Of a stretch of 64,000 nucleotides of DNA, positions 1-64,000 are shown piece after piece. The stretch is from assembly GCA_964396385.1 (NCBI GenBank), contig CAYNFH010000004.1, positions 5,008 through 69,007 on the forward strand. Reading direction: 5' to 3'. The position numbers were made by a program, and so were the translations under genes. Source of the stretch: an uncultured Chthonomonadaceae bacterium. Its GTDB lineage: Bacteria; Armatimonadota; Chthonomonadetes; Chthonomonadales; CAJBBX01. Numbering within the stretch: the first letter of the stretch is position 1; each line of letters opens with the position of its first letter. Below the pieces are notes generated by a model. The model worked only from the letters and a program-made list of their open reading frames with translations, was not told where the DNA came from and searched no databases.

Positions 1-1
1 A

Positions 2-241
2 TTCACCGAGCCGTGTATAGAGCTGCCGACGATGAATATCTTGGAATACTACGACCCGGAGATTGGCCACAAGAAGGTGTTCGAGCATTACCTGACTCGT
101 CTGGTGGAAAGTTGGCTTCGAGACGTAGCATACCACTGGCGTTCGGAGAGACCGCCTTACATGGAAAGCCTGAAACAAATCGGGCTGGCCCAAAGCATCG
201 CCAATGGCTTTACGCGGATCGAGCCATCCACTGGGCCGTGA
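2..241 (+). CDS. 3' end of a hypothetical protein (open at the window edge)
   Basis: Frame is open from nt 2 to TGA at 239-241. The region is AT-richer than its surroundings. No motif recognised. Confidence 0.3.
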   Translation, partial: FTEPCIELPTMNILEYYDPEIGHKKVFEHYLTRLVESWLRDVAYHWRSERPPYMESLKQIGLAQSIANGFTRIEPSTGP

Positions 242-407
242 TCCTCTACGTCGAGACCAGATAGCGAGAATACCAACCATTTCGGCACTCAAGCCACGCG
301 GAAACTCCTTAGACAGCACGGAATCAGGTACTACTCGTCCAGTTCTGCTTTCTTGTCATGGCTCAAGGCGGAGCACAGACGACGAAGTGCCAGCACCCAG
401 AGCAGGC

Positions 408-2717
408 CTAATGGTTAAACAGAAACTCCCGGTCCGTTAGCACGGCCCAGTAGAGATCCTCCAGGGCGGCGCGACGGGTCTGGCGCTGCTGGGCCACGGT
501 GGCAAAGGGGTCCAGCGGACTCTCCGCCAGCACCTTGAGCAGCTTTACCTTCTCCTCCGGAGTGGGATAGCGGGAGAGGGCAGAGAGATAGAGCTCATTC
601 ACCACCTCCTCGTCGCTCGCTTCTCCGCTAAACAGCGAATCGATCACGCCTCCGGGGGCGCGCAGCTTCTGGTTCACCGTGTCGCCGTTCACCAGGTGGA
701 GCGCCTGCGCTACCGTGGGCGTCTCCTGCCGCTCGCAGGCGCAGGTCTGCTCCCGCACCGGCCGCCCGAAGGCGGTCAGGAAGTAGGAGGAGACCTGGGA
801 GTCCCGGAGCTGGAGCGCGCGCGTGCCGGCCGGGTAACCCTCGAAGACGGTGGGCACGCCGGTCACCTGGGCGAGCGCGTCCAGCATCACCTCCGCGGGA
901 AGCCTCCGCACGATGTAGTGAGAGTAGTAGCGGTCGTCTCTGGCGTTGATGCCGACCGGCTCCGCGGAGCGCTGGTACGCCTCGGACAGCAGGATGGTAC
1001 GGATGAGGCGCTTCACGTCATAGCCGCTCCGGATGAACTCCTGGGCCAGGGCGTCCAGCAGATCCTGGTTGGAGGGCGGGTTCGTGAGGCGCAGGTCGTC
1101 CACGGCTTCCACCAGACCGCGGCCCATGAAGTTGCGCCAGACGCGGTTGACCAGCGCCTTGGCGAAGTACGGATTGTCCGGCGCGGTGACCCAGTCGGCC
1201 AGCGTCTGGCGACGGTCTCGCGGGTCATCCAGCGCGATCTCCACACCGTCCAGCGGCCTGGGCGGCAGCGGTACGCCCAGGCGGGGGTGGTTGATGTCTC
1301 CTTCGGAGGAGGCTAGCACCAGCACCTCGCCGGGCCGATCGCCGTTCTTCAGGCGGACGCGGGCCATGAGGTTGGCCATCTGGTAGTAGTCGCGCTGTGT
1401 CCACTTCTCCAGCGGATGGTTGTGGCAGCGAGCGCACTGCACGGACATACCGAGAAAGGCCTGCGTGGTGGTCTCGGTAAGCTCGATGGGCTCCTTGTGC
1501 AGCAGGAAGTAGTTGGCCGCTCCGTTGTCCAGCGTGCTGCCGGTGGCGGTGAGGACCTCCCGGGCAAAGCGGTCCCAGGGTTTGTTCTCCGCGACGCTCC
1601 GGCGGATCCAGTTGTAGAAGCTCGTGAGGGCGGGGCCGGGCAGCTTGCGGCTGCTGACCAGCAGCAGGTCACACCACTTGTAGGTCCAGTAGTCCACGAA
1701 CTCCGGCCGTTGGAGCAGTGAATCGACCAGCTTCTCCCGCTTGTCCGGGCTGGTGTCACCGAGAAATGACTCGACCTCGCGCGCTTTGGGAAGGATGCCC
1801 GCCGTGTCCAGGTAGGCGCGGCGTATGAACTCCGAGTCCGTGCACCTCGGCGAGGCCGGAAGGTGGAGCGCGTCCAGCTTGGCCTGGACGAGGGAGTCGA
1901 TGAAGGATGAGGGATGAGGGATGAGGGATGAATCTGGATGAGGCGATGAGGCGATGAGGCGATGAGGCGTGGGCGGAGTCGTGAGTCGTGAGTCGTGAGT
2001 CGTGAGACCGGAATCATGCCGACTGACGACTGATGACTGACTACTGCCGACCGGCCCGAACGGGGAGATGACGCGGGCAAAGGCGACGCGGCTGCTGAAC
2101 CATACGGTGATGGCGGCCTCACCGCTGCCCGCCCCTTTCACCAGGCCGTTGTCATCGACAGTGGCGACCATGCTGTCGCTGGTCCCGAACTTCACCCATC
2201 GCGTCACGTCTTCCGCATGTCCGTCCGAGTAGTGGGCGCGGACGCGGATCTGCTCGGTGTGTCCCGGCAACACCTCCGCGGAGCGCGGAGTGACTTCCAG
2301 CGATTGGAGGCGTGGGTCCTCCGGCGCGGGCGGAGGCGCTCCTGCCGCGATCCATCCGGCTACCACTCGATAGTCCGTCGACCCCTTCTTGAGCCGCTCG
2401 CCGCCTCCGTGCCCAATAGTCATGGTGGGCTTCAGGATCATGAGGCTGGCGGAGGGGTCGCCCTTCACCACACGCCGGCCGAAGCTCTGGCGGGTGAGCA
2501 CGTCGTAGTCGGAGAGAGGGTCGAAGCCGCGCAGGCTGAGCTTCAGCCCGCCCTTACCGGCCGCCGCGCCGTGGCAGGAGCCGCCGTTGCAGCCCGCCTT
2601 GGTGAGCACGGGCAGCACCTGATTGCGGAAGCTGGGCGCATTGGCGGCTCCTCCTGCCGGTGCCAGTCCAACGACCGCACAGAGGCAAAGACCCATTACC
2701 AAGAAGTATTTCCTCAT
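408..2717 (-). CDS. DUF1549/DUF1553 domain protein with an Ig-like (Big_2-type) middle domain and a signal peptide
   Basis: N-terminal signal peptide. Motifs KAGCNGGSCHG and CARCHNHPLEKWTQRDYY are typical of the DUF1549/DUF1553 (PSD1-type) family. Its ATG overlaps the stop of the upstream small ORF (ATGA at 2714-2717). Contains a 150-nt low-complexity insert at 1899-2048. Confidence 0.85.
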   Translation of the reverse strand: MRKYFLVMGLCLCAVVGLAPAGGAANAPSFRNQVLPVLTKAGCNGGSCHGAAAGKGGLKLSLRGFDPLSDYDVLTRQSFGRRVVKGDPSASLMILKPTMTIGHGGGERLKKGSTDYRVVAGWIAAGAPPPAPEDPRLQSLEVTPRSAEVLPGHTEQIRVRAHYSDGHAEDVTRWVKFGTSDSMVATVDDNGLVKGAGSGEAAITVWFSSRVAFARVISPFGPVGSSQSSVVSRHDSGLTTHDSRLTTPPTPHRLIASSPHPDSSLIPHPSSFIDSLVQAKLDALHLPASPRCTDSEFIRRAYLDTAGILPKAREVESFLGDTSPDKREKLVDSLLQRPEFVDYWTYKWCDLLLVSSRKLPGPALTSFYNWIRRSVAENKPWDRFAREVLTATGSTLDNGAANYFLLHKEPIELTETTTQAFLGMSVQCARCHNHPLEKWTQRDYYQMANLMARVRLKNGDRPGEVLVLASSEGDINHPRLGVPLPPRPLDGVEIALDDPRDRRQTLADWVTAPDNPYFAKALVNRVWRNFMGRGLVEAVDDLRLTNPPSNQDLLDALAQEFIRSGYDVKRLIRTILLSEAYQRSAEPVGINARDDRYYSHYIVRRLPAEVMLDALAQVTGVPTVFEGYPAGTRALQLRDSQVSSYFLTAFGRPVREQTCACERQETPTVAQALHLVNGDTVNQKLRAPGGVIDSLFSGEASDEEVVNELYLSALSRYPTPEEKVKLLKVLAESPLDPFATVAQQRQTRRAALEDLYWAVLTDREFLFNH
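1899..2048. repeat. Composite tandem 7/8-mer low-complexity element inside a CDS
   Basis: Successive blocks: GATGAGG x about 5, GATGAGGC x4, GAGTCGT x4, a core GAGACCGGAATCATGCC, then GACTGAC x about 3. The total of 150 nt keeps the reading frame. Confidence 0.85.
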
Positions 2718-2908
2718 CTCTGGGATTCTGAGCGCGGGAGTGCGGCGACCGCTGCCCTCCAGACTTCGGGGTCGCCGAGTCGCACCGCCTGGTCCGCCCC
2801 TACGTTTTCAAGCAATAGGGCGAGTAGAGTAATCCTTTGTCTGTTGGACCAGAGCAGCCGGCCACGGATCATCTCGAGCTTCTCCGGGCACAGGTAGTAC
2901 CGCTGCAT
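2714..2908 (-). CDS. Small hypothetical protein (64 aa)
   Basis: ATG at 2906-2908. Its stop overlaps the ATG of the DUF1549/1553 gene (ATGA). Sequence begins MQRYYLCPEKLEMIRGRLLW; family not recognised. Confidence 0.3.
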   Translation of the reverse strand: MQRYYLCPEKLEMIRGRLLWSNRQRITLLALLLENVGADQAVRLGDPEVWRAAVAALPRSESQR

Positions 2909-2990
2909 GGCCTCCCCAGACTTCCATGCTCTTCCTCTTCGCCGGATCTTCCAGTCGCTGTTCTTCATCGCGAATAAACGCCCCCACGAT

Positions 2991-3071
2991 TCAAGCAAGC
3001 CAGGCAGACCGCGCGTCCTCAGATTCAAAGTCTCTCTCTGCCTTCGCGATCCACTCCTCACTCAGCGTCAT
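2991..3071 (-). pseudogene. Possible remnant of the HEPN partner of the upstream nucleotidyltransferase
   Basis: Only 26 codons are open (MTLSEEWIAKAERDFESEDARSAWLA, then stop). The start resembles HEPN N-termini, but no continuation was recognised in any frame. Confidence 0.25.
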
Positions 3072-3204
3072 GATCGTAGAGGGTCCGACCTCTCTCCAGT
3101 ATCTCGCGGATGAAATGGTCTCCCATGTCAAGCCGCTTGCGAACCTCGCCCGGTGTTCGCACCAGGATGTCCATTGGTAGGCGGACATCCAGCACCGAGC
3201 GGAC

Positions 3205-3432
3205 CTACCTGGAACGCTCGACAGGTCGCACCTGCGAGTTCATGATGACCATGAGGTCCACGTCGCTATCGGTGTGCGGCTTGCCGTAGGCATAGGACCC
3301 GAACAGGACGACCTTTTCCGGCTGGAATGCCTCTACTATGCACCGGGTGATCTCGGCGAGTAGCTCCTCCGTAACTGTGGGACGCGGCTCCTCCCACGTC
3401 GCGATTCTCGCGTTTGCCTGCGTGCGGCTCAT
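3205..3432 (-). CDS. Minimal nucleotidyltransferase (MNT-type, toxin-antitoxin-associated)
   Basis: Motif LFGSYAYGKPHTDSDVDLMV matches GS-x9-11-D-x-D. Its ATG overlaps the stop of the DUF1501 gene (ATGA at 3429-3432). Confidence 0.75.
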   Translation of the reverse strand: MSRTQANARIATWEEPRPTVTEELLAEITRCIVEAFQPEKVVLFGSYAYGKPHTDSDVDLMVIMNSQVRPVERSR

Positions 3433-4802
3433 AACAACTCCGCGATGGGGCGGGCCGAATACTCCACAACCGGGAGGGGACGGCCGCCGGGACTGGGCAA
3501 CTCGGTAGTCAGGTCGATGCCGAGGGCGGTAAGGAGGGTAGCCGCCACGTCCGCGGGAGGCGTGGGACGGTCCGTGGGGTAGCCGCCGGTCGCGTCCGAA
3601 GCGCCTACCACCCGCCCGCCTTTGATGCCGCCGCCGCCGAGCACAATAGACCAGCACTGCGGCCAGTGGTCGCGCCCGCCGGCAGGGTTGATCTTGGGCG
3701 TGCGGCCGAACTCGCCCATAGCCACCACGATGGTGTTATCGTACAGTCCGCGCTGCTGGAGCTCCTCGATGAGGCTTGCGTAGCCGTTATCGAACCATGG
3801 CCCGCAGAGGGTGCGGTACGCATCGATGGGGGTGAACGGGGCGGAGCCGTGGATGTCCCACGTGATTTCGTTGAACACAGTTTCAAACATGTTGATGGTG
3901 ACGAACCGCACCCCGCGCTCTATCATGCGGCGGGCCAGCAGACAGCTCTGCCCGAACTTGTTCATTCCGTACTTCTTGCGGGTCTCCTCGCTCTCCTTGG
4001 AGATGTCGAACGCCTCCCGGGCTTTGGCGGACGACATGAGGGTGTACGCCTGGTGGAAGTTCTGGTCCAGCAGGCGGGCGTCCGGGCTAGCCTCGAATGT
4101 TTTCACCGCCCCATCCACCGCCTCGCGAAGCTTGCGCCGCCTCTCCTCGCGGACGGCGGAGATGTAGTCCGGTGGCAGCAGGTCCGGAACCTTGAAGTTC
4201 TTGTCCGAGGGGTCAGCGTTCAGCACGAAGGGATCGTACTGCTTACCGAGGTAGCCGGCCGTCTGGCCGTGGGGCAGGTTCCCACCGGTGGGCCCCATGG
4301 GGCGGGGCATGAGGACGTGCGCCGGCACGTCCCCGCGCGGTCCTTTGAGGTAGCCCAGGATACAGCCCACGTGCGGATGCTCAATGCCGCCGGTGAAGAG
4401 CCGGCCGGTCTGCATCATCTGGTGGCCGGTGTCGTGGACGGCGGCGGCCGTGTGGTACACGGACCGGACAATGGAGAACTTGTCCGCGTGCCGGGCCATG
4501 CGGGGGAAGATCTCGGAGATCTGGATTCCGGGAACGTTGGTCTTGATGGGCTTGAAGGGACCGCGGATCTCCTGCGGCGCGTCCGGCTTCATGTCCCACG
4601 TGTCGAGCTGGCTCGGCGCTCCCAGGAGGAACAGCATGATGCAGTTGACATCCTTATCGCCGCGGACCTGCCCCTCCGCCTTGAGCGCGAGGAACTCCGG
4701 CATAGTGAGTCCCAGCATGGAGAGTGCGCCCGCGTGCAGGAAGTCTCGGCGCGTAAGCCCGTCGCACAGGTGTACCGGCTTCTGGGCATCCAGTCGGAAC
4801 AT
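3429..4802 (-). CDS. DUF1501 (sulfatase-like) protein with a twin-arginine signal
   Basis: Start chosen at ATG 4800-4802, behind a GGAGGA RBS. TAT motif TRRDFLHAG, and GRDHWPQCWS is typical of DUF1501. Confidence 0.85.
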   Translation of the reverse strand: MFRLDAQKPVHLCDGLTRRDFLHAGALSMLGLTMPEFLALKAEGQVRGDKDVNCIMLFLLGAPSQLDTWDMKPDAPQEIRGPFKPIKTNVPGIQISEIFPRMARHADKFSIVRSVYHTAAAVHDTGHQMMQTGRLFTGGIEHPHVGCILGYLKGPRGDVPAHVLMPRPMGPTGGNLPHGQTAGYLGKQYDPFVLNADPSDKNFKVPDLLPPDYISAVREERRRKLREAVDGAVKTFEASPDARLLDQNFHQAYTLMSSAKAREAFDISKESEETRKKYGMNKFGQSCLLARRMIERGVRFVTINMFETVFNEITWDIHGSAPFTPIDAYRTLCGPWFDNGYASLIEELQQRGLYDNTIVVAMGEFGRTPKINPAGGRDHWPQCWSIVLGGGGIKGGRVVGASDATGGYPTDRPTPPADVAATLLTALGIDLTTELPSPGGRPLPVVEYSARPIAELL

Positions 4803-5155
4803 GCTCGCTCCTCCGTTCCGCGTCCTACCACACTCCATAGGTCGCAAGACGACGGTTACATTATATCCCTTGACGGAAGACCGAAGACGGACGATCGAAA
4901 TGCGGGCTCCGTCCGTCACCCGTCCTCGGTCATCCGTCTGAGCCGAAGAGCCGCAAACAGCACGGCCGCGGACCCACACTCGTGGATCCGCGGCCGGTTC
5001 GGTGTCGGCGGCAGGAGCGGCCTGTATCCCGGACGGAGACCTGGACCTTCCGGAAGGCCGGCTCACGCCTCGCCGGGGCCTAAGCGGCGAGAGCACTGCG
5101 CGACAACTCTGCGGTTGTTATGCCACGGAGCGGCGGGGTTCTTCACACATTGGCT

Positions 5156-5228
5156 GGAGTGATGGAGTATTAGTGTAATGTCTCGGATCCCCATTCCGGT
5201 GCCCACCACTCCATCACTCCACTACTCC
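5156..5228. repeat. Intergenic hairpin repeat with GGAGTGATGGAGT arms
   Basis: Left arm GGAGTGATGGAGTATTAGTG, right arm CACCACTCCATCACTCCACTACTCC. Same arm family as the elements at 7028-7115 and 42293-42376. Confidence 0.8.
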
Positions 5229-5630
5229 GTTCTGCACCCCTGCCTGCTCCACCACCGGCTCGTCACGGGGGTAGAGGATGATGTAGGCGAGCGTGATGAG
5301 CGCGGCTGCAACGATGCCGAAGGCGGCCTGACCGAAGGTTACGATTGCGCGCGCGACGCAGAGCAGGCCAAAGGCGCACTCCAGCGCACCACGGGCGATG
5401 CCGACCTGGATCCAGGCTACATTGCGAATGGGATTCTCGGCCGCAGCCACGTACCCGATGCCCATGGTCAGCAGCGCGCAGCCCCAGATACCCAGGATAT
5501 AGTGGACGCCGCGCGGCAGGTCTCCAAAGCCGAACGCACGCTCCACACGGCCCGGAAGGAGCAGGAGTAGCGCGCCGAGCAGGAACAGTACGGCGGCATC
5601 CAGGATCAGTACGAACCGAAGCGCGCGCAT
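5214..5630 (-). CDS. Small polytopic membrane protein
   Basis: 138 aa starting from ATG 5628-5630, with about 4 hydrophobic segments. The longer ORF upstream of this start has no support. Confidence 0.55.
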   Translation of the reverse strand: MRALRFVLILDAAVLFLLGALLLLLPGRVERAFGFGDLPRGVHYILGIWGCALLTMGIGYVAAAENPIRNVAWIQVGIARGALECAFGLLCVARAIVTFGQAAFGIVAAALITLAYIILYPRDEPVVEQAGVQNGVVE

Positions 5631-5641
5631 ATTCGTCTCCC

Positions 5642-5965
5642 TTACTTCAGCATCTTGACCGCACCAAGGATACACAGCACGGCGCCGCCAAGACCGATCA
5701 CGAGAAACGGGAGCGAAATTGCGGCGTAAGCGGCTCCCTCCATGTGTCCCAAAAGCACCGGTTGGGTGATCATGCTGGCACACATACCGACGAGTCCCAG
5801 AGGCAATGCCAGCAGGAGCAGCACCACCGCGCCCAATACGTGAGCAATGCCGGGACCCTGCCGCGGTCCACCCAGGCTCGCACCGCACTGCCAGCAGTAG
5901 CTCGCCCCCGGCCGCTGCGCCGCTCCACACCGCGCACATTGCCATTCAGACCCCGCAGTGCTCAT
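5642..5965 (-). CDS. Zinc-ribbon membrane protein
   Basis: N-terminal C-x2-C...C-x2-C (WQCARCG...YCWQCG) followed by TM segments. Confidence 0.55.
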   Translation of the reverse strand: MSTAGSEWQCARCGAAQRPGASYCWQCGASLGGPRQGPGIAHVLGAVVLLLLALPLGLVGMCASMITQPVLLGHMEGAAYAAISLPFLVIGLGGAVLCILGAVKMLK

Positions 5966-5979
5966 AGAGAATCACCCCT

Positions 5980-6306
5980 CTAAGATCGGCGGAGCAGTCC
6001 GATCATCGCCAGCACCCATACTGCAATTAGGACCGCTATGCCGAGGAGAATAGGCGTTGGACTGCCGGCGCTCGATGTACCGGACGCGTTGCACGTTGCC
6101 GCGAGCGCCAACACCCCCGCTGCGAAGAGGCCGGCCGCGGTGGCTACGGTGACCGCCAAGGTCAGCAGTACCGCCGCCAGGATCCGCCAGATAGAGAGGC
6201 CGCTCCTATCGGGGGCCGCACGCTGGCCGCAGTGGGCGCAGTAGACCGCGTATCCGCCGAGCAAAGCGCCGCAGCGGGCACACCTGTGCAGCGTCTGCGG
6301 CGGCAT
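5980..6306 (-). CDS. Zinc-ribbon membrane protein (paralogous architecture)
   Basis: CARCG...YCAHCG followed by TM segments. Lies immediately downstream of lgt. Confidence 0.55.
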   Translation of the reverse strand: MPPQTLHRCARCGALLGGYAVYCAHCGQRAAPDRSGLSIWRILAAVLLTLAVTVATAAGLFAAGVLALAATCNASGTSSAGSPTPILLGIAVLIAVWVLAMIGLLRRS

Positions 6307-6307
6307 G

Positions 6308-7024
6308 TCACGCGCCTGCGGCCTGTGGCGCGGGCCGGCGGTACGAGAGCGCGAGGCCGATGGCGGCTGCCAGCGCCAGCTCCAGGCAGACGGCCTGCGC
6401 GAGCGACAGTCCCACGAAGCTCAGCGACCGCTCCCGCGTAAACTCCACCAGGAACCGGGAGACGCCGTAGAAGAGCAGGTAGACCTTGAAAAGATCGCCC
6501 TCCCGTTGCAGCCGGGTCCGCAGAGCGAGCAGAATGACCAGGATGGCCGCTGCCGCGCCGGAAGCGTAGAGCTGCGAGGGATGCCGCCACGCGCCATGCT
6601 GGTAGACCGCCCAGGGCACACGGCTCACCGTGCCGTAGCAGCAGCCATTGAAGAAGCAACCGATGCGTCCCACCGTCTCGCCGGCGGGCAGCGCGAGGGC
6701 GAAGAGGTCGCCGGTAGAGCGGCGGATGCCCAGGCGTCGCTTGGCCAGCTCCACACAGATCCAGCCGCAGATGACCCCGCCAATCAGCGTGCGGCCGCCG
6801 TTCCGCGGGTCCAGCACTGAGGCGAGATGCGCCGCCAGCGCGGTGAAGTGGGCCACCGCCCACTCCGTCAGCTTCGCGCCCAGTAAGCCACCTGCCAAGC
6901 CGGCCACCGCAACCCGGCCCGTGCCCTCCGTGTCCATGCGCTTCCGGCGCGCCGCCACGTAGAACACTGCGGCGCCTACCACGTAGGCCAGAGAGGTGAA
7001 GAGCGCACCTATAGTCGGGTTCAT
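6308..7024 (-). CDS. lgt: Prolipoprotein diacylglyceryl transferase
   Basis: Lgt signature GRIGCFFNGCCYG in a polytopic protein. Start is at ATG 7022-7024, directly after the hairpin repeat. Confidence 0.85.
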   Translation of the reverse strand: MNPTIGALFTSLAYVVGAAVFYVAARRKRMDTEGTGRVAVAGLAGGLLGAKLTEWAVAHFTALAAHLASVLDPRNGGRTLIGGVICGWICVELAKRRLGIRRSTGDLFALALPAGETVGRIGCFFNGCCYGTVSRVPWAVYQHGAWRHPSQLYASGAAAAILVILLALRTRLQREGDLFKVYLLFYGVSRFLVEFTRERSLSFVGLSLAQAVCLELALAAAIGLALSYRRPAPQAAGA

Positions 7025-7027
7025 TTT

Positions 7028-7115
7028 GGAGTACTGGAGTGATGGAGTGGCGGGATAATGGGCCCGGATTCCGCCTCCCGGACACAACTCCATTACTCCA
7101 ATACTCCATCACTCC
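7028..7115. repeat. Intergenic hairpin repeat (GGAGTGATGGAGT arms, CCGGATTCC core)
   Basis: Left arm GGAGTACTGGAGTGATGGAGTGG. The loop contains CCGGATTCC at 7064-7072. Right arm ACTCCATTACTCCAATACTCCATCACTCC. Confidence 0.85.
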
Positions 7116-7125
7116 GTTGATCCCT

Positions 7126-8463
7126 TCAGGCGCCGGCCTCCGCCAGGGCTACCTCTTCCACACTCACCTCGGGTATCTGGGCGGCTGCCGTCTGGAGGGC
7201 GTGCGCTCGCCGGGTGAGGTATCCGTACTCCACCGCGGCGGCCACCGAGTAGGCGATCGATGCCAGCCACATCCCGGGCATGCGCAGAGCCAGCCCGATG
7301 AGCAGCATAGCGGCGTGGAAGGTGAGGTTGAGGGCCATGCCGTGGTACACCGCCTTGGGGCAGCCCAGAGCCATAAGTCGTCCACGCGACGAGGAGCCGA
7401 GGGAGGTCAGCAGCGGGAGCAGGCAGCCGGCGGCGATGCCCACCTGCGCTAGCGGCCGGAGCGCGGGGGCCAGACGGACCACGCCGGTCAGATACAGTCC
7501 CAGCAACGGCGTCAGCGCGATGAGCGCCGTGATGACGGTGGTGGCGATGCCCACCAGCCAGGCGAACCGGGCGAGCGGCCTCCGGGCCTCGGGCTCGCCG
7601 CCGCGGGCCACCGTGATCTCCTGAAGGGCGAAGCCCCAGCCCCGCATCACCAGGAGCAGCGTGGCCACCACCGGCCAGGCGGCCAGGGTGGCTTCGCGCA
7701 TCGGCAGCCGGGCCAGGGCGGCAGCCGTCATCGGCTGTGCGACCAGCGTGAGCAGCGTGGTGAGGGCGAGTGGCGCGTGAAAGCGTAGTATGGCGCGCTG
7801 AGAGAGGGCGGGCCCGGGCTCTTCGACCGGCAGAACCTCCCGCCGCAGCAGGGGCGCCGCGAAGAAGGTGGTAGCCATCGCCTCCGCAAGCACGGCCGCC
7901 ATAAGCGTGATCCCGCCCACCTGCGCGCCGGGGAGCGGGCCCCAAGCGGCGAGTGAGAGGGCGGTCGCCACGGTCACGGCCAGGCGGATGGCGGTGCCCC
8001 AGGACACCTTGCGCGTCTGGCCACGGCGGATCAGGATGCCTTGATGGAAGCGCCGCCACGCGATAGCCGCGGTCCAGAAGATCATGATCTGGAGGGCAGG
8101 CCTCGCTGCTGTGGCGATGTCTGTCGGCTGACCCATCCAGCCGAGCGCCACTCGTCCATAAAGCGGGGTGAACGCGAGGAGGGCCGCCAGAGCCGTGCAG
8201 AACGCCAGCACGGTGAGTGTGAATCGGCGAAGAGCGCGGTAGGATGGGCCGTCACGTACCAGGGCGATAGCGGTCGCCAGCAGCATGATGACGGGGCTCT
8301 CCACCAGCAGCGAGAGGGACATGGTGAGGCCCCAGGCGGCCAGGTGGAGCGACGCGTGCGGGAGCCGCCCGATGGCGGCCTGCACGGCCGGCCCTTCTAG
8401 CATCATCAGCTCAAAGCTCACCGCCAGGGGGAGCCAGAGCGCGGCAATGGTGCGGATGCGCAT
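7126..8463 (-). CDS. Polytopic membrane protein (10 or more hydrophobic segments), family unresolved; possibly MATE/flippase-like
   Basis: 445-aa ORF that is hydrophobic throughout. Antisense ORFs here look like GC artefacts. Confidence 0.6.
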   Translation of the reverse strand: MRIRTIAALWLPLAVSFELMMLEGPAVQAAIGRLPHASLHLAAWGLTMSLSLLVESPVIMLLATAIALVRDGPSYRALRRFTLTVLAFCTALAALLAFTPLYGRVALGWMGQPTDIATAARPALQIMIFWTAAIAWRRFHQGILIRRGQTRKVSWGTAIRLAVTVATALSLAAWGPLPGAQVGGITLMAAVLAEAMATTFFAAPLLRREVLPVEEPGPALSQRAILRFHAPLALTTLLTLVAQPMTAAALARLPMREATLAAWPVVATLLLVMRGWGFALQEITVARGGEPEARRPLARFAWLVGIATTVITALIALTPLLGLYLTGVVRLAPALRPLAQVGIAAGCLLPLLTSLGSSSRGRLMALGCPKAVYHGMALNLTFHAAMLLIGLALRMPGMWLASIAYSVAAAVEYGYLTRRAHALQTAAAQIPEVSVEEVALAEAGA

Positions 8464-8530
8464 GTGTAGGAGTAGGGGCGGCCCCGTGTGGCCGCGTCTA
8501 CAGAGTACCTACGCGTGGTACGCTGTGTCC

Positions 8531-9541
8531 ATGAACCTCCCTCCAAACCAGCAGCTCGCCGCGCCGGGGAAGTGGCCCGTGGTGGGCGAGAAGGCGCCCC
8601 GCAACTCGGACGCGCCGTGGGCCGTGACCATCACGGGGTTGGTGGAGCATCCCCGCTCGTGGACACTGGAGGAGCTGCAACGGATGACTCCAGTGGAGCG
8701 TGTGATGGACATCCACTGCGTCACGCGCTGGTCGCGCCTGGACGTCCGGTTCGGGGGCGTGCCGCTGGCCGGCCTGCTCGATGAGTGCCGGCCGTTACCT
8801 GAGGCGCGCTTCCTCTCCTTCGTCGCCCGCAGCGTTCGGCGCCACAGCACCTCCCTCCCACTGGAAGATGTAATTGCATTGGACGCCCTCGTGGCCCTGT
8901 CCCACGAAGGAGAGCCGCTGGAGCTTATCCACGGCGGACCGGTGCGGATGGTAGTACCCGGCCGATACTTCTACAAGAGCGTGAAGTGGCTGGAGCGGAT
9001 CGAGGTCCTGGCGGAAGACCATCTGGGTTACTGGGAGGCGGAGGCCGGCTATCACAACAGCGCGGACCCGTGGCAGGAGCAGCGATACGCCGCGCCCAAT
9101 CTGGACCGCCGCCTGGTGCGGCAGGCACTGGAGCGGCGAGACTTTCGCGGCGGGGACTTCCGTGGCCTGGATGCGCGGAGCCGGAACCTGGAGGGTTTGA
9201 ACGCCCGCGGCGCGCTGCTCCGTGACGCCGACTTCCGGCATGCGAAGCTCACGAACGCCGACTTTACCGGCGCCAACCTCTCCAATGCCCACCTGCAGCA
9301 CGCCGATCTCCGCGGCGCCTCATTCGTAACCGCAGACCTGGAGGGCGCGGACCTGGAGGGCGCGGACCTCAGCGGCGCGGACCTGACGGGCGCTTCCCTC
9401 TTTGGCGCTACTTTCTGCGCAGACGCCGAGACTTCGCATGGCGCCGTTCTGAGCCCTTCGACCCGCATCTCTCTGGAGGCGCTGGAGGTCCTCACGCCTT
9501 TCCAGCAGCGATTTGTCCGGGAGTTAATTGAATTCCGCTAA
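8531..9541 (+). CDS. Sulfite-oxidase-like molybdopterin oxidoreductase domain fused to C-terminal pentapeptide repeats
   Basis: DIHCVTRWS motif of the Oxidored_molyb family. The C-terminus carries ADLEGADLEGADLSGADLTGASL-type pentapeptide repeats. Start is at ATG 8531. Confidence 0.75.
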   Translation: MNLPPNQQLAAPGKWPVVGEKAPRNSDAPWAVTITGLVEHPRSWTLEELQRMTPVERVMDIHCVTRWSRLDVRFGGVPLAGLLDECRPLPEARFLSFVARSVRRHSTSLPLEDVIALDALVALSHEGEPLELIHGGPVRMVVPGRYFYKSVKWLERIEVLAEDHLGYWEAEAGYHNSADPWQEQRYAAPNLDRRLVRQALERRDFRGGDFRGLDARSRNLEGLNARGALLRDADFRHAKLTNADFTGANLSNAHLQHADLRGASFVTADLEGADLEGADLSGADLTGASLFGATFCADAETSHGAVLSPSTRISLEALEVLTPFQQRFVRELIEFR

Positions 9542-9549
9542 GAATCTTC

Positions 9550-9578
9550 TTGACAGCCGGGCGGCAGGCCTATATACT
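9550..9578 (+). promoter_or_regulatory. Sigma70-like promoter upstream of the LacI-family gene
   Basis: TTGACA (9550-9555), a 17-nt spacer, then TATACT (9573-9578), about 65 nt upstream of the ATG at 9645. Confidence 0.5.
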
Positions 9579-9644
9579 GCTTGCATCCGGCGCAAAAGTA
9601 CTTTAGCCGGCCTGAATGACCGGTCCTCGCGTCCGGCAGGGAGT

Positions 9645-10718
9645 ATGGGCGTGTCCCAGGATGGCGCACCAAAACAAGGCCGAGTAACGCTCGCGGAAGT
9701 TGCAGAGCGTGCCGGCGTGTCCACCACTACCGTCTCTCTCGTCCTTGGCGGCAAGGCGGACCAGCACCGCATCTCGGAAGAGACGCACCGCCGGGTGAAA
9801 CAGGCGGCGGACGACCTGGACTACGTCCCGAACCTGCTGGTCCGGTCCATGCAGCGCGGACGGACCCACGTGCTCTCGTTCTTCAACGGATACCGTACGC
9901 AGCGGATGGCGACGGACCTGTACATGGACAGGCTCTCCACCGCTATCCAGAACGCGGCGGGGCAGCGGGGCTACGACATCCTGGTCCACTGCAACTTCAG
10001 CCGCACCGCCCGTGATACGTACCGGCAGGTCAACGGCGGACGGGCGGACGGGCTGCTTCTCTTCGCACCTACGCTGGAGGACCCGCTGCTGCCCTACCTT
10101 CGCGCCTCGAGGCTACCGGTAGTGCTCGTCAATGCGGAGGATCCGCACCGGGTGCTACCTTCGGTCCGCGATGACGTGGAATCCGGAATGCGGCAGGTTG
10201 CGGAGGCGCTCGTCCGGGGCGGGCATCAAAGGATCGCCGTCGTTACAGAGGCCCGAGAGCACGTGGACGACGCGCACGCCCGGATCCGGCTTCTCCGCCG
10301 CTATCTGGCGGAGGCGGGCGTCGCCATTCCGGACGAGTGGGTGATCCCCTACGGCGCGGGCGAGGCGCTCCGTGGATTTCTGCAGCGCCCGGAGCGGCCC
10401 ACCGCCCTCTTCTGCTGGCGGGACCGCATCGCCTACTTTGCGCTGGAGATCTGTGAATCGGTGGGCATCTCCGTGCCGGAGGAGCTGTCCATCGTGGGGT
10501 ACGACGGGCTGCCCTGGCCCGCGGCGACCCGCCATACAGCCGCTTCCGTGTATGTCGACCTGGAAGGGCTGGCCGCCTCCGCCGTGGAGCTGCTGGACAA
10601 GTACGTGAACGGTTACCGGGGGGAAGTTACTCAGTGGACGCTGCCCGTCACACTGACGTCCGGGACGACCCTCGGCCCCGCACCCAGTCCCGGACGCGCC
10701 GAAAGGAGACAATTGTGA
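9645..10718 (+). CDS. LacI-family transcriptional regulator
   Basis: N-terminal [26 protein letters not shown] plus a periplasmic-binding-fold C-terminus. Its stop overlaps the next ATG (TGATG). Confidence 0.85.
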
Positions 10719-11584
10719 TGTCAGTCGCACGACACCGAAGCCGATGGCGCGGCTTCACCCTTATTGAGCTGCTTGTAGTTATCGCCATCATCGCCATCCT
10801 CGCCGCCATCCTGTTCCCGGTCTTCGCGCAGGCCCGGGAGAAGGCCCGCGCCATTAGCTGCATCAGCAACCTGAAGCAGATCGGCATCGGGACCATGATG
10901 TACATTCAGGATTACGACGAGGTCTACCCGCTCGGCTATACCTGGCTCTCCACGGATAGCAACGGATGGGGCGGCACTATGTGGACGGTCTCGCTGGGGC
11001 CCTACATCCAGAAGTACGGAAACACGAACGACGAGTTCGTGAATGGCCAGGTGAATGGTGGCGTCTACATCTGCCCGGACATCTCTTTCGCGCTGGACGC
11101 CAACCTAAAGCCCATGCCTCCTCCCGGAATCGGCTACGGTCTGAACGAGTCACAGATGACGACCGGCTGGACGCGGATCGGCAAGCTCTACACGTATCCG
11201 GGCGTGGCACAGGCATCCATCCAGGCGCCCGCGCACCTCGTGGACTATGCGGACGCGGCCACCGTGGACGCGAAATCGGACCCGAACAGTGACCTCACGA
11301 ATAACGAGAACTGCAACGGCGACTACAATAATCCGGGCGACACGAAGTGCGGACCCTTCAACATCCATCCGGAGAAGTGGAAGGGCATCGCCGTAACGGG
11401 ATGGGACTTCGCCATTCCGGGGGTCGGAGACGGTGACTGGTCCAGCCGCCATCGCGTGCCGTACTTCATCCACTCGCAGCGGTGTAACGCGGTCTACGCG
11501 GACGGCCACGCCAAGTCAACGGCAGGAGGGACGCTTCAGGCCCGCATCGGCACGGATGCGGACGTGTGGCATAACCATCCTTAG
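10718..11584 (+). CDS. Type II secretion/type IV pilin-like pseudopilin with a DUF1559 (H-X9-DG) domain
   Basis: Prepilin cleavage/methylation motif [26 protein letters not shown]-terminal [22 protein letters not shown]. Confidence 0.85.
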
Positions 11585-11600
11585 CCGTCGTCAAAAAGCG

Positions 11601-11640
11601 GCGGCAGGAGCCTATGCACGCTCCTGCCGCCGGTCTTTGT
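11601..11640 (+). terminator. Stem-loop after the pseudopilin gene (possible partial terminator or attenuator)
   Basis: GCGGCAGGAGC, an 8-nt loop, GCTCCTGCCGC, followed by CGGTCTTTGTCTC. An A-tract lies upstream. Confidence 0.45.
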
Positions 11641-11653
11641 CTCAGAATTTCTG

Positions 11654-13579
11654 ATGGGAAGCAAAGCAAGAAACATCGTCGCCGTTACGCTTGTTGTTGC
11701 CGCGGTAGGCGCGGCGCTGGCGGTGTCGGTGCCGTACACGGCGGCCTACCGGAACGCGCGCTTCTCCCGAATGAGCCTGGACGAGCAGATCCGCACCCAG
11801 GCGCGGTACGCCGACGACCCGATCTTCCTGTACTACCTGGGCCGCAAGCTCAACCGGCAGCAACGGTTCGCGGAGGCGCGGCCGTTCCTGGAGAGAGCCG
11901 TGGGCATCGATCCGGACTCGGTCGCCTACCGAGACGAGTGGGCTCGCGCCCAGCTCGGCACGGGGCAGGTCTCCACCGCCTTCGGTCAACTCCGCCAGTT
12001 CCTGGGTACGCACCCTCACTCGGCGGAGGCTCACCTGCTGGTGGCAAAGTTCTACGCCACTGAGCAGAATAATGAGCCCGCGCGACGAGCTCTGGAGGAA
12101 GCGGTGAAGCTCGACCCCGGCAATGCGGAAGCCTGGTCGCTCCTGGCCCAGGTCCGTGTCAAGCTGGGCAATACAGGGGGAGCGCAGGAAGCCCTGGAAA
12201 GAGCGCTGGAGCTGCGGCCGAACGACGCGAGCGACCACCTGCAGCTTGCGACGATTCTCGGGACGGACCCCCAACGGGCCGGGGCCGAGTACCGGCGGGC
12301 TCTGGAGCTAAGTCCCAAGGATGCCGTGTGCCACCGGCAGTATGGCCGATTCCTGCTGGACCATGGACAGCCGGCCGAGGCCGAAACCCAGGCGCGCCGG
12401 GCCCTGGAGCTGGGACCCGCCGATCCGCTCGCGGCCGATCTGGTGGGGCGCTGTCTTGTTGCCGAAGGCAGGGAGCGGGACGGTATTCCCTATCTGGAGC
12501 AGGCCGCCAGGCTGGCCCCCAGCGATCCCTTGCCGGTAGACGACCTACGCCGCGCGTGCGAGCGGATAGGCGACCGTGGGGCCGCGGCCAAGTGGCAGGC
12601 GCGTTTTGTCGTCCTGCGCGGAGAGGCTGACGAGCGGCGAGCGCTCAAGGATGCGACCAGCGCGCACCCGGAGGATACAGCCGCGCATTTGCGGTATGCC
12701 GCCGCCCTGGCCCGCATAGGGGACGTGAATGGCTGCGTCCAGCAGCATGCCTTCGCCGCCAGGACCAGGCCGGACAGCGCCCCTGTACTGATTGCCGCCG
12801 CGCGGGACCTGGACCGCTGCGACTACAGCAAGGAAGCGCTTCCACTCGCTCGCCAGGCGGCAGAGGCTGCCAACCAGAATCCCGAGGCATTCGAGACCCT
12901 GGGGGACATTCTCGTGCACCTCGGCCGCCTGGAGGAGGCAGCCGTCAATTACGACCGTATCCGGGACTGGAAGCAGAGCCAGCGGGCGGTCTACGCGCAG
13001 AGGATTGCGCACGAGGCCAAGATCCTGGCCAACAGCGATGCACCCGCGGAGAAACTGCTCCGCCAGGCGAGCCACGAGCAGGATACTGCCAAGGCCGAGC
13101 CGCTTCTTCATCAGGCCCTCGCCGTAGATCCGGACAACACGCGCTGTCTGCGAGCGCTTCTGCTGGCGCAATACCACCGTGGGGAAGCGGTGAATGCTAC
13201 GAACACAGCGGCGCGGCTCCTCACTATCTCCCCGGAGGACGGCATCGCCCACGCGCTCTTTGTAGTCCTGTATCTGCGCAGTCACTCGAAGAATACGCTA
13301 AGTGAGGCCGAGAACCGCGCGCTGGATGCCCACTTGGGGGTGGCCGGACAGGATACATTGGCTGCGCCCGCCGCCCTCTATGCCTCAGGGCTGGTTGAGC
13401 TCAAGCGAGGCCACCCTCAGACCGCAGTGCACGATCTGGAACAGGCAGCGCGCGTGGATCCCACATCGCTGGAGGTGTATCGCAAGCTGGCGGAAGCCAG
13501 GGATAGAGCAGGAGACGTGGCCGGCGCGAAGCGCGCCCTGGCGGAGCTTGAGCAGCGTCGGCATTCGATGGAGGAGTGA
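11654..13579 (+). CDS. TPR-repeat protein with an N-terminal membrane anchor
   Basis: 641 aa of repeated A-x3-Y/F..AL.LDP-type TPR units. Paralogue of the 43754-45283 protein. Confidence 0.8.
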   Translation: MGSKARNIVAVTLVVAAVGAALAVSVPYTAAYRNARFSRMSLDEQIRTQARYADDPIFLYYLGRKLNRQQRFAEARPFLERAVGIDPDSVAYRDEWARAQLGTGQVSTAFGQLRQFLGTHPHSAEAHLLVAKFYATEQNNEPARRALEEAVKLDPGNAEAWSLLAQVRVKLGNTGGAQEALERALELRPNDASDHLQLATILGTDPQRAGAEYRRALELSPKDAVCHRQYGRFLLDHGQPAEAETQARRALELGPADPLAADLVGRCLVAEGRERDGIPYLEQAARLAPSDPLPVDDLRRACERIGDRGAAAKWQARFVVLRGEADERRALKDATSAHPEDTAAHLRYAAALARIGDVNGCVQQHAFAARTRPDSAPVLIAAARDLDRCDYSKEALPLARQAAEAANQNPEAFETLGDILVHLGRLEEAAVNYDRIRDWKQSQRAVYAQRIAHEAKILANSDAPAEKLLRQASHEQDTAKAEPLLHQALAVDPDNTRCLRALLLAQYHRGEAVNATNTAARLLTISPEDGIAHALFVVLYLRSHSKNTLSEAENRALDAHLGVAGQDTLAAPAALYASGLVELKRGHPQTAVHDLEQAARVDPTSLEVYRKLAEARDRAGDVAGAKRALAELEQRRHSMEE

Positions 13580-13585
13580 AGAGAG

Positions 13586-13846
13586 ATGAAGCAGCAGGTT
13601 AGTCCCGCTGTTATCGCGATCATCGTGGTGGTGGTCGTGGCCATCTGCGCGTTTGTGGGCTATCGGATGTTGCGCCCGCCAACCGCTACGGCCAATGTAT
13701 CGCCGCAAGCTCTCCAGGCGCACCAGGTGCCGAAGGAGTTCAACGGGCAAGTGGTGCCTCCAAACGCGCCGGTGGACATCCCTGTCCAGGCAATGCAATC
13801 CGGAGCGGCTAACGGGCAAGCGGCCCCAGGTACCTCCGGCCCATAG
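13586..13846 (+). CDS. Small single-pass membrane protein
   Basis: MKQQVSPAVIAIIVVVVVAICAFVGY TM segment. Occupies the same position as 43382-43690 in the paralogous module. Confidence 0.5.
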   Translation: MKQQVSPAVIAIIVVVVVAICAFVGYRMLRPPTATANVSPQALQAHQVPKEFNGQVVPPNAPVDIPVQAMQSGAANGQAAPGTSGP

Positions 13847-13847
13847 G

Positions 13848-15101
13848 GTGGAATTCCCGCGCGTTATTCGCGTGGAGTGGGGCCGGCTGGAAAGCCGGAG
13901 GCCGCGCTGTGCGGGGAGCAATGCGCGGCTGGGCGAGCACGGGATCGCGGTCCGGCCCTCCATCGCGCGGATCACGCTGGAGGACGGCTCCAGCGGCTTC
14001 GGCTCCTGCTGGGCATCCCGCGAGGCCTCCGAGCGGTTGATCGGCCGGCCGGTTTCCGAGCTGTTTGCCCCCTCTGAAGGCGTCCCGCAACGGTGGCGGG
14101 CCTTCGATTTCCCCCTCTGGGACCTAGCCGCCCGCCGCGCGGACGTGCCGGTGTACGCGCTGGCAGCAGAGGCACGGGTTCGGGGTTCAGGGTTCGGAGT
14201 TCGGTATCAGGAGAACGGTGAACCGAAGCCCGGAGTCGGGAGTCACCCCCTCACCCCTGCGGCCGCGCGAGCCTCGCCCGGCTCGCGAGTCGGAAGGCCG
14301 CAGCACCTTCACCCACTCACGGTCCCCTGCTACGACACCTCGCTTTACTTCGACGACCTGCACCTTGGCTCGACAGAGGAGGCGGCGGAGTGTATAGCCG
14401 GGGAGGCTCGGGAGGGGTTTGAGCGGGGCCATCGGGCGTTCAAGATGAAGGTGGGGCGCGGCGCCAGGCACCTGCCCCTGGAGGAGGGCACGCAGCGGGA
14501 CATCGCCATGGTGAGGGCGGTGCGCGAGGCGGTCGGCCCAGACTCCGCGCTGATGATGGACGCCAACAACGGCTACAACCTGAACCTGGCGAAGCGGGTA
14601 CTTGCGGAGACCGCGGAGTACCGAATCTTCTGGCTAGAGGAGCCGTTCCACGAGGATCCGGTGCTCTACCGCGACCTCAAGGAGTGGATGGAGCGCGAAA
14701 GTATTCCCACGCTCATCGCGGACGGAGAGGGCGACGCTTCGCCCCACCTTTTAGAGTGGGCGCGCGACGGGCTGGTGGACGTGGTGCAGTACGACATCTT
14801 CGGCTACGGGTTCACGCGGTGGATGGAGACCGGCCAACAGCTCGACGCGTGGGGCGTGCGGACCGCGCCGCACCACTACGGCGGCCATCTGGGCAATTAC
14901 GCCGCCTGCCACCTGGCGCCCGCCATCCGGCGCTTCACCTTCGTAGAGTGGGACCACTGTGACTCGGAGTGGCTGGATTGCTCCGGGTACACGCTAGAGG
15001 AAGGCCGCGTCCAAGTTCCTGACACTCCGGGCTTCGGCCTCGCTCTGGATGAATCCGCGTTTCAGCAGGCGGTCCAGAATTCCGGCTACCGCGTCCCCTG
15101 A
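13848..15101 (+). CDS. Enolase-superfamily enzyme (mandelate racemase / muconate lactonizing enzyme-like)
   Basis: FKMKVGRG, MMDANNGY and FWLEEPF motifs. GTG start 1 nt after the preceding stop is tentative. Carries a low-complexity insert at about 14170-14320. Confidence 0.75.
   Translation: MEFPRVIRVEWGRLESRRPRCAGSNARLGEHGIAVRPSIARITLEDGSSGFGSCWASREASERLIGRPVSELFAPSEGVPQRWRAFDFPLWDLAARRADVPVYALAAEARVRGSGFGVRYQENGEPKPGVGSHPLTPAAARASPGSRVGRPQHLHPLTVPCYDTSLYFDDLHLGSTEEAAECIAGEAREGFERGHRAFKMKVGRGARHLPLEEGTQRDIAMVRAVREAVGPDSALMMDANNGYNLNLAKRVLAETAEYRIFWLEEPFHEDPVLYRDLKEWMERESIPTLIADGEGDASPHLLEWARDGLVDVVQYDIFGYGFTRWMETGQQLDAWGVRTAPHHYGGHLGNYAACHLAPAIRRFTFVEWDHCDSEWLDCSGYTLEEGRVQVPDTPGFGLALDESAFQQAVQNSGYRVP
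14176..14257. repeat. Tandem heptamer element inside the enolase-superfamily CDS
   Basis: GGGTTCG GGGTTCA GGGTTCG GAGTTCG ... CCGGAGTCGGGAGTCACCCCCTCACCCC. The GGTTCRG arm type recurs at 18605-18671. Confidence 0.75.
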
Positions 15102-15184
15102 CCGATTATCAGCCGCGCAAAAGTCACGGGCGTGCGCCCAGAGGAACCATCGGCAACACTGCCGAATGCCCACGCGTCTGCTCT

Positions 15185-15205
15185 GACCATCAACCATCAA
15201 CCATC
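15185..15205. repeat. Tandem heptamer (AACCATC x3) upstream of the malic enzyme gene
   Basis: GACCATC AACCATC AACCATC, read directly from the sequence. Confidence 0.7.
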
Positions 15206-15221
15206 AGCCAATAACCTGTTC

Positions 15222-16637
15222 ATGCCCATTCCAACAGCCAGCTACAGCATTACCGTCCGCGCGCGGGTGCCGGACCATCCCGGCGCTTTCGCGCAGGTTG
15301 CGACGGCCATTGGGGAGGCCGGGGGCAGCCTCGGCGCCATCGACCTCGTGGAGGCCCGCAAGGATTACAAGGTCCGGGACATCACCATTGCTGCCTCGAA
15401 CGAGGCGCACGCCCAGGCGATCATCAAGGCGATCCGTGCGGTGCCCGGCATCCATATTGTCAGCGTCTCCGACCGCACCTTCCTCATGCACCTGGGCGGG
15501 AAGATCGAGGTCCGGAGCAAGCGGCCCCTGGCCACCCGCGACGACCTCTCCATGGCCTATACGCCCGGAGTAGCGCGAGTCTGTGAGGAGCTGGCCCGCG
15601 AGCCGCGCAAAGTTTTCCAGCTCACCATCAAGCGCAATACGGTCGCGGTGGTGACGGATGGAACAGCCGTGCTGGGCCTGGGCAACCTGGGGCCGGAGGC
15701 CGCGCTGCCCGTCATGGAAGGGAAGGCGATGCTCTTCAAGGAGTTCGCCGGGGTGGACGCCTTCCCAATCTGCCTGGACACAACCAACGTAGACGAGATA
15801 GTGGCGACGGTAAAACATATCGCGCCCGTCTTCGGCGGCATCAATCTGGAAGACATCTCGGCACCCCGATGCTTTGAGGTAGAGGAGCGGCTGCGGCAGG
15901 AGCTGGACATCCCCGTGTTTCATGACGACCAGCACGGCACCGCGGTGGTGGTCCTGGCGGCCTTGATGAACGCGCTGAAGATAGTGGGCAAGAGCGTATC
16001 GGACGTGAAGGTGGTGGTGAACGGCCCGGGCGCGGCCGGCACGGCCGTCACGCGCATCCTCCTGCACCAGGGTGTGCGACGGCTGGTGGTCTGCGGCCTC
16101 CACGGCGCCATTACGGCCGCTTCCGCGGATTCGCTGCCTCCGGTGCAGCGCTGGCTGGCGGAAAGCACGAACCCGGAGCAGGAGGAGGGACCGCTGAGCC
16201 AGTTAATTCAAGGCGCAGACGTGTTCATCGGCGTTTCCGCCGCAGACATCCTGACCGCTGAGGACATCCAGCGGATGGAGCATGACGCCATCGTCTTCGC
16301 CCTCGCCAACCCCATGCCGGAGATCCCGCCGGAAGAGGCGGCCAGGTATGCCCGCATCGTGGCGACCGGCCGGTCCGACTACCCGAACCAGATCAACAAC
16401 GTGCTCTGCTTCCCGGGGATGTTCCGCGGGGCGCTGGACTGCCGCGCCACCGATATAAACGAGGAGATGAAGGCGGCCGCCGCCGCGGCTATCGCGCAGG
16501 TGGTGACGGACAAGGAGCTGAGCGAGGACTACATTATCCCCAGCGTGTTCAACCGGAAGGTGGTGGATTCCGTGGCCCGCGCCGTAGCCCGCTCCGCCGT
16601 AGCTACGGGCGTTGCCCGCCGCGTGCGGGAACACTAA
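15222..16637 (+). CDS. NAD(P)-dependent malic enzyme with an N-terminal ACT-like domain
   Basis: YTPGVARVC, VVTDGTAVLGLGNLG, AFPICLD and NGPGAAG motifs. Confidence 0.9.
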   Translation: MPIPTASYSITVRARVPDHPGAFAQVATAIGEAGGSLGAIDLVEARKDYKVRDITIAASNEAHAQAIIKAIRAVPGIHIVSVSDRTFLMHLGGKIEVRSKRPLATRDDLSMAYTPGVARVCEELAREPRKVFQLTIKRNTVAVVTDGTAVLGLGNLGPEAALPVMEGKAMLFKEFAGVDAFPICLDTTNVDEIVATVKHIAPVFGGINLEDISAPRCFEVEERLRQELDIPVFHDDQHGTAVVVLAALMNALKIVGKSVSDVKVVVNGPGAAGTAVTRILLHQGVRRLVVCGLHGAITAASADSLPPVQRWLAESTNPEQEEGPLSQLIQGADVFIGVSAADILTAEDIQRMEHDAIVFALANPMPEIPPEEAARYARIVATGRSDYPNQINNVLCFPGMFRGALDCRATDINEEMKAAAAAAIAQVVTDKELSEDYIIPSVFNRKVVDSVARAVARSAVATGVARRVREH

Positions 16638-16682
16638 CGCTCCGCTGTCGCCTGCCAGGCGCCGGAGGAGTCTGCGGAGGAC

Positions 16683-16985
16683 ATGAGCATCGAGAACAGG
16701 CTACCGTCCATCCCCTTTGATGGCACGGATTTCGCCTCCGGACGGGCAAGCGGCACTTCATCCGAGGATCTTGGATCGGATCGGCTTTTGGCCCGCGTCC
16801 GAAGGCCGCCATCCATACTGGAAGGCATCGCGCACATGTTCGATTTCGCGGGCGTTCTCGCGGACGAGCCTGTTCCCATGCCAACCGAACCCAGTAGCCG
16901 TGACGCGCTCGCCCAAGCGTGGAGTACCCTTGGCCGTCAGTTGCGGAGCGTGATGAGTGAGCAGCGAGCGTCCCGACGACGGTGA
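16683..16985 (+). CDS. Hypothetical protein
   Basis: 100-aa ORF in an otherwise unassigned gap. No motif recognised. Confidence 0.3.
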   Translation: MSIENRLPSIPFDGTDFASGRASGTSSEDLGSDRLLARVRRPPSILEGIAHMFDFAGVLADEPVPMPTEPSSRDALAQAWSTLGRQLRSVMSEQRASRRR

Positions 16986-17105
16986 GATACGCGGGTCGTT
17001 TACGGCAGTATTCAAGTCAAGGCTAAGGAACGCGAGCGGGAACGGAAGCGCCAGGCCTGCGCCGGCAGCCGCGAGTGATACAATGGATCCAGTTCAGTTG
17101 GAGGT

Positions 17106-17399
17106 GTGCAAGTGGCGCGGACGATAGAGGTGAGCTTGCCGGAGGAGCTGGTCGAGCGCATTGATCAGCGTGTGCGGGCGAAGGGGAGTGACCGGAGCCA
17201 CGCGGTTCAGGAGCTCGTTGAGAAGGGGCTCCTGAGCGAGGAGCTCCCGCATGCGGGCATGAGCGTTGCCGAGATCCTGTCGCGGGCGTCCGGACCGTCA
17301 CCCGCAGACTCTATGACGGATCAAGAGCTTGCCGAACTTGCTGAGGATGAAGTAAGAGCGTGCCGGGCCGACAAGCGGCAGGCCCGCTCGGATGCATGA
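17106..17399 (+). CDS. Ribbon-helix-helix (CopG-like) antitoxin
   Basis: TIEVSLPEELVERIDQRV beta-strand-helix start. GGAGGTG RBS with a GTG start. Overlaps the following PIN gene. Confidence 0.7.
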   Translation: MQVARTIEVSLPEELVERIDQRVRAKGSDRSHAVQELVEKGLLSEELPHAGMSVAEILSRASGPSPADSMTDQELAELAEDEVRACRADKRQARSDA

Positions 17400-17873
17400 G
17401 ACTCTGCGCGTAGTAATCGACACCGCAGTGGTATTGCAAGCCGCGCTTCGTCCCGCCGGCCCCGCAGGACGCCTCCTGTCGTTGGTCGATAAGGGCGTAT
17501 TCACGCTCTGCCTGAGCGACGCCAGCCTCGAAGAATATGAGATGTCCTTGGGCGTCCCTCTATTCGGGCCAAGAATCCTCATCTCACAGATGAACTCGTT
17601 TCCGCCCTAATTGGCCGTATCCGAGCGTACGGCATACATGTAGCGGAAGTTCCAGACCACATTCGCTACTCCCGCGATCCCGACGACGAACACGTCATTA
17701 ACCTGGCAATTGAAGCAAACGCTGATTACCTTGTGACGCGCGACAATGACCTCTTGGACCTGATGGAAGGTGCCGACTTCTCCGGCCGGTTCCCTTCGGT
17801 TCGTATTCTGAATCCCATTGAGTTCCTTCGCGAACTGGCACAGATGCACGCTGGCGATTCACGCGCCGAGTGA
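17392..17873 (+). pseudogene. PIN-domain toxin disrupted by a 1-nt frameshift
   Basis: Frame 1 reads MHETLRVVIDTAVVLQAA...ASLEEYE. After 17541 the homologous sequence continues in another frame: DVLGRPSIRAKNPHLTDELV...DPDDEHVINLAIEANADYLVTRDNDLL, to TGA 17871-17873. Confidence 0.65.
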
Positions 17874-18587
17874 ATGGCTGCTTCCACGCAGGATCGCCCG
17901 GGCGACGGCCCAGGGGTAGTCCAGGTCCTCCTCCCGGGCGTTGCGGTAGGTGCCGACCCACGCCCAGCGGTCCTCGCCGGTGGCGTTGGGGTAGCTGGCA
18001 TGGAGGGTGAGGTCGTGGAAGAAGACCGCGCCGCCAGCCGGCACTGCTGCCACTACCTCGCGGGATTCATCGACAGCGCCCGGACGGATCCGCTCGCTAA
18101 ATGCCTCACCGGGCGCAGCCTGGCCGTCATGCGCCACGGATGCGGTATGGGAGCCGGGCAGCAGCTTCATGCAGCCGTTGTCGATGGTGGCGTCATCCAG
18201 GGCGAGCCAGACCGAGATCTTGTGCGCGCCGTGCCAGTAGGGCCAGTCCTGGTGCCAGGGGGTGCCGAAGTCCGTTCCTTCCCGCTTTAAGACCACTTTG
18301 TCGCTCAGGAACTCGATGTCCGGGGCGTAGATCTCCTCCAGCACGTCCAGGATGCGCGGATCCCGCGCCAGGTCCCGGCACGTCTCGCTCCGGATGGAGA
18401 GCCCCACGTAGACGCCCCCGTTCATGGCGCGCCGCGGGTCGCGCCTTTCCGCCTCCGCCTCGCGCCGGACCAGTTCCAGCACGTCCCGCACCGCCTCTTT
18501 CACGCTGCGGGCCTCTGCGGGGGCAAGCAGCGAGGGAAGGATCAGGAACCCGTCCCTCCGAAACCGCGCCGCGCGATCTTCTGCCAT
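17859..18587 (-). CDS. Phytanoyl-CoA dioxygenase (PhyH) family Fe(II)/2-oxoglutarate oxygenase
   Basis: WHQDWPYW, LPGSH and FFHDLTLHAS motifs. Confidence 0.8.
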   Translation of the reverse strand: MAEDRAARFRRDGFLILPSLLAPAEARSVKEAVRDVLELVRREAEAERRDPRRAMNGGVYVGLSIRSETCRDLARDPRILDVLEEIYAPDIEFLSDKVVLKREGTDFGTPWHQDWPYWHGAHKISVWLALDDATIDNGCMKLLPGSHTASVAHDGQAAPGEAFSERIRPGAVDESREVVAAVPAGGAVFFHDLTLHASYPNATGEDRWAWVGTYRNAREEDLDYPWAVARAILRGSSHSLGA

Positions 18588-18604
18588 GGGTCACCTCTTC
18601 TGCA

Positions 18605-18671
18605 GGGTTCAGGCTTCGGGGTTCGGGGCACGGAGACCGGATTCCTGGCGGCGGACGGAGCGTCGGCCCCG
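18605..18671. repeat. Intergenic heptamer element with a CCGGATTCC core
   Basis: GGGTTCA GGCTTCG GGGTTCG GGGCACG, then GAGACCGGATTCC (core at 18637-18645), then GCGGACG GAGCGTC. Confidence 0.75.
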
Positions 18672-18777
18672 CTCTTTAGAAGCCTGTGCCTTTCGCAGGC
18701 GTCCTGAGCGGTATTATTAAGGCGCGAGCGAGCGACACCCGGGTCGCCGCCACCATGCGATGGAGGAAACCCCACCC

Positions 18778-19569
18778 ATGCGATCCGCGACAATTACCGG
18801 CATCCTTACGTCCCTGGCTCTCATGGGCCTGGTGTTCGGCTGCGGAAGCAACGGTCCCGGCGGACCGCCCTTCGCCAAGGTCCGCACCTTCAATGCGTAC
18901 ATCCCGGCTTCCGGAGCGGCCCCCACGCTTACCTTCACGTCCGGGACCACAACGCTCGGCAACGCCGTGGGCTTTAGCCAGTTCGGAAATAGCGGGAACT
19001 ACACCACCGTTCCGAGCGGGAGCTTCACGGCTACGGCTACGGGTCCCGGAGCGCCGACCCCGCTCCAGTTCACATCGAGCCAGAGCCTGGAAAGCAACAA
19101 CACTACCTACACCCTGATCGCCGCCGGGGAAGCAGGACGGAGCGGGGCGCTCGCGCCGCAGCTCATGGTGGTACAGGATAACCTGGGCCAGTTCCTGAAC
19201 GCCCCCGCGCAGGACGCCGTCATCCGGGTCCTCAACCTGTCCGCCAATCCCAATCCCATAGGCCTCTACTCCACTTCCAACGGTGTGCCTACCACCCCGG
19301 TCAAATCCGACGTGGTGAATTCGGACTTCGGCAACATAGCATATGGTGTTTCGACCTCGACCGTTATCCTGAGCGTACCGGTGTCCCAGCTCACCAACCT
19401 GGCCATTGTGGACGCGACGCAGGCCAATCCCAAGACTGTTCTCGCCAACGTGCCGGCATTTCCAGGGCAGCCGCTTCGGGCATTCACGCTATATGTCACC
19501 GGCCAGCCCGGCAACCAGGCCGAGCCGATGACCGCCACCTGGGTTCAGGACTACCCGCCCACCTCCTGA
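18778..19569 (+). CDS. Lipoprotein, possibly DUF4397-like
   Basis: Lipobox LVFGC after a signal peptide. GGAGGAAA RBS. The repetitive beta-rich sequence makes the family call tentative. Confidence 0.65.
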   Translation: MRSATITGILTSLALMGLVFGCGSNGPGGPPFAKVRTFNAYIPASGAAPTLTFTSGTTTLGNAVGFSQFGNSGNYTTVPSGSFTATATGPGAPTPLQFTSSQSLESNNTTYTLIAAGEAGRSGALAPQLMVVQDNLGQFLNAPAQDAVIRVLNLSANPNPIGLYSTSNGVPTTPVKSDVVNSDFGNIAYGVSTSTVILSVPVSQLTNLAIVDATQANPKTVLANVPAFPGQPLRAFTLYVTGQPGNQAEPMTATWVQDYPPTS

Positions 19570-19583
19570 TGTACAGTACACGG

Positions 19584-19611
19584 AAGGCCGCCGTTCTCTT
19601 GAGCGGCGGCC
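19584..19611 (+). terminator. Stem-loop after the lipoprotein gene
   Basis: AGGCCGCCG, a 9-nt loop, CGGCGGCCT. There is no clear T-tract. Confidence 0.35.
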
Positions 19612-19655
19612 TCGATTCCGCATAGGAGCCAAACAAGGAGGAATCGCGCGCGCAT

Positions 19656-20714
19656 TTGCCGATAATGCCCTTGATGGTCATGGTCGGCACGCGAGCCGCC
19701 CCGGCGATGCAGCCGGAGGCGCCCGCGGAGGTCCTTGAAGACGGATCCGCGCGGCCCGCCCTCGTATACACCAATCCGGTTTACGCGCACGATTTTCCGG
19801 ACCCGTTCCTGCAGCACTTCGGAGATCGGTTCTTCGCCTTCGCTACCCAGAGCGCCGGCCACGGATTCCAGGTGATGGAGTCCGCGGATCTCGTGCACTG
19901 GACGCACCTGGGCACCGCGTTTATCCCCCCCTGGTCCTCCAAGCATCTCTGGGCGCCGGAAGTAGTCCGACACCGGGACCGCTTCTACATGACCTACTCC
20001 GCGCTGAACCCGCGCACACGCAAGCACGACATCGGGATAGCGACAGCGAACCACCCGGCCGGCCCGTTCACGCATCGCTCTATCCTGGTGCGCGGTGACG
20101 CCAACCGTTACGGAGTCATAGACGGCACGCTCTTCTTTGAGGACGACGGAACGCCGTACTTGGTCTATTCGGAGGAGAACCCGCGCACCATCGTAATCCG
20201 CCGGCTGACGCCGGACCTCCTTTGCGCCGAAGGCGAGGCCACCATACTGATCCGTCCCGACCGCTGTTGGGAGCGGGGCATCACAGAGGCGCCCACGCTC
20301 ATCCTGAGGAACGGCGTCTACCATCTCTTCTTCTCGGTAGGCTGGTACCAGAGCAGCAAGCAGGAGGCCTGCTATGCCGTCTGCCACGCCTCCGCCTCTT
20401 CTCTGCTCGGGCCGTACCGGAAATCGCCTTCGCCTATTCTCGCGACGGAGCCCGGCGCGGTATATGGCCCCGGCCACCAGTGTCTTATCACCCTGGAGAG
20501 CGGGGAGACCTGGATGGCCTACCACGCATGGGACAACCGCCGCCAGCCCCGCTACGGGTCCAATCCCGCCGGCCGCACGCTGCGTATCGACCGGCTGGTC
20601 TGGAAGGGCCGGCGCCCGGTAGTCTCCGGCCCCACCTTCATGCCCCAGCCCGCCCCCGGCGCAATCCGTTGTACAGTAGAGGTACAGCGAAGCGGCGCCT
20701 TTTCCGTCAAATGA
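19656..20714 (+). CDS. Glycoside hydrolase family 43
   Basis: NPVYAHDFPDPF N-terminal catalytic-Asp motif. Strong paralogue of the 29276-30346 gene at both protein and nucleotide level. Confidence 0.85.
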   Translation: MPIMPLMVMVGTRAAPAMQPEAPAEVLEDGSARPALVYTNPVYAHDFPDPFLQHFGDRFFAFATQSAGHGFQVMESADLVHWTHLGTAFIPPWSSKHLWAPEVVRHRDRFYMTYSALNPRTRKHDIGIATANHPAGPFTHRSILVRGDANRYGVIDGTLFFEDDGTPYLVYSEENPRTIVIRRLTPDLLCAEGEATILIRPDRCWERGITEAPTLILRNGVYHLFFSVGWYQSSKQEACYAVCHASASSLLGPYRKSPSPILATEPGAVYGPGHQCLITLESGETWMAYHAWDNRRQPRYGSNPAGRTLRIDRLVWKGRRPVVSGPTFMPQPAPGAIRCTVEVQRSGAFSVK

Positions 20715-20797
20715 CGCAGGACGTGTCGCCGCCCCGTAGAGGAAAGATAGCTCGTTAGTCCAGGAGCGATATTGCCGCACCCGGAAGGTTGACTACC

Positions 20798-22894
20798 ATG
20801 GGATTCGTCCGTACCGCATACGCTTGCCTCCGTCCGGCCGTAGCAATGGCCCTGACCGCGCTTTCCTGTTCGGCCTTCGGAGCGACCACCTACTACGTCT
20901 CCGCGAGCGGCAGCGACAGCAACTCCGGCACGCAGGCCGCACCATTCCGCCAGATCCGTGCAGCCATAGCGGTCATGCAGCCAGGCGACACGGCGCTGGT
21001 GGGGGACGGCTCCTATCTGGGCTTCACCATGAGCGGTATGAACGGCACTGCCTCGGCGCCAATCACGATAAAGGCAACGGGAACCGGGGCGCAGGTGACC
21101 GTCACCACAGACCGGACGGACAATCGCGATACTATCCTCATCAGCCTCTCAAGCTACATTGTGATAGACGGGCTGACCTCCTTCAACGCGAACCGGGCGG
21201 CGGTACGGATCGACCAGAGCCCTCACGTCACCGCGAAGAACGGAAAGTTCGGCAACAACACCACCTGGGGCATCTTCACGGACTTCTCGGACTACCTGGA
21301 CCTGGAGAACAATGAGTGCTACGGCTCGGTGCAGCAGCATGGGATCTACGTTTCCAACACGTGCACCAACCCCATAGTGCGAGGGAACCGCTGCCACGAT
21401 AACTACGGCAGCGGCATCCACATGAACGGGGACGTGAGCCAGGGAGGAGCCGGGATCATCACCGGAGCCCTGGTGGAGAACAACATCATCTACAACAACG
21501 GCGTGGGAGGCGGCTCCGGCATCAACATGGATGGGGTGCAGAGCTCCGTCATCAGAAACAACCTGATCTACAACAACCACGCCAGCGGTATCTCCGCCTA
21601 TCAGATAGACGCGGCTCAGGGACCCAAGAACGATGAGTTCTACCACAACACCGTGGACATGGCCTCCGATGCGCGATGGGCGCTGCATATCGAGCAGACG
21701 GCAGGCCCCATGACGGTCCGGAACAATATCTTGAACAACCTGAACCCGAACCATGGCGGCATCGACTTCAACACGCCCAACGACATAGCCAACACGGATA
21801 GTGGCTACAACATCATGGACCGGGTATCGCCGGACGATAGCTCCGTAGTTTCCCTCGCTGACTGGCAGTCGCAGGGCCATGAGGCAGGCTCGTTTTCCGC
21901 CACCGACTCGAGCTTGTTCGCCGCGAGCGGATCCGGCAACTACCACCTGAAGGCCGGCTCGCCCGCCATCGACAAGGGACAGACCCTCTCCTCCGTGACT
22001 GTCGACATGGAGGGGCACAGCCGCCCGCAGGGCGCCGCCTCGGACATCGGCTGCTACGAGTACCCGCAGGCCACGGTCAATCCGCACGTGCTGTGGAACA
22101 ACTCCGGCAAGATCTCTCTCTGGACGGTGACCGGCCCGAACCAGCCGAATCCCACCGACTACGGTCCGTTCCCCGGCTGGTCCGCTATCGGCATGGCATC
22201 GGGCAGCCCGGACCAGTACGTGCGGGTGCTGTGGCGCAGCGATTCGGGGGCCATCTCGCTTTGGACCGTCACCGCGCCGGGTACGTTCACCTATCTGGAC
22301 TACGGCCCCTACGCGGGCTGGACGGCCGCCGCGCTCGCCGTGGGCGGAGACAACCAGCCGCGCGTGCTCTGGGTGCGCACGGACGGCAGGATCTCCCTCT
22401 GGACCGTCCACGCCGACGGCACCTTCGCCACGGACGACTACGGCCCTTTCGCGGGCTGGCAGCCGGCGACGCTCGCGGTAGGATCGGACAACCACCCGCG
22501 CATCCTGTGGGTCTATCAGCCGGACCAGCGGATAAGCCTCTGGACCATCACCGGCCCGCAGACCTTCTCGTACGATAACTACGGCCCCTTCCCAGGCTGG
22601 TCCCCCACCATGATGGCGGTGGGCGGGGACAACCTCACCCGCATTGGATGGGTGAACGGGAGCCAGCTCTCCCTCTGGGCAATCACCGCGCCGGGCACGT
22701 TCACGCACGACGACTACGGCCCCTACCCCGGCTGGACGGCCCAGCTTCTGGCGGTGGGCGCGGACAACGAGCCGCGCGTCCTCTGGAATAACTCCGGCAA
22801 GATCTCCCTCTGGAGCATCACGGCGCCCGGCCAGGAGCAGAGCCAGGACTACGGGCCGTACGCCGGCTGGTCCCCCGTTGCGCTGACACCGTGA
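20798..22894 (+). CDS. Secreted right-handed parallel beta-helix protein with a C-terminal six-fold repeat domain of about 45 aa per repeat
   Basis: Signal peptide. SGSDSNSGT...PFRQI...QPGDTALVGDGSY and NN-rich beta-helix coils. C-terminal repeats of the form ISLWTV...DYGPFPGW...AVG.DN.PR.LW. Confidence 0.8.
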   Translation: MGFVRTAYACLRPAVAMALTALSCSAFGATTYYVSASGSDSNSGTQAAPFRQIRAAIAVMQPGDTALVGDGSYLGFTMSGMNGTASAPITIKATGTGAQVTVTTDRTDNRDTILISLSSYIVIDGLTSFNANRAAVRIDQSPHVTAKNGKFGNNTTWGIFTDFSDYLDLENNECYGSVQQHGIYVSNTCTNPIVRGNRCHDNYGSGIHMNGDVSQGGAGIITGALVENNIIYNNGVGGGSGINMDGVQSSVIRNNLIYNNHASGISAYQIDAAQGPKNDEFYHNTVDMASDARWALHIEQTAGPMTVRNNILNNLNPNHGGIDFNTPNDIANTDSGYNIMDRVSPDDSSVVSLADWQSQGHEAGSFSATDSSLFAASGSGNYHLKAGSPAIDKGQTLSSVTVDMEGHSRPQGAASDIGCYEYPQATVNPHVLWNNSGKISLWTVTGPNQPNPTDYGPFPGWSAIGMASGSPDQYVRVLWRSDSGAISLWTVTAPGTFTYLDYGPYAGWTAAALAVGGDNQPRVLWVRTDGRISLWTVHADGTFATDDYGPFAGWQPATLAVGSDNHPRILWVYQPDQRISLWTITGPQTFSYDNYGPFPGWSPTMMAVGGDNLTRIGWVNGSQLSLWAITAPGTFTHDDYGPYPGWTAQLLAVGADNEPRVLWNNSGKISLWSITAPGQEQSQDYGPYAGWSPVALTP

Positions 22895-23064
22895 AATCCC
22901 TTATACCTTATCGGCGATGGGCTTGAACTGCCCATCGGGGAGCAGGTGGGCGACCGAAACGCCAATCACAGGAGTCGTCCACACTGACGGCGAAACTCTC
23001 CTTCACGACGGTGCACTTCGAGGACATGTTCTTTAATACAGAATGCCCGAGGAGCGACGTAAGA

Positions 23065-23721
23065 ATGCCGGTAGCTGTACTCCATAGCGGCGGTCTCGAC
23101 TCTACTGTTTGCCTCCTCCTGGCTTTGCGGGACGGGAAACAGCCGGTCAGCATTGGCGTGGAGTACGACCAGTCGCATGTGGTTGAGTTGCACTACGCAG
23201 GCGAGCAGTGCAAGAGGCTAGGCGTCGAGCGAAGAGTTATCTCCGTACGATGGAATAAGCCAACTCGAAACATACCGCTGGATCGCAGCCCTGAGGAAAT
23301 GCGGAGCGGCGTTTCACCTGCATTCCTGCCTGCGAGGAACCTGGTGTTCCTCGCTCTAGCCGCGGCGGAAGCTGCTGCAATGACCGCCAGCGAGATCTGG
23401 ATCGGGGTAAATTCAGTTGACTTCTCAGGATACCCGGACTGCCGAAGTGAGTTCATCGCAGCGTTTGACGCGGTGCTCGATGCTGCGGTACCTGGCGGTC
23501 CCCGGGTCGTTGCGCCACTTCAGAATATGCGAAAGGCAGAAATCGCCCTCATGGCTCAGCAATACGGGCTGAGGCCAGGAGACACATGGAGCTGCTATCG
23601 CCCACAGGGCGATCCTGCGCAACCCTTTCCTTGTGGTCGGTGCGACGCTTGCATCCTGCACGCCGAAGCTTGGCAAGAGGTAGTCGACCAAGCACCAGAC
23701 GCGGCCGAGCGAAGCAAGTGA
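23065..23721 (+). CDS. QueC-like PP-loop ATPase (second, island-borne paralogue of 7-cyano-7-deazaguanine synthase)
   Basis: SGGLDS PP-loop, [23 protein letters not shown] and a C-terminal CGRCDAC. These align motif for motif with the canonical QueC at 57298-57993. GAGGAG RBS 10 nt upstream of the ATG at 23065. Confidence 0.85.
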   Translation: MPVAVLHSGGLDSTVCLLLALRDGKQPVSIGVEYDQSHVVELHYAGEQCKRLGVERRVISVRWNKPTRNIPLDRSPEEMRSGVSPAFLPARNLVFLALAAAEAAAMTASEIWIGVNSVDFSGYPDCRSEFIAAFDAVLDAAVPGGPRVVAPLQNMRKAEIALMAQQYGLRPGDTWSCYRPQGDPAQPFPCGRCDACILHAEAWQEVVDQAPDAAERSK

Positions 23722-23821
23722 TGGTCCTATTGCGGTAGCCTGTGGTGCTCGCCATCGGTACCACTCCCGGCCGGAGTTGGAGCTCAACCGCCTGCTGGAC
23801 CGCTTCGGCTTCTTTATCGCC

Positions 23822-25090
23822 ATGGCAAACGTCTACTTGGTGTCTTGCGCCAAGACCAAACGCGACTATCCAACTCGGGCCGACAGGCTCTACGCGTCTC
23901 CGCTGTTTGACAAGAGCCGCGCACTTGCAGCGGCTCGTGCGGACAAGTGGTTCATCCTGTCGGCGAAGTACGGCCTCCTCGACCCGTGTCAGGTGGTAGA
24001 GCCATACGACGAATCGTTGCGACAAATGACAGCACCTGCGCGTCGACTCTGGGCAGAGCGAGTCATGAATGCTCTCAAGCCGCACTTAGGGCCCGGTGAC
24101 ACCGTGACGGTCCTGGCCGGCAGCGCGTACTCCACGCACATCGCGTCATGCCTTAGCCAATTCGGCGTGTCCGTAATCCAACCGCTCGCAGGCCGTTCCC
24201 TGGGCGATCGACTACGATGGCTCAACCTCCAGCTGCTGGATGAGTCGGCTAGCAGCGACCTTAACCGTCTTTACAACTTGCTCGACCGGCTAGCCGAGGG
24301 CGTGGGGGGCCCGAGGTCAGTTGCCCAGGCTCGCGTTGGGGACAAGTGGCCCCGGCGCGGCCTCTACCTGTTCTTCGAACCTGGAGAATACCGCGCGCAC
24401 ACGGACTCGCAATTGAGAATCGTGCGAGTAGGAACTCACGCCGTGAGTACAGGCTCAGTTTCCACCCTCTGGGGCCGGCTCCGTGCCCATAAGGGAACCG
24501 GCGATGGAAACGGAAACCATCGCGGATCCATTTTCCGCTTGCACGTCGGGTCCGCGCTGTTGGCTCGCGGCGACATAGCTCCCTCAGTCCCAACGTGGGG
24601 TGCCGGTCACACCGCGCCCAGATCTGTACGAGAAGCTGAGTCCCATATCGAAAGAAGCGTAACAGAGTATATTGGCGCCATGTCTATTCTGTGGCTTAAC
24701 GTTGACGATGTGCCTGGCCCGGCGAGCGACCGGGCCTACCTTGAGCGGAACATCATCGCACTGGTCAGTAATCGGCAGCAACCGGCCGACCCCCCTAGCG
24801 GGAGCTGGCTAGGCCGATGGAGTCCGTATCATGCCATCAGAGAGAGCGGTTTGTGGAACCTACGCCACACGTTGGATACCTACGACCCCCTCTTTCTCGG
24901 CGTGCTCGAGCTCTACGTACAAGTCACACTGGGCGAGCTCCCTCTGCCGGCCGGCTCCATGGCACCTAGACAGCGTTCCGGCCGTGGCTCCAAGCCGTCT
25001 GACCGCACGTCCGAACCATCACTATTCGACAAGGAGATCCACCCCGATGTCGCTGACAACGAGGGCTACGGTACTCAAGAAGTATCCTAG
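23822..25090 (+). CDS. Two-domain protein: DUF6884/YaaA-like N-terminal module plus a GIY-YIG-like C-terminal module (tentative)
   Basis: N-terminus: VYLVSCAKTK...ILSAKYGLLDPCQVVEPYDESL. C-terminus: RRGLYLFFE...RIVRVGTH...LWGRLRAH...HRGSIFRLHVGSAL. Start could instead be TTG 23777. Confidence 0.6.
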   Translation: MANVYLVSCAKTKRDYPTRADRLYASPLFDKSRALAAARADKWFILSAKYGLLDPCQVVEPYDESLRQMTAPARRLWAERVMNALKPHLGPGDTVTVLAGSAYSTHIASCLSQFGVSVIQPLAGRSLGDRLRWLNLQLLDESASSDLNRLYNLLDRLAEGVGGPRSVAQARVGDKWPRRGLYLFFEPGEYRAHTDSQLRIVRVGTHAVSTGSVSTLWGRLRAHKGTGDGNGNHRGSIFRLHVGSALLARGDIAPSVPTWGAGHTAPRSVREAESHIERSVTEYIGAMSILWLNVDDVPGPASDRAYLERNIIALVSNRQQPADPPSGSWLGRWSPYHAIRESGLWNLRHTLDTYDPLFLGVLELYVQVTLGELPLPAGSMAPRQRSGRGSKPSDRTSEPSLFDKEIHPDVADNEGYGTQEVS

Positions 25091-26657
25091 ACCAGTTCTC
25101 GCAATGCGAGCGGCGAAGCGGAACAACATGCTGGGCCTAATACTTGGTGCCGGTACGAGTAAGGGCTTCAAACTGCCGATGTGGGAGGACCTCCTCGCAA
25201 ACCTCGCAGCCGACCCGAGGGTAAGTGGCAAAGCTGTCTACGATCCGAAGCAAAACGTTACTGCTAGAGCGGAGATGCTATATCGCCACTTCGCGGCTGC
25301 CAAGAGCGCCAGCTATGGAACCTCGGCTATGGATCCGAGAGCGCTCGATCGTCGCATTCGGGGGGAGTGGTTCGAGGTTATCCGGGAGCTCCTGTATGCG
25401 AACCTACCCCCGCCGGACGGCAAGTTCCATCGTGCGCATCCCTATCTGTCGGAATTCCTCGAGATCATCATCCAGTCGCCGCTCACCGTGACATACAACT
25501 TCGACAGCTGCATCGAAATGATGCTCGATGACTACCAGAAGGCGATGGCTCGAACTGAACGCCTCTACGAAGTCATATTTGACACCTACACTCCTTACCA
25601 GCGTCACAACGGCGTTATCTACCACCCGAACGGATTCCTGCCGGCAAATAAGCTTGAGGCGTTCAGCGACTCCATTGTATTCTCAGAAGAGCAGTTCGGC
25701 GACCAACTGCTCGACAGCGTAGCGGGCAGGTATTCGTCGCTGGCACACCACCTATCAAAGCATACGTGCCTGCTCTTGGGCGTCTCATTGAACGACGAGA
25801 CACTCCGCCACCTGCTCCACGCAAATGCTCGGATGAGCCCGGGTCATTACCACTACTGTGTAGAGTACCTGTCGGCGCCCGATGCTATGACGAACGAGGC
25901 GAAGGCAAGCCTATCCGAGTACAGGTTCGACATCTACAACCTCATAACCCTGTTTCTGACTGAGCCCGAAATAAAGGCCCTGGGCCAGTTGTTAACGTGC
26001 GACCTGGAGGCTCTTCGCAATGATGCGGGCCGTGCCAGAATCCCGCTAGTCTGGGTCTACTACATCACGGGCATCCCTGGCACTGGTAAGACCACTGTTT
26101 GCCGCCATTTAGGCGACCTCATCACACTTGGCGAGTGGCTTGAAGCACCGCTCGACCTCCTATCCACCGACTATACTTCTCTGACGAGTCCGGAGCGTGA
26201 GAAGGTAGATGCGTGGGTCGCCAACCAATTTGTGGAGAAGAACATGGCACTCCTAAGTGTACCAGAGGGCGTTATCGTCGTTGATCGCTGCCCACTGGAT
26301 CCACTCGCGTTCGTAGACACTCCCGACAGGCCCGCGAAGGCCTCGGCATACGGGCCACAGTTCCAACGTGGCCAGTCGGACAGGCATCCGGTTGCTGGAA
26401 GTGTCCTTATTCTTACGGCGGATCCGGTGGAGGTTTCGGCCCGGCTGGAACGACGGCAAGGGGAGCGCAAGGACCCTAAGTACCTTGAGAAACTCCAGGT
26501 CAATCACCTTGATATCTATAAGGCTCCCAGGGTCGTGCTCATGGATACGAGGGCACTAACGCTGGACCAACAGATTCGTTCTATCGCGCGTTACATACAT
26601 CGTGAAAAGTACGCGGAGGTCGATATCAGTGCGCGTCTGACGGAGCTGACGCATTGA
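25047..26657 (+). CDS. SIR2-like (SIR2_2-type) domain fused to a deoxynucleoside/NMP-kinase-like P-loop domain
   Basis: SIR2_2 motifs: LILGAGTSKGFKLPMWEDLL, VTYNFDSCIE, VIYHPNGFL, LLLGVSLND. Kinase-like motifs: Walker A GIPGTGKT, VIVVDRCPLD, and lid ARLERRQGERKD. AAGGAG RBS 11 nt before the ATG at 25047. Overlaps the upstream gene by 44 nt. Confidence 0.8.
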   Translation: MSLTTRATVLKKYPRPVLAMRAAKRNNMLGLILGAGTSKGFKLPMWEDLLANLAADPRVSGKAVYDPKQNVTARAEMLYRHFAAAKSASYGTSAMDPRALDRRIRGEWFEVIRELLYANLPPPDGKFHRAHPYLSEFLEIIIQSPLTVTYNFDSCIEMMLDDYQKAMARTERLYEVIFDTYTPYQRHNGVIYHPNGFLPANKLEAFSDSIVFSEEQFGDQLLDSVAGRYSSLAHHLSKHTCLLLGVSLNDETLRHLLHANARMSPGHYHYCVEYLSAPDAMTNEAKASLSEYRFDIYNLITLFLTEPEIKALGQLLTCDLEALRNDAGRARIPLVWVYYITGIPGTGKTTVCRHLGDLITLGEWLEAPLDLLSTDYTSLTSPEREKVDAWVANQFVEKNMALLSVPEGVIVVDRCPLDPLAFVDTPDRPAKASAYGPQFQRGQSDRHPVAGSVLILTADPVEVSARLERRQGERKDPKYLEKLQVNHLDIYKAPRVVLMDTRALTLDQQIRSIARYIHREKYAEVDISARLTELTH

Positions 26658-27154
26658 GCGACCAGCCAGACAAAGCCTCCAGGCACGGCTCCCGCCATCG
26701 AGTGTACCTAGCGGGCCCGCTTTTTAGCCGGGCCGAGCGTGAGTTCAACGGATTTCTGAAGCGGGAGCTTTCAGTTTACTTCGATGTATTCCTACCCCAG
26801 GAGGACGGTTGCCTCTTGGCTGAGATGACACGCAACGGCATTCCTCCCGAACAGGCATCTAGGCGTGTTTTCGAATGCGACATTGCGGAGCTCGACCGAT
26901 GTACGATACTCGTCGTCGTACTAGACGGGCGAGCGGTTGACGAGGGAGCTGCATTCGAACTCGGTTACGCCTTTGCAAAGGGGAAGACGTGCGTTGGCCT
27001 CCAGACTGATGAGCGACGACTCTTACGATGCGGCAACAACCCGATGATAGATGGTCCATGCAGCCGGCTGTTTCATAACGTTGACGCACTGCTGGCATGG
27101 GCGGATCAAGTCAGCACTGTGGGTCTTCAGGCGTATGTCGCCTCGGAGGGATAG
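26654..27154 (+). CDS. Nucleoside 2-deoxyribosyltransferase-like protein
   Basis: RVYLAGPLFS and VVVLDGRAVDEGAAFELGYAFAKGK motifs of the Nuc_deoxyrib_tr fold. The TTG start overlaps the upstream TGA (TTGA). GTG at 26702 is an alternative start. Confidence 0.8.
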   Translation: MSDQPDKASRHGSRHRVYLAGPLFSRAEREFNGFLKRELSVYFDVFLPQEDGCLLAEMTRNGIPPEQASRRVFECDIAELDRCTILVVVLDGRAVDEGAAFELGYAFAKGKTCVGLQTDERRLLRCGNNPMIDGPCSRLFHNVDALLAWADQVSTVGLQAYVASEG

Positions 27155-27167
27155 TAGAGTTCGACAG

Positions 27168-28241
27168 ATGTCCATTGTAGATTCCACAGCTCTCTTTTGG
27201 GAGCACCATTCCGACCTTCTGAATGAGTTCCGAACTTCGCAGCGCAGTTCAGCCGACCCAATTGGCAAGTTGCTCCGCGAGACGTGTAGCTCACCAACCG
27301 CGACGGTCGAGAGAGCCTTTGCCTTGGCGAAAGACATGATCCCCGCGGCTCAAGAGGGGGATTTTCGGGTACTCGAGTCTCTTGGACGCGATACAGTGTG
27401 GACAGCGCTGGTATATATGGAAACTTGGGGGCGTGATGATAAGGTCACTTCAGGAGAATTGGATGGTTCAGAGGAAGTGGATCCACGTCGGAGTCAGTTA
27501 GAGCGGCTCGAAGCGCTAGTCAAAGAGAAAGGCCATGACTACAACTCGGGCGGCGTGCCTATCCTCTCTTACTTCGTTTGGCAGGAGCGGAGCATCGTAC
27601 ACGAGATCCACAAGAGGGCGCAACGTCTTTACTCGATAGATAGAGCAGGTAGCGCGAAATTCGAAGGGGCTGCTTCAACGGCATTCGACCTGTGCTCCTT
27701 CGCACTGTTTCTGCTGGCCTACCTACGGACGTTCGGTCAGGACCCGCTTAACCGCTATACCATCTGCTCCTATGGGTACATCGATGCGATTGTGGGTACT
27801 CTTTGCTACCTCAGGCGCGATGGACTGACGCTTGTGCTGCGCTCCGATGATCGCAGGACCGGAGCCTGTAACGGTCTGGGCGGCAAAGTTGAAGGGGCGG
27901 AGACACCTCGTAGCTGCGCAATGCGCGAGATTGCGGAGGAGTGCGGCCTTCAGGTGACGGACTTGGCACTCAGAGGAATTGTCACAGTTGTTGGTGAGAG
28001 GACATGTCCGTGGCACCTGTTCATATACACAGGGTCGGATTGGGTAGGTGAACCTCGTGAATTGACCAGTCATGGCACTTTGGAATGGGTCCCTGATCAC
28101 GACCTCCCGCAGTTGTCGCTAGGGCAGGGTGACCGCTACTTCCTAGAGCGGTTGGATATGCTTGGTTGGTTCGAGGGAGTATTGGAGTACAGGGATGGGG
28201 CATTGGTCCGGCACGACTTCGTCCAGCACGGCGACGGATAA
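27168..28241 (+). CDS. All-alpha MazG/DUF1599-like domain (tentative) fused to a NUDIX hydrolase
   Basis: Nudix box GKVEGAETPRSCAMREIAEECGL fits G-x5-E-x7-REUxEExGU. N-terminal KGHDYNSG...HEIHKRAQRLYSI...AFDLCSFALFLLAY resembles DUF1599. ATG 27135 is an alternative start. Confidence 0.75.
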   Translation: MSIVDSTALFWEHHSDLLNEFRTSQRSSADPIGKLLRETCSSPTATVERAFALAKDMIPAAQEGDFRVLESLGRDTVWTALVYMETWGRDDKVTSGELDGSEEVDPRRSQLERLEALVKEKGHDYNSGGVPILSYFVWQERSIVHEIHKRAQRLYSIDRAGSAKFEGAASTAFDLCSFALFLLAYLRTFGQDPLNRYTICSYGYIDAIVGTLCYLRRDGLTLVLRSDDRRTGACNGLGGKVEGAETPRSCAMREIAEECGLQVTDLALRGIVTVVGERTCPWHLFIYTGSDWVGEPRELTSHGTLEWVPDHDLPQLSLGQGDRYFLERLDMLGWFEGVLEYRDGALVRHDFVQHGDG

Positions 28242-28386
28242 TTAGGCTCGCAGGCAGCCGGCCGGCGGAAGAGGGACCGTTTCCTGTACGTTTTTTGTCC
28301 CGATGGTTCGCGAGGGTTGTGCCACCAAGTTTGCCGGCGGCGAAACATCCCTTTCTTCTTGGATTCTAGGCTGAGGAGGCCGCGCT

Positions 28387-29244
28387 TTGCTCGCGCTGCA
28401 CATCACTCAGGATGAAATAGACGCCCGGACAATTCGGCCGGACCACCTGCAAGCCGCTGTCAAGGCGGTCCGGCAGGATGGGCTGGTGGTGCTCAACAAT
28501 GTGGTTGCAGAGGAGCACCTGGATCTGCTGCACGCACGGATGGTGGAGGACCTGGAGCTCCTCCAAAGCCGGCCGGACGCGCCGTTCAACTGGAACACCG
28601 GCAACATTCAGCAGGACCCGCCCCCCTTCCCGCCCTTCCTGTTCCGTGACGTGCTCGTGAACGATGTGGTGGTGGCTGTCACCCAGGCCATCCTGGGTAA
28701 GGGTGTGAAGAACGCGTACTACAGCGGCAACACCGCGCTTAACAGCACGGAGCGGCAGCCCGTCCACGTGGATACGGGCCAGCTATGGGCCAACCTGGCG
28801 GTGGCGCACCCCGCCTTCGGCCTGGTGGTTAACGTGCCGACCGTGGACATGACCGCGGAGAACGGCAGCACCGAGATATGGCCCGGGACGCACCTGGACA
28901 CAACCATCTCCGTCCATGACGAGCTGGAGCTACCTGCAGGGAAAGTGGAGCGCAGGCGCGCGGAGGCCCCGCCCATCCAGCCCACCGTCCGCCGCGGTGC
29001 CGCCCTCATCCGGGACCTCCGGCTCTGGCACGCAGGCATGCCCAACCGTACCACCACGCCGCGGCCCATGATCGCCATGATCCACTACGCCCGCTGGATG
29101 GACACGGGCACGCCGCTGCGGTTCCCGGCCGGCACGGAGCCGATCTTTGCGGACAGCCCGCTAAGGACCTGCGCCCGCTTCGTAGACGAGCCTATCGACT
29201 ACATCCGCGCGCCGCAGGCGTACAAGTACGGGGTTGAAGGTTGA
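28387..29244 (+). CDS. Phytanoyl-CoA dioxygenase (PhyH) family oxygenase
   Basis: HVDTG...TEIWPGTH...LWHAGMPN pattern. TTG start behind a TGAGGAGG RBS. Confidence 0.8.
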   Translation: MLALHITQDEIDARTIRPDHLQAAVKAVRQDGLVVLNNVVAEEHLDLLHARMVEDLELLQSRPDAPFNWNTGNIQQDPPPFPPFLFRDVLVNDVVVAVTQAILGKGVKNAYYSGNTALNSTERQPVHVDTGQLWANLAVAHPAFGLVVNVPTVDMTAENGSTEIWPGTHLDTTISVHDELELPAGKVERRRAEAPPIQPTVRRGAALIRDLRLWHAGMPNRTTTPRPMIAMIHYARWMDTGTPLRFPAGTEPIFADSPLRTCARFVDEPIDYIRAPQAYKYGVEG

Positions 29245-29275
29245 AGGACTTAGGGATAGATCAGAAGTAGGACGT

Positions 29276-30346
29276 ATGAGATACGCAACTCGGATAGGTC
29301 TAGTCATCCTATTGGGCTTAGGCGGGACTGTTGTCCCGTGGGTCCGTGTTCCGGCGCACGCGGGGCGTGCGGGGGCGGCCCGCACCTACACGAACCCGGT
29401 GTGGAACCACGATTTCCCGGATCCGTTTCTCCTGGAGTACGGGGGCCGGTTCTATGCGTACGCTACCCAGACCAACGGCTATGGCTACCAGGTGATGGAG
29501 TCGCCGGACATGGTCCGCTGGACCCATCGGGGCACGGCCTACATCCCGCCATGGTCCAGGGAGCACCTGTGGGCGCCGGAGGTGGTGCACTACCGCGGCC
29601 GGTTCTACCTGATCCACTCGGCGCGCAACCCGCAGAGCGGCCGGCACGACATCGGCATCGCTACCTCGGAGAGCCCGCTCGGCCCGTTCATGTACGGCGC
29701 CATCCTGGTGCGCGCGGACGAGAAGGTGGGCGGCTGCATCGACGCGGACATCTTCTTCGATAGGGACGGCACGCCCTATCTCACGTACTCGGAGGAGCAC
29801 CCGCGGCGCATCGTAGTGCGCAGGATGGCCCCGGACCTGATGTCGGTGGATTCGGAGGTGACGGAGCTGGTCCGCCCAGACCGGCCGTGGGAGCGCGGCG
29901 TCACAGAGGCGCCCACACTCATCCTGCGGAACGGCGTCTACCATCTCTTCTTCTCCGTGGGGTGGTACCAGAGCAACAAGAAGGACGCCTGCTACGCCGT
30001 CTGTCACGCCAGCAGCCGCTCCGTGCGGGGACCATTCGTGAAGGACCCGGACCCCATCCTCGCGACCGTGCCGGAGAAGGTGTACGGCCCCGGCCACCAG
30101 TGCGTAATCCGGCTTCCGAGCGGAGAGTGGTGGATGGGCTACCACGGCTGGGACAACCAGAACGAGCCGATGTACGGCTCCAACCCCATCGGCCGCTCCC
30201 TGCGCATCGACCGGATGGAGTGGCATCGCGACTCCCCCCGCGTTCTGGGCCCCACCACCACGCCACAGCCCGCCCCCAACCTCCGCGGCCTCCGCATGAA
30301 TCCCATACGGACCGAGCAAAGGAGCCACGCCCATGCCGGACGGTAG
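29276..30346 (+). CDS. Glycoside hydrolase family 43 (secreted paralogue)
   Basis: Signal peptide plus NPVWNHDFPDPF. High nucleotide identity to the 19656-20714 gene over the TEAPTLILRNGVYHLFFSVGWYQS region. Confidence 0.85.
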   Translation: MRYATRIGLVILLGLGGTVVPWVRVPAHAGRAGAARTYTNPVWNHDFPDPFLLEYGGRFYAYATQTNGYGYQVMESPDMVRWTHRGTAYIPPWSREHLWAPEVVHYRGRFYLIHSARNPQSGRHDIGIATSESPLGPFMYGAILVRADEKVGGCIDADIFFDRDGTPYLTYSEEHPRRIVVRRMAPDLMSVDSEVTELVRPDRPWERGVTEAPTLILRNGVYHLFFSVGWYQSNKKDACYAVCHASSRSVRGPFVKDPDPILATVPEKVYGPGHQCVIRLPSGEWWMGYHGWDNQNEPMYGSNPIGRSLRIDRMEWHRDSPRVLGPTTTPQPAPNLRGLRMNPIRTEQRSHAHAGR

Positions 30347-32831
30347 CGGAATCACGCGCCGCAGGTTCCTTGCCACATCGCTGGCAGGGCTCGCCGCAGT
30401 GGAGTGGCCCAGTGCGGAGGGAATGCCGCGCGACCACGCCGCCGTCCAGGATGCGCTGGCGCTGACGGACCCGGCCGGCGTGCGCCTGCAAGGGTACGTG
30501 GGCGAGAAGATAGACCTGGACCTCCGCAACCGCGTCATGGCGCAGGACATCCACAAGCTGGTGAAGCCCTTCTTCGACCAGACGGAGGTGGGTGACGGCG
30601 ACTGGCGCAACGAGTACTGGGGCAAGTGGATCACCTCCGCGGTAGAAGCGTACGACTACGAGCCCTCCCCGGAGCGCCGAGCCGTTGTGGAGCGCGGCGT
30701 AAGCGAGCTGCTGCCCGCCCAGAATCCGGACGGCTACATCGGCACGCGCAGCAAGGCCAGCCGCCTGCACGGGTGGGACGTTTGGGGCCGCAAGTACGTG
30801 CTGCTGGGGCTCCTCGCCTGCTACGATATGACCGGCAGCCGCACCATCCTGAACGCCGCCCGGCGCCACGAGGACAGCCTGCTCGCGGAGGTCGGCCCGG
30901 AGCCGGGCAAGGCCAACATCGCGGAGGTGAGCTACCAGGACCACCAGAGCCTGCCTTCCTGTTCCGTGCTGGAGCCCACGGTGCTGCTCTACCGCCGCAC
31001 CGGCGACCCGCGCTACCTGCGGTTTGCCGAGTACATTGTGGGCCAGTGGTCCAGGCCCAACCGCTTCAATCCCACCGGCATCCGGCTGGTAGAGAAGGCT
31101 ACTGTGGGCGCGCCGCCTTCCAGCATAGCTAATGGCAAGGCTTACGAGATGACCTCCTGCTTCGAGGGGCTGGCGGAGCTGTACCGCGCCACCGGGAAAC
31201 CGGAGTACCTGGAGGCGTGCCGGCGTTACGCGGACGGAATCGTGCGGGACGAGCTGTTCGTAGTCGGCTCCGGCTCCAGCCGGGAGGTGTGGTTCGGCGG
31301 CCGATCCAAACAGACGCAGGATAACCCGGATCCGATGGAGACCTGCGTCACGGCCACATGGATGAAGTACTGCCTGCAACTCCTCCGGCTCACCGGCGAC
31401 TCCCGGTACGCGGACCAGATGGAGATCAGCCTGTACAACGCGCTGCTGGGCGCGCTTAAGCCGGACGGAAGCTGGTGGGGCTACTACACGCCCATGCAGG
31501 GAATCAAGCGGCCGAGCGGCATCCAGCACGCGGACGTGGGGCTGAGCTGCTGCGTGGCCAACGGTCCCCGCGCCCTGATGCTCACGCCGCAGTGGGCCGT
31601 TATGGCCAGTGGCCGCCGACAGGAATCCGGTCTCACGACTCACGACTCACGACTCACGACTTTCGATGGCGTCGTGGTGAACGTGTACTGTCCGGGCACG
31701 GCGACAGCGAGGATGGCGTCCGGGCGGCGCGTCCGAATCGAGCAGGAGACGGAATATCCCGTGACGGACCAGGTGCGGCTCACAGTGCGGCCGGAGCGTC
31801 CGGCCACCTTTACGCTCAGCCTGCGCATCCCGGAGTGGAGCGAGCGGAACGCGCTGGAGGTGAACGGCCGGCCGGCGGACGTGGAGCTCCGGCCGGGCTC
31901 GTACGCGGCGGTCCGTCGCCCGTGGAAGCCGGGCGACACGGTTACGCTCACGCTGGACCTGCGCGGCAGGGTGCTGGAGGACCCCGGCAAGTCCGGAGCA
32001 GTCGCCGTCCTGCGCGGGCCGATTGTGCTGGCGATGGATCGGCGGCTGGTGAAAGATGACGGAGGACGGAGGACGGAGGACAGATCCGGAATCCGACTCA
32101 TCAACCCTCAACCTTCAACCTTCAACCAGATGCCGGATGGGCGGATCGAGCTGAAGCAACTGGCGGCGCCGGCAGGAATCTGGATGGCCTTTGAGGCGCC
32201 GTGCTCGACGGAGGGCGGCGGAGAGGCCCGGCTGCCGCTGTGCGACTACGCCTCGGCGGGCAACACGTGGGGTCGGGATTCGGAGTTCCGCGTGTGGCTG
32301 CCCCAGCCGCTGGAGGGGTTCGGGTCCGAGGCCGTCTCCCTCCAGGGCGCTTCCTGGATCTGGTTCGCAGGGGATCGCGGCGCCCGGTCGCAGCGTTACG
32401 CGCCTGCGGAGGACCTGCCGGCGGGGACGCGATACTTCCGGCGCGTCCTGGAGGTTCCATCCGGGATCCGGCGGGCGCGCATCACGCTCACCGCCGACGA
32501 CGGCTTCGTGCTCTACGTGAACGGCGAGGAAGTAGGGCAGGCGGCGGACTGGGGGCACCTGCACACGTTCGACATCACGCGCCGCCTCCGCGCCGGACGA
32601 AACGTGATCGCGGTGGCAGCCACCAACGCGAGCGTGTCTCCAGCCGGGCTTATCGCCGGCATCGAGCTGCTGCCAGCCGGCGGCCGGCCGGTTGTGCTGC
32701 TCACGGGCGCGGACTGGAAGAGCGCTGAGAATTCCGGAGCGAACTGGCAGGCGGTGGAATTCGACGACAGCGTCTGGTCCGCCGCCCGAGTCCTCGGCCC
32801 GTTCGGCATGGCTCCCTGGGGCGACTTGTAG
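30333..32831 (+). CDS. GH127-like (DUF1680, beta-L-arabinofuranosidase family) protein with a TAT signal and a C-terminal galactose-binding/rhamnosidase-N-like domain
   Basis: TAT motif RRRFLATSLAG. GLSCCVANGPR matches the Cys-Cys zinc/nucleophile motif of GH127. C-terminal WIWF...TRYFRR...LTADDGFVLYVNGEEVG. Two low-complexity inserts. Confidence 0.8.
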   Translation: MPDGSGITRRRFLATSLAGLAAVEWPSAEGMPRDHAAVQDALALTDPAGVRLQGYVGEKIDLDLRNRVMAQDIHKLVKPFFDQTEVGDGDWRNEYWGKWITSAVEAYDYEPSPERRAVVERGVSELLPAQNPDGYIGTRSKASRLHGWDVWGRKYVLLGLLACYDMTGSRTILNAARRHEDSLLAEVGPEPGKANIAEVSYQDHQSLPSCSVLEPTVLLYRRTGDPRYLRFAEYIVGQWSRPNRFNPTGIRLVEKATVGAPPSSIANGKAYEMTSCFEGLAELYRATGKPEYLEACRRYADGIVRDELFVVGSGSSREVWFGGRSKQTQDNPDPMETCVTATWMKYCLQLLRLTGDSRYADQMEISLYNALLGALKPDGSWWGYYTPMQGIKRPSGIQHADVGLSCCVANGPRALMLTPQWAVMASGRRQESGLTTHDSRLTTFDGVVVNVYCPGTATARMASGRRVRIEQETEYPVTDQVRLTVRPERPATFTLSLRIPEWSERNALEVNGRPADVELRPGSYAAVRRPWKPGDTVTLTLDLRGRVLEDPGKSGAVAVLRGPIVLAMDRRLVKDDGGRRTEDRSGIRLINPQPSTFNQMPDGRIELKQLAAPAGIWMAFEAPCSTEGGGEARLPLCDYASAGNTWGRDSEFRVWLPQPLEGFGSEAVSLQGASWIWFAGDRGARSQRYAPAEDLPAGTRYFRRVLEVPSGIRRARITLTADDGFVLYVNGEEVGQAADWGHLHTFDITRRLRAGRNVIAVAATNASVSPAGLIAGIELLPAGGRPVVLLTGADWKSAENSGANWQAVEFDDSVWSAARVLGPFGMAPWGDL
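31623..31661. repeat. Heptamer element inside the GH127 CDS (GGAATCCGG core plus CACGACT x4)
   Basis: Reverse complement of the GAGTCGT x4 / GAGACCGGAATC segment at 1977-2012. Encodes SGLTTHDSRLTT in both host genes. Confidence 0.85.
32061..32128. repeat. Heptamer element inside the GH127 CDS (GGAGGAC x3, CCGGAATCC core, TCAACCT x4)
   Basis: Read directly from the sequence. The GGAGGAC arm recurs in queE (57011-57045) and at 52174-52224. The TCAACCT arm recurs, reverse-complemented, at 29232-29245. Confidence 0.85.
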
Positions 32832-33105
32832 GGCCGGTCCCGCGTAGCCGCCCGCCTCGCCTGCAACCTCGGCGTGCCGGGCTGGGTTCTAGAGGCAGGA
32901 GGAAGTCGTGCCTGAGCCATCTGAGAGACCGGAGCCGTCGATTGGGGCGCTGATTGCGCGCGGGATCGCGATGATCGTGTGCGCGATTGTCGCGGCGAAC
33001 GTGATCCTCGCGCTGCATGCGCCGGTGGGGCACTGAGGTCCCCTGGCATGGGCCGGCGATTCCGGTACTGTCTGGACCCGGTGTTCCTGGGGGCCGCCGC
33101 GCTCT
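32826..33105 (+). repeat. Left copy of an approximately 280-bp direct repeat
   Basis: Near-identical to 40588-40866 with only scattered mismatches. Covers a small ORF plus the first 19 or so codons of the membrane protein gene. Confidence 0.9.
32908..33036 (+). CDS. Small membrane protein (42 aa), duplicated at 40670-40798
   Basis: GTG start behind a GGAGGAAG RBS. Sequence VPEPSERPEPSIGALIARGIAMIVCAIVAANVILALHAPVGH. Confidence 0.4.
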   Translation: MPEPSERPEPSIGALIARGIAMIVCAIVAANVILALHAPVGH

Positions 33106-33464
33106 ACCTGCTCAACCGCTTCGCGCTGAAGCCGCTGGAGGGGCCACATGGCGGCTTCTTCCACAGCTACGGCAACGACCTGCTCTGCATCCCCTTCTGC
33201 CTTCCTCCCTGCCTCTGGGCGTACCGCCGTCTCGGCGTGCGGGACCATGACCGGATGCCGACGCGCTTTGAGCTGGCGGCGCACGTGGTGGTCTGGTCCG
33301 TCTACTTCGAGGCCGTCGCGCCGCACCTGCGGGCGTTCTCCTGGACGGTAGGAGATCCGTGGGATGCGGTGAGCTACGCGGTGGGGGCGGCGGTGGCGGG
33401 CGTGTTCTGGGGAGTGTTCCGCCCGGCGACCGCGGCGCGCCCTGTTGCGGAGGCGGCGCCGTGA
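33048..33464 (+). CDS. Small polytopic membrane protein
   Basis: 138 aa with 3-4 hydrophobic segments. Its first 19 or so codons are duplicated as a truncated remnant at 40810-40881. Confidence 0.55.
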   Translation: MGRRFRYCLDPVFLGAAALYLLNRFALKPLEGPHGGFFHSYGNDLLCIPFCLPPCLWAYRRLGVRDHDRMPTRFELAAHVVVWSVYFEAVAPHLRAFSWTVGDPWDAVSYAVGAAVAGVFWGVFRPATAARPVAEAAP

Positions 33465-34252
33465 AGCGGCTCGCTTTCGCGGCGTACTCGCTGGCGTGCC
33501 TGAGTGCGCTGGCGGTGCCGGTACGGGCGCTTGGCTATGTGGCATCCTTGCCTCAGCGGCACCTCATACCCCTCTGGACAGTCCTCTGGTGGCTGGCGGC
33601 CATCGCCGCGCCGCTTGGAGCCGTGTTGGGCGGCTTGTGCGCACTGCTGCGCTCGGAGAGCGGGCGACGGATTCCGCACCCGCGGGCTACGGCGGCTATC
33701 GTGGTGGGCGGATTCAGCGCGCTCATCATGCCGTACATGATTCGGTATGTGGACGAAGCGCGGGGCATCCTCTACGACAATTCCGGACGGAAGGCAGCCT
33801 GTTTCAGCAATTTGAGGCAGGTGGGTCTCGCCGTGTCGATGTACGCTCAGGACTACGACCGACAGCTTCCCTTCGCAGCGAGTTGGCACGACGCCGTCTA
33901 TCCATACCTCAAGAACGAGTATGTCTTTCAATGTCCATCTGCAGAGGACCAAACGCAGTCGTCGTATGGACTCAATCGGCGCATCACCGGCCTGCACCTG
34001 CCCGACTTGAGCAATCCAGTTGAGGCCGTGATGGATTTCGACTCCATTCCGGGCAGGAACCAAGCTGGCGGAGTGGAGCTGCTGCCCGAACCGCCGCGCC
34101 ACGTGGATGGGGAGAATATCGGGTTCATCGACGGTCACGTGAAGTTCACGGCTGAGGGTCGAATCCCTAGTCTGGAGTGGCGACCAACACTTCTGACTAC
34201 CGGCGCACCGGAGCATGGAGATCGAAGAGGTCGAAGAGTTCGGTCTCGGTGA
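33461..34252 (+). CDS. Membrane protein with a DUF1559-like (H-X9-DG) C-terminal domain
   Basis: GTG start overlaps the upstream TGA. Three TM segments, then NLRQVGLAVSMYAQDYD and HVDGENIGFIDGHV. Confidence 0.6.
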   Translation: MKRLAFAAYSLACLSALAVPVRALGYVASLPQRHLIPLWTVLWWLAAIAAPLGAVLGGLCALLRSESGRRIPHPRATAAIVVGGFSALIMPYMIRYVDEARGILYDNSGRKAACFSNLRQVGLAVSMYAQDYDRQLPFAASWHDAVYPYLKNEYVFQCPSAEDQTQSSYGLNRRITGLHLPDLSNPVEAVMDFDSIPGRNQAGGVELLPEPPRHVDGENIGFIDGHVKFTAEGRIPSLEWRPTLLTTGAPEHGDRRGRRVRSR

Positions 34253-35846
34253 GGGCGGTGGAGAGATCGAGGGTGGCATCGTCCACCACCTCCTGGAAGA
34301 TGCGGCGCTTCTCGCGCAGCTTGGCGTCGATACGCTCCTCGATGGTATTCGCGCAGACGTATCGATAGACGGTAACCGGGCGCTCCTGACCCAACCGGTG
34401 CGCCCGGCCCTCCGCTTGGTCCTCCACCGCGGGATTCCACCAGCGGTCCAGGTGGAAGACGTAGGACGCGGCCTGCAGGTTGAGGCCGTACCCTCCTGCC
34501 CTCAACGAGAGCAGAAGCGCCCTGTGCTCCGGATGGGAGAGAAAGAGATCCACTACCCGGGTACGCTCCCGGAGGCTCATCTTGCCGGTAAACAGGAGCG
34601 GCTTGAACTCTGCCAGGCAGGCCGCTGCCCGCTCCAGCCCGAACGTGGCGTCCACGAACTGAGAGAAGACAAGCGCCTTCTGGCCCTCCTGCTCCAGCAG
34701 CCGCAGCCTTTCGGAGATATCGGCCAGCTTCCCGGATTCGCCGGTGGCCGGATCGAAGTTGCAGAGCTGCTTGAGTCGCGCGATGAGCTCGAGCACATGG
34801 ACGATGTTGACGGCGCCCTCCGCCCTGCGGAGCCGAACGATCCCCTCCTGCTCGGCCAGTTCGTACGCCGCCCTCTGCCCGGCCGGAAGCTCAATAACCA
34901 CCTCGTTGATCCGCTTGCGCGGCAGTTCCGGCAGCACGTCCTCCATCCGCCGTCGGAGCTGGACGGAATGCAGACGGGCGCGAACCTGTGCCGGCTCGGA
35001 GGAAGTCGAGGGCTCCTGCCAGTCTGGCAGCAGAAAGGCGAGCAGCGAAGCCACGTCCTCCAGACTGTTCTCCAGTGGAGTACCCGTGAGCGCCCACCGG
35101 CGCGAGGCCGGGACTCGCCGGCAGGCTACGGAGACCGCCGCGTGTCGGTTCTTGATGCGCGAAGCCTCATCCAGAATCAGAACGCTCCATGGCGCACGCA
35201 TGGCCGGGCTGTCCCGCACCTCCATCACGTCTGACCGGACCGTCTCATAACCGGCCAGCCGCACGTGTGCCGGCACGCGCCAGAGGTGGCCGCGCTCAGC
35301 CGGATCACCGGATACCATCGCCACCCGCAGGTCCGGCGCCCACCGCGCTAACTCTCGCCGCCACTGGGGCAGGAGCGACGCCGGACATACGATCAGAGCC
35401 GATTCCGCCTCCTGCCGGTGGAACAGGATGCGCAGCGCGGCGATGGTCTGGACGGTCTTGCCGAGACCCATCGAGTCCGCAAGGAGCAGGGCGGACCGGG
35501 TGAGAAGCGCCAGGACCCCTTCTCGCTGGTATGGCAGCAGCGGTGCGGGCCATTCCAGCACGCCATTGGGCGTTGCGAGCGAGGTGACGGGACACTGCAG
35601 CGCTGCAGCCAGCCTCCGCAGGAGGTCGGCGGCCTCCGAAAGCGGCGGCTTGTCCCCTAAGCCTTCCTCGCCCTCTCCGTTAGCGGAGTCCAAGGCGTCG
35701 CTCAGCGCATCGAAATCAAACCAGCCGATGGTGTGCCGCAGGGCGCGGCCCATGCTCCAGGTGGGCGGTTCGACGCGGCCTGCTTCTGCCAGGCGGAAGG
35801 CACCAACCGGCTCCCGCCGTGCGATGCCAACGCTAAAGGGTGTCAT
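34197..35846 (-). CDS. SNF2-family helicase (compact, 549 aa)
   Basis: LLPYQREGV, DSMGLGKTVQ (motif I), LILDEASRIKN (motif II), LVFSQF, and RAHRLGQERPVTVYRYV (motif VI). Confidence 0.9.
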   Translation of the reverse strand: MTPFSVGIARREPVGAFRLAEAGRVEPPTWSMGRALRHTIGWFDFDALSDALDSANGEGEEGLGDKPPLSEAADLLRRLAAALQCPVTSLATPNGVLEWPAPLLPYQREGVLALLTRSALLLADSMGLGKTVQTIAALRILFHRQEAESALIVCPASLLPQWRRELARWAPDLRVAMVSGDPAERGHLWRVPAHVRLAGYETVRSDVMEVRDSPAMRAPWSVLILDEASRIKNRHAAVSVACRRVPASRRWALTGTPLENSLEDVASLLAFLLPDWQEPSTSSEPAQVRARLHSVQLRRRMEDVLPELPRKRINEVVIELPAGQRAAYELAEQEGIVRLRRAEGAVNIVHVLELIARLKQLCNFDPATGESGKLADISERLRLLEQEGQKALVFSQFVDATFGLERAAACLAEFKPLLFTGKMSLRERTRVVDLFLSHPEHRALLLSLRAGGYGLNLQAASYVFHLDRWWNPAVEDQAEGRAHRLGQERPVTVYRYVCANTIEERIDAKLREKRRIFQEVVDDATLDLSTALTETELFDLFDLHAPVRR

Positions 35847-35852
35847 TGAGTC

Positions 35853-35878
35853 TCAGGTGTTCAGGTGTTCAGGTGTTG
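35853..35878. repeat. Tandem octamer TCAGGTGT x3
   Basis: Lies between the SNF2 start and the upstream gene's stop. Same GGTGTTCAGG word as the hairpin at 36498-36549. Confidence 0.8.
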
Positions 35879-35938
35879 GGGACCAGTCACCTACGGAGTC
35901 CGTGCCTACATCGCCATAGATATGCCGCCATGCAGCAT

Positions 35939-36484
35939 TCACGTCCATTCGCGTTCATTCGCGGCCAACGACTCCCAGCTTGTTTGTGGATAGACCAGCC
36001 TCAGAGCCTGTAGCAGTCGCTCGAACGGCTCTGTGATGAAACCGCGGCGAGCGAGCTCATGCGCGAGGATGGCGGCCTTCATGCCCGAGGAAGGCGGATC
36101 GTTCACCCAGGCCCATTCGGCCGGTATCCCCTCCCGCGGCGGGACCACCTGTACGCACGGGATAGAAGGGGCGATCTCCGTCCGGCAGTACTCCGCCGAG
36201 CCCAGAGACGGTAAGCAGACCAGGAGGTCCGGCTCGCGGCGGCAGGCATCGAACAGGGAGTGAGTGAGGAGGGTAGTCCCCATGGGACGGACCTTCTCCT
36301 CCGGCCAGAGCAGTCCGGCCGGAGCGGCCAGGGTGTTGTGAACGAATTCCTGGGGCTGCCCCTTACCGTCGATGATCAGCAGACCGCCATAGAAGGAGCG
36401 GTCCGGCGGCAGCCATCGTACGTTCAGGTATGCCGCCAGGCCGTATTCCGCCGCCCGCGGCGTCTTGCGGTAGGGGACAGGCAT
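35939..36484 (-). CDS. Hypothetical protein (181 aa) within the SNF2/ATPase cassette
   Basis: Co-directional ORF with ordinary composition. No motif recognised. Bracketed by GGTGTTCAGG-type repeats. Confidence 0.6.
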   Translation of the reverse strand: MPVPYRKTPRAAEYGLAAYLNVRWLPPDRSFYGGLLIIDGKGQPQEFVHNTLAAPAGLLWPEEKVRPMGTTLLTHSLFDACRREPDLLVCLPSLGSAEYCRTEIAPSIPCVQVVPPREGIPAEWAWVNDPPSSGMKAAILAHELARRGFITEPFERLLQALRLVYPQTSWESLAANEREWT

Positions 36485-36497
36485 GGGTGAAAACCTG

Positions 36498-36549
36498 GGT
36501 GTTCAGGCGCTCGGACCCGAATACAGGAATACCTGAATACCTGAACACC
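36498..36549. repeat. Intergenic hairpin repeat (GGTGTTCAGG / CCTGAACACC arms)
   Basis: GGTGTTCAGG ... ATACCTGA ATACCTGA ACACC. The complementary arms flank an approximately 30-nt centre. Confidence 0.8.
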
Positions 36550-36552
36550 GTC

Positions 36553-37776
36553 CTATTCCTTGGCGTCCTCTTCCTCCGCGATGATGTCTGCGTCTGTAAT
36601 CTTGGTGGGGTCGAAGTGAACGTCTTCGACCTCTACGTCCGGGCGGTACTCCGGGTAGTAACGGTGTAGGTCCCATCGCGTGATCCATCCCCGAATCTCG
36701 GAGCGTATCGAGGTGCGGACATCGGCATGGCTCTCCGGGAGGGTGGGGACGGCGATGCCGTAAGCCTGCTCGTAGATCGCCTTGATCCGGTACTTTACCT
36801 CCTCCTCCTGCTCTCTGGTGGGCGATTCCAGCCGGTATGGGCTCTTCAGCATCTCGATACCGTAGAGCGCGCGACGGTCCCGCTCGTCCGCCGCAAAGCC
36901 GGAAGTGGCAAGCCGCTCCTCGTCGCGTGTGCCGCCGGTCACCGATTCCGCCACGAATCCGCTGGCGGTAGTGAACACCGGCAGCAGCGCGCTGCCGGTC
37001 TGCTCCGCCGCCTCACGCCACCAGCCAAGCTCGGAATAGGCCGCGAGGCGCTGGTTGAGCGAGAACTTGGCCACGCGCTCCATCTCATCGAACAAGATCA
37101 CCCAGCCCTTGCAGCCCGCCGCGCGGAAGATCTGGGCCAGGAGCCGGATGCGGTCATGGGCGAGAAGCCGGCTCGGAGGTCCCGCCAGGTCGTATGCCGC
37201 AGCCTGGCTGATCTGTTTGAGCCGGTTCTTGATGATGTTGCGGATTATTCCCCGGCCTTCGAAGTCGTTCAGGATCTGGAGGCGCAGCTCCTCATCGGCG
37301 CGGAATGCTTCGTAGATGTGCAGGAGAGCTCGGAAGCGGTCGTCTATACTCGCCGTGCGCGTCCACTCCTGCAGCGCGCGGTACTCCTCGGAATCGGTGC
37401 GCAGTGTGGACGCCAGCGCCCGAAGTGCCTTGCCGGCCTGCCCCGGGGCATGCGCCGCATCGGCTAAGGCCTTGACCACAAGCTGACCGTTGCCCAGCGG
37501 CATTTCCGGACTTATCACCACATAGCTGGTAACGAATCCCTCTCGCTCCGCAAGGATCTGGAGGTAGTTCAACAGGTGCGTCTTGCCCGCCCCGAAAGTG
37601 GCAGAGATAACGATGGGATTTGCGCCTCGGCCCTCCGCCAGGTTGTCCAGCTCGTCCTCGAATCGCTCCCGCACGTCATGCTGGGTGGTGCCAAGCTGCG
37701 CCGCCGCGTCGCGGCTGGGCACACCGGACCGTAGCGATTCCACCGCGCTACGCGCCATGACCGCATCCGGGCTCAT
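36553..37776 (-). CDS. BrxD/DUF2791-like P-loop ATPase
   Basis: N-terminal AVESLRSGVPSRD, Walker A ISATFGAGKTHLLNYL, and Walker B GWVILFDEMERV. The layout is as I remember for PF10923 (BrxC_BrxD). Its ATG overlaps the upstream stop by 4 nt. Confidence 0.75.
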   Translation of the reverse strand: MSPDAVMARSAVESLRSGVPSRDAAAQLGTTQHDVRERFEDELDNLAEGRGANPIVISATFGAGKTHLLNYLQILAEREGFVTSYVVISPEMPLGNGQLVVKALADAAHAPGQAGKALRALASTLRTDSEEYRALQEWTRTASIDDRFRALLHIYEAFRADEELRLQILNDFEGRGIIRNIIKNRLKQISQAAAYDLAGPPSRLLAHDRIRLLAQIFRAAGCKGWVILFDEMERVAKFSLNQRLAAYSELGWWREAAEQTGSALLPVFTTASGFVAESVTGGTRDEERLATSGFAADERDRRALYGIEMLKSPYRLESPTREQEEEVKYRIKAIYEQAYGIAVPTLPESHADVRTSIRSEIRGWITRWDLHRYYPEYRPDVEVEDVHFDPTKITDADIIAEEEDAKE

Positions 37777-38885
37777 GCCGAGTCCTCCAGGAAGACCAGC
37801 GACGCCGCCCGATTGGCGAACTGCACGTCATGCACCTCCTGCCCGATGCGCGTCTGTAAGGCGTCGTAGTCGAAATAGCAGCGCTTCACGCTCGGATCGA
37901 GAGTCTTGTCGCGGTAGAAGTCGGGAGTGGTGAGGATCACCAGCTGGAACCGCTCGAACCGGTCGATCTCGTCGATGAAGCGGCGGACCATGGTAAGCAT
38001 CTGCATGTAGGCCGCGTCGCTATATGTGACGTCGGGCTCGCTGGACGCATCTTCCGCCGCCAGCCGCGCCAGCTCATCCGCGCTCGCTCCGCGGGCCAGC
38101 GCCTCCCTGACAAGCTGAAGCTGCTCCGCCTGTCGCTTGCCTCGGCCCACCCTCTTATACTCGTACGGCCGGAAGTCGAACGTGACTACCAGGCCCGCGT
38201 GACCGGAGTGCGGCAACCATCGGCAGAAGGAAGCCAGCATGGATCGGGCGTTGCCGAGATTGATCCTCTCATAGATCAGGACCTTCTTGAGAGCGGATGC
38301 CGCTCCGGGCATGGTCCGGCCGTGGAACCAGCCCAACAGCACCTCTTCCGTGGTCGGCGTTACGGCATCCGGAATGAGCTGCGCGCGTCCGAGCGCCGTG
38401 ATGGCGGTACGGAACTCGATGGAGAGGCGCGGATCCCGGAGCTGCGGGGTGGCGAGCTGCTGCTGATACTGGTTAAGGAGGTCCTGCGGCTCACGTCCAT
38501 TGTCGCGCGCGATGCGGTCCAGATCATTCAGAGCACGCCCCTCCGCCAGGTGAATGCCCTGAGATTGCAGGTAATGACGCGCCTGCACTCCCGCCCACGC
38601 GCGCCAGTCAACGTCCCGCGTGACCGCGAAGTAAAAGCGGTCGATGCGGTGGTAGTCCGGCCGTTTGCCCTCCGGTGTTCGCTGTGCCGGGTCCAGGTGC
38701 GCGTGGTAGTAGCCGCCGTTCCGGGCCATCTGGGCGACCGTCTCGGCCGCCCGCTCCGGAAGGTCTCCCTCACCGGTGATTACCTTGACGGCGGAGCCTC
38801 CGGAGCGCACGTAGTCGGCGAGGTACTCGCAGTCCAGCACCTCTGTCCAGGCACCCAGCGGAACGCGCGGCACGATATCACCCAT
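37773..38885 (-). CDS. Hypothetical protein, apparently a P-loop-less paralogue of the adjacent ATPase
   Basis: SGGSAVKVITGEGDLPE sits where the neighbour has GRGANPIVISATFGAGKT. AGLVVTFDFRPYEY sits where the neighbour has GWVILFDEMERV. Translationally coupled to the ATPase gene. Confidence 0.6.
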   Translation of the reverse strand: MGDIVPRVPLGAWTEVLDCEYLADYVRSGGSAVKVITGEGDLPERAAETVAQMARNGGYYHAHLDPAQRTPEGKRPDYHRIDRFYFAVTRDVDWRAWAGVQARHYLQSQGIHLAEGRALNDLDRIARDNGREPQDLLNQYQQQLATPQLRDPRLSIEFRTAITALGRAQLIPDAVTPTTEEVLLGWFHGRTMPGAASALKKVLIYERINLGNARSMLASFCRWLPHSGHAGLVVTFDFRPYEYKRVGRGKRQAEQLQLVREALARGASADELARLAAEDASSEPDVTYSDAAYMQMLTMVRRFIDEIDRFERFQLVILTTPDFYRDKTLDPSVKRCYFDYDALQTRIGQEVHDVQFANRAASLVFLEDSA

Positions 38886-38902
38886 GCGCCTTGTTACCCC
38901 TT

Positions 38903-39661
38903 CTATTTGAACCAGATGGCGTAGTAGCGGATGGGCCGGCCGTCTTCGGAGCTGACCTGGAATACGTCCCGCTCCTTGGCGTTGCCGGACGGGTACTCTA
39001 TCTCAAACGTGCGGCCGCCGCGCGTTGCCCGCAGGCCTGAGCGGTGCAGGGCATATATCTGCTGGGCGAATGCCATCGGAGGGTTCTCCCGCTTGTATCC
39101 CGGAGAGAGGCAGAACAGATCGTAGATGTCGCGGAATTTGGCGAACGGCCGCTCCTTGCCGCCCAGGTACTGGCAGGCGCCCAAGAGGCTCTCCAGGAAT
39201 TCCTGTGAGTTGGCGGCGGCGGTGCGGTTCCGCAGCCGCTTGAGTTCCTCGGCGGCTACGCTGGGCCGGATGAAGGGCCAGGAGAGCTTTCCCAGCAGAA
39301 GCACGCCTCGGGCGGGCTGCGCGCGAACCGTAACCGGCGAGGAGATGAGGGTGTCGTCTTCCGCGACCGTCCGGAGGCCGAACCGCTCGGAGGCGGTCTG
39401 CTGGAGCTCCTGCCGCCAGGCGTCGCCTTCCAGGTAGGTGCGAGAGTCAAACTCCCAGGCTTGCCGGGCGTCTCTCGTGGTTTGCGGCAGAGCGCCGCCT
39501 AGCTCCTCCGCTTGCGCCGCGGCCTTCTGCATGTTACCGAGGTGGCCGTGGTGGCAGGCTTTCTTCCAGGCTTTGAGCGCGCTGACGTACTTCCCGGCCG
39601 CCTTGACCAGCCCGTCCACACGCTCCTCCTGCTCCTGCAGCGCCTCCTCCAAGCTCAACAT
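38903..39661 (-). CDS. Hypothetical protein (252 aa), first gene of the cassette
   Basis: ATG 39659-39661 behind an AGGAGG RBS. The longer 385-aa ORF would run through the opposite-strand gene at 39758-40066. Confidence 0.6.
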   Translation of the reverse strand: MLSLEEALQEQEERVDGLVKAAGKYVSALKAWKKACHHGHLGNMQKAAAQAEELGGALPQTTRDARQAWEFDSRTYLEGDAWRQELQQTASERFGLRTVAEDDTLISSPVTVRAQPARGVLLLGKLSWPFIRPSVAAEELKRLRNRTAAANSQEFLESLLGACQYLGGKERPFAKFRDIYDLFCLSPGYKRENPPMAFAQQIYALHRSGLRATRGGRTFEIEYPSGNAKERDVFQVSSEDGRPIRYYAIWFK

Positions 39662-39753
39662 AGCACCTCCTGGTACTTTGCCCCATTCTACCCGCTTAGT
39701 GCGTGCCCTTCCCAGGAACCTCGCGCTCTCAGTGCCAACCTGTCGGCCAACGG

Positions 39754-39759
39754 TATAAT
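39754..39759 (+). promoter_or_regulatory. Possible -10 box (TATAAT) for the HEPN-module operon
   Basis: Perfect TATAAT with no good -35. If it is used, the transcript would start near ATG 39767, giving a leaderless mRNA. Confidence 0.25.
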
Positions 39760-40066
39760 GATGAGCATGAAAACGCTGGCCGATTCTCTGATTGGTGGAT
39801 TGACTGAGTCCAAGGAACTCGAACGTGTCTTGCGGGAGCGTGTTGGAGCGTCCATCCAAGTTGCAGATTGGGTGGTCGGCGAAGGTACCGATGCGGGGGG
39901 CGACAGGGCCATCTGGGTTTACGGCCTGCTGAGTGACCCCGACACTTCCTTCGAGATCACGGCCAATGTTCGCAAGGAAGTACGGGCTGTTATCCAAGAC
40001 GCTTTGGGCAGCGATGCCCCCTGGGTCTACGTGCGCTTCACCGATGCCGCTGAAGTTCACGGTTAA
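39758..40066 (+). CDS. Small hypothetical protein (about 100 aa), upstream partner of the HEPN-like protein
   Basis: TAATG stop/start overlap with the next gene. The start may be ATG 39758, 39761 or 39767. Confidence 0.5.
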   Translation: MMSMKTLADSLIGGLTESKELERVLRERVGASIQVADWVVGEGTDAGGDRAIWVYGLLSDPDTSFEITANVRKEVRAVIQDALGSDAPWVYVRFTDAAEVHG

Positions 40067-40572
40067 TGGCTCTCCATCACGACCTTCTTGCTCAAGCTCG
40101 CCTTCTTGCCACTCATGAACCCCGAAAGCCCAAGCAGGCGAGTTTGCGCCGGGCCATTTCTACAGCGTACTATGCTCTATTTCACCTACTGACATCCGAA
40201 GCCGCAGGTAGTTGGTTGACAGGAGCCGGACGTGACGCATTGCGAGCTTCCCTCAGGCGTGCATTTGACCATTCTACGATGAGGCGAGCATGCCAGGAGA
40301 TTGTGAAGCCCAACGAAGGCAAACTGCATTCCGCATTGTGCGGAGTGCCGTGCCCGCCTCGACTGAAGGACGTGGCGGCCGCGTTTGTGGAGCTTCAGCA
40401 AGCCCGACACGAGGCAGACTACGACGTTACCCACCGCTACACGCGTCGAGAGGCACTGGAAATGGTAATGCTCGCCGAAGGCGCCTTCGACGATTGGCGG
40501 GCCGCGCGCAATAGCATTCCGGCAGAGGCCTTCCTGGCCGCCCTTATCGCCGAGAGAGGCATGGGGCGCTAG
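40066..40572 (+). CDS. HEPN-like protein
   Basis: LRRAISTAYYALFHLL helix and the RHEADYD motif (R-x-x-x-D-Y, classical HEPN type), in a 168-aa all-helical-looking protein. Confidence 0.55.
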   Translation: MALHHDLLAQARLLATHEPRKPKQASLRRAISTAYYALFHLLTSEAAGSWLTGAGRDALRASLRRAFDHSTMRRACQEIVKPNEGKLHSALCGVPCPPRLKDVAAAFVELQQARHEADYDVTHRYTRREALEMVMLAEGAFDDWRAARNSIPAEAFLAALIAERGMGR

Positions 40573-40587
40573 CGTCTTCGAAGTGAG

Positions 40588-40866
40588 TTGTAGGGGCAGC
40601 CCTGCGTAGCCGGCCGCGTCGCCTGCAACCTCGGCGTGCCGGGCTGAGTTCTAGAGGCAGGAGGAAGTCGTGCCTGAGCCGCCTGAGAGACCGGAGCCGT
40701 CGATTGGGGCGCTGATTGCGCGCGGGATCGCGATGATCGTGTGCGCGATTGTCGCGGCGAACTTGATCCTCGCGCTGCATGCGCCGGTGGGGCACTGAGG
40801 CCGAAGCGGATGGCCGCGCGATTCCGCTACTGCCCGGACCCGATATTCCTGGCGGCCGCCGCGCCC
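40588..40866 (+). repeat. Right copy of the approximately 280-bp direct repeat
   Basis: Matches 32826-33105. Carries the duplicated small ORF (40670-40798) and a truncated start of the membrane protein gene. Confidence 0.9.
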
Positions 40867-40881
40867 TCCCTCAGGCAATAG
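40810..40881 (+). pseudogene. Truncated duplicate of the 5' end of the 33048-33464 membrane protein gene
   Basis: MAARFRYCPDPIFLAAAAPSLRQ-stop compared with MGRRFRYCLDPVFLGAAALYLL... in the intact copy. Confidence 0.7.
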
Positions 40882-41057
40882 CTTCGGCTTCCTGGACGGA
40901 CACGCGAGGTCTGTGACTCAGGACAAGGTCCCCACTCTGCAATGGCGGCCAGGCGTTAACCAGAGTCACCCCCGTTGACGACCACTGCTTTCGCTTCGCA
41001 GGAGCCAAGCCTCCGCGAAGAGAACAGGGCTTCACCAAGTCAGCCGGAGCAACAAGA

Positions 41058-42299
41058 ATGCCCTGGATTCCGTCTCCTTCCCTCTGCTGCGCTGTGGCTA
41101 TCGTGGCGGCCGGATGCCTGATGGCTGTGGCCACCGGGCAGACGCGGGAGTGGCCCAGCGTGGAGATGCTGCCGGCCAACCCGGAACTGCCGGACCCGCT
41201 GATGATGTTCGACGGCACGCGCGTTACCACCAGGCGGCAGTGGAGAATGGAGCGGCGGCCGGAGCTCAAGCGGCTCTTTGAACACTATATGTACGGTACG
41301 GCGCCTCCTCCTCCCCGCAACCTCAAAGCCACCCTGGAGCGCGAGGACCCGCGGTTCTTTGGCGGCAAGGCTACCGAGCGGCAGGTGACGCTGCGGTTCG
41401 GCCCGAAGGACACGCCTCCCATTCACCTGCTCCTGCTCATCCCCAACCGGCGAAGCAGCCCCGCGCCGGCCTTCGCGGGCCTCGCCTTCTGCCGCAACTA
41501 CGCCGTGGTGGACGATCCCACGCTCCCCAGGCCGGCCGGCGCGAAGGACCCGCGCGGCTCTCAGAGGGACACCTGGAATGTGGAGCAGTCCATCGACCGG
41601 GGCTACGCCGTGGCCACCTTCTTCAACGGGGACGTGGAGCCGGACGACCCGAACGCCACCACCGGCGTGCGGGCAAGCTACCGCCCGGTGGGACGCTGGG
41701 ACTGGGGCACCATCGCCGCCTGGGCATGGGGCATCCAGCGCGTGGTGGACTACCTCCGGACCGTGCCGGATATCGACCGCCGCCGCATCGCCGCGGTGGG
41801 CCACTCACGCAACGGCAAGGCAGCCCTGCTCGCCGCCGCTTTCGACGAACGCATCGCCCTCGCCATCCCGCTCCAGGCCGGCTGCGGGGGTACGGCCCCC
41901 AGCCGCGGGACGGTCGGGGAGTCTGTACAGGCGATTAACGACCGCTTTCCGCACTGGTTCAACGCACGGTTCAAGCGGTTCAACAACCGGCCGGAGCGGC
42001 TGCCCTTCGACCAGAATGGCCTGTTAGCCCTCGTGGCCCCGCGGCCGGTGCTCTTCTCCAACGCGACGGAGGACACCTGGGCCAATCCGGCCGGCCAGTT
42101 CGAGGTGCTGCGCGGCGCCGACCCGGTTTACCGCTTCCTTGGGGTGGATGGGCTGGGAGCCCAGCAGATGCCGCCCACCGGCGAGCTCCTCAACAGCCGG
42201 CTCGGCTACTTCGTCCGCCCCGGCCAGCACTCGATGACACGCGTGGACTGGAACGCGTTCCTGGATTATGCCGACCAGTGGCTGAAGGCACCGGAGTAG
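41058..42299 (+). CDS. Carbohydrate esterase family 15 (glucuronoyl esterase)-like
   Basis: Signal peptide. GHSRNGKAAL serine motif (G-x-S-R-x-GK), and the N-terminal LPDPLMMFDGTRV region typical of CE15. Confidence 0.8.
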   Translation: MPWIPSPSLCCAVAIVAAGCLMAVATGQTREWPSVEMLPANPELPDPLMMFDGTRVTTRRQWRMERRPELKRLFEHYMYGTAPPPPRNLKATLEREDPRFFGGKATERQVTLRFGPKDTPPIHLLLLIPNRRSSPAPAFAGLAFCRNYAVVDDPTLPRPAGAKDPRGSQRDTWNVEQSIDRGYAVATFFNGDVEPDDPNATTGVRASYRPVGRWDWGTIAAWAWGIQRVVDYLRTVPDIDRRRIAAVGHSRNGKAALLAAAFDERIALAIPLQAGCGGTAPSRGTVGESVQAINDRFPHWFNARFKRFNNRPERLPFDQNGLLALVAPRPVLFSNATEDTWANPAGQFEVLRGADPVYRFLGVDGLGAQQMPPTGELLNSRLGYFVRPGQHSMTRVDWNAFLDYADQWLKAPE

Positions 42300-42376
42300 A
42301 GGAGTGTTGGAGTGATGGAGTAGTGACTCCGGATTCCGCTTCACAGCACTCCATCACTCCAGTACTCCAGCACTCC
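42293..42376. repeat. Hairpin repeat (GGAGTGATGGAGT arms, CCGGATTCC core) overlapping the sulfotransferase 5' end
   Basis: Left arm GGAGTAGAGGAGTGTTGGAGTGATGGAGTAGTG, core at 42329-42337, right arm CAGCACTCCATCACTCCAGTACTCCAGCACTCC. Confidence 0.85.
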
Positions 42377-43378
42377 CCCGTCATCATCGGATGTGCGCCA
42401 AGCACGGGGAGCACGCTGCTCCGGATGCTGCTGGGGCGGCATCCCGCGATTGTCTCCGGCGGAGAGCTGGCCGTCTTTGACAAGCCGGAGCTGCTGCGGG
42501 CTTCGGATAAGGAGTACCGGGCACGCATCGGGAAGTGGCTTGCGGAGGGGCTGCCGGTCCCGTTCGTGGGCGGCTCGCGGCAGATATTCCGGGACCTGGA
42601 AGAGTATCCGTGGACGCGAGACGAGGTCGAGGAGCTGGCCTGCTCCGTCTCCACCGTGCGGGAGCTGCTGGACGCGCTCTACGCCCGAAGTTTGAAGGCC
42701 AAAGGGGCGGTGAGGTGGCTGGAGAAGACGCCCTCCAACATCTACTGCTTCGACGCCATCAGGCGGCTCTACCCCGAGGCAAAGCTCATCCACATCGTAC
42801 GGGATGGCCGGGACGCGGTGGTCTCCTACAACCGGCGCGAGCCTAGCGCATTCCGGGCCGTAGCCCGCTGGTACTGTGCTACGGTAGCCGGGATACAGTG
42901 GCGCGGGCATCCGGACTACCTGGAGGTGCGGTACGAGGAGCTGGTCACACAGCCGGTGCGGGTGCTGCGCATGATCTGCGGGTTTCTGGAGGAGCCCTAC
43001 GCAGAGGAGATGCTGCGGCCCGGCGCACCATACTTGCGTGGGCCGGGCGGCTGGCGGCTGGATCCGGCAGCCGCGATCCAGCGCACCAGCGTCGGGCAGT
43101 ATCGAGAGGAGTTGACGGAGTCGCAGCGGCGCCTCTTCAGCGCTGTCGGTCTCTCGGAGGCGGGCCGCACCCCGTTCGCACCCCGCGGCGGGGCAGCGCC
43201 GGAGTCACCGCTCGCGCTACAGGAGCATCTCGGCTATCCCACTGACGGTCTGGAAAACGCCGCTCCGCTTACGCGCGGAGAGGCGCTAGCCCACTGGCAG
43301 GGCTACCTCCGGCACCGGCGCGCCACGTTGAAGAGGTTCGGCATTTTGCACCGGAGCTTCGTCCGCCTCAGGACATGA
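42323..43378 (+). CDS. Sulfotransferase-family protein
   Basis: IIGCAPSTGSTLLRMLL (PAPS 5'-phosphosulfate-binding-loop type). There is no ATG before this motif. The candidate starts, GTG 42323 and GTG 42278, both lie inside or next to the hairpin repeat. Confidence 0.7.
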   Translation: MTPDSASQHSITPVLQHSPVIIGCAPSTGSTLLRMLLGRHPAIVSGGELAVFDKPELLRASDKEYRARIGKWLAEGLPVPFVGGSRQIFRDLEEYPWTRDEVEELACSVSTVRELLDALYARSLKAKGAVRWLEKTPSNIYCFDAIRRLYPEAKLIHIVRDGRDAVVSYNRREPSAFRAVARWYCATVAGIQWRGHPDYLEVRYEELVTQPVRVLRMICGFLEEPYAEEMLRPGAPYLRGPGGWRLDPAAAIQRTSVGQYREELTESQRRLFSAVGLSEAGRTPFAPRGGAAPESPLALQEHLGYPTDGLENAAPLTRGEALAHWQGYLRHRRATLKRFGILHRSFVRLRT

Positions 43379-43381
43379 TCC

Positions 43382-43690
43382 CTATCGGCCGCCCGACGTC
43401 ATGCCGTTGCCGCCCGAGGTCATGCCTGTTCCGCCGGACATCATCCCGCTGCCACCAGGCGTCATTCCACCGGAGGACATGGATCCCTGCATAGAGGCGG
43501 GACCGCCCTCCATGCCCATTGGAGGGCCGTTAGGCGGCGCCGGCCTCTGGAACGTGGTCGTCTTGTCCTCTACGCGATTACCAGATGAACCCATAAAGAG
43601 CTTATATCCTATTGCGACGATGATCAGCGCGATAACTACGACGATGCCGATGGCCGCCGGAGTGCCGATGCCGCTCTTGCCCTGGCCCAT
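43382..43690 (-). CDS. Small membrane-anchored Gly/Met-rich protein
   Basis: TM segment AAIGIVVVIALIIVAIGY, then a GGMTPGGSGMMSGGTGMTSGGNGMTSGG tail. Positional counterpart of 13586-13846. Confidence 0.55.
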   Translation of the reverse strand: MGQGKSGIGTPAAIGIVVVIALIIVAIGYKLFMGSSGNRVEDKTTTFQRPAPPNGPPMGMEGGPASMQGSMSSGGMTPGGSGMMSGGTGMTSGGNGMTSGGR

Positions 43691-43753
43691 TTTCTGTTCC
43701 TTTCCACTAGCGATGCCGTTCGGCGCAGTGCGCCGGCCGGTGTGAGATACCCC

Positions 43754-45283
43754 TTACTGGTCCAATGGATTTGCGCCGTGGACTTCCACGCTGGCGCCCT
43801 GGAGGCCGGGCTCGTCCTTGTGGGAGGCTACGTACTGCTTGAGCTTGCCAATGAGGCGGTCTGCGCGGGTCGGGTCCAGGCGGATGGCGGTGTTGTACTC
43901 TTCCGCCGCCGCCTTAGGCTGCCTATCGTAGAGGAGCGCCTCGCCGAGCGCCTCGTGCGCGTCCGGACTATGGGCGGCGCCCAGAACCGCCCTCCTGGCC
44001 AGGGGAACAGCCAGGTCCCCATGCCCGCCCGTCACCAGATCGTGCGCGGCGGCAGTGAGGACCGGCGCGGCGTCCAGCGGCTTGTGCATGGCCATGGAGT
44101 AGTGGTGAACGCAGCCATCCGCGTCGCCGTGATGCCCGAGCCAACGCGCCAACCGCAGCTTGGGCGCCGGGTCGTCCGGGGCCACGGTCACCGCCTGCAG
44201 CAGGCGGCTCTTCTCCGACATGGTGTTCTGCCGCTGCAGATATCGGCTTTGCCACAGGCCCGCCTCCAGCGGCTGCCGCAGCGCGCGAAAGAGCTGTGAG
44301 AGCGCCAGAGCCGGAGCGGGATCTTCGGGCGCCATTTCGGCCGCCTGCAGGAAGGGCTGAACGGCTGCTCCGGGCTGGTCGTTGTACATGCGCGCCCGGC
44401 CCAGGGTTTGGAAGGCAGCCGGATCCTTGCTGCCAAGCGCGATGGCCCGCTCGGCCTCCTGCGCGGCGCGGTCCCGGTCCTGGGGAGCGCGGGCCGTTTC
44501 CAGCAGCCAGGCGGCATACTCCTGATGCGCCACCGCGTTCCGGGGATCCAGGCGCAACGCTTCCCGGTACGCGGTGCCGACCTGATCCACCGGCTTCCTG
44601 GTGCGCGCGGAGATCGAGGCGTAGATGAGCTGGGCCTCTTTGCTGCCCGGCTCCAGCGCCACCGCCCGTGAGGCGGCCTGCCAGGCGCGGTCCATCTGGT
44701 TCAGACTTTGTGCCGCCCCTGCCAGGTAGAGATACGCCCTCGCGTTGCGAGGGTCCAGCGAGACCGTCTGGTCGAACTCTTCGCCGGCGCGCTTCATGGA
44801 TTGCTGGGTGAAGTAGAACTTGCCCAGAATGAAGTGCGCCGCGGCCAGATTTGGATGCGTGCCGGCGAACTCGCTCAGCTCGCCGAACGCAGCGGTGGTC
44901 TGACCGCTGCCGAGGAGCGCCTGCGCCCATTCGTCCCGCAGCCGTGCAGAGTCAGGGTCCAGTCCCACCGCCTGACGCAGGTATCCGTCCGCCTCCGCGA
45001 ACCGACGCTGCTGGTTGAGGCGCAGCCCGATGTAGTAGAGCGGAAGCGGGTCGTTCATACGAGGCTTGAGCCCGCGCTGGAGAGCGGCCAGATCCATGCG
45101 GGAGAGCCGCCACTCCTCGTAGACGGGGCTGTTCAGGACCCAGGAAGCGGATGCCGCCAGAAGCGCGAGGGCGCAGAGTGCCGTTGCCGCGCGAGGAGAA
45201 AGCCGCCCGCGGTCTACCTTCCGGACAACGGACGCGTTAAGAGGAGAGGCAGCCGGAGCTGCCTCTCGCGAGTGGAATGCCAT
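43754..45283 (-). CDS. TPR-repeat protein with an N-terminal membrane anchor (paralogue of 11654-13579)
   Basis: The N-terminal region aligns with the paralogue: LYYIGLRLNQQRRFAEADGYLRQAVGLDPDS against LYYLGRKLNRQQRFAEARPFLERAVGIDPDS. Confidence 0.8.
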   Translation of the reverse strand: MAFHSREAAPAASPLNASVVRKVDRGRLSPRAATALCALALLAASASWVLNSPVYEEWRLSRMDLAALQRGLKPRMNDPLPLYYIGLRLNQQRRFAEADGYLRQAVGLDPDSARLRDEWAQALLGSGQTTAAFGELSEFAGTHPNLAAAHFILGKFYFTQQSMKRAGEEFDQTVSLDPRNARAYLYLAGAAQSLNQMDRAWQAASRAVALEPGSKEAQLIYASISARTRKPVDQVGTAYREALRLDPRNAVAHQEYAAWLLETARAPQDRDRAAQEAERAIALGSKDPAAFQTLGRARMYNDQPGAAVQPFLQAAEMAPEDPAPALALSQLFRALRQPLEAGLWQSRYLQRQNTMSEKSRLLQAVTVAPDDPAPKLRLARWLGHHGDADGCVHHYSMAMHKPLDAAPVLTAAAHDLVTGGHGDLAVPLARRAVLGAAHSPDAHEALGEALLYDRQPKAAAEEYNTAIRLDPTRADRLIGKLKQYVASHKDEPGLQGASVEVHGANPLDQ

Positions 45284-45292
45284 AACGGATTT

Positions 45293-45370
45293 GGTAAATG
45301 GGTGAATGAGTAAATGGCTGTACCTTCCGGCATCCGGCGTACACCGATATACTCATTTACCCATTTACTC
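45293..45370. repeat. Intergenic hairpin repeat with AT-richer heptamer arms
   Basis: GGTAAATGGGTGAATGAGTAAATGG ... CCGGCATCCGG ... ACTCATTTACCCATTTACTC. Confidence 0.8.
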
Positions 45371-45372
45371 TC

Positions 45373-46260
45373 CTAATCGTGGCTGGTAATGATGTCCTGG
45401 GGCGTCCCCTGCTTGGCATTCATAAAGTTCGGGTCTAGGCTCTTGACGTGTCCGTCGAAGAAGCAAACGTTGGTTTTGCCGTGATGCCGACCGACCGGGC
45501 GCCGGGCCTCCGGGCGCGATTTGTCGTCCCAGAAGCAGTTCTTATCGTAGGGGGAGCCGAAGCACCAGTCCACGCTGAACCCCTCCTTCCAGACGCTGGG
45601 CTTGAACTGCCAGGGGCCGTTGCCCTTCCCATCGTGGAAGTGGGGATCCGCCTTGCCGTTGTAGGTGTACGCCGACCCGCCCATGCTGCTGGCATCCGCG
45701 TAGGCGGCCATGTTCGCGACCGCGCGGATGCTGGCCTGCTTCACGCCCTCGTTGCAGCCGGCGGTACCGTTCCAGCCGGGGCACATGTTGATGTTCTGGC
45801 CGTAGCTGGTGGGGCCGAAGGTGGCGTTGGTGGGCTGATCCGGACAGGAGAGCACATTCATATTGCCGTATCCGGCGGGGTTGTACCACGGCTCGCCTAC
45901 GTAGGTGCCGAAGAAGTTGCCGTTGCCGGAGGTCTCCCCGTTGCTGCCCGTGGCGGCGCCCAGCTTCTGGATGTAGGGCTGCAGGCAGACGCGCCACATG
46001 GTGGTGGAAGAGCGGGAGTGATCATTGGCGTCCCATCCCCAGCCGCAGGGATAGGTCTCATCGAAGTCCTGGAGGTACATATTGGTCGCCAGGCCTATCT
46101 GCTTGAGGTTGGATGTACAGGATGCGGCGCGGGCGGCCTCGCGAGCCTGCGCGAATACGGGGAACAGAATTGCCGCGAGGATAGCGATAATGGCGATTAC
46201 TACGAGCAGCTCGATCAGGGTAAAGCCTCGCCCTGAAGTGCGACGTTGCGGTCTCAACAT
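45373..46260 (-). CDS. Pseudopilin with a DUF1559 (H-X9-DG) domain
   Basis: [33 protein letters not shown] and C-terminal [21 protein letters not shown] before the ATG at 46258-46260. Confidence 0.85.
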
Positions 46261-46492
46261 CTGGTTCTCCTCCCTGAAAGAAACAGCGAGACACTGTCCG
46301 GGGCTGTGACACTGGACTGCCGGCACGTTTCGGCTCCTGCCGGAAGCCGTTCATTGCCGGGCCTACAACTCAGGATAGTAGCAACTCCCACCCCCTTTGT
46401 CAAGAAGAATCTTAAACCACTTTAATTGCAGGTTCGCGATCCGCACCCGGTTTCTCCTGCCGTTTTGATTATGTTTCCAGATTGAATCCGAG

Positions 46493-46915
46493 CTATGAAG
46501 GGGAGTCGGGTAGCGGGCCGAGGGGAGGGATATCAGCGAAGGGCGGGAATAGGTCCGGGCGGGCGCGGCCGCCGCGATGGTAGGTGATGATCCGGTTGAC
46601 CTCCCCGGTTTCCTTGTCGTAGGCGAGCCAGACGCCTTCCTTGGTGCCGTCCGCTGAGTTGCCACGAATCGGGTTGTAGTAGCCCTCCCACTGCTTGTTG
46701 CCGTTCTCGTACCAGCAGGTGTAGAGGCCGGTATATTTGCCATCTACGAAGGTAGCCTTGCTCTTCTTGTTGCCGTTGGGCCAGTACTGGATCCAGCGTC
46801 CCTCCTTCTTGCCGGCGTGGTAGACGCCTTCGCTCATCTTGTTGCCGTTGGCGTAGTAGGAGACCCACGGCCCGTGCTTCTCCCCGTTCACGTACTCCCC
46901 GTCACGCATGTGCAT
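46493..46915 (-). CDS. MORN-variant repeat protein (YwqK-like)
   Basis: Repeated G.K.G.W..YY.NGNK units. Confidence 0.7.
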   Translation of the reverse strand: MHMRDGEYVNGEKHGPWVSYYANGNKMSEGVYHAGKKEGRWIQYWPNGNKKSKATFVDGKYTGLYTCWYENGNKQWEGYYNPIRGNSADGTKEGVWLAYDKETGEVNRIITYHRGGRARPDLFPPFADIPPLGPLPDSPS

Positions 46916-46933
46916 CCCTGTCAGCCAGTCCCA

Positions 46934-48529
46934 TTAGCGCTGAAGCCTTCTTCGGATCGAAGCGATCTCCTGGTCTAGCCGCTCGACGGGCTGATTCAGC
47001 TCAAACTTGAGTCCGGGCCGTGAGGAGGAGATTGCCTGCGCCGCCGCGTCGCAGACGCGAACATGGACCGTCCGTTCTCCACCGTTCTGTGTGAGCCGGT
47101 GATAGTCGCCCGGTATATCGCGCTTGTCTACAAGGAGGGGAGCGAGGATGCTTTCGCCCCATCGGGCGTTTGCCGCTTCCAGGGCGGAGCAGACGGTCCG
47201 GATTCTGCTGGGATTGCTCTGATTTATGTAGCTCACGAAGATCGGTCTCGCGTCTGCGCGCCAGTAGCTCGCCAGAGCGGTCAGAATAGTGTAAGCATCA
47301 TAGTACTCAGCGCCCGTTGACGGCTTGTTCGACTCGAGTACCGTTTCGATGCACGGAGCGAGCGCGGACCGGAAGGATGGCCCCACGCCACGTAAAGCCG
47401 CCGCCATGATTTCGGGATCGCTGGTGCGCCGGACTATGCACCGCATCTCCGACTGGATGCGGGGGTCGGGACACCAGGAGACGGCTTTGATGAAATTGTC
47501 CGTCCGGACCCCGCTCGCCAGTTCAGGATTTTCCCACACCGTCATCTGTCCATTTCTTACCAGGACTCCTCCGGCGGGACCAGTGCCGTCGGGGCGCAGG
47601 GAATGGAGTCTTGTGGCAATGAAGGCAGCAGTCTCTTTCGGGAAGTAGTACAAGAGGCGCAGTGCCGCCTCGCACTGCAGCCGGCTGCCAATATCCCAGG
47701 CATCCAACGAGTAGCCGCTATACACGCCCCGGCAGGAGTAGTCGGTCAGGAGCGAGCGCAAGACGAGGGCAGTGGGTGTGCTGCTCGTCCAAGTCTCCGT
47801 CACCATCCGGGCCAAGCTCGGATCCGCTACCGGGCTGTTGATGACGATGATTGCCGTGGGCTGGTAGCGGACGGCAAGGTACCGGCGTCCCACGATCTGC
47901 CCGATCGCGTTGAAGCAGACATCGCCGACTTTCACCTGGTAGGAGGTTAGCGGGTGCTTAAACAGATCCGACTCGTAGTCGCGTCCCCTCGAACGTAGTC
48001 TCTGCTCCAACGGATTCGCCTCGTTGAAGTCCAGCTCGTCGGCAAGGCCCATACCCCCGATACCGAACTCGTGCTTGATCGTAAGCTTGGTCGGCGTTGG
48101 GTCATCAAGGTGTTTCAGGAGGAGCGGCAAGGCGCGCGGTCCGATCTTCACAAGCTTTACCAGCGCGCTGGACTGCTTCAGATTGTGTGCAGTGAGCAGC
48201 ATCGCGTCGATGTGGTCGGAGTTTGGCACCGGGGCAAAACTGAACCCGGTCATCGTGGGCGAAAGGCCGTAGTCCGGGTTCGCAATGTCCGCTAGCCGGG
48301 CGATCAGAGCCTCAACGTAGCGCTCTTCATCTTGGGTGAGCGGATGCTCGGGGGGAGCCGGTATACGCAGCAGAGGCTGCAACCGAACCCTCGGCCGGAT
48401 TCCTTCTGTGCACCCCGTTTCAAGCCCGCCCGTGCTTTGCAGAGGTGGATACAGCCTATCCGGGCGCGCAATGGCCGCGGTCGGTATGCACAACGCCAGA
48501 AGGAGGCAGAAAAGCGGCTTTGCCTTCAT
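46934..48529 (-). CDS. Secreted hypothetical protein (531 aa)
   Basis: Signal peptide MKAKPLFCLLLALCIPTAAIA. Lower GC than the backbone. No motif recognised. Confidence 0.6.
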   Translation of the reverse strand: MKAKPLFCLLLALCIPTAAIARPDRLYPPLQSTGGLETGCTEGIRPRVRLQPLLRIPAPPEHPLTQDEERYVEALIARLADIANPDYGLSPTMTGFSFAPVPNSDHIDAMLLTAHNLKQSSALVKLVKIGPRALPLLLKHLDDPTPTKLTIKHEFGIGGMGLADELDFNEANPLEQRLRSRGRDYESDLFKHPLTSYQVKVGDVCFNAIGQIVGRRYLAVRYQPTAIIVINSPVADPSLARMVTETWTSSTPTALVLRSLLTDYSCRGVYSGYSLDAWDIGSRLQCEAALRLLYYFPKETAAFIATRLHSLRPDGTGPAGGVLVRNGQMTVWENPELASGVRTDNFIKAVSWCPDPRIQSEMRCIVRRTSDPEIMAAALRGVGPSFRSALAPCIETVLESNKPSTGAEYYDAYTILTALASYWRADARPIFVSYINQSNPSRIRTVCSALEAANARWGESILAPLLVDKRDIPGDYHRLTQNGGERTVHVRVCDAAAQAISSSRPGLKFELNQPVERLDQEIASIRRRLQR

Positions 48530-48589
48530 GTGGACATTCCCGGGCAGGACCTTGCCGTTAGACGGCGGCAGATTCAGATGCTTTACGCA

Positions 48590-49429
48590 TTACACATGCT
48601 CGTGGGGGCGGAGTAAGGCGAAGCTGTTATCCGAGCCGGCATTCAGCGCCGGCTGGAGCAGGGAATCGCGATCGTGGAGCGCCGAAGCGGCGCGCAGAAG
48701 GATCTCCCGGTGACGGTCCTGCTCCGCTCGGGCCTGCAAGATGGATAGGCAGTTCTGGGCCGCCAGCCGCACCTCCCGGCTATCGCGGGCGATGCCACTG
48801 CCCTCGGCCAGAACCCGGACCGCGGCCACGGCGCGGCCATCGCCGACCCGCTTCAGAGCCGTGAGCGCCGCCAGCACCACGGCCAGCTTCCTGGCTCTGG
48901 TCATGGCCGCCAGGCAGTCCCGGTCGCTTTCCGTGAGGAGATGAGCGTCGGCCTCCTGGAGCTGAGGTAGCAGACGTAAGAGCGGCTCCTCGACAATGGC
49001 GCGGACATCTCTCAGGCTCCAGCATTGGAGCAGGGGACCGACCGCGCGCTTATCGGCTACCGTGGCGAGGAGGCGTGCGGCCGGGTTGTGGAGCGTCGCG
49101 AACCACAAAACCATACTGGGAAGTATGAAGAAGCTTGTCCAGATCCAGTAGATCTCGTATTTTCTGTACGTGGAGTACCAAAAGGTCATCACGATGAGCT
49201 TGGCACCGATACCTAACAGAATGAGTGCAAGCAGGGACCAGTAGATGTGGCAGGCGCGCCGACGCTTCCTGGCCGCCATCCGCAGCAGGTCCATCAGCTC
49301 TGCGATGGCTTCCGGGCCCATGCCGCGGAGCTCCTGCTCGGATTCCTCCTGCCTCCCTCCAGCCGTACTCTCGGCCCGCTTGAGAAGCCGGACAATCTCG
49401 TTTCGCAAACTCGCAGTGCCTGACTTCAT
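48590..49429 (-). CDS. Membrane protein with a HEAT-like C-terminal repeat region
   Basis: Two central TM segments. DKRAVGPLL and GDGRAVAAVRVLAEG are HEAT/PBS-lyase-type repeats. Confidence 0.55.
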   Translation of the reverse strand: MKSGTASLRNEIVRLLKRAESTAGGRQEESEQELRGMGPEAIAELMDLLRMAARKRRRACHIYWSLLALILLGIGAKLIVMTFWYSTYRKYEIYWIWTSFFILPSMVLWFATLHNPAARLLATVADKRAVGPLLQCWSLRDVRAIVEEPLLRLLPQLQEADAHLLTESDRDCLAAMTRARKLAVVLAALTALKRVGDGRAVAAVRVLAEGSGIARDSREVRLAAQNCLSILQARAEQDRHREILLRAASALHDRDSLLQPALNAGSDNSFALLRPHEHV

Positions 49430-49538
49430 GTAGGCTAACTCGCTCGATCCGCGCGCAGAATCCTTCTGCGCCGGCAGTGTGGTATTACTGGAAGAGGTGA
49501 ATGTGGCAGCTAGAGTCTGAGGCGCCGAAGACCCCTCG

Positions 49539-49637
49539 CCGGGCTGAAACCCCGGCGCTATTGAAAGAGAACCCGGCTGAAGCCGGCTCCGCAGCCCGCC
49601 AGGGGTTTCCCTTCAATAGCACCGGGGTTTAGCCCGG
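49539..49637. repeat. Approximately 100-bp palindromic (REP/MITE-like) element
   Basis: CCGGGCTGAAACCCCGGCGCTATTGAAAG pairs with CTTCAATAGCACCGGGGTTTAGCCCGG as a near-perfect inverted repeat around an approximately 43-nt GC-rich centre. Confidence 0.75.
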
Positions 49638-49675
49638 TGCGCCGCAGGAACGCAAATGCCACTCCGCCCTGGCAC

Positions 49676-52231
49676 TTAAGGCGCTACACTGAACTTGAGG
49701 CCGGTGGCGGGGGTGCCGTCGGGATTCGCGAAGCGCGCTACGGCCCCCCAGCCCTGGTTGTTCTGCGTCACCTTCAGCAGCAGCCGGTTCCAGCCGGCGT
49801 TGGCATGGACCTTCACCTTCTCCTGGCCGGGCGCAACAGCCCGGGCCGTGTTGTCCGCCGCCACCACCTCGCCGTTCCACCACGCCTTCACGCCATCGTC
49901 GCTGCCCAGCTCCAGCGTGAGGTCCCGCGCCGTCTCCGACCACACGTTGGTGCGCAGGTAGGCCACGCGCTGCTCTCCGCCCAGCGCCGCCAGCAGGTCC
50001 AGCAGCCACGGCTGGTCCGGCGAGCCGCCGACGGGAAGCAGCTTCCAGGGAACCTCCTTCTCATGCTCCGGCTGCTCCGGCGGGAAGGAGATGTCGAACA
50101 GCTTGCGGTAGTCCGCCCCTTGCTGCTGGTAGGCCGGCGAGTACTCCCACGCCATCACGTAATCGCCGAACTTCGGCAGCACGGCGAGCAGCGCCCCGGC
50201 CTTCTTGCGGGCGTCATCGGTGGTGCCGTTGGCGGCAATGGGTTCCAGCGCGGCCCGCGACTTCTCCGGCCAGGCGCCCAGCGTGGACTGCGCGATCTCC
50301 ACCACTGCCGCCTCCGCCTCCGGGCGTACCTCGTTATCGGCCAGGAAGCCGGAGGCTGCCTGAAGCGCCCCCAGCGAATGGACCTTCTCCAGACCGGAAA
50401 GGATGAGCCGCCGCTCCTCCGGCAGCTTCGCCAGGGAGCCTGCGGACTGGTAGAGCGCCAGGGCCTGGTCCGCCGGCCGCTGCTCATTGAGGCCGATCAT
50501 CCGGATGTAGCCGCGCAGCGCGATGGTCCGCTCTTTGGCGTCCTGCGAGGAGCGCACGATACGGAGCAGGTCGTCCATGGGAGCGTCGGACTGCCACTCG
50601 GCTAATAGCCGGAGCGACGCGGCCTTCACCTCCGGGTGCAGGTCCGCCAGGCCCTGGCGCAGCGCCTCCAGGGCGTTCGGGCCGCCCACCTGCGCGAGCA
50701 CAGCCAGTAGGTCGACTCGGTCGGCCGGATCCTTGGCGGCGCTCTCTTTCTGCAGCAGCGCGCCGGTCCGCTGCGACTCGTCGGCGCCCCGCCGCGCGAC
50801 CTCGGCGGCAGTTTCGATGGCCTCGTCCCGCTCCCCGGCGGGCCGTGAAAGCAGCAGGTCCAGGATGGCCGGCAGGTCGCCCGGCGAGGCGGTGTCCCGC
50901 AGGACCTGGAGCGCCGCCGCGCTTACCTCCGGCTGGGTGCTCCCCGCCTCCTTCAGGAGCGTCGGTACCGCGCCGGGCGCGCCGCGGTCACCCAGCGCCT
51001 GAATGGCGGCTACCTGAGCTGGCGGTTGCTGCGATTCCAACGCTGCCAAGAGCTTTGCGTCTACTCCTCGTCCCCTCAGCTCCGCCAAGCTCGCGCGCGC
51101 GGCGGCCTTCTCCTCCAGCGATCCCGCAGCGGCCGCGTTCAGCAGGGCCGGCACATCCTCCGCGCCCCCAACTGAACCTAACGCCCGGTAGGCGGCCAGG
51201 CGCACTGCGCTTAGCTTGCTCCCAGCGGCTGCGAGCGCGGCCGGCTCAGCGCGCGGGTCGCCGCGGTCCGCAAGTGCCGTGAGCAGGAGCGCCGTCCCCC
51301 GCTCGGAGAGCTTTGGCAAGACGTACGCGGCGCCCGCCATGATCTGCTGAATCGGCAGTTCGTAGAGGAGCGCGGCTGCCGCCTTCTGGCGAGGAGTGCC
51401 GTCCTCGCCGAGCGCCGCAAATAGGGGACCCATGCCCTGATCTCCCTGCGCCAGTACCAGCCCCCGCAGCGCGGCGGCCCGCAATACAGGCGGCGCACTG
51501 TCGGCGCTCAGGAGCGTGTAGATAGCTACGGCACGAGCGGAATCTCCGGCGGCCTGCCGGCGCGCCGCCCAGGCGGCCAGCGCATGGCCCAGCATCAATC
51601 GCCGCTCCCCGCTCGCGGCCGTGTAAGCCTGCTTCAGCGGGGTGACCGTTGCCGGGGCAGCCAGCCTGGCCAGCCCTGCCGCCGCATCCTGCGCCTCGTT
51701 CGTGTCACTCGAATTCAGGGCTGCCGTCAGCGAGGGAATCACCCTCGCGTCTCCTCGGTCCGCCAGGGTGTCCGCTATCTCCACGCGGGAAAGTCCGGTG
51801 GCGTGCGGTAGTGCCGCAAGGAGCGCCTCGTTCACCGTGTTGCCTGGAATCCGAGCCAGGACCATGAGGGCACAGTGGGAGAGCTGCGCCTCGCCGAGCA
51901 GACCGGCCAAGACGGGAATCTGCTCGTCCGACGCGATGTAAACGAGCTCCCTGCAAACGAACTGTTTGGCGTCGAACGGCGCATCGGACTTCAGCACCTC
52001 CGCCAGCGCGCGCGCCACTTCCGGGCGCTTCGTTGGGTCCAGCCGAGCCTCCGCCACCCATTTGGCCGCGGCATCGAGCGCGCTCGCATCACCCCCGAAG
52101 CGATATGCTTCCACCCGCTGCACCAGGTCAACCGGCCTATCCTGGGCGGCGGGAATCGCGCAGCAGAAAGCAAGGAGGACCACGGACAGGACGACGGAGG
52201 ACGGGAGACGGAAGACGGACGGAGTTTTCAT
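49676..52231 (-). CDS. Secreted HEAT-repeat protein with a C-terminal lectin/jelly-roll-like domain
   Basis: Signal peptide and many HEAT-like A-rich repeats. C-terminal LELGSDDGVKAWWNGEVV...GWNRLLLKV. Its ATG overlaps the stop of the upstream oxidoreductase gene. Confidence 0.75.
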   Translation of the reverse strand: MKTPSVFRLPSSVVLSVVLLAFCCAIPAAQDRPVDLVQRVEAYRFGGDASALDAAAKWVAEARLDPTKRPEVARALAEVLKSDAPFDAKQFVCRELVYIASDEQIPVLAGLLGEAQLSHCALMVLARIPGNTVNEALLAALPHATGLSRVEIADTLADRGDARVIPSLTAALNSSDTNEAQDAAAGLARLAAPATVTPLKQAYTAASGERRLMLGHALAAWAARRQAAGDSARAVAIYTLLSADSAPPVLRAAALRGLVLAQGDQGMGPLFAALGEDGTPRQKAAAALLYELPIQQIMAGAAYVLPKLSERGTALLLTALADRGDPRAEPAALAAAGSKLSAVRLAAYRALGSVGGAEDVPALLNAAAAGSLEEKAAARASLAELRGRGVDAKLLAALESQQPPAQVAAIQALGDRGAPGAVPTLLKEAGSTQPEVSAAALQVLRDTASPGDLPAILDLLLSRPAGERDEAIETAAEVARRGADESQRTGALLQKESAAKDPADRVDLLAVLAQVGGPNALEALRQGLADLHPEVKAASLRLLAEWQSDAPMDDLLRIVRSSQDAKERTIALRGYIRMIGLNEQRPADQALALYQSAGSLAKLPEERRLILSGLEKVHSLGALQAASGFLADNEVRPEAEAAVVEIAQSTLGAWPEKSRAALEPIAANGTTDDARKKAGALLAVLPKFGDYVMAWEYSPAYQQQGADYRKLFDISFPPEQPEHEKEVPWKLLPVGGSPDQPWLLDLLAALGGEQRVAYLRTNVWSETARDLTLELGSDDGVKAWWNGEVVAADNTARAVAPGQEKVKVHANAGWNRLLLKVTQNNQGWGAVARFANPDGTPATGLKFSVAP
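52174..52224. repeat. Heptamer element (GGAGGAC/CGGAAGA type) encoding the signal-peptide region of the HEAT protein
   Basis: GGAGGAC CACGGAC AGGACGA CGGAGGA CGGGAGA CGGAAGA CGGACGG. Confidence 0.7.
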
Positions 52232-53532
52232 GACACACCCCACGGCGCGCGGAGGCGGCGGGCGAAGAGACGGTCGGCGTCAGGGTCGTCCACGAACCGC
52301 TCGTGCTCCGGGTCCCACTTCACGGGCCGGCCCAGCTCATAGGCGATGTTGCCCAGGTGGCACACGGTGATGGAGCGCGTCCCCACCCCGATGGGAGCGC
52401 TCACCGCGCCGCGGGTCTTGACCGCATTGATAAAGTCTGTGTGGTGGTTGTCCGCCGCGTGCAGGTGGATCTCGTCCGGCCGGATCTTCTGGTGTTTGAG
52501 GCTCTCCGGCCAGGTCTGCAGGTCGTACCGCCAGACGGCGACTTTCCCCTTCGTGCCGATGAACATTACGCCGTTGTCCTGACCGGATTCGCGCGCCAGC
52601 CGCTCCGGGTCCCGCATCACCAGCGCGCCGCTGGCGTAGCGGTAGGTGAGCACGGGCACGTCCTTGCCGTTGGGCGGGGCTATCTCCACGGGGCCGCTGT
52701 TGTCCATGCCGAGGCCCCACTGCGCGATGTCGAAGTGGTGCGCGCCCCAGTTGGTCATCTCCCCGCCGGAGAAGTCCCGGTAGGCCATCCAGCCGCCCAC
52801 CATATCCGCGTTGTAGGGCCGCCACGGTGGAGGTCCCAGCCACATGTCGTAGTCGAGCCAGTCCGGCACGGGCTGCGCCGGCAGCCGGCAGTCCCTGTAG
52901 GCCACCGGTCCGCCTACGCCCACCAGCACCTCCTTCACGTCCCCGATGTAGCCGTTGCGGACCAGCTCGCAGGCGAACCGGAAGGCGTAGCTGGAGCGCT
53001 GCTGAGTGCCCATCTCGAAGACGATGCCGTACCGGCGCACTACGTCGCGCACGGCCAGGGCCTCCTGGATGGTGACGGAGAGGGGCTTCTCCGAATAGAC
53101 GTCCTTGCCCGCGCGGGCGGCGGCCATAGTGATGTGCGGGTGCCAGCGCTCGCCCGTGGCGATGAGCACGGCATCCACGTCCGGCCGGGCCAGTACCTCC
53201 CGGAAGTCCCGATAGAGCGCGCAGCCGTTACTGCCGTACCGCTGGTTCACCAGGTTGCGGGCGTTCCCAGCGCGCTTCGCGTTCACGTCACAGACGGCCA
53301 CCACCTGCACGTCGTCCCGCCCGGTCATGCCGCCGGCCTGCGTCCAGATGCCGCCCACCACGTGCTGCGTTCCCTGGCCTCCCACGCCGATGTGCGCCAG
53401 GACCACGCGGTTGCTGGGCGCGACCTTGCCGCCGCGGCCGAGCGCGCTGGCCGGAACCACATACGGAAACGCGACGGCGGCTGCGGCGGCGCCTTTGAGG
53501 AATGCGCGGCGGGAGATGGTTGGAGAATTCAT
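52228..53532 (-). CDS. Gfo/Idh/MocA-family oxidoreductase with a TAT signal
   Basis: SRRAFLKGAAAAAV TAT motif. HIGVGGQG Rossmann start and the EKPLS motif. Confidence 0.9.
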   Translation of the reverse strand: MNSPTISRRAFLKGAAAAAVAFPYVVPASALGRGGKVAPSNRVVLAHIGVGGQGTQHVVGGIWTQAGGMTGRDDVQVVAVCDVNAKRAGNARNLVNQRYGSNGCALYRDFREVLARPDVDAVLIATGERWHPHITMAAARAGKDVYSEKPLSVTIQEALAVRDVVRRYGIVFEMGTQQRSSYAFRFACELVRNGYIGDVKEVLVGVGGPVAYRDCRLPAQPVPDWLDYDMWLGPPPWRPYNADMVGGWMAYRDFSGGEMTNWGAHHFDIAQWGLGMDNSGPVEIAPPNGKDVPVLTYRYASGALVMRDPERLARESGQDNGVMFIGTKGKVAVWRYDLQTWPESLKHQKIRPDEIHLHAADNHHTDFINAVKTRGAVSAPIGVGTRSITVCHLGNIAYELGRPVKWDPEHERFVDDPDADRLFARRLRAPWGVS

Positions 53533-53682
53533 GCGGGTCTCCTCAAACTTGAGGCTGGATATGCAGGAAGATTCGTGATGCGATGCTCTGTTGCCTCCCT
53601 GGCGGTAGGGTTATGATCCGGCGTGCCGAAGGAGGTAAGGAGGCCGGCGAAGGCCACAGACTGGACGAGAGGAGTCACTGTC

Positions 53683-54450
53683 ATGGCAAAGATCCCGATC
53701 GGGCTGCAGCTCTACTCCGTGCGCGGAGAGTGCGAAAAGGACCTCGCGAACGCGATCAAGCAGACGGCAGCCATCGGCTACGTGGGCGCGGAGCCGTGGG
53801 GCTACGGCGGCGATGCCCTGGAGTGGATGGGCCACAAAGCGCGGGACATCCGCAGGATGTATGACGACAACGGTTTGAAGTGCTGCGGCTTCCATCTGCA
53901 GAGCAGGGCGCTCCAGGGCGACAACCTCCAGCGTACCGTGGAGATGAACCAGATCCTGGGCAACCGGTTCCTCATTATCGCCATGGACAAGAACCGGATG
54001 AGCAGCCGGGAGGGCATCCAGGAGCTGGTGGGGATCCTGGAGAGCGCGGCGGACCAAGTGAAGCCGCACGGGATGTTCACCGGCTACCATGCCCACGGGT
54101 TCGACTTTGCGGAAGTAGATGGCCGGCAGGCCTGGGACATCCTCTTCACCAGTCTGCGGCCGGACATCATCATGCAGATGGACATCGGCAACTGCGTGAG
54201 CGGAGGCGGCGACCCCATTGCGATGCTGCGAAAGTTCCCGGGGCGGGCGCGATCCGTGCATCTGAAGGACTTCGGCGGACCTCCCGGATGCGTCATCGGC
54301 GAGGGCCAGGCGGACTGGCCCACCATCTTCGACCTCTGCGAGCGCACCCAGAACACGGAATGGTACGTGGTGGAGGAGGGCGAGGAGAATGGCCTCGGCT
54401 TCGATACCTCCCGCCGGAGTCTGGAAGCGCTGCGGAGAATGGGCAAGTAG
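53683..54450 (+). CDS. Sugar phosphate isomerase/epimerase (xylose-isomerase-like TIM barrel)
   Basis: IGLQLYSVR start and YHAHGFDF. GAGAGGAG RBS. Confidence 0.85.
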   Translation: MAKIPIGLQLYSVRGECEKDLANAIKQTAAIGYVGAEPWGYGGDALEWMGHKARDIRRMYDDNGLKCCGFHLQSRALQGDNLQRTVEMNQILGNRFLIIAMDKNRMSSREGIQELVGILESAADQVKPHGMFTGYHAHGFDFAEVDGRQAWDILFTSLRPDIIMQMDIGNCVSGGGDPIAMLRKFPGRARSVHLKDFGGPPGCVIGEGQADWPTIFDLCERTQNTEWYVVEEGEENGLGFDTSRRSLEALRRMGK

Positions 54451-54465
54451 TACGGAGGACGCGGC

Positions 54466-54489
54466 GACGCGGCGACGCGTCGCCGCGTC
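54466..54489. terminator. Perfect 24-nt GC palindrome between convergent genes (likely bidirectional terminator)
   Basis: GACGCGGCGACG|CGTCGCCGCGTC. Preceded by a GGAGGAC/GCGGCGAC heptamer-like run. Confidence 0.5.
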
Positions 54490-54496
54490 AGTCGGG

Positions 54497-55609
54497 CTAC
54501 TGTATCAGCCCCAACGCTTCCACGGGGACGGGGTCTATGACCGGCTTGCCGTCCTGGAAGCGGCGGCCAAAGCCGAAGCCGTCGTCCCAGCCCCACACGG
54601 CCCAGCCTACGCCGCTCTCCTTCAGGACGCTCGCGAAGTCATGGAACCAGCGGCGGCGAGAATTCGGTGGGGCGTTCTTGGGATAGACGCCGAACTCGCC
54701 ACGGTAGAGCGGCACGTGGTGCTCCCGGCCCCAGTCCAGCGCCAGCGCCAGCCGCGACTTCAGCTTGTCCCGGTCCCAGTGCTGCCGGCCGTAGTCCTCC
54801 ACCCATCGCCGCGCTTCCGGGTCCGTGATGCCGGCCAGCGCCGGCGCCACCGCTTCCGGGCTGGAGGGATACGGGATGTCGCGCAGCAGCGGGGGAACGC
54901 GACCGGCCCACGTGGCGCCCTGGTGCGTGAACGTGAACGGGTCGTAGAAGTGGAAGGAGTAGACGATATCGCCGTCCGCCAGCGGGGTAAGCTTCCGCAA
55001 TCCGTCTATCCCGCCCCAGTCCGGCCCGGTGGCGATGATGGTGTGGCGCGGCGCGTTCTGCCGGATAGCGTGGACGATTCTCTCCTGGAGCGCGAACCAG
55101 TCCTGCTCGTGCCCGGTGAAGACAGGCTCATTCACCACCTCAAAGAAGAGCGTGTTCGGGTCGAAGTGGCGGAGCCTGGCCGCCAGCGCGCCCCAGAAGG
55201 TGGGGTAGCCGCCGGACCACGATTCGTTATGCTCAATGCGCTCCTGGTTGGTGTTGTGCGGGTCCACGATCACGGCCAGGTCGTGGGCGTGGAAGCGGGT
55301 GATGGCCGCCTCCAGGTCCGCCAGGTGGTCCGCGATGGGATGGGTGGGATCCGCCGGGTCGTACAGGTACTGCGGTGAGACGCAGAGCCGCACGTGGCGC
55401 AGCCCCAGGTGGCGGATCATCGCCATCTCATCATCACTCATGTAGTCGCGGTAGTGAGATTCCGGCTGCGGGCTGTAAGCCTGGAACCACTGGGTGACGT
55501 TGACCCCGCTGCTCAGCCGGTCCAGCCGGGCCTGCGGCACCGCGGCGATGGAGCCGGCGGCGACGGTCAGGAGCAGCGCGCCTGCCGTCAGGGCAGTTAC
55601 AATGCTCAT
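54497..55609 (-). CDS. Glycoside hydrolase family 5
   Basis: Signal peptide, and FEVVNEP (catalytic acid/base NEP). Confidence 0.8.
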   Translation of the reverse strand: MSIVTALTAGALLLTVAAGSIAAVPQARLDRLSSGVNVTQWFQAYSPQPESHYRDYMSDDEMAMIRHLGLRHVRLCVSPQYLYDPADPTHPIADHLADLEAAITRFHAHDLAVIVDPHNTNQERIEHNESWSGGYPTFWGALAARLRHFDPNTLFFEVVNEPVFTGHEQDWFALQERIVHAIRQNAPRHTIIATGPDWGGIDGLRKLTPLADGDIVYSFHFYDPFTFTHQGATWAGRVPPLLRDIPYPSSPEAVAPALAGITDPEARRWVEDYGRQHWDRDKLKSRLALALDWGREHHVPLYRGEFGVYPKNAPPNSRRRWFHDFASVLKESGVGWAVWGWDDGFGFGRRFQDGKPVIDPVPVEALGLIQ

Positions 55610-55699
55610 GTCGGTCTTCCCTTCAGGACCTCCGCCGCAACGTTGCGGTAGCCGGATCGGTCCCCAGCCTGTTATACCGGACGCCAGGAGCCGGATTCT

Positions 55700-56239
55700 A
55701 TGCCCAGATACCTCGCTTTGCTCCGCGCCATCAATGTAGGCGGTCATACGGTCAAGATGGAGCGGCTGCGGCAGCTCTTCGAGTCGCTCGGCTTCGAGCG
55801 CGTCTCTACCTTCATCGCCAGCGGGAACGTGCTGTTCGAGGCCGGTGAGGAGGATGCGCTGGCGTTGGAGGAGCGGATTGAGGGCTGCCTCCGGGACGCG
55901 CTCGGCTACGAAGTGACTACCTTCCTACGGACTCCGCTAGAGCTAGGATCCATTTGCCTCCTGGAGCCCTTCACCGCGGAAGAGCTGGAAGCCGAGCGCG
56001 CCGCCCTCTACATCGGCTGCCTCAAGACGGCTCCCACTCACGAGGCGGCGCAGCGGATCGTCGCACTCTCCACCGCTTCAGACGACCTGCGCATCCATGG
56101 GCGCGAGCTCTACTGGCTCTGCCGCACGCGGTTCAGCGAATCGCCCATCACCGGCGCGCGGCTGGAGCGGGCCCTGGGCATGCAGACCACCCTCCGCAAC
56201 GTGAACACCATCCTGCGCCTCGCGGACGCGTCGCTGTGA
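55700..56239 (+). CDS. DUF1697 protein
   Basis: LLRAINVGGHTVKM N-terminal signature. Confidence 0.8.
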   Translation: MPRYLALLRAINVGGHTVKMERLRQLFESLGFERVSTFIASGNVLFEAGEEDALALEERIEGCLRDALGYEVTTFLRTPLELGSICLLEPFTAEELEAERAALYIGCLKTAPTHEAAQRIVALSTASDDLRIHGRELYWLCRTRFSESPITGARLERALGMQTTLRNVNTILRLADASL

Positions 56240-56255
56240 CCGGCACGCGCACGGG

Positions 56256-56615
56256 CTACTTCTCTCCCCTGTAGACGCAGCCGGAGGTGCACGTCTCCTG
56301 GACCACCACCTTCGCCAGCCCCGGCAGCCGCGGCTGAAGGCGGACCCAGATCCAGCGGGCCAGGTGCTCGCTGGTGGGGTTCTCCAGTCCCTCGATGTCG
56401 TTGAGGCAGTTGTGGTCTAGCACGTCGAAGAGCGGCTGGAAGGCGGTCTTCAGGTCCGCGAAGTCCATCACCCAGCCGGAATGCTCGCCCACCTCGCCGC
56501 GGACGTGCACCTCCACGCGGAAGGAGTGGCCGTGCATCCTCCCGCACTTGTGTCCGGCCGGCACGTTGGGCAGCCGGTGGGCGGCCTCGATCTGGAAGAC
56601 CTTGTAGATGTCCAC
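56256..56615 (-). CDS. queD: 6-carboxy-5,6,7,8-tetrahydropterin synthase
   Basis: FQIEAAHRL and [13 protein letters not shown] motifs. GTG start at 56613-56615. Last gene of the queC-queE-queD operon. Confidence 0.85.
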
Positions 56616-56626
56616 GGGTAGGGGCC

Positions 56627-57301
56627 TCAGGGGATCCCGATGAGCTTGTGCGTCTGCACGCTCAGGCGCCAGCGCGGATGCGCCAGACAGTACCGGATGG
56701 CGAGCCGCGTGTTCTCCGCCAGGTGGGGACCGTCCATAGGCTGCAGGTACCAACGCTGGAAGTCCAGGTGCTCAAAACGCTCCGGCGCCGCGCCCTCTTG
56801 CGGGTAGACGAGCTTCAGCTCGCTGCCGCGCTCCACCACCAGGGGCGCCCCCGCCTTGGGGCTCACCGTAAGCCAGTCGATTCCGACCGGCGCGGGGCGC
56901 GTGCCGTTGGTCTCGACCGCCACCTCTAAGCCATGGGCGTGGAAGGCCGCTATCAGCTCTTCGTCCAACTGGAGCAGCGGCTCACCGCCGGTGCAGACCA
57001 CGAAGGGCACGGAGGACGGAGAACGGAGGACGGAGGACGGAGTGCCGGTTCTGTGGTCGCTGGCCGGCCATTTCTGAGCAACGGCGGCCGCCAGCGAATC
57101 CGCGCTCCGGAACCTGCCGCCGCCGGGGCCGTTGGCGCCCACAAAATCCGTGTCGCAGAACTGGCAGATGGCGCGCCCGCGGTCCTCCTCGCGCCCTGTC
57201 CACAGGTTGCAGCCCGCAAACCGGCAGAACACCGCCGGGCGGCCCGCGTGGGCGCCCTCTCCCTGCAGCGTATAGTAGATCTCCTTTACGCTGTAGGTCA
57301 T
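56627..57301 (-). CDS. queE: 7-carboxy-7-deazaguanine synthase (Burkholderia-type radical SAM)
   Basis: [34 protein letters not shown]...CQFCDTDF and [15 protein letters not shown] overlap with queC. Contains an in-frame heptamer insert. Confidence 0.9.
57011..57045. repeat. GGAGGAC-type heptamer run inside queE
   Basis: GGAGGAC GGAGAAC GGAGGAC GGAGGAC GGAGTGC on the plus strand. Encodes ...[14 protein letters not shown]... on the minus strand. Confidence 0.85.
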
Positions 57302-57993
57302 CTGTGCGCGCGGTATCGCGTGGGGTCGGCTACGCCTGCTTCCTGAAAGCCTTTCCGGCGCAGGAGGCAGGAGTCGCACTCTCCGCACGCCTTCCCGGTG
57401 GGTGAGGGATCATAGCAGCTCAGCGTGGCGGCGTAGTCCACGCCGAGCTCGGTGCCCTTGCCGATGATCTGTGCCTTGGTGAGGTGGATGAGCGGCGTGT
57501 GGATCTTGATCCGCTGCGTTCCCTCTACGGCCGCCTTCGTCGCACGGTTGGCCATCTTCTCGTAGGCTTCGATGTACTCCGGCCGGCAGTCCGGGTAGCC
57601 TGAGAAGTCGAGGCTGTTTACGCCGATGTAGATGTCGCTGGCGCCCAGCACCTCCGCCCAGGCGAGCGCGAAGGAGAGGAAGATCGTGTTGCGGGCGGGC
57701 ACATAGGTGACGGGGATCCCCTCGCCCATCTCCTGCGCGCTTCGACCCTTCGGAACCGCGATATCCGCCGTAAGCGCCGACCCGCCGAACTGCCGGAGGT
57801 CCATATCCAGTACCACGTGCTCTGCAGCCCCGAGCTGGCGCGCGATACGCCGCGCCGCCTCCAGCTCCACCTGGTGCCGCTGCCCGTATTGGAAGCTCAG
57901 CGCGTAGGCGGCGTAGCCCTCGCTCCGGGCAATCGCCAGCACGGTGGCGGAATCCAGCCCACCGCTTAGAAGAACCACCGCCCTTCCGTTCAT
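57298..57993 (-). CDS. queC: 7-cyano-7-deazaguanine synthase
   Basis: [28 protein letters not shown] and CGECDSC motifs. First gene of the que operon. Confidence 0.9.
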
Positions 57994-58026
57994 GTGTGTT
58001 GTGGCCTCAGGACTTGCGGTCCGCCT

Positions 58027-58371
58027 CTACCAGACGTCTTCCCCAGGAGGGCCGGTCCGCACCGGACAGTTCACCGCGAGCGCCGGTCTATCCTCTCCAC
58101 GCTTGCTGCCCGCGAGCGCGGCAGTGGCGGTGCGCCGACTCGCGCCACTTACCGGAAGCACGCCCGGCCTCCAAACGTCGGTATTTGCGACGAGCTCCTG
58201 GGCGAGCTGATCCTTCACCAGTTGCGGAGCCTGGGCCAGCATGAGCTTGATGAGCTTTAGGCGCTCGTCCTGTGAGTAGTTGGAGCGAATCCAGGCGGCG
58301 AGCTCAGGGAGGGAGGGAGCGGGCGAGTGGGCGAGCGGGTGAGCGGGCGAAGGAGTGAGACATTGTCTCAA
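58027..58371 (-). CDS. Hypothetical protein (start uncertain)
   Basis: The C-terminal two thirds look protein-like (LAAWIRSNYSQDERLKLIKLMLAQAPQLV). The N-terminus is encoded by the octamer repeat at 58307-58357. Confidence 0.3.
   Translation of the reverse strand: MRQCLTPSPAHPLAHSPAPSLPELAAWIRSNYSQDERLKLIKLMLAQAPQLVKDQLAQELVANTDVWRPGVLPVSGASRRTATAALAGSKRGEDRPALAVNCPVRTGPPGEDVW
58307..58357. repeat. Tandem octamer run (GGGCGAGN x4, preceded by GGGA repeats)
   Basis: GGGAGGGAGGGAGC GGGCGAGT GGGCGAGC GGGTGAGC GGGCGAAG GAGTGAGA. Confidence 0.7.
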
Positions 58372-58446
58372 ATTGGCGGGCAGATCATGCGGGTTCGGCG
58401 CCTGGGCGGGTGCGCCGTAGGAGTGGCCTCACGGATGGTCCGAGGG

Positions 58447-58938
58447 TCATTGTGCGTGCCTCTTCCTGATCTCCGTTGCCCACTCCGTTGCGTTCGCCTT
58501 CATCTCTTCAATCAGCACGTTCTGTTCTCTTGCGGCCTCGCGCACCTGATTGGCCGCTTGCTCTACTTCCGCAAGAGAGCGGCGGGCGCGTTCTTCCTCC
58601 TGGCGAAGCCGCTCGGCTGTCTGCCGCGCCTCCTCATTGAGAAGACGGATCTCTTCGCCGGCTAACCTGGCCTGCTCCCGAAGCTCCCGAAGCTCCTCCG
58701 CTACGACCCTCGCTATCTCCTGGGTCTGCCGCGTTTCCTCCGCCTGTACTCTACCAGTCTCAGCGGACTCCCGCACTTCCTCCTTGACCTGCCGTCGCTC
58801 CTCAGCAGTTTCCCGAGCGTCGGCGTGTTCCTCCCTCTGGCGCTCCGCTTGTTCACGCGCGTGTTCAGCTTCAGCCCTTTCAGTCTCTGCCTGCGGCTCC
58901 TGCTCCCTTCCCATTCTTGCACTCCTGTCGGCCCGCAC
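58447..58938 (-). CDS. Glu/Arg/Ala-rich coiled-coil protein
   Basis: 163-aa ORF with a heptad-like charged composition. Weak evidence of real coding. Confidence 0.45.
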   Translation of the reverse strand: MRADRSARMGREQEPQAETERAEAEHAREQAERQREEHADARETAEERRQVKEEVRESAETGRVQAEETRQTQEIARVVAEELRELREQARLAGEEIRLLNEEARQTAERLRQEEERARRSLAEVEQAANQVREAAREQNVLIEEMKANATEWATEIRKRHAQ

Positions 58939-59179
58939 ACCTCCAAATCTGCGGATGCCACCAGTTTCTCTACAGTACCGGCCCCGTGGCTAATGCCAAA
59001 AAGCGCGTTCGGGCCGAACTCGACCATTCCCTCTTAACGGCTCAGTGGGGCTGTTTTGTCTTAGGCGTGTCCGAGTAGGCTAAGAGGGCTTGACCGGTCC
59101 TGCGTTGACTACAGGCCGGCTTCTGGGGATCGCAGTAGCGAGACTGTCTGAACAAGCGTGGCCGGAGCTACCGGGTGAG

Positions 59180-59710
59180 CTATTGTGCGCTCTCCAGGTG
59201 GCCGGTCAGCGTGACCTCGAACGCGGCATCGGTGCTGCTGCTCGCCAGGTGCTCGGCGAAGAGCGTGATAGGTGTGCCAGGGTCGGCGTACATCAGCGCC
59301 GGCTCATTGGCAATGAAAATGTTGTGTCCCATGTTGTCAATGGGGTTGCTCGGGCTTGGAGCTGCCAAGTAGTTGTAAAGGAACTCCTTATGGTCGGTGC
59401 GAGAGGACACCCGAAAGAAGACTGGTTTGTCGGTCCCGCTGGTAAGGATGTATGCGTTTACGTGCTGGATCACAAAGCGCTGGCCGGCAGGCACCGTCAC
59501 CGTTGCGTTGTCCACGATTGGTAGCGGGCCGCCTGCGGAGACGCCGGCGCGGGCGTGGTCCGTTAACCGGGCGACGTACGGCACGGCCTTCGTGACGGCG
59601 ACCCCACCCTGTCCCACGCCGCCATGGCTGGTTCGGGTGGTGAGCAGCATCAGGTTCAGCAGAAGGAGAAGCAGGCAGATAGCAGATACGGCAGTGGCGC
59701 GCGACTTCAT
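59180..59710 (-). CDS. Secreted hypothetical protein
   Basis: Signal peptide MKSRATAVSAICLLLLLLNLMLL. Lower-GC coding region. Confidence 0.6.
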   Translation of the reverse strand: MKSRATAVSAICLLLLLLNLMLLTTRTSHGGVGQGGVAVTKAVPYVARLTDHARAGVSAGGPLPIVDNATVTVPAGQRFVIQHVNAYILTSGTDKPVFFRVSSRTDHKEFLYNYLAAPSPSNPIDNMGHNIFIANEPALMYADPGTPITLFAEHLASSSTDAAFEVTLTGHLESAQ

Positions 59711-59840
59711 GGTGTGGTCATCCTCCCCAAGGCTTTCTCCTTAGGTTCGGGCACGGTGTGCCCCCTCCTGCACGTCCCAGCCGTCCTACGCGTTTGAGAG
59801 GAGTAGGGCCGGATTCGCGGCTCCGGCCGGGCCGCCTTGC

Positions 59841-60041
59841 TCAGTAGTCGGTGGGGAGCATGAGCGTCCAGGCGCCGGCTTCGTTCTCTCCCAGCCAGAT
59901 GCCGGCCGCCAGGATCCATAGCCTGTCGCTGCCTGTGGCGTGCTGGAGCTTGGTGCGCAGCGCGTCGGCCAGGGCCGGGAGGTCCATGCCGACTCCCTCC
60001 GGATAGAACGGCTGGAGCTCGCTCCATAGGGCCGAAGACAT
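59841..60041 (-). CDS. Small hypothetical protein (start moved to clear the CRISPR-like repeats)
   Basis: Internal ATG at 60039-60041. The longer ORF would be translated from the repeat/spacer sequence. Confidence 0.3.
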   Translation of the reverse strand: MSSALWSELQPFYPEGVGMDLPALADALRTKLQHATGSDRLWILAAGIWLGENEAGAWTLMLPTDY

Positions 60042-60219
60042 GCGGGTGATGGGCTTCCCACCGGAGCGGTGCGCCTGGGCCGCCGCGGCCTCCAGCTCGC
60101 CGGCTTTTTGTTTCAATCCTCACCGCTCCCATGGGAGCGGTGCGCCGGGCCTGCCGGTGGAGCCCTTCCGGCTCCAGCGCGTGTTTCAATCCTCACCGCT
60201 CCGGTGAGAGCGGTGCGCC
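60039..60219 (-). CRISPR. Orphan mini-CRISPR-like array: two intact 37-nt repeats, one degenerate repeat, and two spacers
   Basis: Repeats lie at 60110-60146 and 60183-60219 (GTTTCAATCCTCACCGCTCC-N6-AGCGGTGCGCC), with internal stems CACCGCT/AGCGGTG. A 36-nt spacer lies at 60147-60182. A degenerate copy ending GGAGCGGTGCGCC at 60075 keeps the 71-73-nt period. Read on the minus strand, the repeat ends ATTGAAAC. Confidence 0.55.
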
Positions 60220-60246
60220 CTGAGGCTGCCATGAGCCACGCCTATC

Positions 60247-60420
60247 ATGCGCCGCGAGCATATCAGCGAGGACGAGGTGATGGCCGCCCTCCGAATCCAC
60301 GGCCTGGGCGATCCGAAGGACGCCCAGCTCGCCGTCCTGGAGGTGGACGGCACCCTCAGCGTCGTCCCCCGCGACACCCCCTACAAGCATAAGCCCAGCC
60401 CTCGGCGTCGTGCCGGGTGA
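60247..60420 (+). pseudogene. Fragment resembling the C-terminal part of a DUF421 (YetF-like) membrane protein
   Basis: 57 codons: MRREHISEDEVMAALRIHGLGDPKDAQLAVLEVDGTLSVVPRD. The N-terminal membrane part is missing, and a stop lies just upstream in frame. Confidence 0.4.
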
Positions 60421-60426
60421 TATAAT
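60418..60426 (+). promoter_or_regulatory. Extended -10 promoter element (TGaTATAAT) upstream of the antitoxin gene
   Basis: TG at 60418-60419 and TATAAT at 60421-60426, 37 nt upstream of the ATG at 60463. Confidence 0.4.
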
Positions 60427-60462
60427 GCATTTGGGCGCTCGTGCGACAATCCAATCAGGCCA

Positions 60463-60699
60463 ATGACCGTCATACTCGACCTAACTCCGGAACAAGAAGA
60501 CAGGCTGCAGCGCGAGGCGCAAGCCCGCGGCGTTGAACCAACGGATCTTCTCCGCCAGATTGTCCAAAGCGGGATCGACCAGATCGCTCCTGCCCCGCCG
60601 CCCGGAGCACGGATACCTGGTCTACATGCCGGAAAGATCTGGATAGCGGACGACTTTGATGAGCCGCTGCCGGACAGCTTTTGGCTGGGCGAGGAGTGA
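60463..60699 (+). CDS. Type II antitoxin (VapB-like, DUF2281-type C-terminus)
   Basis: The C-terminal GKIWIADDFDEPLPDSFW motif is typical of antitoxins paired with PIN toxins. Overlaps the toxin's start (GTGA). Confidence 0.7.
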   Translation: MTVILDLTPEQEDRLQREAQARGVEPTDLLRQIVQSGIDQIAPAPPPGARIPGLHAGKIWIADDFDEPLPDSFWLGEE

Positions 60700-61079
60700 A
60701 GCTTCTCCTGGATTCCCATACGTTTCTATGGTGGGCGAGCGAGCCGGCCAAGCTTTCGTCCACTGCCCTGACCCTCTGCAGCGATCCGGCGAACTCCCTC
60801 CTGTTGAGTTCGGCGAGTGCCTGGGAAGTGCAGATCAAACATAGCCTGGGGAAGCTGGGCCTCACCCTGCCCCTCAGCACGCTCCTCGCTCAGCAGCGGG
60901 CCAACGGACTGGGTATCCTGCCCGTCACAGTTGACCACGTGCTCCTCCTGGACACGCTGCCTTATCACCACAAAGACCCCTTTGACCGGCTTATCATCGC
61001 GCAGGCCATTGTGGAAGGGGCTTCCGTAGTCACCGCCGACCAGGCATTCTCGCATTACTCTGTCTCCACAATCTGGTAA
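60696..61079 (+). CDS. vapC: PIN-domain toxin
   Basis: LLLDSHTFLW, SAASAWEVQIK, HKDPFDRLIIAQA and VVTAD motifs. GTG start behind a GAGGAG RBS. Confidence 0.85.
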   Translation: MKLLLDSHTFLWWASEPAKLSSTALTLCSDPANSLLLSSASAWEVQIKHSLGKLGLTLPLSTLLAQQRANGLGILPVTVDHVLLLDTLPYHHKDPFDRLIIAQAIVEGASVVTADQAFSHYSVSTIW

Positions 61080-61442
61080 GCCGTCTCGGCCTGCGCCTAC
61101 ATCCCGCTACTCTCCACCACCGTAAAGATTCGGAAAGCCGATTTTCCGCCATCTTACACGCCCGCAGTGCAGCAGAGCTTCACTCCAAATGGTGCGTCCG
61201 GCAAATCCTCTCCCTTTTCTGGAGTCCCCGCAGGGGGACTTAGCGCCCTTCGTAGCCCGCGACTTATGGTCCTTGCGGAAATGGTGGGCCGGCGACGCCC
61301 CGCGCATGTGCTCGTGCTCCGCCGAAGGCAGCGGCGCCCACTCGCCCAACCGATGAAGGAGAAGGTCCAGAGGTTCCGAATCTTGAGGGCCGAGGTACTC
61401 GTGCGCCGCCAGCAGCGACCGTCGTAGCGCCGCCGCCTCCGG

Positions 61443-61592
61443 CTACGCCAGCGCCTGCCGGCTGGCGTACCAGCCACAGTAGGCGAGGAGGGCCGGAAGA
61501 CCACCGGCAGCCAGGAGCCAAGGAAGGCTCTGAAACCGGCCGCGTCGGGCTGGAACCGCTATCGGCTCATTGGCGACTTCAGCGGTGTTCAT
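61443..61592 (-). CDS. Small membrane protein (49 aa), divergent from the sigma factor gene
   Basis: ATG at 61590-61592. Sequence MNTAEVANEPIAVPARRGRFQSLPWLLAAGGLPALLAYCGWYASRQALA, then TAG. The same frame stays open beyond the TAG (see noticed_but_rejected). Confidence 0.25.
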   Translation of the reverse strand: MNTAEVANEPIAVPARRGRFQSLPWLLAAGGLPALLAYCGWYASRQALA

Positions 61593-61691
61593 GCGGCAGG
61601 CTTCGGTTCCCCGTCTGTTGTTTCCTCTGCGTTGCGGGTTGGCAGTGGAGCCTACTGATCCTTATTGCTTCATTGCCGCGCCTACCAATTG

Positions 61692-63188
61692 ATGACTCAC
61701 CAAACAGACAAACAGCTCATTACGCAGGCACGGGCCGGCGACCGGCTGGCCGCGGGGCAGCTCCTGGAGCGGCACCGGCGGCCGGTGGCAGCCCTCGCGC
61801 ACCGTGCGCTGGGAAACGCGGATGACGCTCACGACGTGGCGCAGGAGACCCTCGTGTACGCCCTCCAGCGGCTTCCGGAGCTCCGTGAGCCCAGCAAGCT
61901 GTCCGCCTGGCTGCGCCAGCTCACGCTCTCTCACTGTGCTGATTACCGCCGTCGCCGGGCCACCCGCAGGCTTGGAGAGCCCATCACACTCCTGAACGAG
62001 ACCGCCGAGGAAGCGGACTATGCGGAGCGACTGGCGGTACGCCAGTCACTGAACGGGCTGTCCGATGCACATCGCACCACGCTCTTGCTCCACTACCTGG
62101 GAGGCTGGTCGCTTCAAGAGGTAGCGGAGCTGCTTGCAATTCCTGTAAACACCGTGCGCAGCCGGTTACTAGCCGCAAAGCGCGTGCTTCGGTCCGACCT
62201 GCGCCCGCTCTTTGTACAAAGGAAACCTATGCCTACCAGACTGCCCAGCCTTACCCGATCGCAAACATCGCTCATCAATGAGGCGCTGCCTGGCGCCCGA
62301 ATCGTATCTGTTCAGACCGACCCTGAGCCCTGGATGCCGTTTCACGCCCGAATCCGCGTGGAGCTGCCGGAGGGAGGCGAGAAGGTAGTGGACTTCCGCC
62401 ATGACATAGACCCGGAGCGGGCGGAGCTGATCTCCGCGCTGACGCGGCTCGGTCTGCCCGGACCGCGCGTGGTGGAGGGACCTACCGCTGACGGCGACGG
62501 CGGATTCATCGCTCTCTGTGAAGTGCCACGTGGAGAGAACCTCAATGTGTGGGCGCTGGGCGGAACACCGCACCGCATCCGGCTGGCGACGGAGCGGACA
62601 TTCCAGGCGGTCGACTTGCTGCAATCCTTGACAGACCGCCTCCTCGCAGATCCAGCCGGCGCCAAACTGGAGCGCAGGACGCTCCCCGATGAAGTAGCAG
62701 CGATTGAGGCCGCGGACGGGGATTGGTTCGCGGATACGTGGTTCCGCAGCGCTTTGGACAAGGTCCGGACCGCGGTAAGAGACATTCAGACGCTACTGGT
62801 CTTCACACACTTCCTCCACTTCTTTCCCGGCTTTCTGCGCATAGAGCCGGGGACAGACCCATTCAAGGAGCCCATGGGATGGCCGGGGGACGCGCGGCTC
62901 CAGGCGAATCCGGTAGTGGAGTTTGTGGCGCCATTCGGGCACTTCGGCGATCCGCTGCTGGGGCTCAGCATGATCTGGATTTATGACTGCTACCCGTTTG
63001 TACACGCCGGCTTCGTGGAGCAGTACCTGATTAGGCACGATCTGACGCGCCGGGACCTGGCGCCGCGGCTCGCCATCAGGGCATTGCAGGTCATCCAGCG
63101 GGAGCTGCCGGTGCAGCGGCCGGACGATGGCGCGCGCTACTGGGACGCCCTGCATGGCTATTTGGAACTGGCCCTGTCCTGGTTGTGA
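61692..63188 (+). CDS. ECF-type sigma-70 factor fused to a C-terminal domain of about 320 aa (kinase/APH-fold-like, tentative)
   Basis: Region 2: DAHDVAQETLVYALQRL. Region 4 HTH: SLQEVAELLAIPVNTVRSRLLAAKRVL. This is followed by a long non-sigma domain. Confidence 0.8.
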   Translation: MTHQTDKQLITQARAGDRLAAGQLLERHRRPVAALAHRALGNADDAHDVAQETLVYALQRLPELREPSKLSAWLRQLTLSHCADYRRRRATRRLGEPITLLNETAEEADYAERLAVRQSLNGLSDAHRTTLLLHYLGGWSLQEVAELLAIPVNTVRSRLLAAKRVLRSDLRPLFVQRKPMPTRLPSLTRSQTSLINEALPGARIVSVQTDPEPWMPFHARIRVELPEGGEKVVDFRHDIDPERAELISALTRLGLPGPRVVEGPTADGDGGFIALCEVPRGENLNVWALGGTPHRIRLATERTFQAVDLLQSLTDRLLADPAGAKLERRTLPDEVAAIEAADGDWFADTWFRSALDKVRTAVRDIQTLLVFTHFLHFFPGFLRIEPGTDPFKEPMGWPGDARLQANPVVEFVAPFGHFGDPLLGLSMIWIYDCYPFVHAGFVEQYLIRHDLTRRDLAPRLAIRALQVIQRELPVQRPDDGARYWDALHGYLELALSWL

Positions 63189-63365
63189 ATCTCCCGGGCT
63201 ACGTACGCAGCCCGGGAGGAGTCGGGTACGAGCAGGAGTAGGGTGTTCCATTTCGCGGTTAATGGACTGAGGTAGCACTACGCTTGAAGTTGCGACGGCG
63301 GTCACTTCCGCCGGCCCACGCGTTGTCACTTTGGCGAGAGACGCCTCACCACTTCCTCGGCCCCT

Positions 63366-63739
63366 TTACGGTAGAGGCAGACACAGACTAGGGCGCCGGC
63401 CGCGCTTCCTGGCGGATCCTGTCTTACCGGTAAACACGTCGACAGCATGGTTCCGGGCCGTGTGCTCGCGCAACTCCTCGACCACGGGAAGGAGCGCGTC
63501 CGCGAACGGCTGGAGGGCGGTCGCCGGAATGGCAGCGAGTAGGTCGTGTCGGAGTACGCCCACCCGCCGCGCCGGCGGTCGTAGCTCAGGGGAGCGTGCA
63601 GCCGCTCCCGCAGGTAATCGCGGTCCGCGTAAGCCGTCCGGAGCGACACCTCGAACCGCTCCGCCATGAACCGGGCATTAGGGTAACGCCCCGCACGTAT
63701 CTCCGCGTCAATCCAATAAAGCCGCTCCGTCTGTGCCAT
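63366..63739 (-). pseudogene. Frameshifted, truncated HTH (YafY/WYL-regulator-type) gene remnant
   Basis: MAQTERLYWIDAEIRAGRYPNARFMAERFEVSLRTAYADRDYLRERL...GGWAYSDTTYSLP in one frame. It continues as ATALQPFADALLPVVEEL in another frame from about 63530. No WYL domain follows. Confidence 0.5.
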
Positions 63740-64000
63740 AAGCAGCGATTCGCAGATGCACACACGATTCCTGCACAGGAACCATTCTCGTTACGCGTAC
63801 CGCCCCGCTGTGTACCGCCTCCGATCTTCCAGAACACTCTCTCCCTTCACCCCCTCACCCCCTTCCACTTGCACCTGAAACTCCTCCACTGCCATTGTAA
63901 GAGTGGAAATATGAGCTTGCCAGGCTGCATTCCGGCAGCAATGCCGCACGCGAGGCAGCACCCGTCCCGCGGGAACCGTCCCGAAGGGACGGTCGCGGTT

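Follow-up and report, generated by a model that had tools for sequence, protein, structure and literature searches.

Direct repeats around a composite gene block in a Chthonomonadaceae genome: the start of a native operon and a probable old partial duplicate

An uncultured Chthonomonadaceae bacterium carries a block of membrane-protein, BrxD-like/SNF2, and HEPN-like genes between two direct repeats, with a GH127 gene on one side and a CE15 gene on the other. This arrangement raises the question of whether the repeats are the ends of a mobile element or have another origin. We analyzed a 64,000-nt stretch of contig CAYNFH010000004.1 that contains this locus, referred to below as the window.

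Results

A repeat search of the window returned a two-copy direct repeat family (287 nt, 90% ungapped identity, spacing of 7,762 nt), and gapped local alignment of the two copies left the borders unchanged. The alignment score of 435, compared with 33 for the best of 200 shuffles, rules out chance as the source of the match. The two direct repeats reported in a preliminary description of this DNA are real, and the self-alignment fixed their borders as listed here with the genes on either side.

30333-32831, + strand: GH127 beta-L-arabinofuranosidase-like gene, left neighbor; its TTGTAG end is the start of the repeat
32823-33109, + strand: left repeat copy, the predicted 5′ end of a native operon; borders from repeat search and alignment
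40585-40871, + strand: right repeat copy, a putative partial duplicate of the operon 5′ end, between an HEPN-like gene and the CE15 gene
41058-42299, + strand: CE15 glucuronoyl-esterase-like gene, right neighbor, starting 187 nt after the right copy

Both copies lie in direct orientation on the same replicon and begin at TTGTAG, which in the left copy is the last codon plus the stop codon of the GH127 gene and is followed there by an intergenic leader. Each copy contains an AGGAGG ribosome-binding site (RBS), a 42-codon ORF with a GTG start, and the first ∼20 codons of a membrane-protein gene. The copies differ at 27 positions, and the flanking DNA of each is distinct. The anatomy proposed earlier, with a small ORF and RBS in each copy, an intact gene on the left, and a truncated gene copy on the right, was borne out, as was the gene content assigned to the DNA between the repeats.

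The left copy opens onto a set of three genes, referred to here as the triad, that encodes a small ORF product of 42-45 aa, a membrane protein of ∼140 aa, and a DUF1559-like membrane protein.

32908-33036, + strand: left small ORF, first gene of the triad; 42 aa, one hydrophobic helix, ending in ...GH
33048-33464, + strand: intact gene for a 138-aa membrane protein, second gene of the triad
33461-34252, + strand: gene for a 263-aa DUF1559-like membrane protein, third gene of the triad (weak PF07596 match, 23.7 bits)

The 138-aa membrane protein matched no family in Pfam or NCBIfam and belongs to a small family, with 26 members found. Over its last ∼19 codons, the DUF1559-like gene overlaps, in antisense, the 3′ end of the SNF2 gene described below. 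The triad is intact in relatives in three unrelated genomic contexts (loci L085, L086-88, and L089/90). In these, homologous small ORFs of 44-45 aa occupy the equivalent position (L085, L086, and L089/L090), the membrane protein has 144-153 aa, and DUF1559-like orthologs of 274-292 aa lie downstream of the membrane gene (L085, L086, and L089). Because the triad is conserved in three unrelated contexts, the left repeat is best read as the normal promoter-proximal start of a native operon, not as the end of an element.

The right copy has a different character, with an intact small ORF followed by a decayed gene start.

40670-40798, + strand: right small ORF, intact; S5P, V32L, and one synonymous change relative to the left copy
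40810-40881, + strand: decayed membrane-gene fragment; 11 differences in 62 nt, 7 of 21 aa changed

The small ORFs of the two copies therefore differ at 3 nt and 2 aa. In the membrane-gene fragment, homology is lost near a 1-nt indel and a stop is reached at codon 24, after 23 codons; the changes in this fragment are pseudogene-like and rich in replacements. The right copy aligns with the left one throughout, including the intergenic leader, which cannot be aligned to L085 or L089, and the orthologous regions of these two loci are more distant from it than the left copy is. These comparisons argue that the right copy is a partial duplicate born in this lineage. Recent acquisition of the segment, as the preliminary description had considered, is not supported: the right copy shows ∼20-25% decay in its flanks, of a pseudogene-like kind, which is the pattern of an old, diverged duplication that the same description had named as contrary to its proposal.

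Identity between the copies is uneven along their length, at 81% in the outer 31 nt, 98% in a core of 182 nt, and 75% in the outer 71 nt on the other side. The earlier term near-identical thus holds for the core but not for the two outer parts.

32857-33038, + strand: high-identity repeat core (right counterpart 40619-40800); 4 mismatches in 182 nt, 98% identity

The core spans the RBS and the whole small ORF and includes perfect runs of 28, 33, 80, and 37 nt. The contrast in divergence between the small ORF and the following 73 nt is significant (p = 1e-6, Fisher test). Among the 43 codons of the small ORF, only one third-position difference was seen, compared with ∼7 expected at the ∼17% third-position divergence seen in the adjacent membrane-gene fragment; with only four differences in the core, these synonymous-site statistics are thin. 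On this comparison, selection on the protein alone would not be enough to explain the third-position conservation. A 98% core within flanks of 75-81% points to an old duplication in which the core was later homogenized by gene conversion, and it suggests past exchange of sequence between them. One end of the core lies no more than 2 nt from the stop codon of the small ORF, a hint that selection on the ORF, and not a randomly placed conversion tract, set this border. The tract corresponds almost exactly to the RBS plus the entire small ORF, so conversion and selection for a functional second copy cannot be told apart.

Independent assemblies bear on the reality of this arrangement. The left copy was found at 100% identity in Logan contigs of four SRA runs, and one Logan contig contains the junction between the HEPN-like gene and the right repeat, with right-type SNPs, so the repeat is not an artifact of one assembly. 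A mis-join in the source contig that created the duplication or misplaced the block would also have to account for 27 differences and two distinct flanks, and adjacent SNPs between the copies are at most 83 nt apart and therefore phasable by ordinary large-k assembly. Although no independent contig runs from the right copy across the truncated fragment into the CE15 gene, so that this junction is known only from the present assembly, we consider a mis-join highly improbable.

Contig L004 (run SRR12266073) reads from the 3′ end of the HEPN-like gene through a hybrid repeat into the intact membrane gene and the DUF1559-like gene, and its sequence on either side of the repeat matches the window at 100% identity. 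This gene order would be expected if recombination between the cores were at present releasing the block as a circle or amplifying it in tandem. Such activity would concern present-day dynamics and is therefore compatible with any origin of the repeats, and the mosaic identity is consistent with copies that do recombine. However, the repeat in L004 alternates between right-, left-, right-, and left-type from one SNP site to the next, at spacings above 31 nt. Bubble-popping in a k=31 graph yields such a zig-zag, whereas a single crossover does not, and on this basis L004 is probably an assembly chimera rather than a circle or tandem junction. The Logan contigs here span no more than 1.0-1.6 kb, a sign of probable low coverage, under which an assembly can drop branches. 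Two others (L001 and L003) stop exactly at the core end (position 33009), a break that an unresolved two-copy repeat would produce, and L002 carries the normal GH127-repeat-membrane junction. Taken with these observations, ongoing recombination is possible but doubtful.

Downstream of the triad, the block contains a five-gene cassette (34197-39661, − strand), recognized by Pfam and PADLOC matches and a conserved gene order. Its genes are given in transcription order.

38903-39661, − strand: p252
37773-38885, − strand: BrxD-like protein, 370 aa, without a Walker A motif
36553-37776, − strand: BrxD-like protein, 407 aa, with GAGKT
35939-36484, − strand: p181
34197-35846, − strand: SNF2 helicase, 549 aa

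The five-gene order is kept at 60-78% amino acid identity in two other series of loci (L103-L109 and L091-L098), and as an operon the cassette is conserved among Chthonomonadales and Capsulimonas metagenome-assembled genomes, where it is sited in other contexts. At the ∼20 related loci examined, neither the triad, the HEPN-like pair, nor flanking direct repeats were found beside it. Because it is conserved elsewhere without these partners, the cassette appears to be an independent unit. Like the BrxD module of BREX and the SngB module of Shango, both ATPase-helicase defense modules, it has a BrxD-family P-loop ATPase (PF10923) beside a superfamily-2 helicase (PADLOC matches to BrxD, 1.9e-14, and SngB, 2.3e-8). 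Assignment to BREX was rejected because PglX, PglZ, BrxA, BrxB, and BrxC are absent, and assignment to Shango because the large TerB-type SngA is absent. Relative to both systems, the cassette adds the BrxD-like paralog without Walker A and two small proteins without a detectable family.

Between the cassette and the right repeat lies a two-gene HEPN-like module (39758-40572, + strand), defined by composition, profile matches, and an AlphaFold2 model.

39758/39767-40066, + strand: ∼100-aa protein, first gene of the module
40066-40572, + strand: HEPN-like protein, 168 aa, second gene of the module

The 168-aa protein matches PF05168 (E = 0.019), and its family profile matches HEPN proteins in the PDB (E = 0.001-0.004). 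The top fold match of its model (pLDDT 93.5) is the HEPN protein 2hsb (probability 1.0, TM-score 0.43/0.55). In its RHxADY motif, Arg-114, Ala-117, Asp-118, and Tyr-119 are invariant and His-115 is nearly so. GC3 is 0.85-0.88 in host genes, 0.78-0.85 in the cassette, and 0.60-0.62 in the HEPN-like pair, which on this measure appears foreign. The enclosed DNA is composite, in that the continuation of the native operon is followed by a resident cassette and then by a foreign HEPN-like pair. The earlier view of the segment as one accessory or mobile unit does not fit this content, as the first 1.4 kb is the conserved triad and the remainder is two unrelated modules.

The foreign composition of the genes immediately to the left of the right copy (GC3 0.60) could mean that this copy arrived with the HEPN-like pair, and perhaps with the cassette, from the chromosome of a close relative. 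In such a donor, the module would have stood just upstream of its own triad; after insertion by illegitimate recombination, the core would later have been converted by the resident copy. The 19-25% divergence of the flanks could then be the distance between donor and recipient, and L004 shows the corresponding order of HEPN-like gene, repeat, and intact membrane gene. However, L004 is identical to the window outside the repeat and therefore belongs to the same strain and not to a diverged donor, and at no related locus does the HEPN-like pair stand beside the triad. In addition, functional orthologs would differ mostly at synonymous sites, unlike the replacement-rich fragment. We consider this passenger origin unlikely.

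As had been reported, the repeats are accompanied by neither a recombinase nor a tRNA: there is no tRNA in the whole window, and a domain search of the major ORFs from 24.8 to 48.5 kb detected no integrase or transposase. No inverted repeats bounding the segment were found. The locus resembles integrase-borne genomic or defense islands in that defense-like cargo between direct repeats interrupts metabolic genes. It differs from them in having no integrase and no tRNA or att target, in having ∼290 nt of coding sequence at 90% identity where those islands have short identical att cores, and in including a conserved native operon in the cargo.

A recombinase-free route of acquisition would be a Campbell-type event, in which a circle carrying the triad 5′ end, the membrane genes, the cassette, and the HEPN-like pair entered a chromosomal copy by a single homologous crossover. 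This corresponds to the earlier suggestion of an element carrying a partial target copy, since the crossover duplicates the homology on both sides. A block flanked by direct repeats without a site-specific recombinase, an 80-nt perfect run long enough for RecA, and the junction in L004 are all as expected for such a circle. Nevertheless, this route requires that a truncated triad (the small ORF plus 20 codons) already stood before the CE15 gene and that the triad on the circle was complete and came from a very close relative. Flanks at 75-81% imply great age or a diverged donor, and yet no known ortholog is nearly as close to the right copy as the left copy is. In none of the ∼20 related loci examined was the cassette found together with the triad or with repeats, and the block has no replication or transfer genes. 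Entry as a circle is accordingly quite improbable.

Discussion

The explanation that we favor, with modest confidence, is that the repeats are the start of the native triad and an old partial intragenomic duplicate of it, with a converted core, composite contents between them, and only passive movement. No close relative was found in public data (best GH127 homolog, 58%), and the ancestral arrangement and the order of events given below are inferred. The earlier idea that the GH127 and CE15 genes would form one cluster without the segment has no support from synteny, as no CE15 gene was found near the closest GH127 loci (55-56% identity).

In the favored explanation, a local rearrangement would have left a partial duplicate of the triad 5′ end 7.76 kb downstream. 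Most likely, either the block was duplicated in tandem and most of the second copy was then deleted, or a templated copy was made during repair at that joint. The membrane-gene fragment and outer leader of the right copy would have decayed neutrally to 75-81% identity, while RecA-type gene conversion with the left copy would have reset the central 182 nt to 98%. A second functional small ORF may be under selection and help to keep the core.

These features resemble bacterial segmental duplication with gene conversion, in which an intact native gene start is paired with a truncated, decaying copy and a near-identical tract lies in diverged flanks, in direct orientation on one replicon. The difference is that the tract here is almost exactly a complete small ORF with its RBS. 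The locus also resembles substrates of RecA-dependent deletion and amplification (Streptomyces amplifiable units and rrn- or IS-bounded duplications) in having a block of several kilobases between direct repeats, a perfect run above the minimal pairing length, and no dedicated recombinase. The expected outcome would be either a deletion with release of a circle or a tandem array; here the repeats are short and 90% identical overall, and the sole junction-like contig is the probable chimera L004. If real, L004 would indicate an ongoing circular or tandem form, which the picture of an old relic does not require.

The earlier proposal that the repeats could support homologous deletion agrees with their perfect runs and the suggested past exchange. 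Such recombination, acting on the cores, could remove the 7.76-kb block or multiply it in tandem. Because the repeats are best read as a native operon start and its old, partly decayed copy, we conclude that they reflect ordinary genome rearrangement rather than the ends of a mobile element, and that the capacity of the block for movement would be passive only, as nothing inside it encodes mobility.

Borders and content of the repeat pair

A repeat search of the window returned a single two-copy direct family, 32823-33109 and 40585-40871 (the left and right copies), with 90% ungapped identity over 287 nt and a spacing of 7,762 nt. The same borders were obtained by gapped local alignment, with a score of 435 compared with a maximum of 33 in 200 shuffles. 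Both copies open with TTGTAG, which in the left copy is the last codon and stop of the GH127 gene, and each contains an AGGAGG ribosome-binding site, a 42-codon ORF that starts with GTG, an 11-nt spacer, and the start of a second ORF. This self-comparison and a reading of the sequence confirm the anatomy that the preliminary description had assigned to the repeats, the small ORF, and the truncated gene. The features in and between the two copies are as follows.

30333-32831, GH127 gene
32908-33036, small ORF of the left copy, 42 codons, GTG start
33048-33464, second ORF of the left copy, intact, encoding a 138-aa membrane protein
33048-34252, rest of the triad (membrane gene and DUF1559-like gene) between the repeat copies
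~39758-40572, plus strand, two-gene module encoding a ~100-aa partner and a 168-aa HEPN-like product (the HEPN pair)
40670-40798, small ORF of the right copy, 42 codons, GTG start
40810-40881, second ORF of the right copy, stop after 23 codons

The block is made up of three independent modules, namely the rest of the triad, a five-gene minus-strand cassette, and the HEPN pair. Composition separates these modules: GC3 is 0.85-0.88 in GH43, GH127, the membrane gene, and CE15, 0.78-0.85 in the cassette, and 0.60-0.62 in the HEPN pair.

The copies share perfect runs of 80, 37, 33, and 28 nt and are longer than the minimum needed for homologous pairing; in this respect the block resembles repeat-bounded units that can be amplified or deleted. 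A structured RNA or riboswitch in the core of the repeat was rejected after an Rfam search of 32-42 kb, which gave only a sub-threshold Xoo8 match within the HEPN gene (20 bits, where the gathering score is 90), and after folding of the core, which gave no sign of structure (z = -0.77). Scans for sigma-70 promoters and terminators found none in either copy, and a role for the right copy as a promoter source for CE15 is speculation. The sequence that follows the right copy (40860-41060) has no similarity elsewhere in the window and so gives no clue to a deletion endpoint.

A separate 35-nt similarity was observed between the N-terminal coding regions of GH127 and CE15 (30401-30435 and 41147-41181; 74% identical overall and fully so over the first 12 nt). 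The stretch reads '..EWPS.E..' in translation, immediately downstream of the predicted signal peptides, and could be chance or a common maturation motif.

A conserved three-gene operon at the left copy

We found 26 members of the family of the 138-aa membrane protein, a small one that has no Pfam or NCBIfam model. Its gene context was examined in three relatives at 58-78% amino acid identity (loci L085, L086-L088, and L089/L090), and in all three the membrane gene is the middle member of a triad. In these relatives, a 44-45-aa ORF lies directly upstream of a 144-153-aa membrane protein gene, and the stop of the latter is overlapped by a third gene encoding a 274-292-aa protein whose N terminus has membrane helices and whose C-terminal part is DUF1559/HX9DG-like. 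The small ORFs of the window and the relatives have in common their length, one hydrophobic helix, and a C terminus ending in ...H.P.GH or ...GH, which marks the small ORF as a real conserved gene, with two copies in this genome.

The neighbors of the triad are wholly different among the three relatives, and GH127, CE15, the cassette, and the HEPN-like gene were found near none of these triad loci. Conservation of the triad amid differing neighbors identifies the left copy as the place where a native three-gene operon begins. What had been described as an accessory segment opens with 1.4 kb of this triad operon. Self-comparison of the relatives' triad loci revealed no second partial copy, and recurrent duplication of the triad start was rejected on this ground.

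Divergence of the right copy around a near-identical core

Identity between the copies is unevenly distributed over three parts (left-copy coordinates).

32826-32856, outer leader, 6 mismatches in 31 nt, 81% identity
32857-33038, core, 4 mismatches in 182 nt, 98% identity
33039-33109, downstream flank, 18 mismatches in 71 nt, 75% identity

The contrast in mismatches between the small ORF and the 73 nt that follow it is significant, if drawn from a small sample (Fisher p = 1e-6). In the membrane-gene fragment of the right copy, 11 nucleotide changes alter 7 of the 21 amino acids and are spread evenly over codon positions, as in a pseudogene. The two copies of the small ORF differ by one synonymous and two replacement changes. 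Counted on the sequences, the 43 codons of the small ORF contain one third-position change, compared with ~7 expected from the ~17% third-position divergence in the adjoining gene fragment. This deficit indicates that selection on the peptide alone is insufficient to explain the identity of the small ORFs, for which gene conversion from the left copy would account; selection to keep a second small ORF functional may also contribute.

In a four-way alignment of the left copy, the right copy, L085, and L089, the right copy aligns with the left over its full extent. The match takes in the intergenic leader, which could not be aligned with the orthologous regions of L085 and L089. This pattern points to a duplicate that arose within this lineage and was not imported from a distant relative. 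That the right copy was instead brought in as flanking DNA together with the compositionally distinct HEPN pair is unlikely. Over the same coding stretch, the window and L085 differ at the nucleotide level to an extent comparable with the divergence of the flanks (~20-25%), which indicates that the original duplication is old. The preliminary description had held that diverged repeats would point to an old duplication and not to a recent acquisition; this holds in part, for the flanks (81% and 75% identical).

The locus has the marks of a partial duplication: a native conserved start paired with a truncated copy, a copy nearer to its partner than to the orthologues, and a sharply bounded tract of high identity. 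We hold with modest confidence that the right copy is an old partial duplicate of the operon start, with decayed flanks and a core homogenized by conversion, and that the block has no mobility of its own. An old local rearrangement would have placed a partial duplicate of the operon start 7.76 kb downstream, probably by tandem duplication of the block and deletion of most of the second copy or by templated copying during repair of a joint. The right copy would then have decayed in its outer parts, and the core would later have been homogenized with the intact copy by RecA-type conversion. The block resembles known partial duplications with gene conversion; this kind of rearrangement is already known, and the locus is a fresh instance of it.

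Tests for a mobile element

Pfam, NCBIfam, and PADLOC scans of the major ORFs in 24.8-48.5 kb gave no recombinase or transposase domain, and no tRNA or tmRNA was found in the window, in agreement with the earlier statement that integrase, transposase, and tRNA are absent; the 30-44 kb region contains no inverted repeats. Site-specific integrative elements and islands have a tyrosine or serine integrase or recombinase near one end and short identical att repeats, often with a tRNA or tmRNA. Here there is no integrase, and the repeats are 287 nt long, 90% identical, mosaic, and coding, unlike att sites. Composite transposons carry an IS or transposase and terminal inverted repeats, whereas the coding content of the unit repeated here is a small membrane ORF and part of a gene. 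The block could also stem from a circle that bore a copy of the triad and integrated in Campbell fashion, but we consider this unlikely, slightly more so than joint import with the HEPN pair. The proposal of a discrete, recently acquired element was not borne out, as the first 1.4 kb is native operon and the other repeat a decayed duplicate.

A search for close relatives that might show an empty site (GH127, one repeat, CE15) yielded none: the top homologue of GH127 in a set of 5.8 billion proteins reaches 58% identity, and the best match in a scan of one genome per species reaches 56%. Neither CE15 nor the triad lies near the nearest GH127 loci (L005 and L006).

Metagenome contigs that cover the repeats

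Four short Logan contigs (from SRR12266071, -72, -73, and -77; L001-L004) match the left copy at 100% identity, and one reproduces the junction between HEPN and the right copy. More than one assembly thus contains the duplication, and it is highly improbable that the duplication or the placement of the block is an assembly artifact. Exact-protein look-ups of both small-ORF copies, the HEPN-like protein, and CE15 returned no records, and hence no second assembly of the joint between the right copy and CE15.

Two of the contigs (L001 and L003) begin at 33009, where 31-mers first become unique to the left copy; a k=31 assembly graph would be expected to break there when a repeat has two copies. 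Contig L002 runs from GH127 through a repeat with left-type SNPs throughout into the membrane gene. Contig L004 runs from the 3' end of HEPN through a repeat into an intact membrane gene and the DUF1559-like gene, and along its repeat, consecutive SNP sites separated by more than 31 nt are in turn of right, left, right, and left type. The contigs are ~1 kb long each, which suggests low coverage, and no contig joining GH127, one repeat, and CE15 was found.

An excised circle or a tandem duplication would produce the joint seen in L004, which might thus be a real recombinant junction produced by ongoing excision or amplification. Its zig-zag SNPs are unlike a single crossover, however, and this leaves ongoing recombination a doubtful, if serious, possibility. 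Because such a mosaic is typical of k=31 graph chimeras and the contigs are short, L004 is better explained as a chimeric path with arbitrary bubble choices. Whether the block is excised or amplified today is a separate question about the present state of the locus, and such activity could be compatible with any origin.

A further reading, which we regard as improbable, is that the repeat pair is a maintained recombination device and not a relic, with exchange between the cores holding their identity at 98% and permitting reversible carriage, amplification, and loss of the block. Were it true, a 7.5-kb block with a candidate defense cassette and a toxin-like gene would be switched reversibly with no dedicated recombinase, and L004 would be a genuine circle or tandem junction. 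For an old duplicate homogenized by conversion, as we prefer, the cores could still mediate deletion or amplification of the block.

The five-gene cassette

The cassette (34197-39661) consists of five minus-strand genes, given here in transcription order.

38903-39661, minus strand, p252, first gene, 252 aa
minus strand, second gene, BrxD-like, 370 aa, no Walker A motif
minus strand, third gene, BrxD-like ATPase, 407 aa, with GAGKT
minus strand, fourth gene, p181, 181 aa
minus strand, fifth gene, SNF2 helicase, 549 aa

For p252, the mechanically listed ORF of 385 aa overlaps a gene on the opposite strand, and comparison with relatives places the true start at an internal Met. The five genes occur in identical order, at 60-78% amino acid identity, in Chthonomonadales and Capsulimonas MAGs and in metagenome contigs. 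These loci have unrelated contexts, with no triad, HEPN pair, or long flanking repeats. The 407-aa ATPase alone has 324 matches at E <= 1e-5, including Planctomycetota, Deltaproteobacteria, and Janthinobacterium; a metagenome scan with it yielded only 12 loci, mostly short. There was no match to the cassette in 72,556 plasmids or in IMG/VR, and a degenerate small-ORF pattern was absent from viral contigs. Sequence searches of the PDB with p252, p181, and the 407-aa ATPase returned nothing meaningful.

PADLOC matched individual cassette domains and no system (BrxD, 1.9e-14; SngB, 2.3e-8, weak; ZorD, DpdE, and DrmD on the helicase core). BREX systems carry the methyltransferase PglX, the phosphatase PglZ, and BrxC beside BrxD, whereas only two BrxD-like proteins and SNF2 are found here; PADLOC and Pfam gave no PglX, PglZ, or BrxA/B, and the BrxC model matched marginally, over the P-loop region only. 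Shango has three genes, encoding a large TerB-domain protein (SngA), an ATPase (SngB), and a helicase (SngC), with sizes of ~770, 439, and 732 aa in a published example (PMC11973324). The cassette differs in having five genes of 252, 370, 407, 181, and 549 aa, and neither p252 nor p181 matched TerB or SngA at E <= 1-10.

Homology of the DUF1559-like ORF to its relatives ends after 'WRPTL'. This gene is convergent with that of the SNF2 helicase and shares 56 nt with it (34196-34252), such that the last ~19 codons of the DUF1559-like ORF are antisense to the 3' end of the helicase gene. The loss of homology and the antisense tail place the junction of the cassette with the native operon exactly after 'WRPTL', and it may be that the operon's original 3' end was replaced at the time the cassette became its neighbor.

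The HEPN-like pair

The 168-aa product matches PF05168 at E = 0.019, and 4 of 36 members of its family match this model as well; the family is large, with 3,068 representatives. In the family's RHxADY motif, Arg-114, Ala-117, Asp-118, and Tyr-119 are invariant, and His-115 is present in at least 90% of members. The family profile matches HEPN proteins in the PDB at E = 0.0012-0.0044. An AlphaFold2 model built on a 36-sequence alignment had a pLDDT of 93.5 (49 for a single-sequence model), and its top fold match was the HEPN protein 2hsb, with a TM-score of 0.43/0.55. We predict, with moderate confidence, that the product has a HEPN fold with a conserved R..H-type motif. The ~100-aa upstream partner has no Pfam (even at E <= 10), NCBIfam, or PADLOC match. 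The pair thus has the predicted HEPN fold of a HEPN-MNT toxin-antitoxin module but not the adjacent MNT partner.

Other features of the window

A second compositionally foreign block (24831-28241; GC3 0.61-0.66 compared with 0.85-0.88 for the host) lies directly upstream of GH43/GH127. It encodes a SIR2_2 plus AAA protein (608 aa), a nucleoside 2-deoxyribosyltransferase (166 aa), and a NUDIX protein (396 aa), has weak PADLOC matches to ThsA, LmuA (SIR2), and PDC-S07, and is a candidate defense islet.

The window contains many tandem arrays of 7 or 8 nt in 3-5 copies, at the six sites given here and ~20 others, and these are reminiscent of the short tandemly repeated sequences known from cyanobacteria. 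Heptamer arrays lie inside the GH127 coding sequence (31632-31661, 32058-32081, and 32101-32127), further arrays lie at 35853-35877, 36515-36549, and 42344-42376, and octamer arrays occupy gaps between the cassette genes.

A 22-nt motif, CACTCCATCACTCCAsTACTCC, was counted seven times, compared with 0 expected by chance, in these intervals.

5207-5228, 22-nt motif
7028-7049, 22-nt motif
7086-7107, 22-nt motif
42293-42376, 22-nt motif

An inverted pair straddles the CE15 stop and overlaps the nominal start of the sulfotransferase ORF. The motif may be a dispersed intergenic repeat or a terminator element. In the sulfotransferase the Pfam match covers nothing before residue 34, and translation of this gene probably starts downstream of 42376. 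At 22082-22873 there are four tandem ~138-nt units, with identities of 66-78%, and a 102-nt pair related to them; a repeat-domain protein is probably encoded here.

Implications

The main yield of this analysis is a correction of annotation, in which one "end" of the block would be a native operon start and the other its decayed duplicate; direct repeats that flank defense-like genes are easily mistaken for the ends of a mobile element. Loss or amplification of the block by ordinary homologous recombination could matter for strain-level variation and for assembly of the region. The cassette is a more interesting object than the repeats: as a widespread, uncharacterized operon and a candidate system, it is worth study independently of them.

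Follow-up and report, generated by a model that had tools for sequence, protein, structure and literature searches.

A conserved five-gene cassette pairing BrxD-like AAA+ proteins with a compact SNF2 motor: a candidate DNA-targeting system in poorly studied bacterial phyla

Five minus-strand genes in a 64,000-nt stretch of DNA (hereafter the window) from an uncultured Chthonomonadaceae bacterium form a conserved operon, A-B-C-D-E. Judged by sequence comparison, the cassette matches no named system, and we found no published description of it in the literature. By analogy with known ATPase–helicase pairs, these genes may encode an unnamed two-module, ATP-driven DNA-targeting machine, most likely one that interferes with invading DNA (phage or plasmid); we put the chances of this reading at about even. 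The case for defence draws on the resemblance to BrxD-BrxHI and Shango, a patchy phyletic spread, and toxin-antitoxin genes that recur nearby.

The five ORFs occur in the ORF list exactly where an earlier note on this DNA had placed them: gene A (38903–39661; 252 aa), gene B (37773–38885; 370 aa), gene C (36553–37776; 407 aa), gene D (35939–36484; 181 aa), and gene E (34197–35846; 549 aa). Seventeen nucleotides separate A from B, the start of gene C overlaps the end of gene B by 4 nt (as previously reported), and spacers of 68 and 92 nt follow between C and D and between D and E. No terminator-like site was detected inside the block, and the 3′ end of gene E overlaps a convergent DUF1559 gene by 56 nt. 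Mechanically, the ORF of gene A extends to a GTG at 40060. The start previously assigned to it, at 39661 behind an AGGAGG ribosome-binding site (RBS), is nonetheless right because this ATG is preceded by 'ccAGGAGGtgct', which contains AGGAGG, and because ∼160 gene A homologues of 250–253 aa start at the matching residue. The RBS lies in a 99-nt divergent intergenic region (39662–39760) between gene A and a plus-strand pair consisting of a small ORF and a HEPN-like gene. The operon promoter is presumably located within these 99 nt. No consensus promoter for the cassette was detected there; the sole sigma-70-like site found upstream of gene A (39732–39759) is oriented towards the plus-strand gene.

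The order A-B-C-D-E is kept in every related locus of sufficient length, across 28 species genomes, further assemblies, and 11 metagenome contigs. Together with the tight packing, this shared order bears out the proposal that the genes form a single conserved unit. A gene-neighbourhood check for co-occurrence, which had been suggested at the outset, thus finds that the genes do recur together in other genomes, and the recurrence of their order is more than chance. The cassette occurs in 28 of 185,579 species, at 45–70% identity, in Armatimonadota, Planctomycetota, one Deltaproteobacteria metagenome-assembled genome, and the candidate lineage UBP9. Its members come mostly from poorly studied phyla (Armatimonadota and Planctomycetota) and unassigned metagenome contigs. 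The cassette has spread horizontally.

Gene A invariably occupies the first position in the cassette. It encodes four N-terminal helices followed by an alpha/beta C-terminal part, and has 164 close homologues of 250–270 aa at 56–72% identity. A profile search of 1.84 billion representatives extends the family to 528 clusters at E≤1e-3. Searches of Pfam, NCBIfam, PADLOC, and PDB sequences returned no meaningful match and no homologue of known function, and the single-sequence AlphaFold2 (AF2) model (pLDDT 42) is too low in confidence for use. We propose that gene A could be an adaptor or sensor subunit. The earlier note had counted A, B, and D as three unknown partners. That description still fits A; B, however, is a paralogue of the PF10923 family, and D is predicted to have an RNase H fold of the type seen in endonuclease V (EndoV), the UvrC C-terminal endonuclease, and Argonaute PIWI domains.

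Genes B and C encode an apparent pair of BrxD-like ATPases. Gene C, a BrxD-like ORC/Cdc6-type AAA+ ATPase, scores 74.7 bits (E 9e-21) against the Pfam family BrxC_BrxD (PF10923, formerly DUF2791), with residues 9–99 aligned to profile positions 7–98. Its Walker A (FG.GK.HLL) and Walker B (fDE) motifs are intact and kept in 29 orthologues, in agreement with its initial identification as a P-loop ATPase of the BrxD/DUF2791 family. Gene B also belongs to PF10923, though at only 28.9 bits (E 7.4e-07); both proteins exceed the family's gathering threshold of 22.2 bits. In its orthologues, GxxGK[ST] and hhhhDE are replaced by GGs.VK and lDf, and gene B is thus a degenerate paralogue that lacks both Walker motifs. 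From these motifs, gene C is predicted to be the active ATPase of the pair and gene B its inactive partner. Among PADLOC models, gene C matches BrxD (1.9e-14) and the Shango protein SngB (PDLC03959; 2.3e-08, covering only residues 9–95), its only recognisable named relatives, and gene B weakly matches the BrxD model alone (4.9e-06). Against the NCBIfam BREX_BrxD model (NF033438), genes C and B reach 54.7 and 25.5 bits, respectively. Gene C is therefore not a BrxD equivalog, as the cut-off is 350 bits.

Gene E is a compact SNF2-family ATPase/translocase with a family-specific N-terminus of ∼100 aa. It contains both the SNF2 N-lobe (SNF2-rel_dom, PF00176; 9.5e-48) and the Helicase_C lobe (PF00271; 6.6e-18), as well as motifs I, II (DExx), III, and VI by which the family is recognised. 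These SNF2 motifs (LADdMGLGKt, LDEASrIKN, LTGTPlEN, and QA.sR.HR.GQ) are all kept in 21 orthologues, and the description of gene E as a compact SNF2 helicase with all the core motifs is accurate. The best PADLOC matches, to ZorD (2.1e-66) and DpdE (8.9e-65), and a further one to DrmD (5.5e-40), involve the motor core only; gene E also matches the BrxHI/BrxHII models. Its NCBIfam scores are 167 bits for ZorD (NF041790; cut-off 1500), 89.7 bits for DrmD (NF038317; cut-off 610), and 57 bits for DpdE (cut-off 500).

These matches raise the question of whether the cassette represents a diverged or fragmentary form of an already named system (Shango, type I Zorya, DISARM, Dpd, or the accessory pair of type 2 BREX). 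We regard this as very improbable: the matches of gene C to BrxD and SngB, and of gene E to ZorD, DpdE, DrmD, and BrxHI/BrxHII, are confined to the generic cores of ATPases or motors, and the NCBIfam equivalog scores of the cassette proteins all fall far below the cut-offs. Likewise, in PADLOC 2.0.0, one of the two tools suggested earlier for this check, no model matches A or D, and the cassette can be assigned to none of the named systems.

One close parallel is the BrxD-BrxHI pair of type 2 BREX (Pgl), in which, as in the cassette, a standalone PF10923 ORC/Cdc6-type AAA+ ATPase adjoins an SF2 helicase. BrxD has been described as a standalone ORC/Cdc6 AAA+ protein tightly linked to its helicase, of which it is the proposed loader, and BrxHI has been compared to the Lhr-like helicase class (PMC12839542). 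BrxHI is a Ski2/Lhr-like enzyme, whereas the cassette helicase is of the SNF2 family, and the cassette adds three dedicated proteins of its own, namely A, the EndoV-like D, and B, a pseudo-ATPase. The combination of active and inactive ATPases echoes that of BREX BrxC with BrxB, an inactive STAND protein. No PglZ, PglX, PglY/BrxC, or PglW was found near the cassette or elsewhere in the window, nor at those related loci for which Pfam gene calls exist. The earlier statement that the window lacks PglX, PglZ, PglW, and PglY is consequently upheld; with no ORF longer than 855 aa, there is no room in the window for PglX, PglY, PglW, or DrmA. The two largest unexplained ORFs of the window are HEAT-repeat-like and Ig-like.

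Shango, whose components are SngA (a TerB protein), SngB (an ATPase), and SngC (a helicase) and for which anti-phage protection has been shown experimentally, has a similar three-part plan: one operon encodes a PF10923-type ATPase, an SF2 helicase, and an accessory protein. However, its SngA is a TerB protein, and neither Pfam TerB nor PADLOC SngA matched A, B, D, or sets of 30 and 120 gene A homologues. The cassette also differs from Shango in having two versions of the ATPase, one predicted to be active and the other inactive, and an additional RNase H-fold protein. ZorD (type I Zorya), DpdE (Dpd), and DrmD (DISARM) are proteins of 850–1300 aa with extra domains (e.g., an Mrr-like nuclease, according to the description of the ZorD model). 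The 549-aa gene E lacks these domains and aligns only to their C-terminal motor halves, and the cassette is accompanied by no gene for any of their partners. There is no PADLOC match to ZorA/B/C among the cassette proteins, which argues against type I Zorya. Nor is this DISARM, given the low DrmD score and the lack of a sufficiently large ORF in the window; the cassette proteins show no DUF1998 or DrmA match, as anticipated in the earlier remark that DrmB/DUF1998 is absent. More broadly, no TerB protein, PglZ, PglX, PglW, ZorA/B/C, DrmA/B, or Dpd gene occurs in the cassette, the window, or related loci with Pfam gene calls.

For gene D, an AF2 model built from a 116-sequence alignment (pLDDT 91.7, pTM 0.86) has the secondary structure order β1-β2-β3-α-β4-α-β5 of the RNase H fold. 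Foldseek searches of the PDB return EndoV (3hd0; E 3.2e-06, probability 1.00) and UvrC (2nrt; 1.2e-05), then PIWI and RNase H; TM scores against EndoV structures reach 0.61, and a comparison with BFVD also yields RNase H matches. The model thus places gene D among RNase H folds of the EndoV/UvrC/PIWI type. The resemblance to EndoV is, as far as the model indicates, at the level of the fold only. The 116 homologues have no Pfam match even at E≤10 and so fall outside Endonuclease_5, and hhalign gives a 0.3% probability of relationship to the E. coli and T. maritima EndoV proteins. EndoV, the UvrC C-terminal domain, and Argonaute PIWI have a fold in common with gene D without a sequence-level relationship, and they differ from it in that gene D, with 181 aa, is dedicated to a SNF2 protein.

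The EndoV catalytic set comprises D43, E89, and D110 (T. maritima numbering). This canonical set could not be located in gene D, for which no active site could be demonstrated. The close family does have conserved acidic columns (D21, D39, E46, D86, E103, and E152), though distant copies and the copy fused to SNF2 do not keep its invariant residues. Column 21 is acidic in 112 of the 116 homologues (108 D and 4 E; the others are two H, one L, and one N, the window copy). The window allele of gene D may thus be impaired, as it carries N21 where its homologues are acidic.

We conjecture that the cassette works as two modules. Module 1 would consist of A and the heteromeric ORC/Cdc6-type AAA+ pair B/C of the BrxC/BrxD family, and module 2 of the SNF2 translocase E and the EndoV-like RNase H-fold protein D. 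By analogy with ORC/Cdc6-type helicase loaders, BrxD-BrxHI, and SngB-SngC, A-B-C would recognise a DNA substrate, and the ATP cycle of C would then recruit, load, or switch on the SNF2 motor E. D may anchor the motor to a specific DNA structure or end, and possibly also nick the DNA. Self-marking is probably not involved, as the cassette encodes no methyltransferase. Subunit contacts are predicted by two natural fusions. In one locus (L035), an 811-aa protein joins B, at the N-terminus, to a C homologue (BLASTP: B 6e-33; C 4e-47 on the C-terminal half), and in another (L038), a 614-aa protein joins a D-like domain to SNF2 (hhalign 96%, E 4.4e-09).

A-B-C is also the invariant core of a far larger metagenomic family in which the helicase partner is exchangeable. 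The genes 3′ of this core are D and E in 11 loci, a DUF3670-SNF2 protein in two, an XPB/ERCC3-like helicase in two, and an Lhr-like helicase in one (L112); in five, there is nothing. A SNF2 partner occurs with or without gene D. The analogy to BrxD-BrxHI drawn in the earlier note gains strength from the Lhr-like pairing, as this is the class to which BrxHI has been compared. We tentatively suggest, with somewhat less than even confidence, that A-B-C forms the heart of an extensive, so far undescribed modular family of methylation-independent anti-phage or anti-plasmid immunity that is widespread in soil and freshwater bacteria. Such a family would draw on at least four SF2 motors (SNF2 with an EndoV-derived partner, DUF3670-SNF2, XPB-like, and Lhr-like), and its AAA+ pair would load or activate the helicase on foreign DNA. 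The cassette isolates the BrxD-type ATPase–helicase pairing from the rest of BREX, and the same core occurs with four helicase classes. If the suggestion is true, the family would be a tractable model for the roles of BrxD and SngB in BREX and Shango.

The same helicases allow another explanation, in genome maintenance or DNA repair. Here, the ORC-like pair and adaptor A would sense damaged or stalled DNA and recruit a repair-type SF2 motor, and the EndoV/UvrC-like subunit would bind or incise the lesion. XPB/ERCC3-like, Lhr-like, and SNF2 helicases are, along with the EndoV/UvrC fold, equally typical of DNA repair, and the folds nearest to gene D are those of EndoV and the UvrC endonuclease domain. 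The neighbourhood is also compatible with such a role, as most neighbours other than toxin-antitoxin genes are housekeeping or metabolic. Metabolic families (SDR, ADH, ABC, and MFS) are the most frequent among the 143 ORFs that flank the cassette at 22 loci, and only a few of these ORFs match Cas3 or MADS models; A-B-C-only loci likewise sit amid ordinary metabolic genes. The earlier description of a typical defence-island context was therefore overstated, and the adjoining HEPN module it invoked reaches only E 0.019, below the Pfam cut-off.

Toxin-antitoxin genes do recur, however. They lie beside the cassette in relatives (PIN/MazE, PhdYeFM/PIN, and PIN_10), and in single relatives a MazF-like ORF is found between C and D and a Uma2-like ORF between B and C. 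The latter was recognised by eye from sequence, as were PIN and HicB-like clusters at related loci. Such genes inside or beside the cassette speak against repair, as do the variable neighbourhoods and insertion sites, a distribution over few species of distant phyla that does not resemble that of core repair machinery, the fact that gene C has no named sequence relatives other than the defence ATPases BrxD and SngB, and the lack of a recognisable EndoV catalytic set in gene D. On balance, we consider a repair role unlikely, though still deserving of weight. If correct, it would make the cassette an unrecognised ORC-like damage-response module; if the cassette is an immune system, it would constitute a new family and bring in two protein families that had no annotation before, A and the EndoV-like SNF2 partner. 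It fits a 5.5-kb construct and is testable under either reading.

The window copy lies among GH43, GH127, DUF1559, HEPN-like, CE15, and sulfotransferase genes. Direct repeats of 287 nt (32823–33109 and 40585–40871) bracket the cassette, the DUF1559 gene, and the HEPN-like pair, confirming the earlier observation of a repeat-bounded segment inside a CAZyme cluster (GH43, GH127, and CE15). This 7.5-kb segment could itself be an integrative mobile element, with the cassette as cargo or as replication, partition, or exclusion machinery; ORC/Cdc6-type ATPases and helicases are also parts of replication initiators. We think this improbable. The bounded segment has no integrase, transposase, or relaxase, and a search of nine other loci revealed no direct repeats flanking the cassette. 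Moreover, the repeat looks like a local duplication rather than an att site, as it duplicates a small host ORF and the start of the next gene. No relatives were found on plasmids, phages, or viral contigs (PLSDB, INPHARED, and IMG/VR), an absence that counts against a mobile element and is in keeping with repair. Transposases do occur near two related loci (L120 and L121); at L120, an AAA_15/AAA_21 pair and a transposase lie directly upstream.

The five cassette genes lie on the minus strand and are called A to E in order of transcription: gene A (38903-39661, 252 aa), gene B (37773-38885, 370 aa), gene C (36553-37776, 407 aa), gene D (35939-36484, 181 aa) and gene E (34197-35846, 549 aa). An ORF listing of the window matched exactly the coordinates of the five co-directional ORFs proposed in the earlier note. 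The mechanical ORF of gene A reaches up to a GTG at 40060; its ATG at 39661 is preceded by AGGAGG and homologues of ∼250 aa share the same start residue, so the start chosen in that note is right. Genes A and B are 17 nt apart, B and C overlap by 4 nt, C and D are separated by 68 nt and D and E by 92 nt, and no terminator-like site was seen within the block.

These five genes form one unit, a conserved operon, and the constant A-B-C-D-E order across related loci upholds their original description as such. We found 28 loci in a scan of 185,579 species (one genome each), with hosts in the Armatimonadota (Chthonomonadaceae, Capsulimonadaceae and Fimbriimonadales), the Planctomycetota (Pirellulaceae and Planctomycetaceae), a Deltaproteobacteria MAG, the candidate lineage UBP9 and a MAG labelled Janthinobacterium. 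Every sufficiently long locus keeps the order, at 45–78% identity (tblastn); the sole exception, L028, has A-B-C only (L numbers denote related loci in other genomes or metagenome contigs). Protein sizes of 250, 370, 408, 178–192 and 553–560 aa are repeated in independent assemblies with gene calls, and the genes flanking the cassette vary between loci. Close homologues number 164 for gene A and 162 for gene D. Among 1.84 billion representatives, the gene A profile matched 528 clusters (50% identity), and one peptide pattern was found on at least 592 metagenome contigs in a scan with a 20-sequence subgroup. Membership of the family thus goes far beyond the five-gene subgroup. Plasmids gave no tblastn match to A, B or C, and gene A was matched neither in a phage collection (tblastn) nor in IMG/VR viral contigs.

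Gene C matches Pfam PF10923 (BrxC_BrxD; E 9e-21) and keeps Walker A and Walker B in 29 orthologues, as expected of the BrxD/DUF2791-family ATPase recognised in the earlier note. PADLOC models for BrxD (1.9e-14) and, over the N-terminus only, Shango SngB (2.3e-08) also match. Gene B had been listed as unknown and is now placed, scoring above the PF10923 threshold (28.9 vs 22.2 bits), with neither Walker A nor Walker B in any of its 32 orthologues examined. Because both proteins match PF10923 they are likely paralogues, and because BLASTP fails to align them (no similarity) B would be a highly diverged one; it is presumably an inactive paralogue of C. Gene E is a complete SNF2 ATPase, and its Pfam match and conserved core motifs agree with the helicase originally described. 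Matches of E to ZorD, DpdE, DrmD and BrxHI/BrxHII cover the motor core only, and all fall below the NCBIfam cut-offs.

PF10923 proteins are ORC/Cdc6-type AAA+ ATPases. Shango, which confers anti-phage protection, consists of a TerB protein, a PF10923-type ATPase and a helicase. BrxD is a standalone ORC/Cdc6-type AAA+ ATPase closely linked to the helicase BrxHI, and loading or activation of this helicase is its proposed role (PMC12839542). We liken the cassette in its working mode to BrxD-BrxHI of type 2 BREX and to SngB-SngC of Shango, but it is a member of neither. Protein C is rejected as a BrxD equivalog at 54.7 bits against the 350-bit NCBIfam cut-off and the BREX core genes are absent, which a search of the window ORFs bore out; the TerB protein of Shango is likewise missing from the cassette. 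PADLOC, NCBIfam and Pfam searches assign no named system, in line with the first reading of the locus, and no description of the cassette was found in the literature searched. We classify it as an AAA+/SF2-helicase conflict-type module. Candidate systems of this kind are numerous; this one adds a pseudo-ATPase subunit and, in A and D, two protein families without annotation, and it could clarify the role of BrxD-type ATPases.

Home-made HMMs mapped on 80 metagenome loci place A, B and C next to each other in all cases. C hits were counted only at HMM positions ∼345–754, positions 1–340 of the C model being spurious (an alternate-frame read-through of B). In the 21 metagenome loci with at least 3.5 kb beyond C, the three genes are followed by D and E (11 loci), a 953-aa DUF3670-SNF2 protein without D (two), an XPB/ERCC3-like helicase (two), a 1563-aa Lhr-like helicase (one) or nothing (five). 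These counts show that A-B-C is an invariant core and that the helicases are exchangeable. An SNF2 gene follows A-B-C in both L120 and L121, and in L121 an uncalled D homologue lies between C and that gene. Among individual loci, L022 has a gap between B and C, C looks truncated in L017, and in L024 the 135-nt stretch that ends the SNF2 gene region (15403-15537) recurs ∼900 nt downstream (16308-16442) at 90% identity.

Two gene fusions join members of the cassette. In a Nitrospinota MAG (L035), A is followed by a gene for an 811-aa protein whose N-terminal half resembles B (6e-33) and whose C-terminal half resembles C (4e-47), and in L038 a D-like domain forms the start of a 614-aa SNF2 protein (hhalign 96%, E 4.4e-09). 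These predicted proteins show that a putative active/inactive PF10923 pair (C/B) can be one polypeptide and that an SNF2 motor can carry a D domain. On the strength of these fusions, B-C and D-E are predicted to form complexes. L035 also encodes a second fused PF10923 protein of the B-C type (12863-14734; 865 aa in the source gene call), which runs past the locus end; the 5 kb that separate it from the first A/B-C pair, upstream, carry a histidine kinase and a response regulator. Immediately upstream of A in L077, on the same strand, lies a conserved 558-aa protein (4519-6195) with no match in Pfam. Its homologues, of varying length or cut by contig ends, occur in one distant branch (L066, L068, L074, L088, L098, L109, L110, L111 and L117), which in L077 uses an XPB-like helicase; the protein may be an extra component of that subtype.

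Gene A has no meaningful match in Pfam, NCBIfam, PADLOC or PDB, and a helical N-terminus is its only recognisable feature. A single-sequence AlphaFold2 model was unusable (pLDDT 42). Profile searches of PDB with 30 and 120 sequences matched only designed helical bundles and coiled coils, and per-member Pfam scans gave scattered noise (e.g., DUF632); both were discarded. The N-terminal extensions of eight longer homologues contain no known domain.

Gene D, also listed at first as unknown, could be assigned a fold. An AlphaFold2 model built from a 116-sequence alignment (pLDDT 91.7) has as its best PDB matches endonuclease V (EndoV; E 3.2e-06), the UvrC C-terminal endonuclease, Argonaute PIWI and RNase H, and retrieves RNase H proteins from a viral structure library. 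The modelled link to EndoV is at the level of fold only, since Pfam, PDB profile search and hhalign show no sequence relation: the first two found nothing, and hhalign gave a probability of 0.3%, aligning only ‘LLIIDGKG’ against ‘LVFVDGHG’. For the same reason a by-eye alignment of D and EndoV motifs was set aside as evidence. Of the 116 close-family sequences, 112 carry an acidic residue at position 21, on the first strand. The window copy has the sole Asn among the 116 (codon 36422-36424), and this allele may be impaired if D21 is catalytic. Residues D39, G42, P44, E46, N50, E152 and R156 are invariant in the close family; neither the distant D copy in L121 nor the fused one in L038 retains them. 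D may serve in recognition and not in catalysis, in the manner of an inactive PIWI.

We conjecture that A-B-C would act as a DNA-sensing, ATP-gated loader or activator that deploys E as its motor, that D would lend this motor structure-specific DNA recognition or nicking, and that the end result would be interference with foreign DNA; we give this scheme as a whole about an even chance. Its main rival is a role in repair or genome maintenance, because all the partner helicase classes and the EndoV/UvrC fold of D are typical of repair and most cassette neighbours are housekeeping genes. We regard a repair role as rather unlikely and prefer interference with foreign DNA; the cassette is a well-supported candidate system.

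The defence-island context suggested earlier holds in part. In 22 loci with 143 flanking ORFs, metabolic Pfam families are the most frequent, and only a few of the ORFs match Cas3 or MADS models; hits to AriA, PtuA, RmrA and RtcR probably reflect generic ATPase similarity. Toxin-antitoxin or selfish genes do recur beside or within related cassettes: PIN/MazE and UPF0175 (L001), PhdYeFM/PIN (L037), ParE/PhdYeFM (L036) and PIN_10 (L121). Between C and D, L014 has a MazF-like ORF (PDB MazF6, E 0.004) with one or two small overlapping ORFs (13548-14906); between B and C, L021 carries a Uma2-like ORF (E 1.4e-06), putatively a restriction endonuclease, and a 232-aa unknown (11849-13185). PIN and HicB-like clusters were recognised by eye from sequence. 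A short-chain dehydrogenase gene (adh_short) is divergent and directly upstream of A in L035, L086, L091 and L097, directly downstream of E in L004 and within 5 kb in L014, L015, L017, L022 and L037. It neighbours close and distant family members alike; related genomes may share this synteny or, with a gene family this common, the recurrence may be chance.

In the window, the cassette is part of a 7.5-kb segment that has GH43 and GH127 to one side and a CE15 esterase and a sulfotransferase to the other, and whose insertion point is between GH127 and the esterase. Besides the cassette this segment comprises a DUF1559 gene, a 161-aa membrane ORF and, next to a small ORF, a weakly HEPN-like protein; it contains no integrase or transposase. 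A 287-nt direct repeat (32823-33109 and 40585-40871; 90% identical overall, ∼97% over a ∼215-nt core) brackets it, duplicating an RBS with a hydrophobic ORF of 42 codons, and ∼75 nt from the start of the membrane-protein gene that follows. The direct repeats and interrupted CAZyme cluster of the earlier note are thus present, and its HEPN call is weak, the 168-aa protein concerned matching PF05168 below the cut-off (E 0.019). None of nine other loci has flanking direct repeats, so we reject them as a cassette property and ascribe them to local history, not to the system.

Within the segment, a 101-aa ORF without a database match abuts the 168-aa protein on the plus strand (39761-40572), the second ATG following right after the last base of the first ORF, and a sigma-70-like site (39732-39759) sits just upstream; the two ORFs look like a putative toxin-antitoxin-type pair. 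Where the CE15 esterase and sulfotransferase genes meet, there is an inverted repeat (42293-42376) of GGAGT/ACTCC-rich units, whose 29-nt arms are 83% complementary and separated by 26 nt. Elsewhere in the window, G+C content falls to 0.565–0.59 at ∼24000-28000, against 0.64–0.68 in the remainder, which may mark a further segment that is foreign or of different composition.

Follow-up and report, generated by a model that had tools for sequence, protein, structure and literature searches.

A heptamer-repeat array read in frame in the queE gene of an uncultured Chthonomonadaceae bacterium

The queC-queE-queD operon and the array within queE

The window, that is, the whole stretch of 64,000 nucleotides analysed here, carries on its minus strand an intact queC-queE-queD operon, the genes of which overlap or are tightly spaced. 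The middle gene, queE, contains a short tandem array of heptamers that is translated as part of the enzyme. The features of the locus are as follows:

56256..56615, minus strand: queD, 11 nt downstream of queE (TIGR03367, 109 bits against a cut-off of 89)
56627..57301, minus strand: queE, encoding 7-carboxy-7-deazaguanine synthase of the Cx14CxxC type, 224 aa (TIGR04508, 4NJG, AlphaFold2 model)
57002..57067, minus strand: variable loop P79-F100 of QueE, between helix 67-76 and strand 100-104 (AlphaFold2 model)
57008..57043, minus strand: in-frame repeat insert encoding T87-V98 (TRF and comparison with the QueE of genome G046 and with family relatives)
57298..57993, minus strand: queC, directly upstream of queE (TIGR00364, 212 bits against a cut-off of 150)

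The queE product scores 348.6 bits against the NCBIfam equivalog TIGR04508 ('queE_Cx14CxxC'; cut-off 240), with the full profile (1-208) covered, and is the sole strong QueE match in the genome (1.7e-157). It aligns end to end with QueE of Burkholderia multivorans (4NJG; E 3.7e-85), an enzyme of the same Cx14CxxC type with the same cluster and SAM motifs (PDB 4NJG-4NJK). Indeed, the cluster cysteines (C31-x14-C46-xx-C49) and the SAM motif GGE (T104-G105-G106-E107) are both intact and occupy invariant columns of a 62-sequence alignment, and the stop codon of queC overlaps the start codon of queE (ATGA). With its motifs intact and with queC and queD as its neighbors in the operon, QueE with the insert most likely still makes 7-carboxy-7-deazaguanine (CPH4 to CDG).

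A preliminary description of the window, made from the letters alone, had reported a heptamer array lying in frame inside queE, and this is borne out by the sequence, by TRF, by the translation of the minus-strand ORF and by the match to TIGR04508. On the plus strand, positions 57008-57043 read CAC GGAGGAC GGAGAAC GGAGGAC GGAGGAC GGAGT, corresponding to ACTCC (GTCCTCC)2 GTTCTCC GTCCTCC GTG on the coding strand. TRF delimits the array at 57009-57042 (period 7, 4.9 copies, 92% matches, score 61) and gives it the consensus ACGGAGG, which is the canonical unit common to 121 other arrays of the genome; written in the register of that family, the array is (c)ACGGAG GACGGAG AACGGAG GACGGAG GACGGAG. 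At most two perfect units stand side by side, and variant units make up two of the five.

The size of the insert depends on the protein with which it is compared. The same description had proposed about 14 extra residues, equivalent to 42 nt or six heptamers. The residue count stands against B. multivorans QueE, the alignment with 4NJG opening a single gap of 14 residues exactly between WPAGEA and HRFVVC; of these 14 extra residues between WP and FVVC, 12 are encoded by the repeat. Against G046, the nearest QueE found in the phylum (72% amino acid identity, loop WPSGSDRAGPLVVC), the difference is 12 residues (T87-V98), and the estimate of 42 nt gives way to 36 nt, that is, five units plus one base. 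The insert is placed between G86 and P99 because S-D-R-x-G is shared with the G046 loop, and the ends of the 36 nt differ from those of the TRF array by no more than one base; the frame of queE is not kept by a whole number of heptamers. Both the boundaries of the insert and its mode of origin are deduced from relatives of which the nearest is the one with 72% amino acid identity.

The genome of this soil bacterium is a draft of 398 contigs (6.62 Mb, 65% G+C), and repeats are a classic source of misassembly, which raises the possibility that the array was introduced or mis-sized while the genome was being built from metagenomic data. However, an array of 36 nt fits inside any modern read, QueE sequence continues unbroken on both sides of it within one open frame, and dozens of other copies likewise lie in frame in real proteins. 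We regard an assembly artefact as extremely improbable.

The loop and its counterparts in other QueE proteins

The AlphaFold2 model of QueE, built with 62 homologues (mean pLDDT 82, pTM 0.80), resembles 4njg_A with a TM score of 0.87 (E 1.3e-26, 58% identity over the structural alignment). The preliminary description had left room for the insert being a surface loop, and in the model it does fall in a low-confidence coil: residues 77-99 form a coil, in which pLDDT drops below 50 at 82-90 and 92-95, and the 12-residue peptide is predicted to be disordered. The strand that follows (100-104) runs into T104-G105-G106-E107, the SAM-binding GGE, so that the insert stands at the N-terminal end of this strand. 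On the general topology of the radical-SAM partial TIM barrel, the insert would lie on the face opposite the Fe-S cluster, the substrate and the active site.

The array is missing from all 15 other Armatimonadota QueE proteins examined, 14 of which have short loops and one an unrelated long loop. In five genomes of the same family, QueE is 209-212 aa long, with 6-9 residues between WP and VVC and no insert. Within a 300-genome sample of the phylum, a match was found in 12 other genomes (two of them also among the five family relatives); 11 of these matches span 624-639 nt, and the twelfth, in genome G258 (690 nt), has an unrelated, non-repetitive loop of 27 residues at the same site. No GGAGGAC-like seed is present at the insert site in six Armatimonadota relatives (the five same-family genomes and G046). 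No closer relative was found in the protein collection, the 90%-identity cluster consisting of one member, and a search of metagenome contigs for population variants or an empty site, which used exact 30-nt anchors from either flank of the array, gave no match.

As a separate observation, the Cx14CxxC-type QueE is encoded in only 13 of 301 sampled Armatimonadota genomes, a patchy distribution, and the top homologues by score come from several other phyla (Ktedonobacterales, Pyrinomonadaceae, Gemmatimonadales, Planctomycetota). Taken together, these two observations suggest horizontal spread of the gene or its frequent loss.

The loop between WP and FVVC varies in length well beyond this phylum. 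In 80 species representatives, fetched regardless of loop length, the segment W78-V101 comprises 7-14 aa in 76 and 19-42 aa in the remaining four, and several metagenomic QueE homologues carry 8-25 extra residues in the same loop. Most of the long loops of other lineages are non-repetitive, and the long loops have no sequence in common. These comparisons mark the loop as a general hot spot for changes in length. The earlier proposal that the segment stems from a repeat element and is not an ordinary loop is supported by the dispersed family described below and by the lack of the array in the 15 other Armatimonadota proteins. Alignment with the characterized enzyme 4NJG and with the orthologs shows the insertion, and segments of equal length and normal composition, which would have spoken for an ordinary loop, do not recur across the phylum. 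The proposal is to be qualified in that the insert more probably measures 36 nt than 42 nt, and in that the loop in which it lies is a general site of insertions and deletions.

Independent lengthening of the same loop in several lineages could also indicate that the insert was selected, the extra peptide providing QueE with a new interaction or a means of regulation. Against such an adaptive role, the peptide is the obligatory translation of a PPSSVLR-type repeat that recurs in about 15 other proteins, its predicted state is disorder, and the long loops elsewhere lack a common sequence. We consider this explanation highly improbable.

Dispersed heptamer families of the genome and the origin of the queE array

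The queE array is one of several in the window. The word GGAGGAC occurs there 29 times, against 13.8 +/- 3.2 expected, and further arrays are read in frame in two other genes:

30333..32831, plus strand: GH127 beta-L-arabinofuranosidase-like gene (PF07944 and PF20736)
31632-31661: second in-frame array of the GH127 gene, unit CTCACGA, in the linker that joins the catalytic domain to the middle domain
32058..32127, plus strand: composite array of the GH127 gene, consisting of GACGGAG x3.4, a TCCGGAATCCGA core and TCAACCT x3.9, and encoding DDGGRRTEDRSGIRLINPQPSTFN
52176..52219, minus strand: GGAAGAC/GGACGAC array read in frame within the ORF 49676..52243, which encodes a HEAT-repeat protein; it falls in the N-terminal signal-like region (PSVFRLPSSVV)

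The arms of the composite array are not complementary, and its site follows the middle domain of the GH127 protein. GGAGGAC-type repeats in GH127 and in a signal-like region had already been pointed out, and both were indeed recovered in frame (32058-32081 and 52176-52219).

On the scale of the genome, TRF detects 508 arrays of period 7 and 400 of period 8 at a score of at least 50, and a third-order Markov simulation of the whole genome yields none of either period at that threshold. Lowering the score to at least 30 brings the numbers to 1731 and 1248, respectively, with a few unit families dominating. There are 211 distinct heptamer units, and arrays most often have four copies (686 of the 1731 period-7 arrays). 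ACGGAGG, which is the same unit as GGAGGAC and GACGGAG, accounts for 122 arrays, more than any other heptamer family but one. When aligned, its copies have a common register and common variable positions, GACGGNG, with a mode of 3.4-4.4 copies; at 4.9 copies, the queE array conforms to the family trait of about four units. The pattern GACGGNGGACGGNGGACGG has 93 matches in the genome (4 for the reversed-pattern control) and 0-7 in each of 40 relatives from the same family and order, and therefore the family has expanded in this lineage.

About half of the ACGGAGG arrays are hairpins, in which the units run on to a palindromic CGGATTCCGGAATCCG-type core and its mirror arm, whereas 68 of the 122 are single-armed like the queE copy, so that the hairpin is not obligatory. 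Neither the core nor the mirror arm adjoins the queE array; with both missing, it could be a fragment or have a separate origin. We also considered a hairpin around the queE array itself. Imperfectly complementary coding flanks at 56998-57060 (ACCACGAAGGGCAC and GTGCCGGTTCTGTGGT) would pair into a long stem that has the array in its loop, but the region folds no better than shuffled sequences (z -1.44; 15 of 200 shuffles at least as good). The pairing of the flanks was treated as chance, because shuffles equal it and because one of the arms encodes the conserved PFVV.

How the arrays relate to genes was assessed on a crude map of ORFs and GC3 that covers 86% of the genome, and all in-gene figures are to be read with that map in mind. 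On it, 22% of the heptamer and 20% of the octamer arrays lie deep in coding-like ORFs, as against 51-67% of arrays with periods 6, 9 and 12. The ACGGAGG unit is free of stop codons in all frames of both strands, and 49 of its 122 arrays are intragenic on the crude map, the highest share among the abundant heptamer families (more than 50 arrays). They are read as TEDGGRR in 34 cases and as PPSSVLR, the reading found in QueE, in 15. All seven array-bearing ORFs submitted to Pfam have recognizable domains (glutaminase A-like, S9 peptidase, M14 carboxypeptidase, xylose-isomerase-like TIM barrel, CbiX, alpha-2-macroglobulin and PL4 lyase), and in three of them the array is inside the domain envelope. 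An apparent orientation bias of stop-containing units within ORFs was dropped as circular, ORFs being defined by the lack of stops.

Evidence on the behavior of the arrays comes from repeated sequences within the genome. A search for filled and empty paralogous sites, by BLAST of array flanks, returned 38 pairings with arrays in both copies, the number of units sometimes differing; a single pair (C254 against C135) looked near-empty, but it was discarded because the short matches behind it fall within other arrays. A multi-copy element of ~180 nt, with copies 85-94% identical (C65:2039-2222, C99:19008-19189, C262:1575-1749 and C148:424-604), contains a CTGACNA array whose length varies among the four copies in steps of whole units, for example by +14 nt in C99 relative to C65. 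This is direct evidence that the heptamer arrays of this genome gain and lose whole units.

Collectively, these results lead us to think it likely that queE has gained, in frame, one single-armed 36-nt copy of a dispersed array, which is a tolerated passenger and not a device or a switch. A preformed copy of the GACGGNG/GGAGGAC array, about five units long, would have entered the loop and would have survived there owing to a stop-free unit, a length that is a multiple of three and the tolerance of a surface loop to changes in length. It would then be translated as a disordered peptide of 12 residues, with the catalytic core untouched. That the enzyme remains active, that the insert is neutral and that it came in preformed instead of growing in place are what we infer.

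The array might instead have grown in situ, by replication slippage from a short seed in the loop and independently of the other 121 arrays. Unit numbers do change in this genome, as the CTGACNA array of the ~180-nt element illustrates, the QueE loop is under little sequence constraint, and polymerase slippage was proposed for heptamer repeats by Mrazek et al. 2007, according to the summary in PMC4679880. However, out of 211 distinct heptamer units, the one in queE is exactly that of the second commonest family, the six relatives contain no GGAGGAC-like seed, and the family hardly occurs outside this genome. Because the unit belongs to a dominant family, because a seed is lacking in the six relatives and because the family is confined to this genome, dispersal is favored over growth in place, which we deem quite unlikely; nonetheless, insertion and in situ expansion cannot be separated without a closer relative.

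A further alternative is a contingency switch, in which gain or loss of one unit would frameshift queE and thereby toggle the supply of queuosine and 7-deazaguanine. In principle, a one-unit change in a 7-nt tract would indeed shift the frame, variation in unit number does occur in this genome, and heptanucleotide tracts are described in PMC8262952 as driving phase variation in Haemophilus. Like the contingency loci of Haemophilus and Neisseria, queE contains an in-frame tandem unit that is not a multiple of three. Unlike them, its tract is interrupted and far shorter than that of known switches, and the host is a housekeeping tRNA-modification gene, not one for surface structures or restriction-modification. 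In addition, the same type of array is present in dozens of unrelated enzymes, so nothing is particular to queE, and no frameshifted or length-variant copy of queE was found in the protein cluster or in metagenome contigs. A switch is, in our estimate, very unlikely.

Mobilization of the arrays by Y1 (REP-associated or IS200-type) transposases was considered and set aside: no GACGGNG arrays flank the six PF01797 genes of the genome. These mutually divergent IS200/RAYT-like genes are:

C315:1606-1947, Y1 transposase gene
C94:20752-21090, Y1 transposase gene
C6:21772-22110, Y1 transposase gene
C135:10887-11225, Y1 transposase gene
C252:1338-1676, Y1 transposase gene
C21:5242-5577, Y1 transposase gene

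One of the six has an internal TAG, and the gene on C315 adjoins a classical REP-like partner, a tandem pair of 29-nt units that contain a palindrome (CAGGCACTTCAGTGCCTG).

Known repeat systems and a parallel in Gemmatimonadales

Among the known heptamer systems are the heptanucleotide arrays of cyanobacteria. Heptameric repeats of the class LSSR5-11 are over-represented in some bacteria (Mrazek et al. 2007, as summarized in PMC4679880), GGGNATC repeats with a preference for four units have been described in Xanthomonas and Nostoc (Rehm et al. 2015, PMC4692102), and the TAACTGA repeats of Beggiatoaceae include copies inside ORFs at the ends of proteins (PMC4679880). As portrayed in these two sources (PMC4679880, PMC4692102), published heptamer repeats form occasional inverted pairs, are depleted from coding regions and are essentially intergenic. 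The arrays of the present genome are similar in being dispersed genome-wide, in having about four units and in forming some inverted pairs, and they are likewise under-represented in coding sequence (22% of arrays against 86% ORF cover on the crude map). In contrast to the published repeats, the queE array lies in the middle of an enzyme, a conserved radical-SAM protein, and is translated. Moreover, unlike GGGNATC, the unit GACGGNG is not a G3-4 tract, and the rationale of Rehm et al., a G-quadruplex of four tracts, is not obviously applicable.

In-frame insertion into metabolic genes is known from the Rickettsia palindromic elements (RPE; Ogata et al. 2000, 2002, as summarized in PMC10969869). 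On that summary, the QueE insert resembles RPE as a dispersed repeat that is read in frame in unrelated metabolic genes and is translated at a position compatible with the fold. By the same account, RPE are palindromic and MITE-like, measure ~150 bp and encode a conserved peptide, whereas the QueE insert is a plain tandem array of 36 nt with no significant hairpin. The QueE case thus combines both known kinds: it is a heptamer array, not a MITE-like palindrome, and it is translated in a conserved enzyme. It provides a clean and well-bounded instance of a dispersed short tandem repeat written into a conserved enzyme, and a loop lengthened by a repeat while the catalytic core is untouched illustrates one route to disordered protein segments. 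For annotation and phylogenomics, such length differences in housekeeping genes of repeat-rich genomes are to be read as repeat insertions and not as assembly errors or pseudogenes.

A parallel case was encountered in QueE of a Gemmatimonadales metagenome-assembled genome (GCA_052389555.1, contig JBQTHV010000090.1; here L020), which has 15-16 extra residues in the same WP...FVVC loop. The DNA encoding these residues includes an octamer array, TCCGGCCG x4.2, at L020:10265-10298. The octamer GCCGTCCN has 57 matches across the 3.2-Mb Gemmatimonadales genome (10 for the control), and the contig is rich in 7-mer arrays and in pairs of mirror arms. The five most similar Gemmatimonadales QueE proteins (75-76% identity) have short loops. 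The QueE loop has thus been struck independently, in two phyla, by the short-array family proper to each genome. This independent octamer insertion in the same loop is the most useful new detail of the present analysis, the novelty of which is modest. It also makes QueE a handy model for asking whether such recurrence arises from selection of permissive loops alone or from target preference too.

The two families have a common core, GACGG/CCGTC, and each has a single degenerate position per unit (GACGGNG in the present genome, GCCGTCCN in the Gemmatimonadales genome). The common core may be due to chance or to a common sequence determinant. Because both families have this core, occupy tens of loci, consist of about four units and have reached the same QueE loop, it is conceivable that the arrays are not slippage debris and were placed by an active mechanism recognizing GACGG/CCGTC, a reading that we hold to be unlikely. 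If it were true, QueE and the other array-bearing enzymes would show which targets are favored by a new kind of miniature mobile element that generates protein loops.

Other long loops at this site are of different composition. Those of two planctomycete QueE proteins (L018 and L019) and of the Armatimonadota genome G258 occupy the same site but contain no tandem array. In another Planctomycetota metagenome-assembled genome (L025, JAHWKJ010000082.1), QueE has a loop of 42 residues at the same site, the DNA of which includes a C7-TTAGTAA-G7 palindrome read in frame, that is, a different kind of small hairpin insert.
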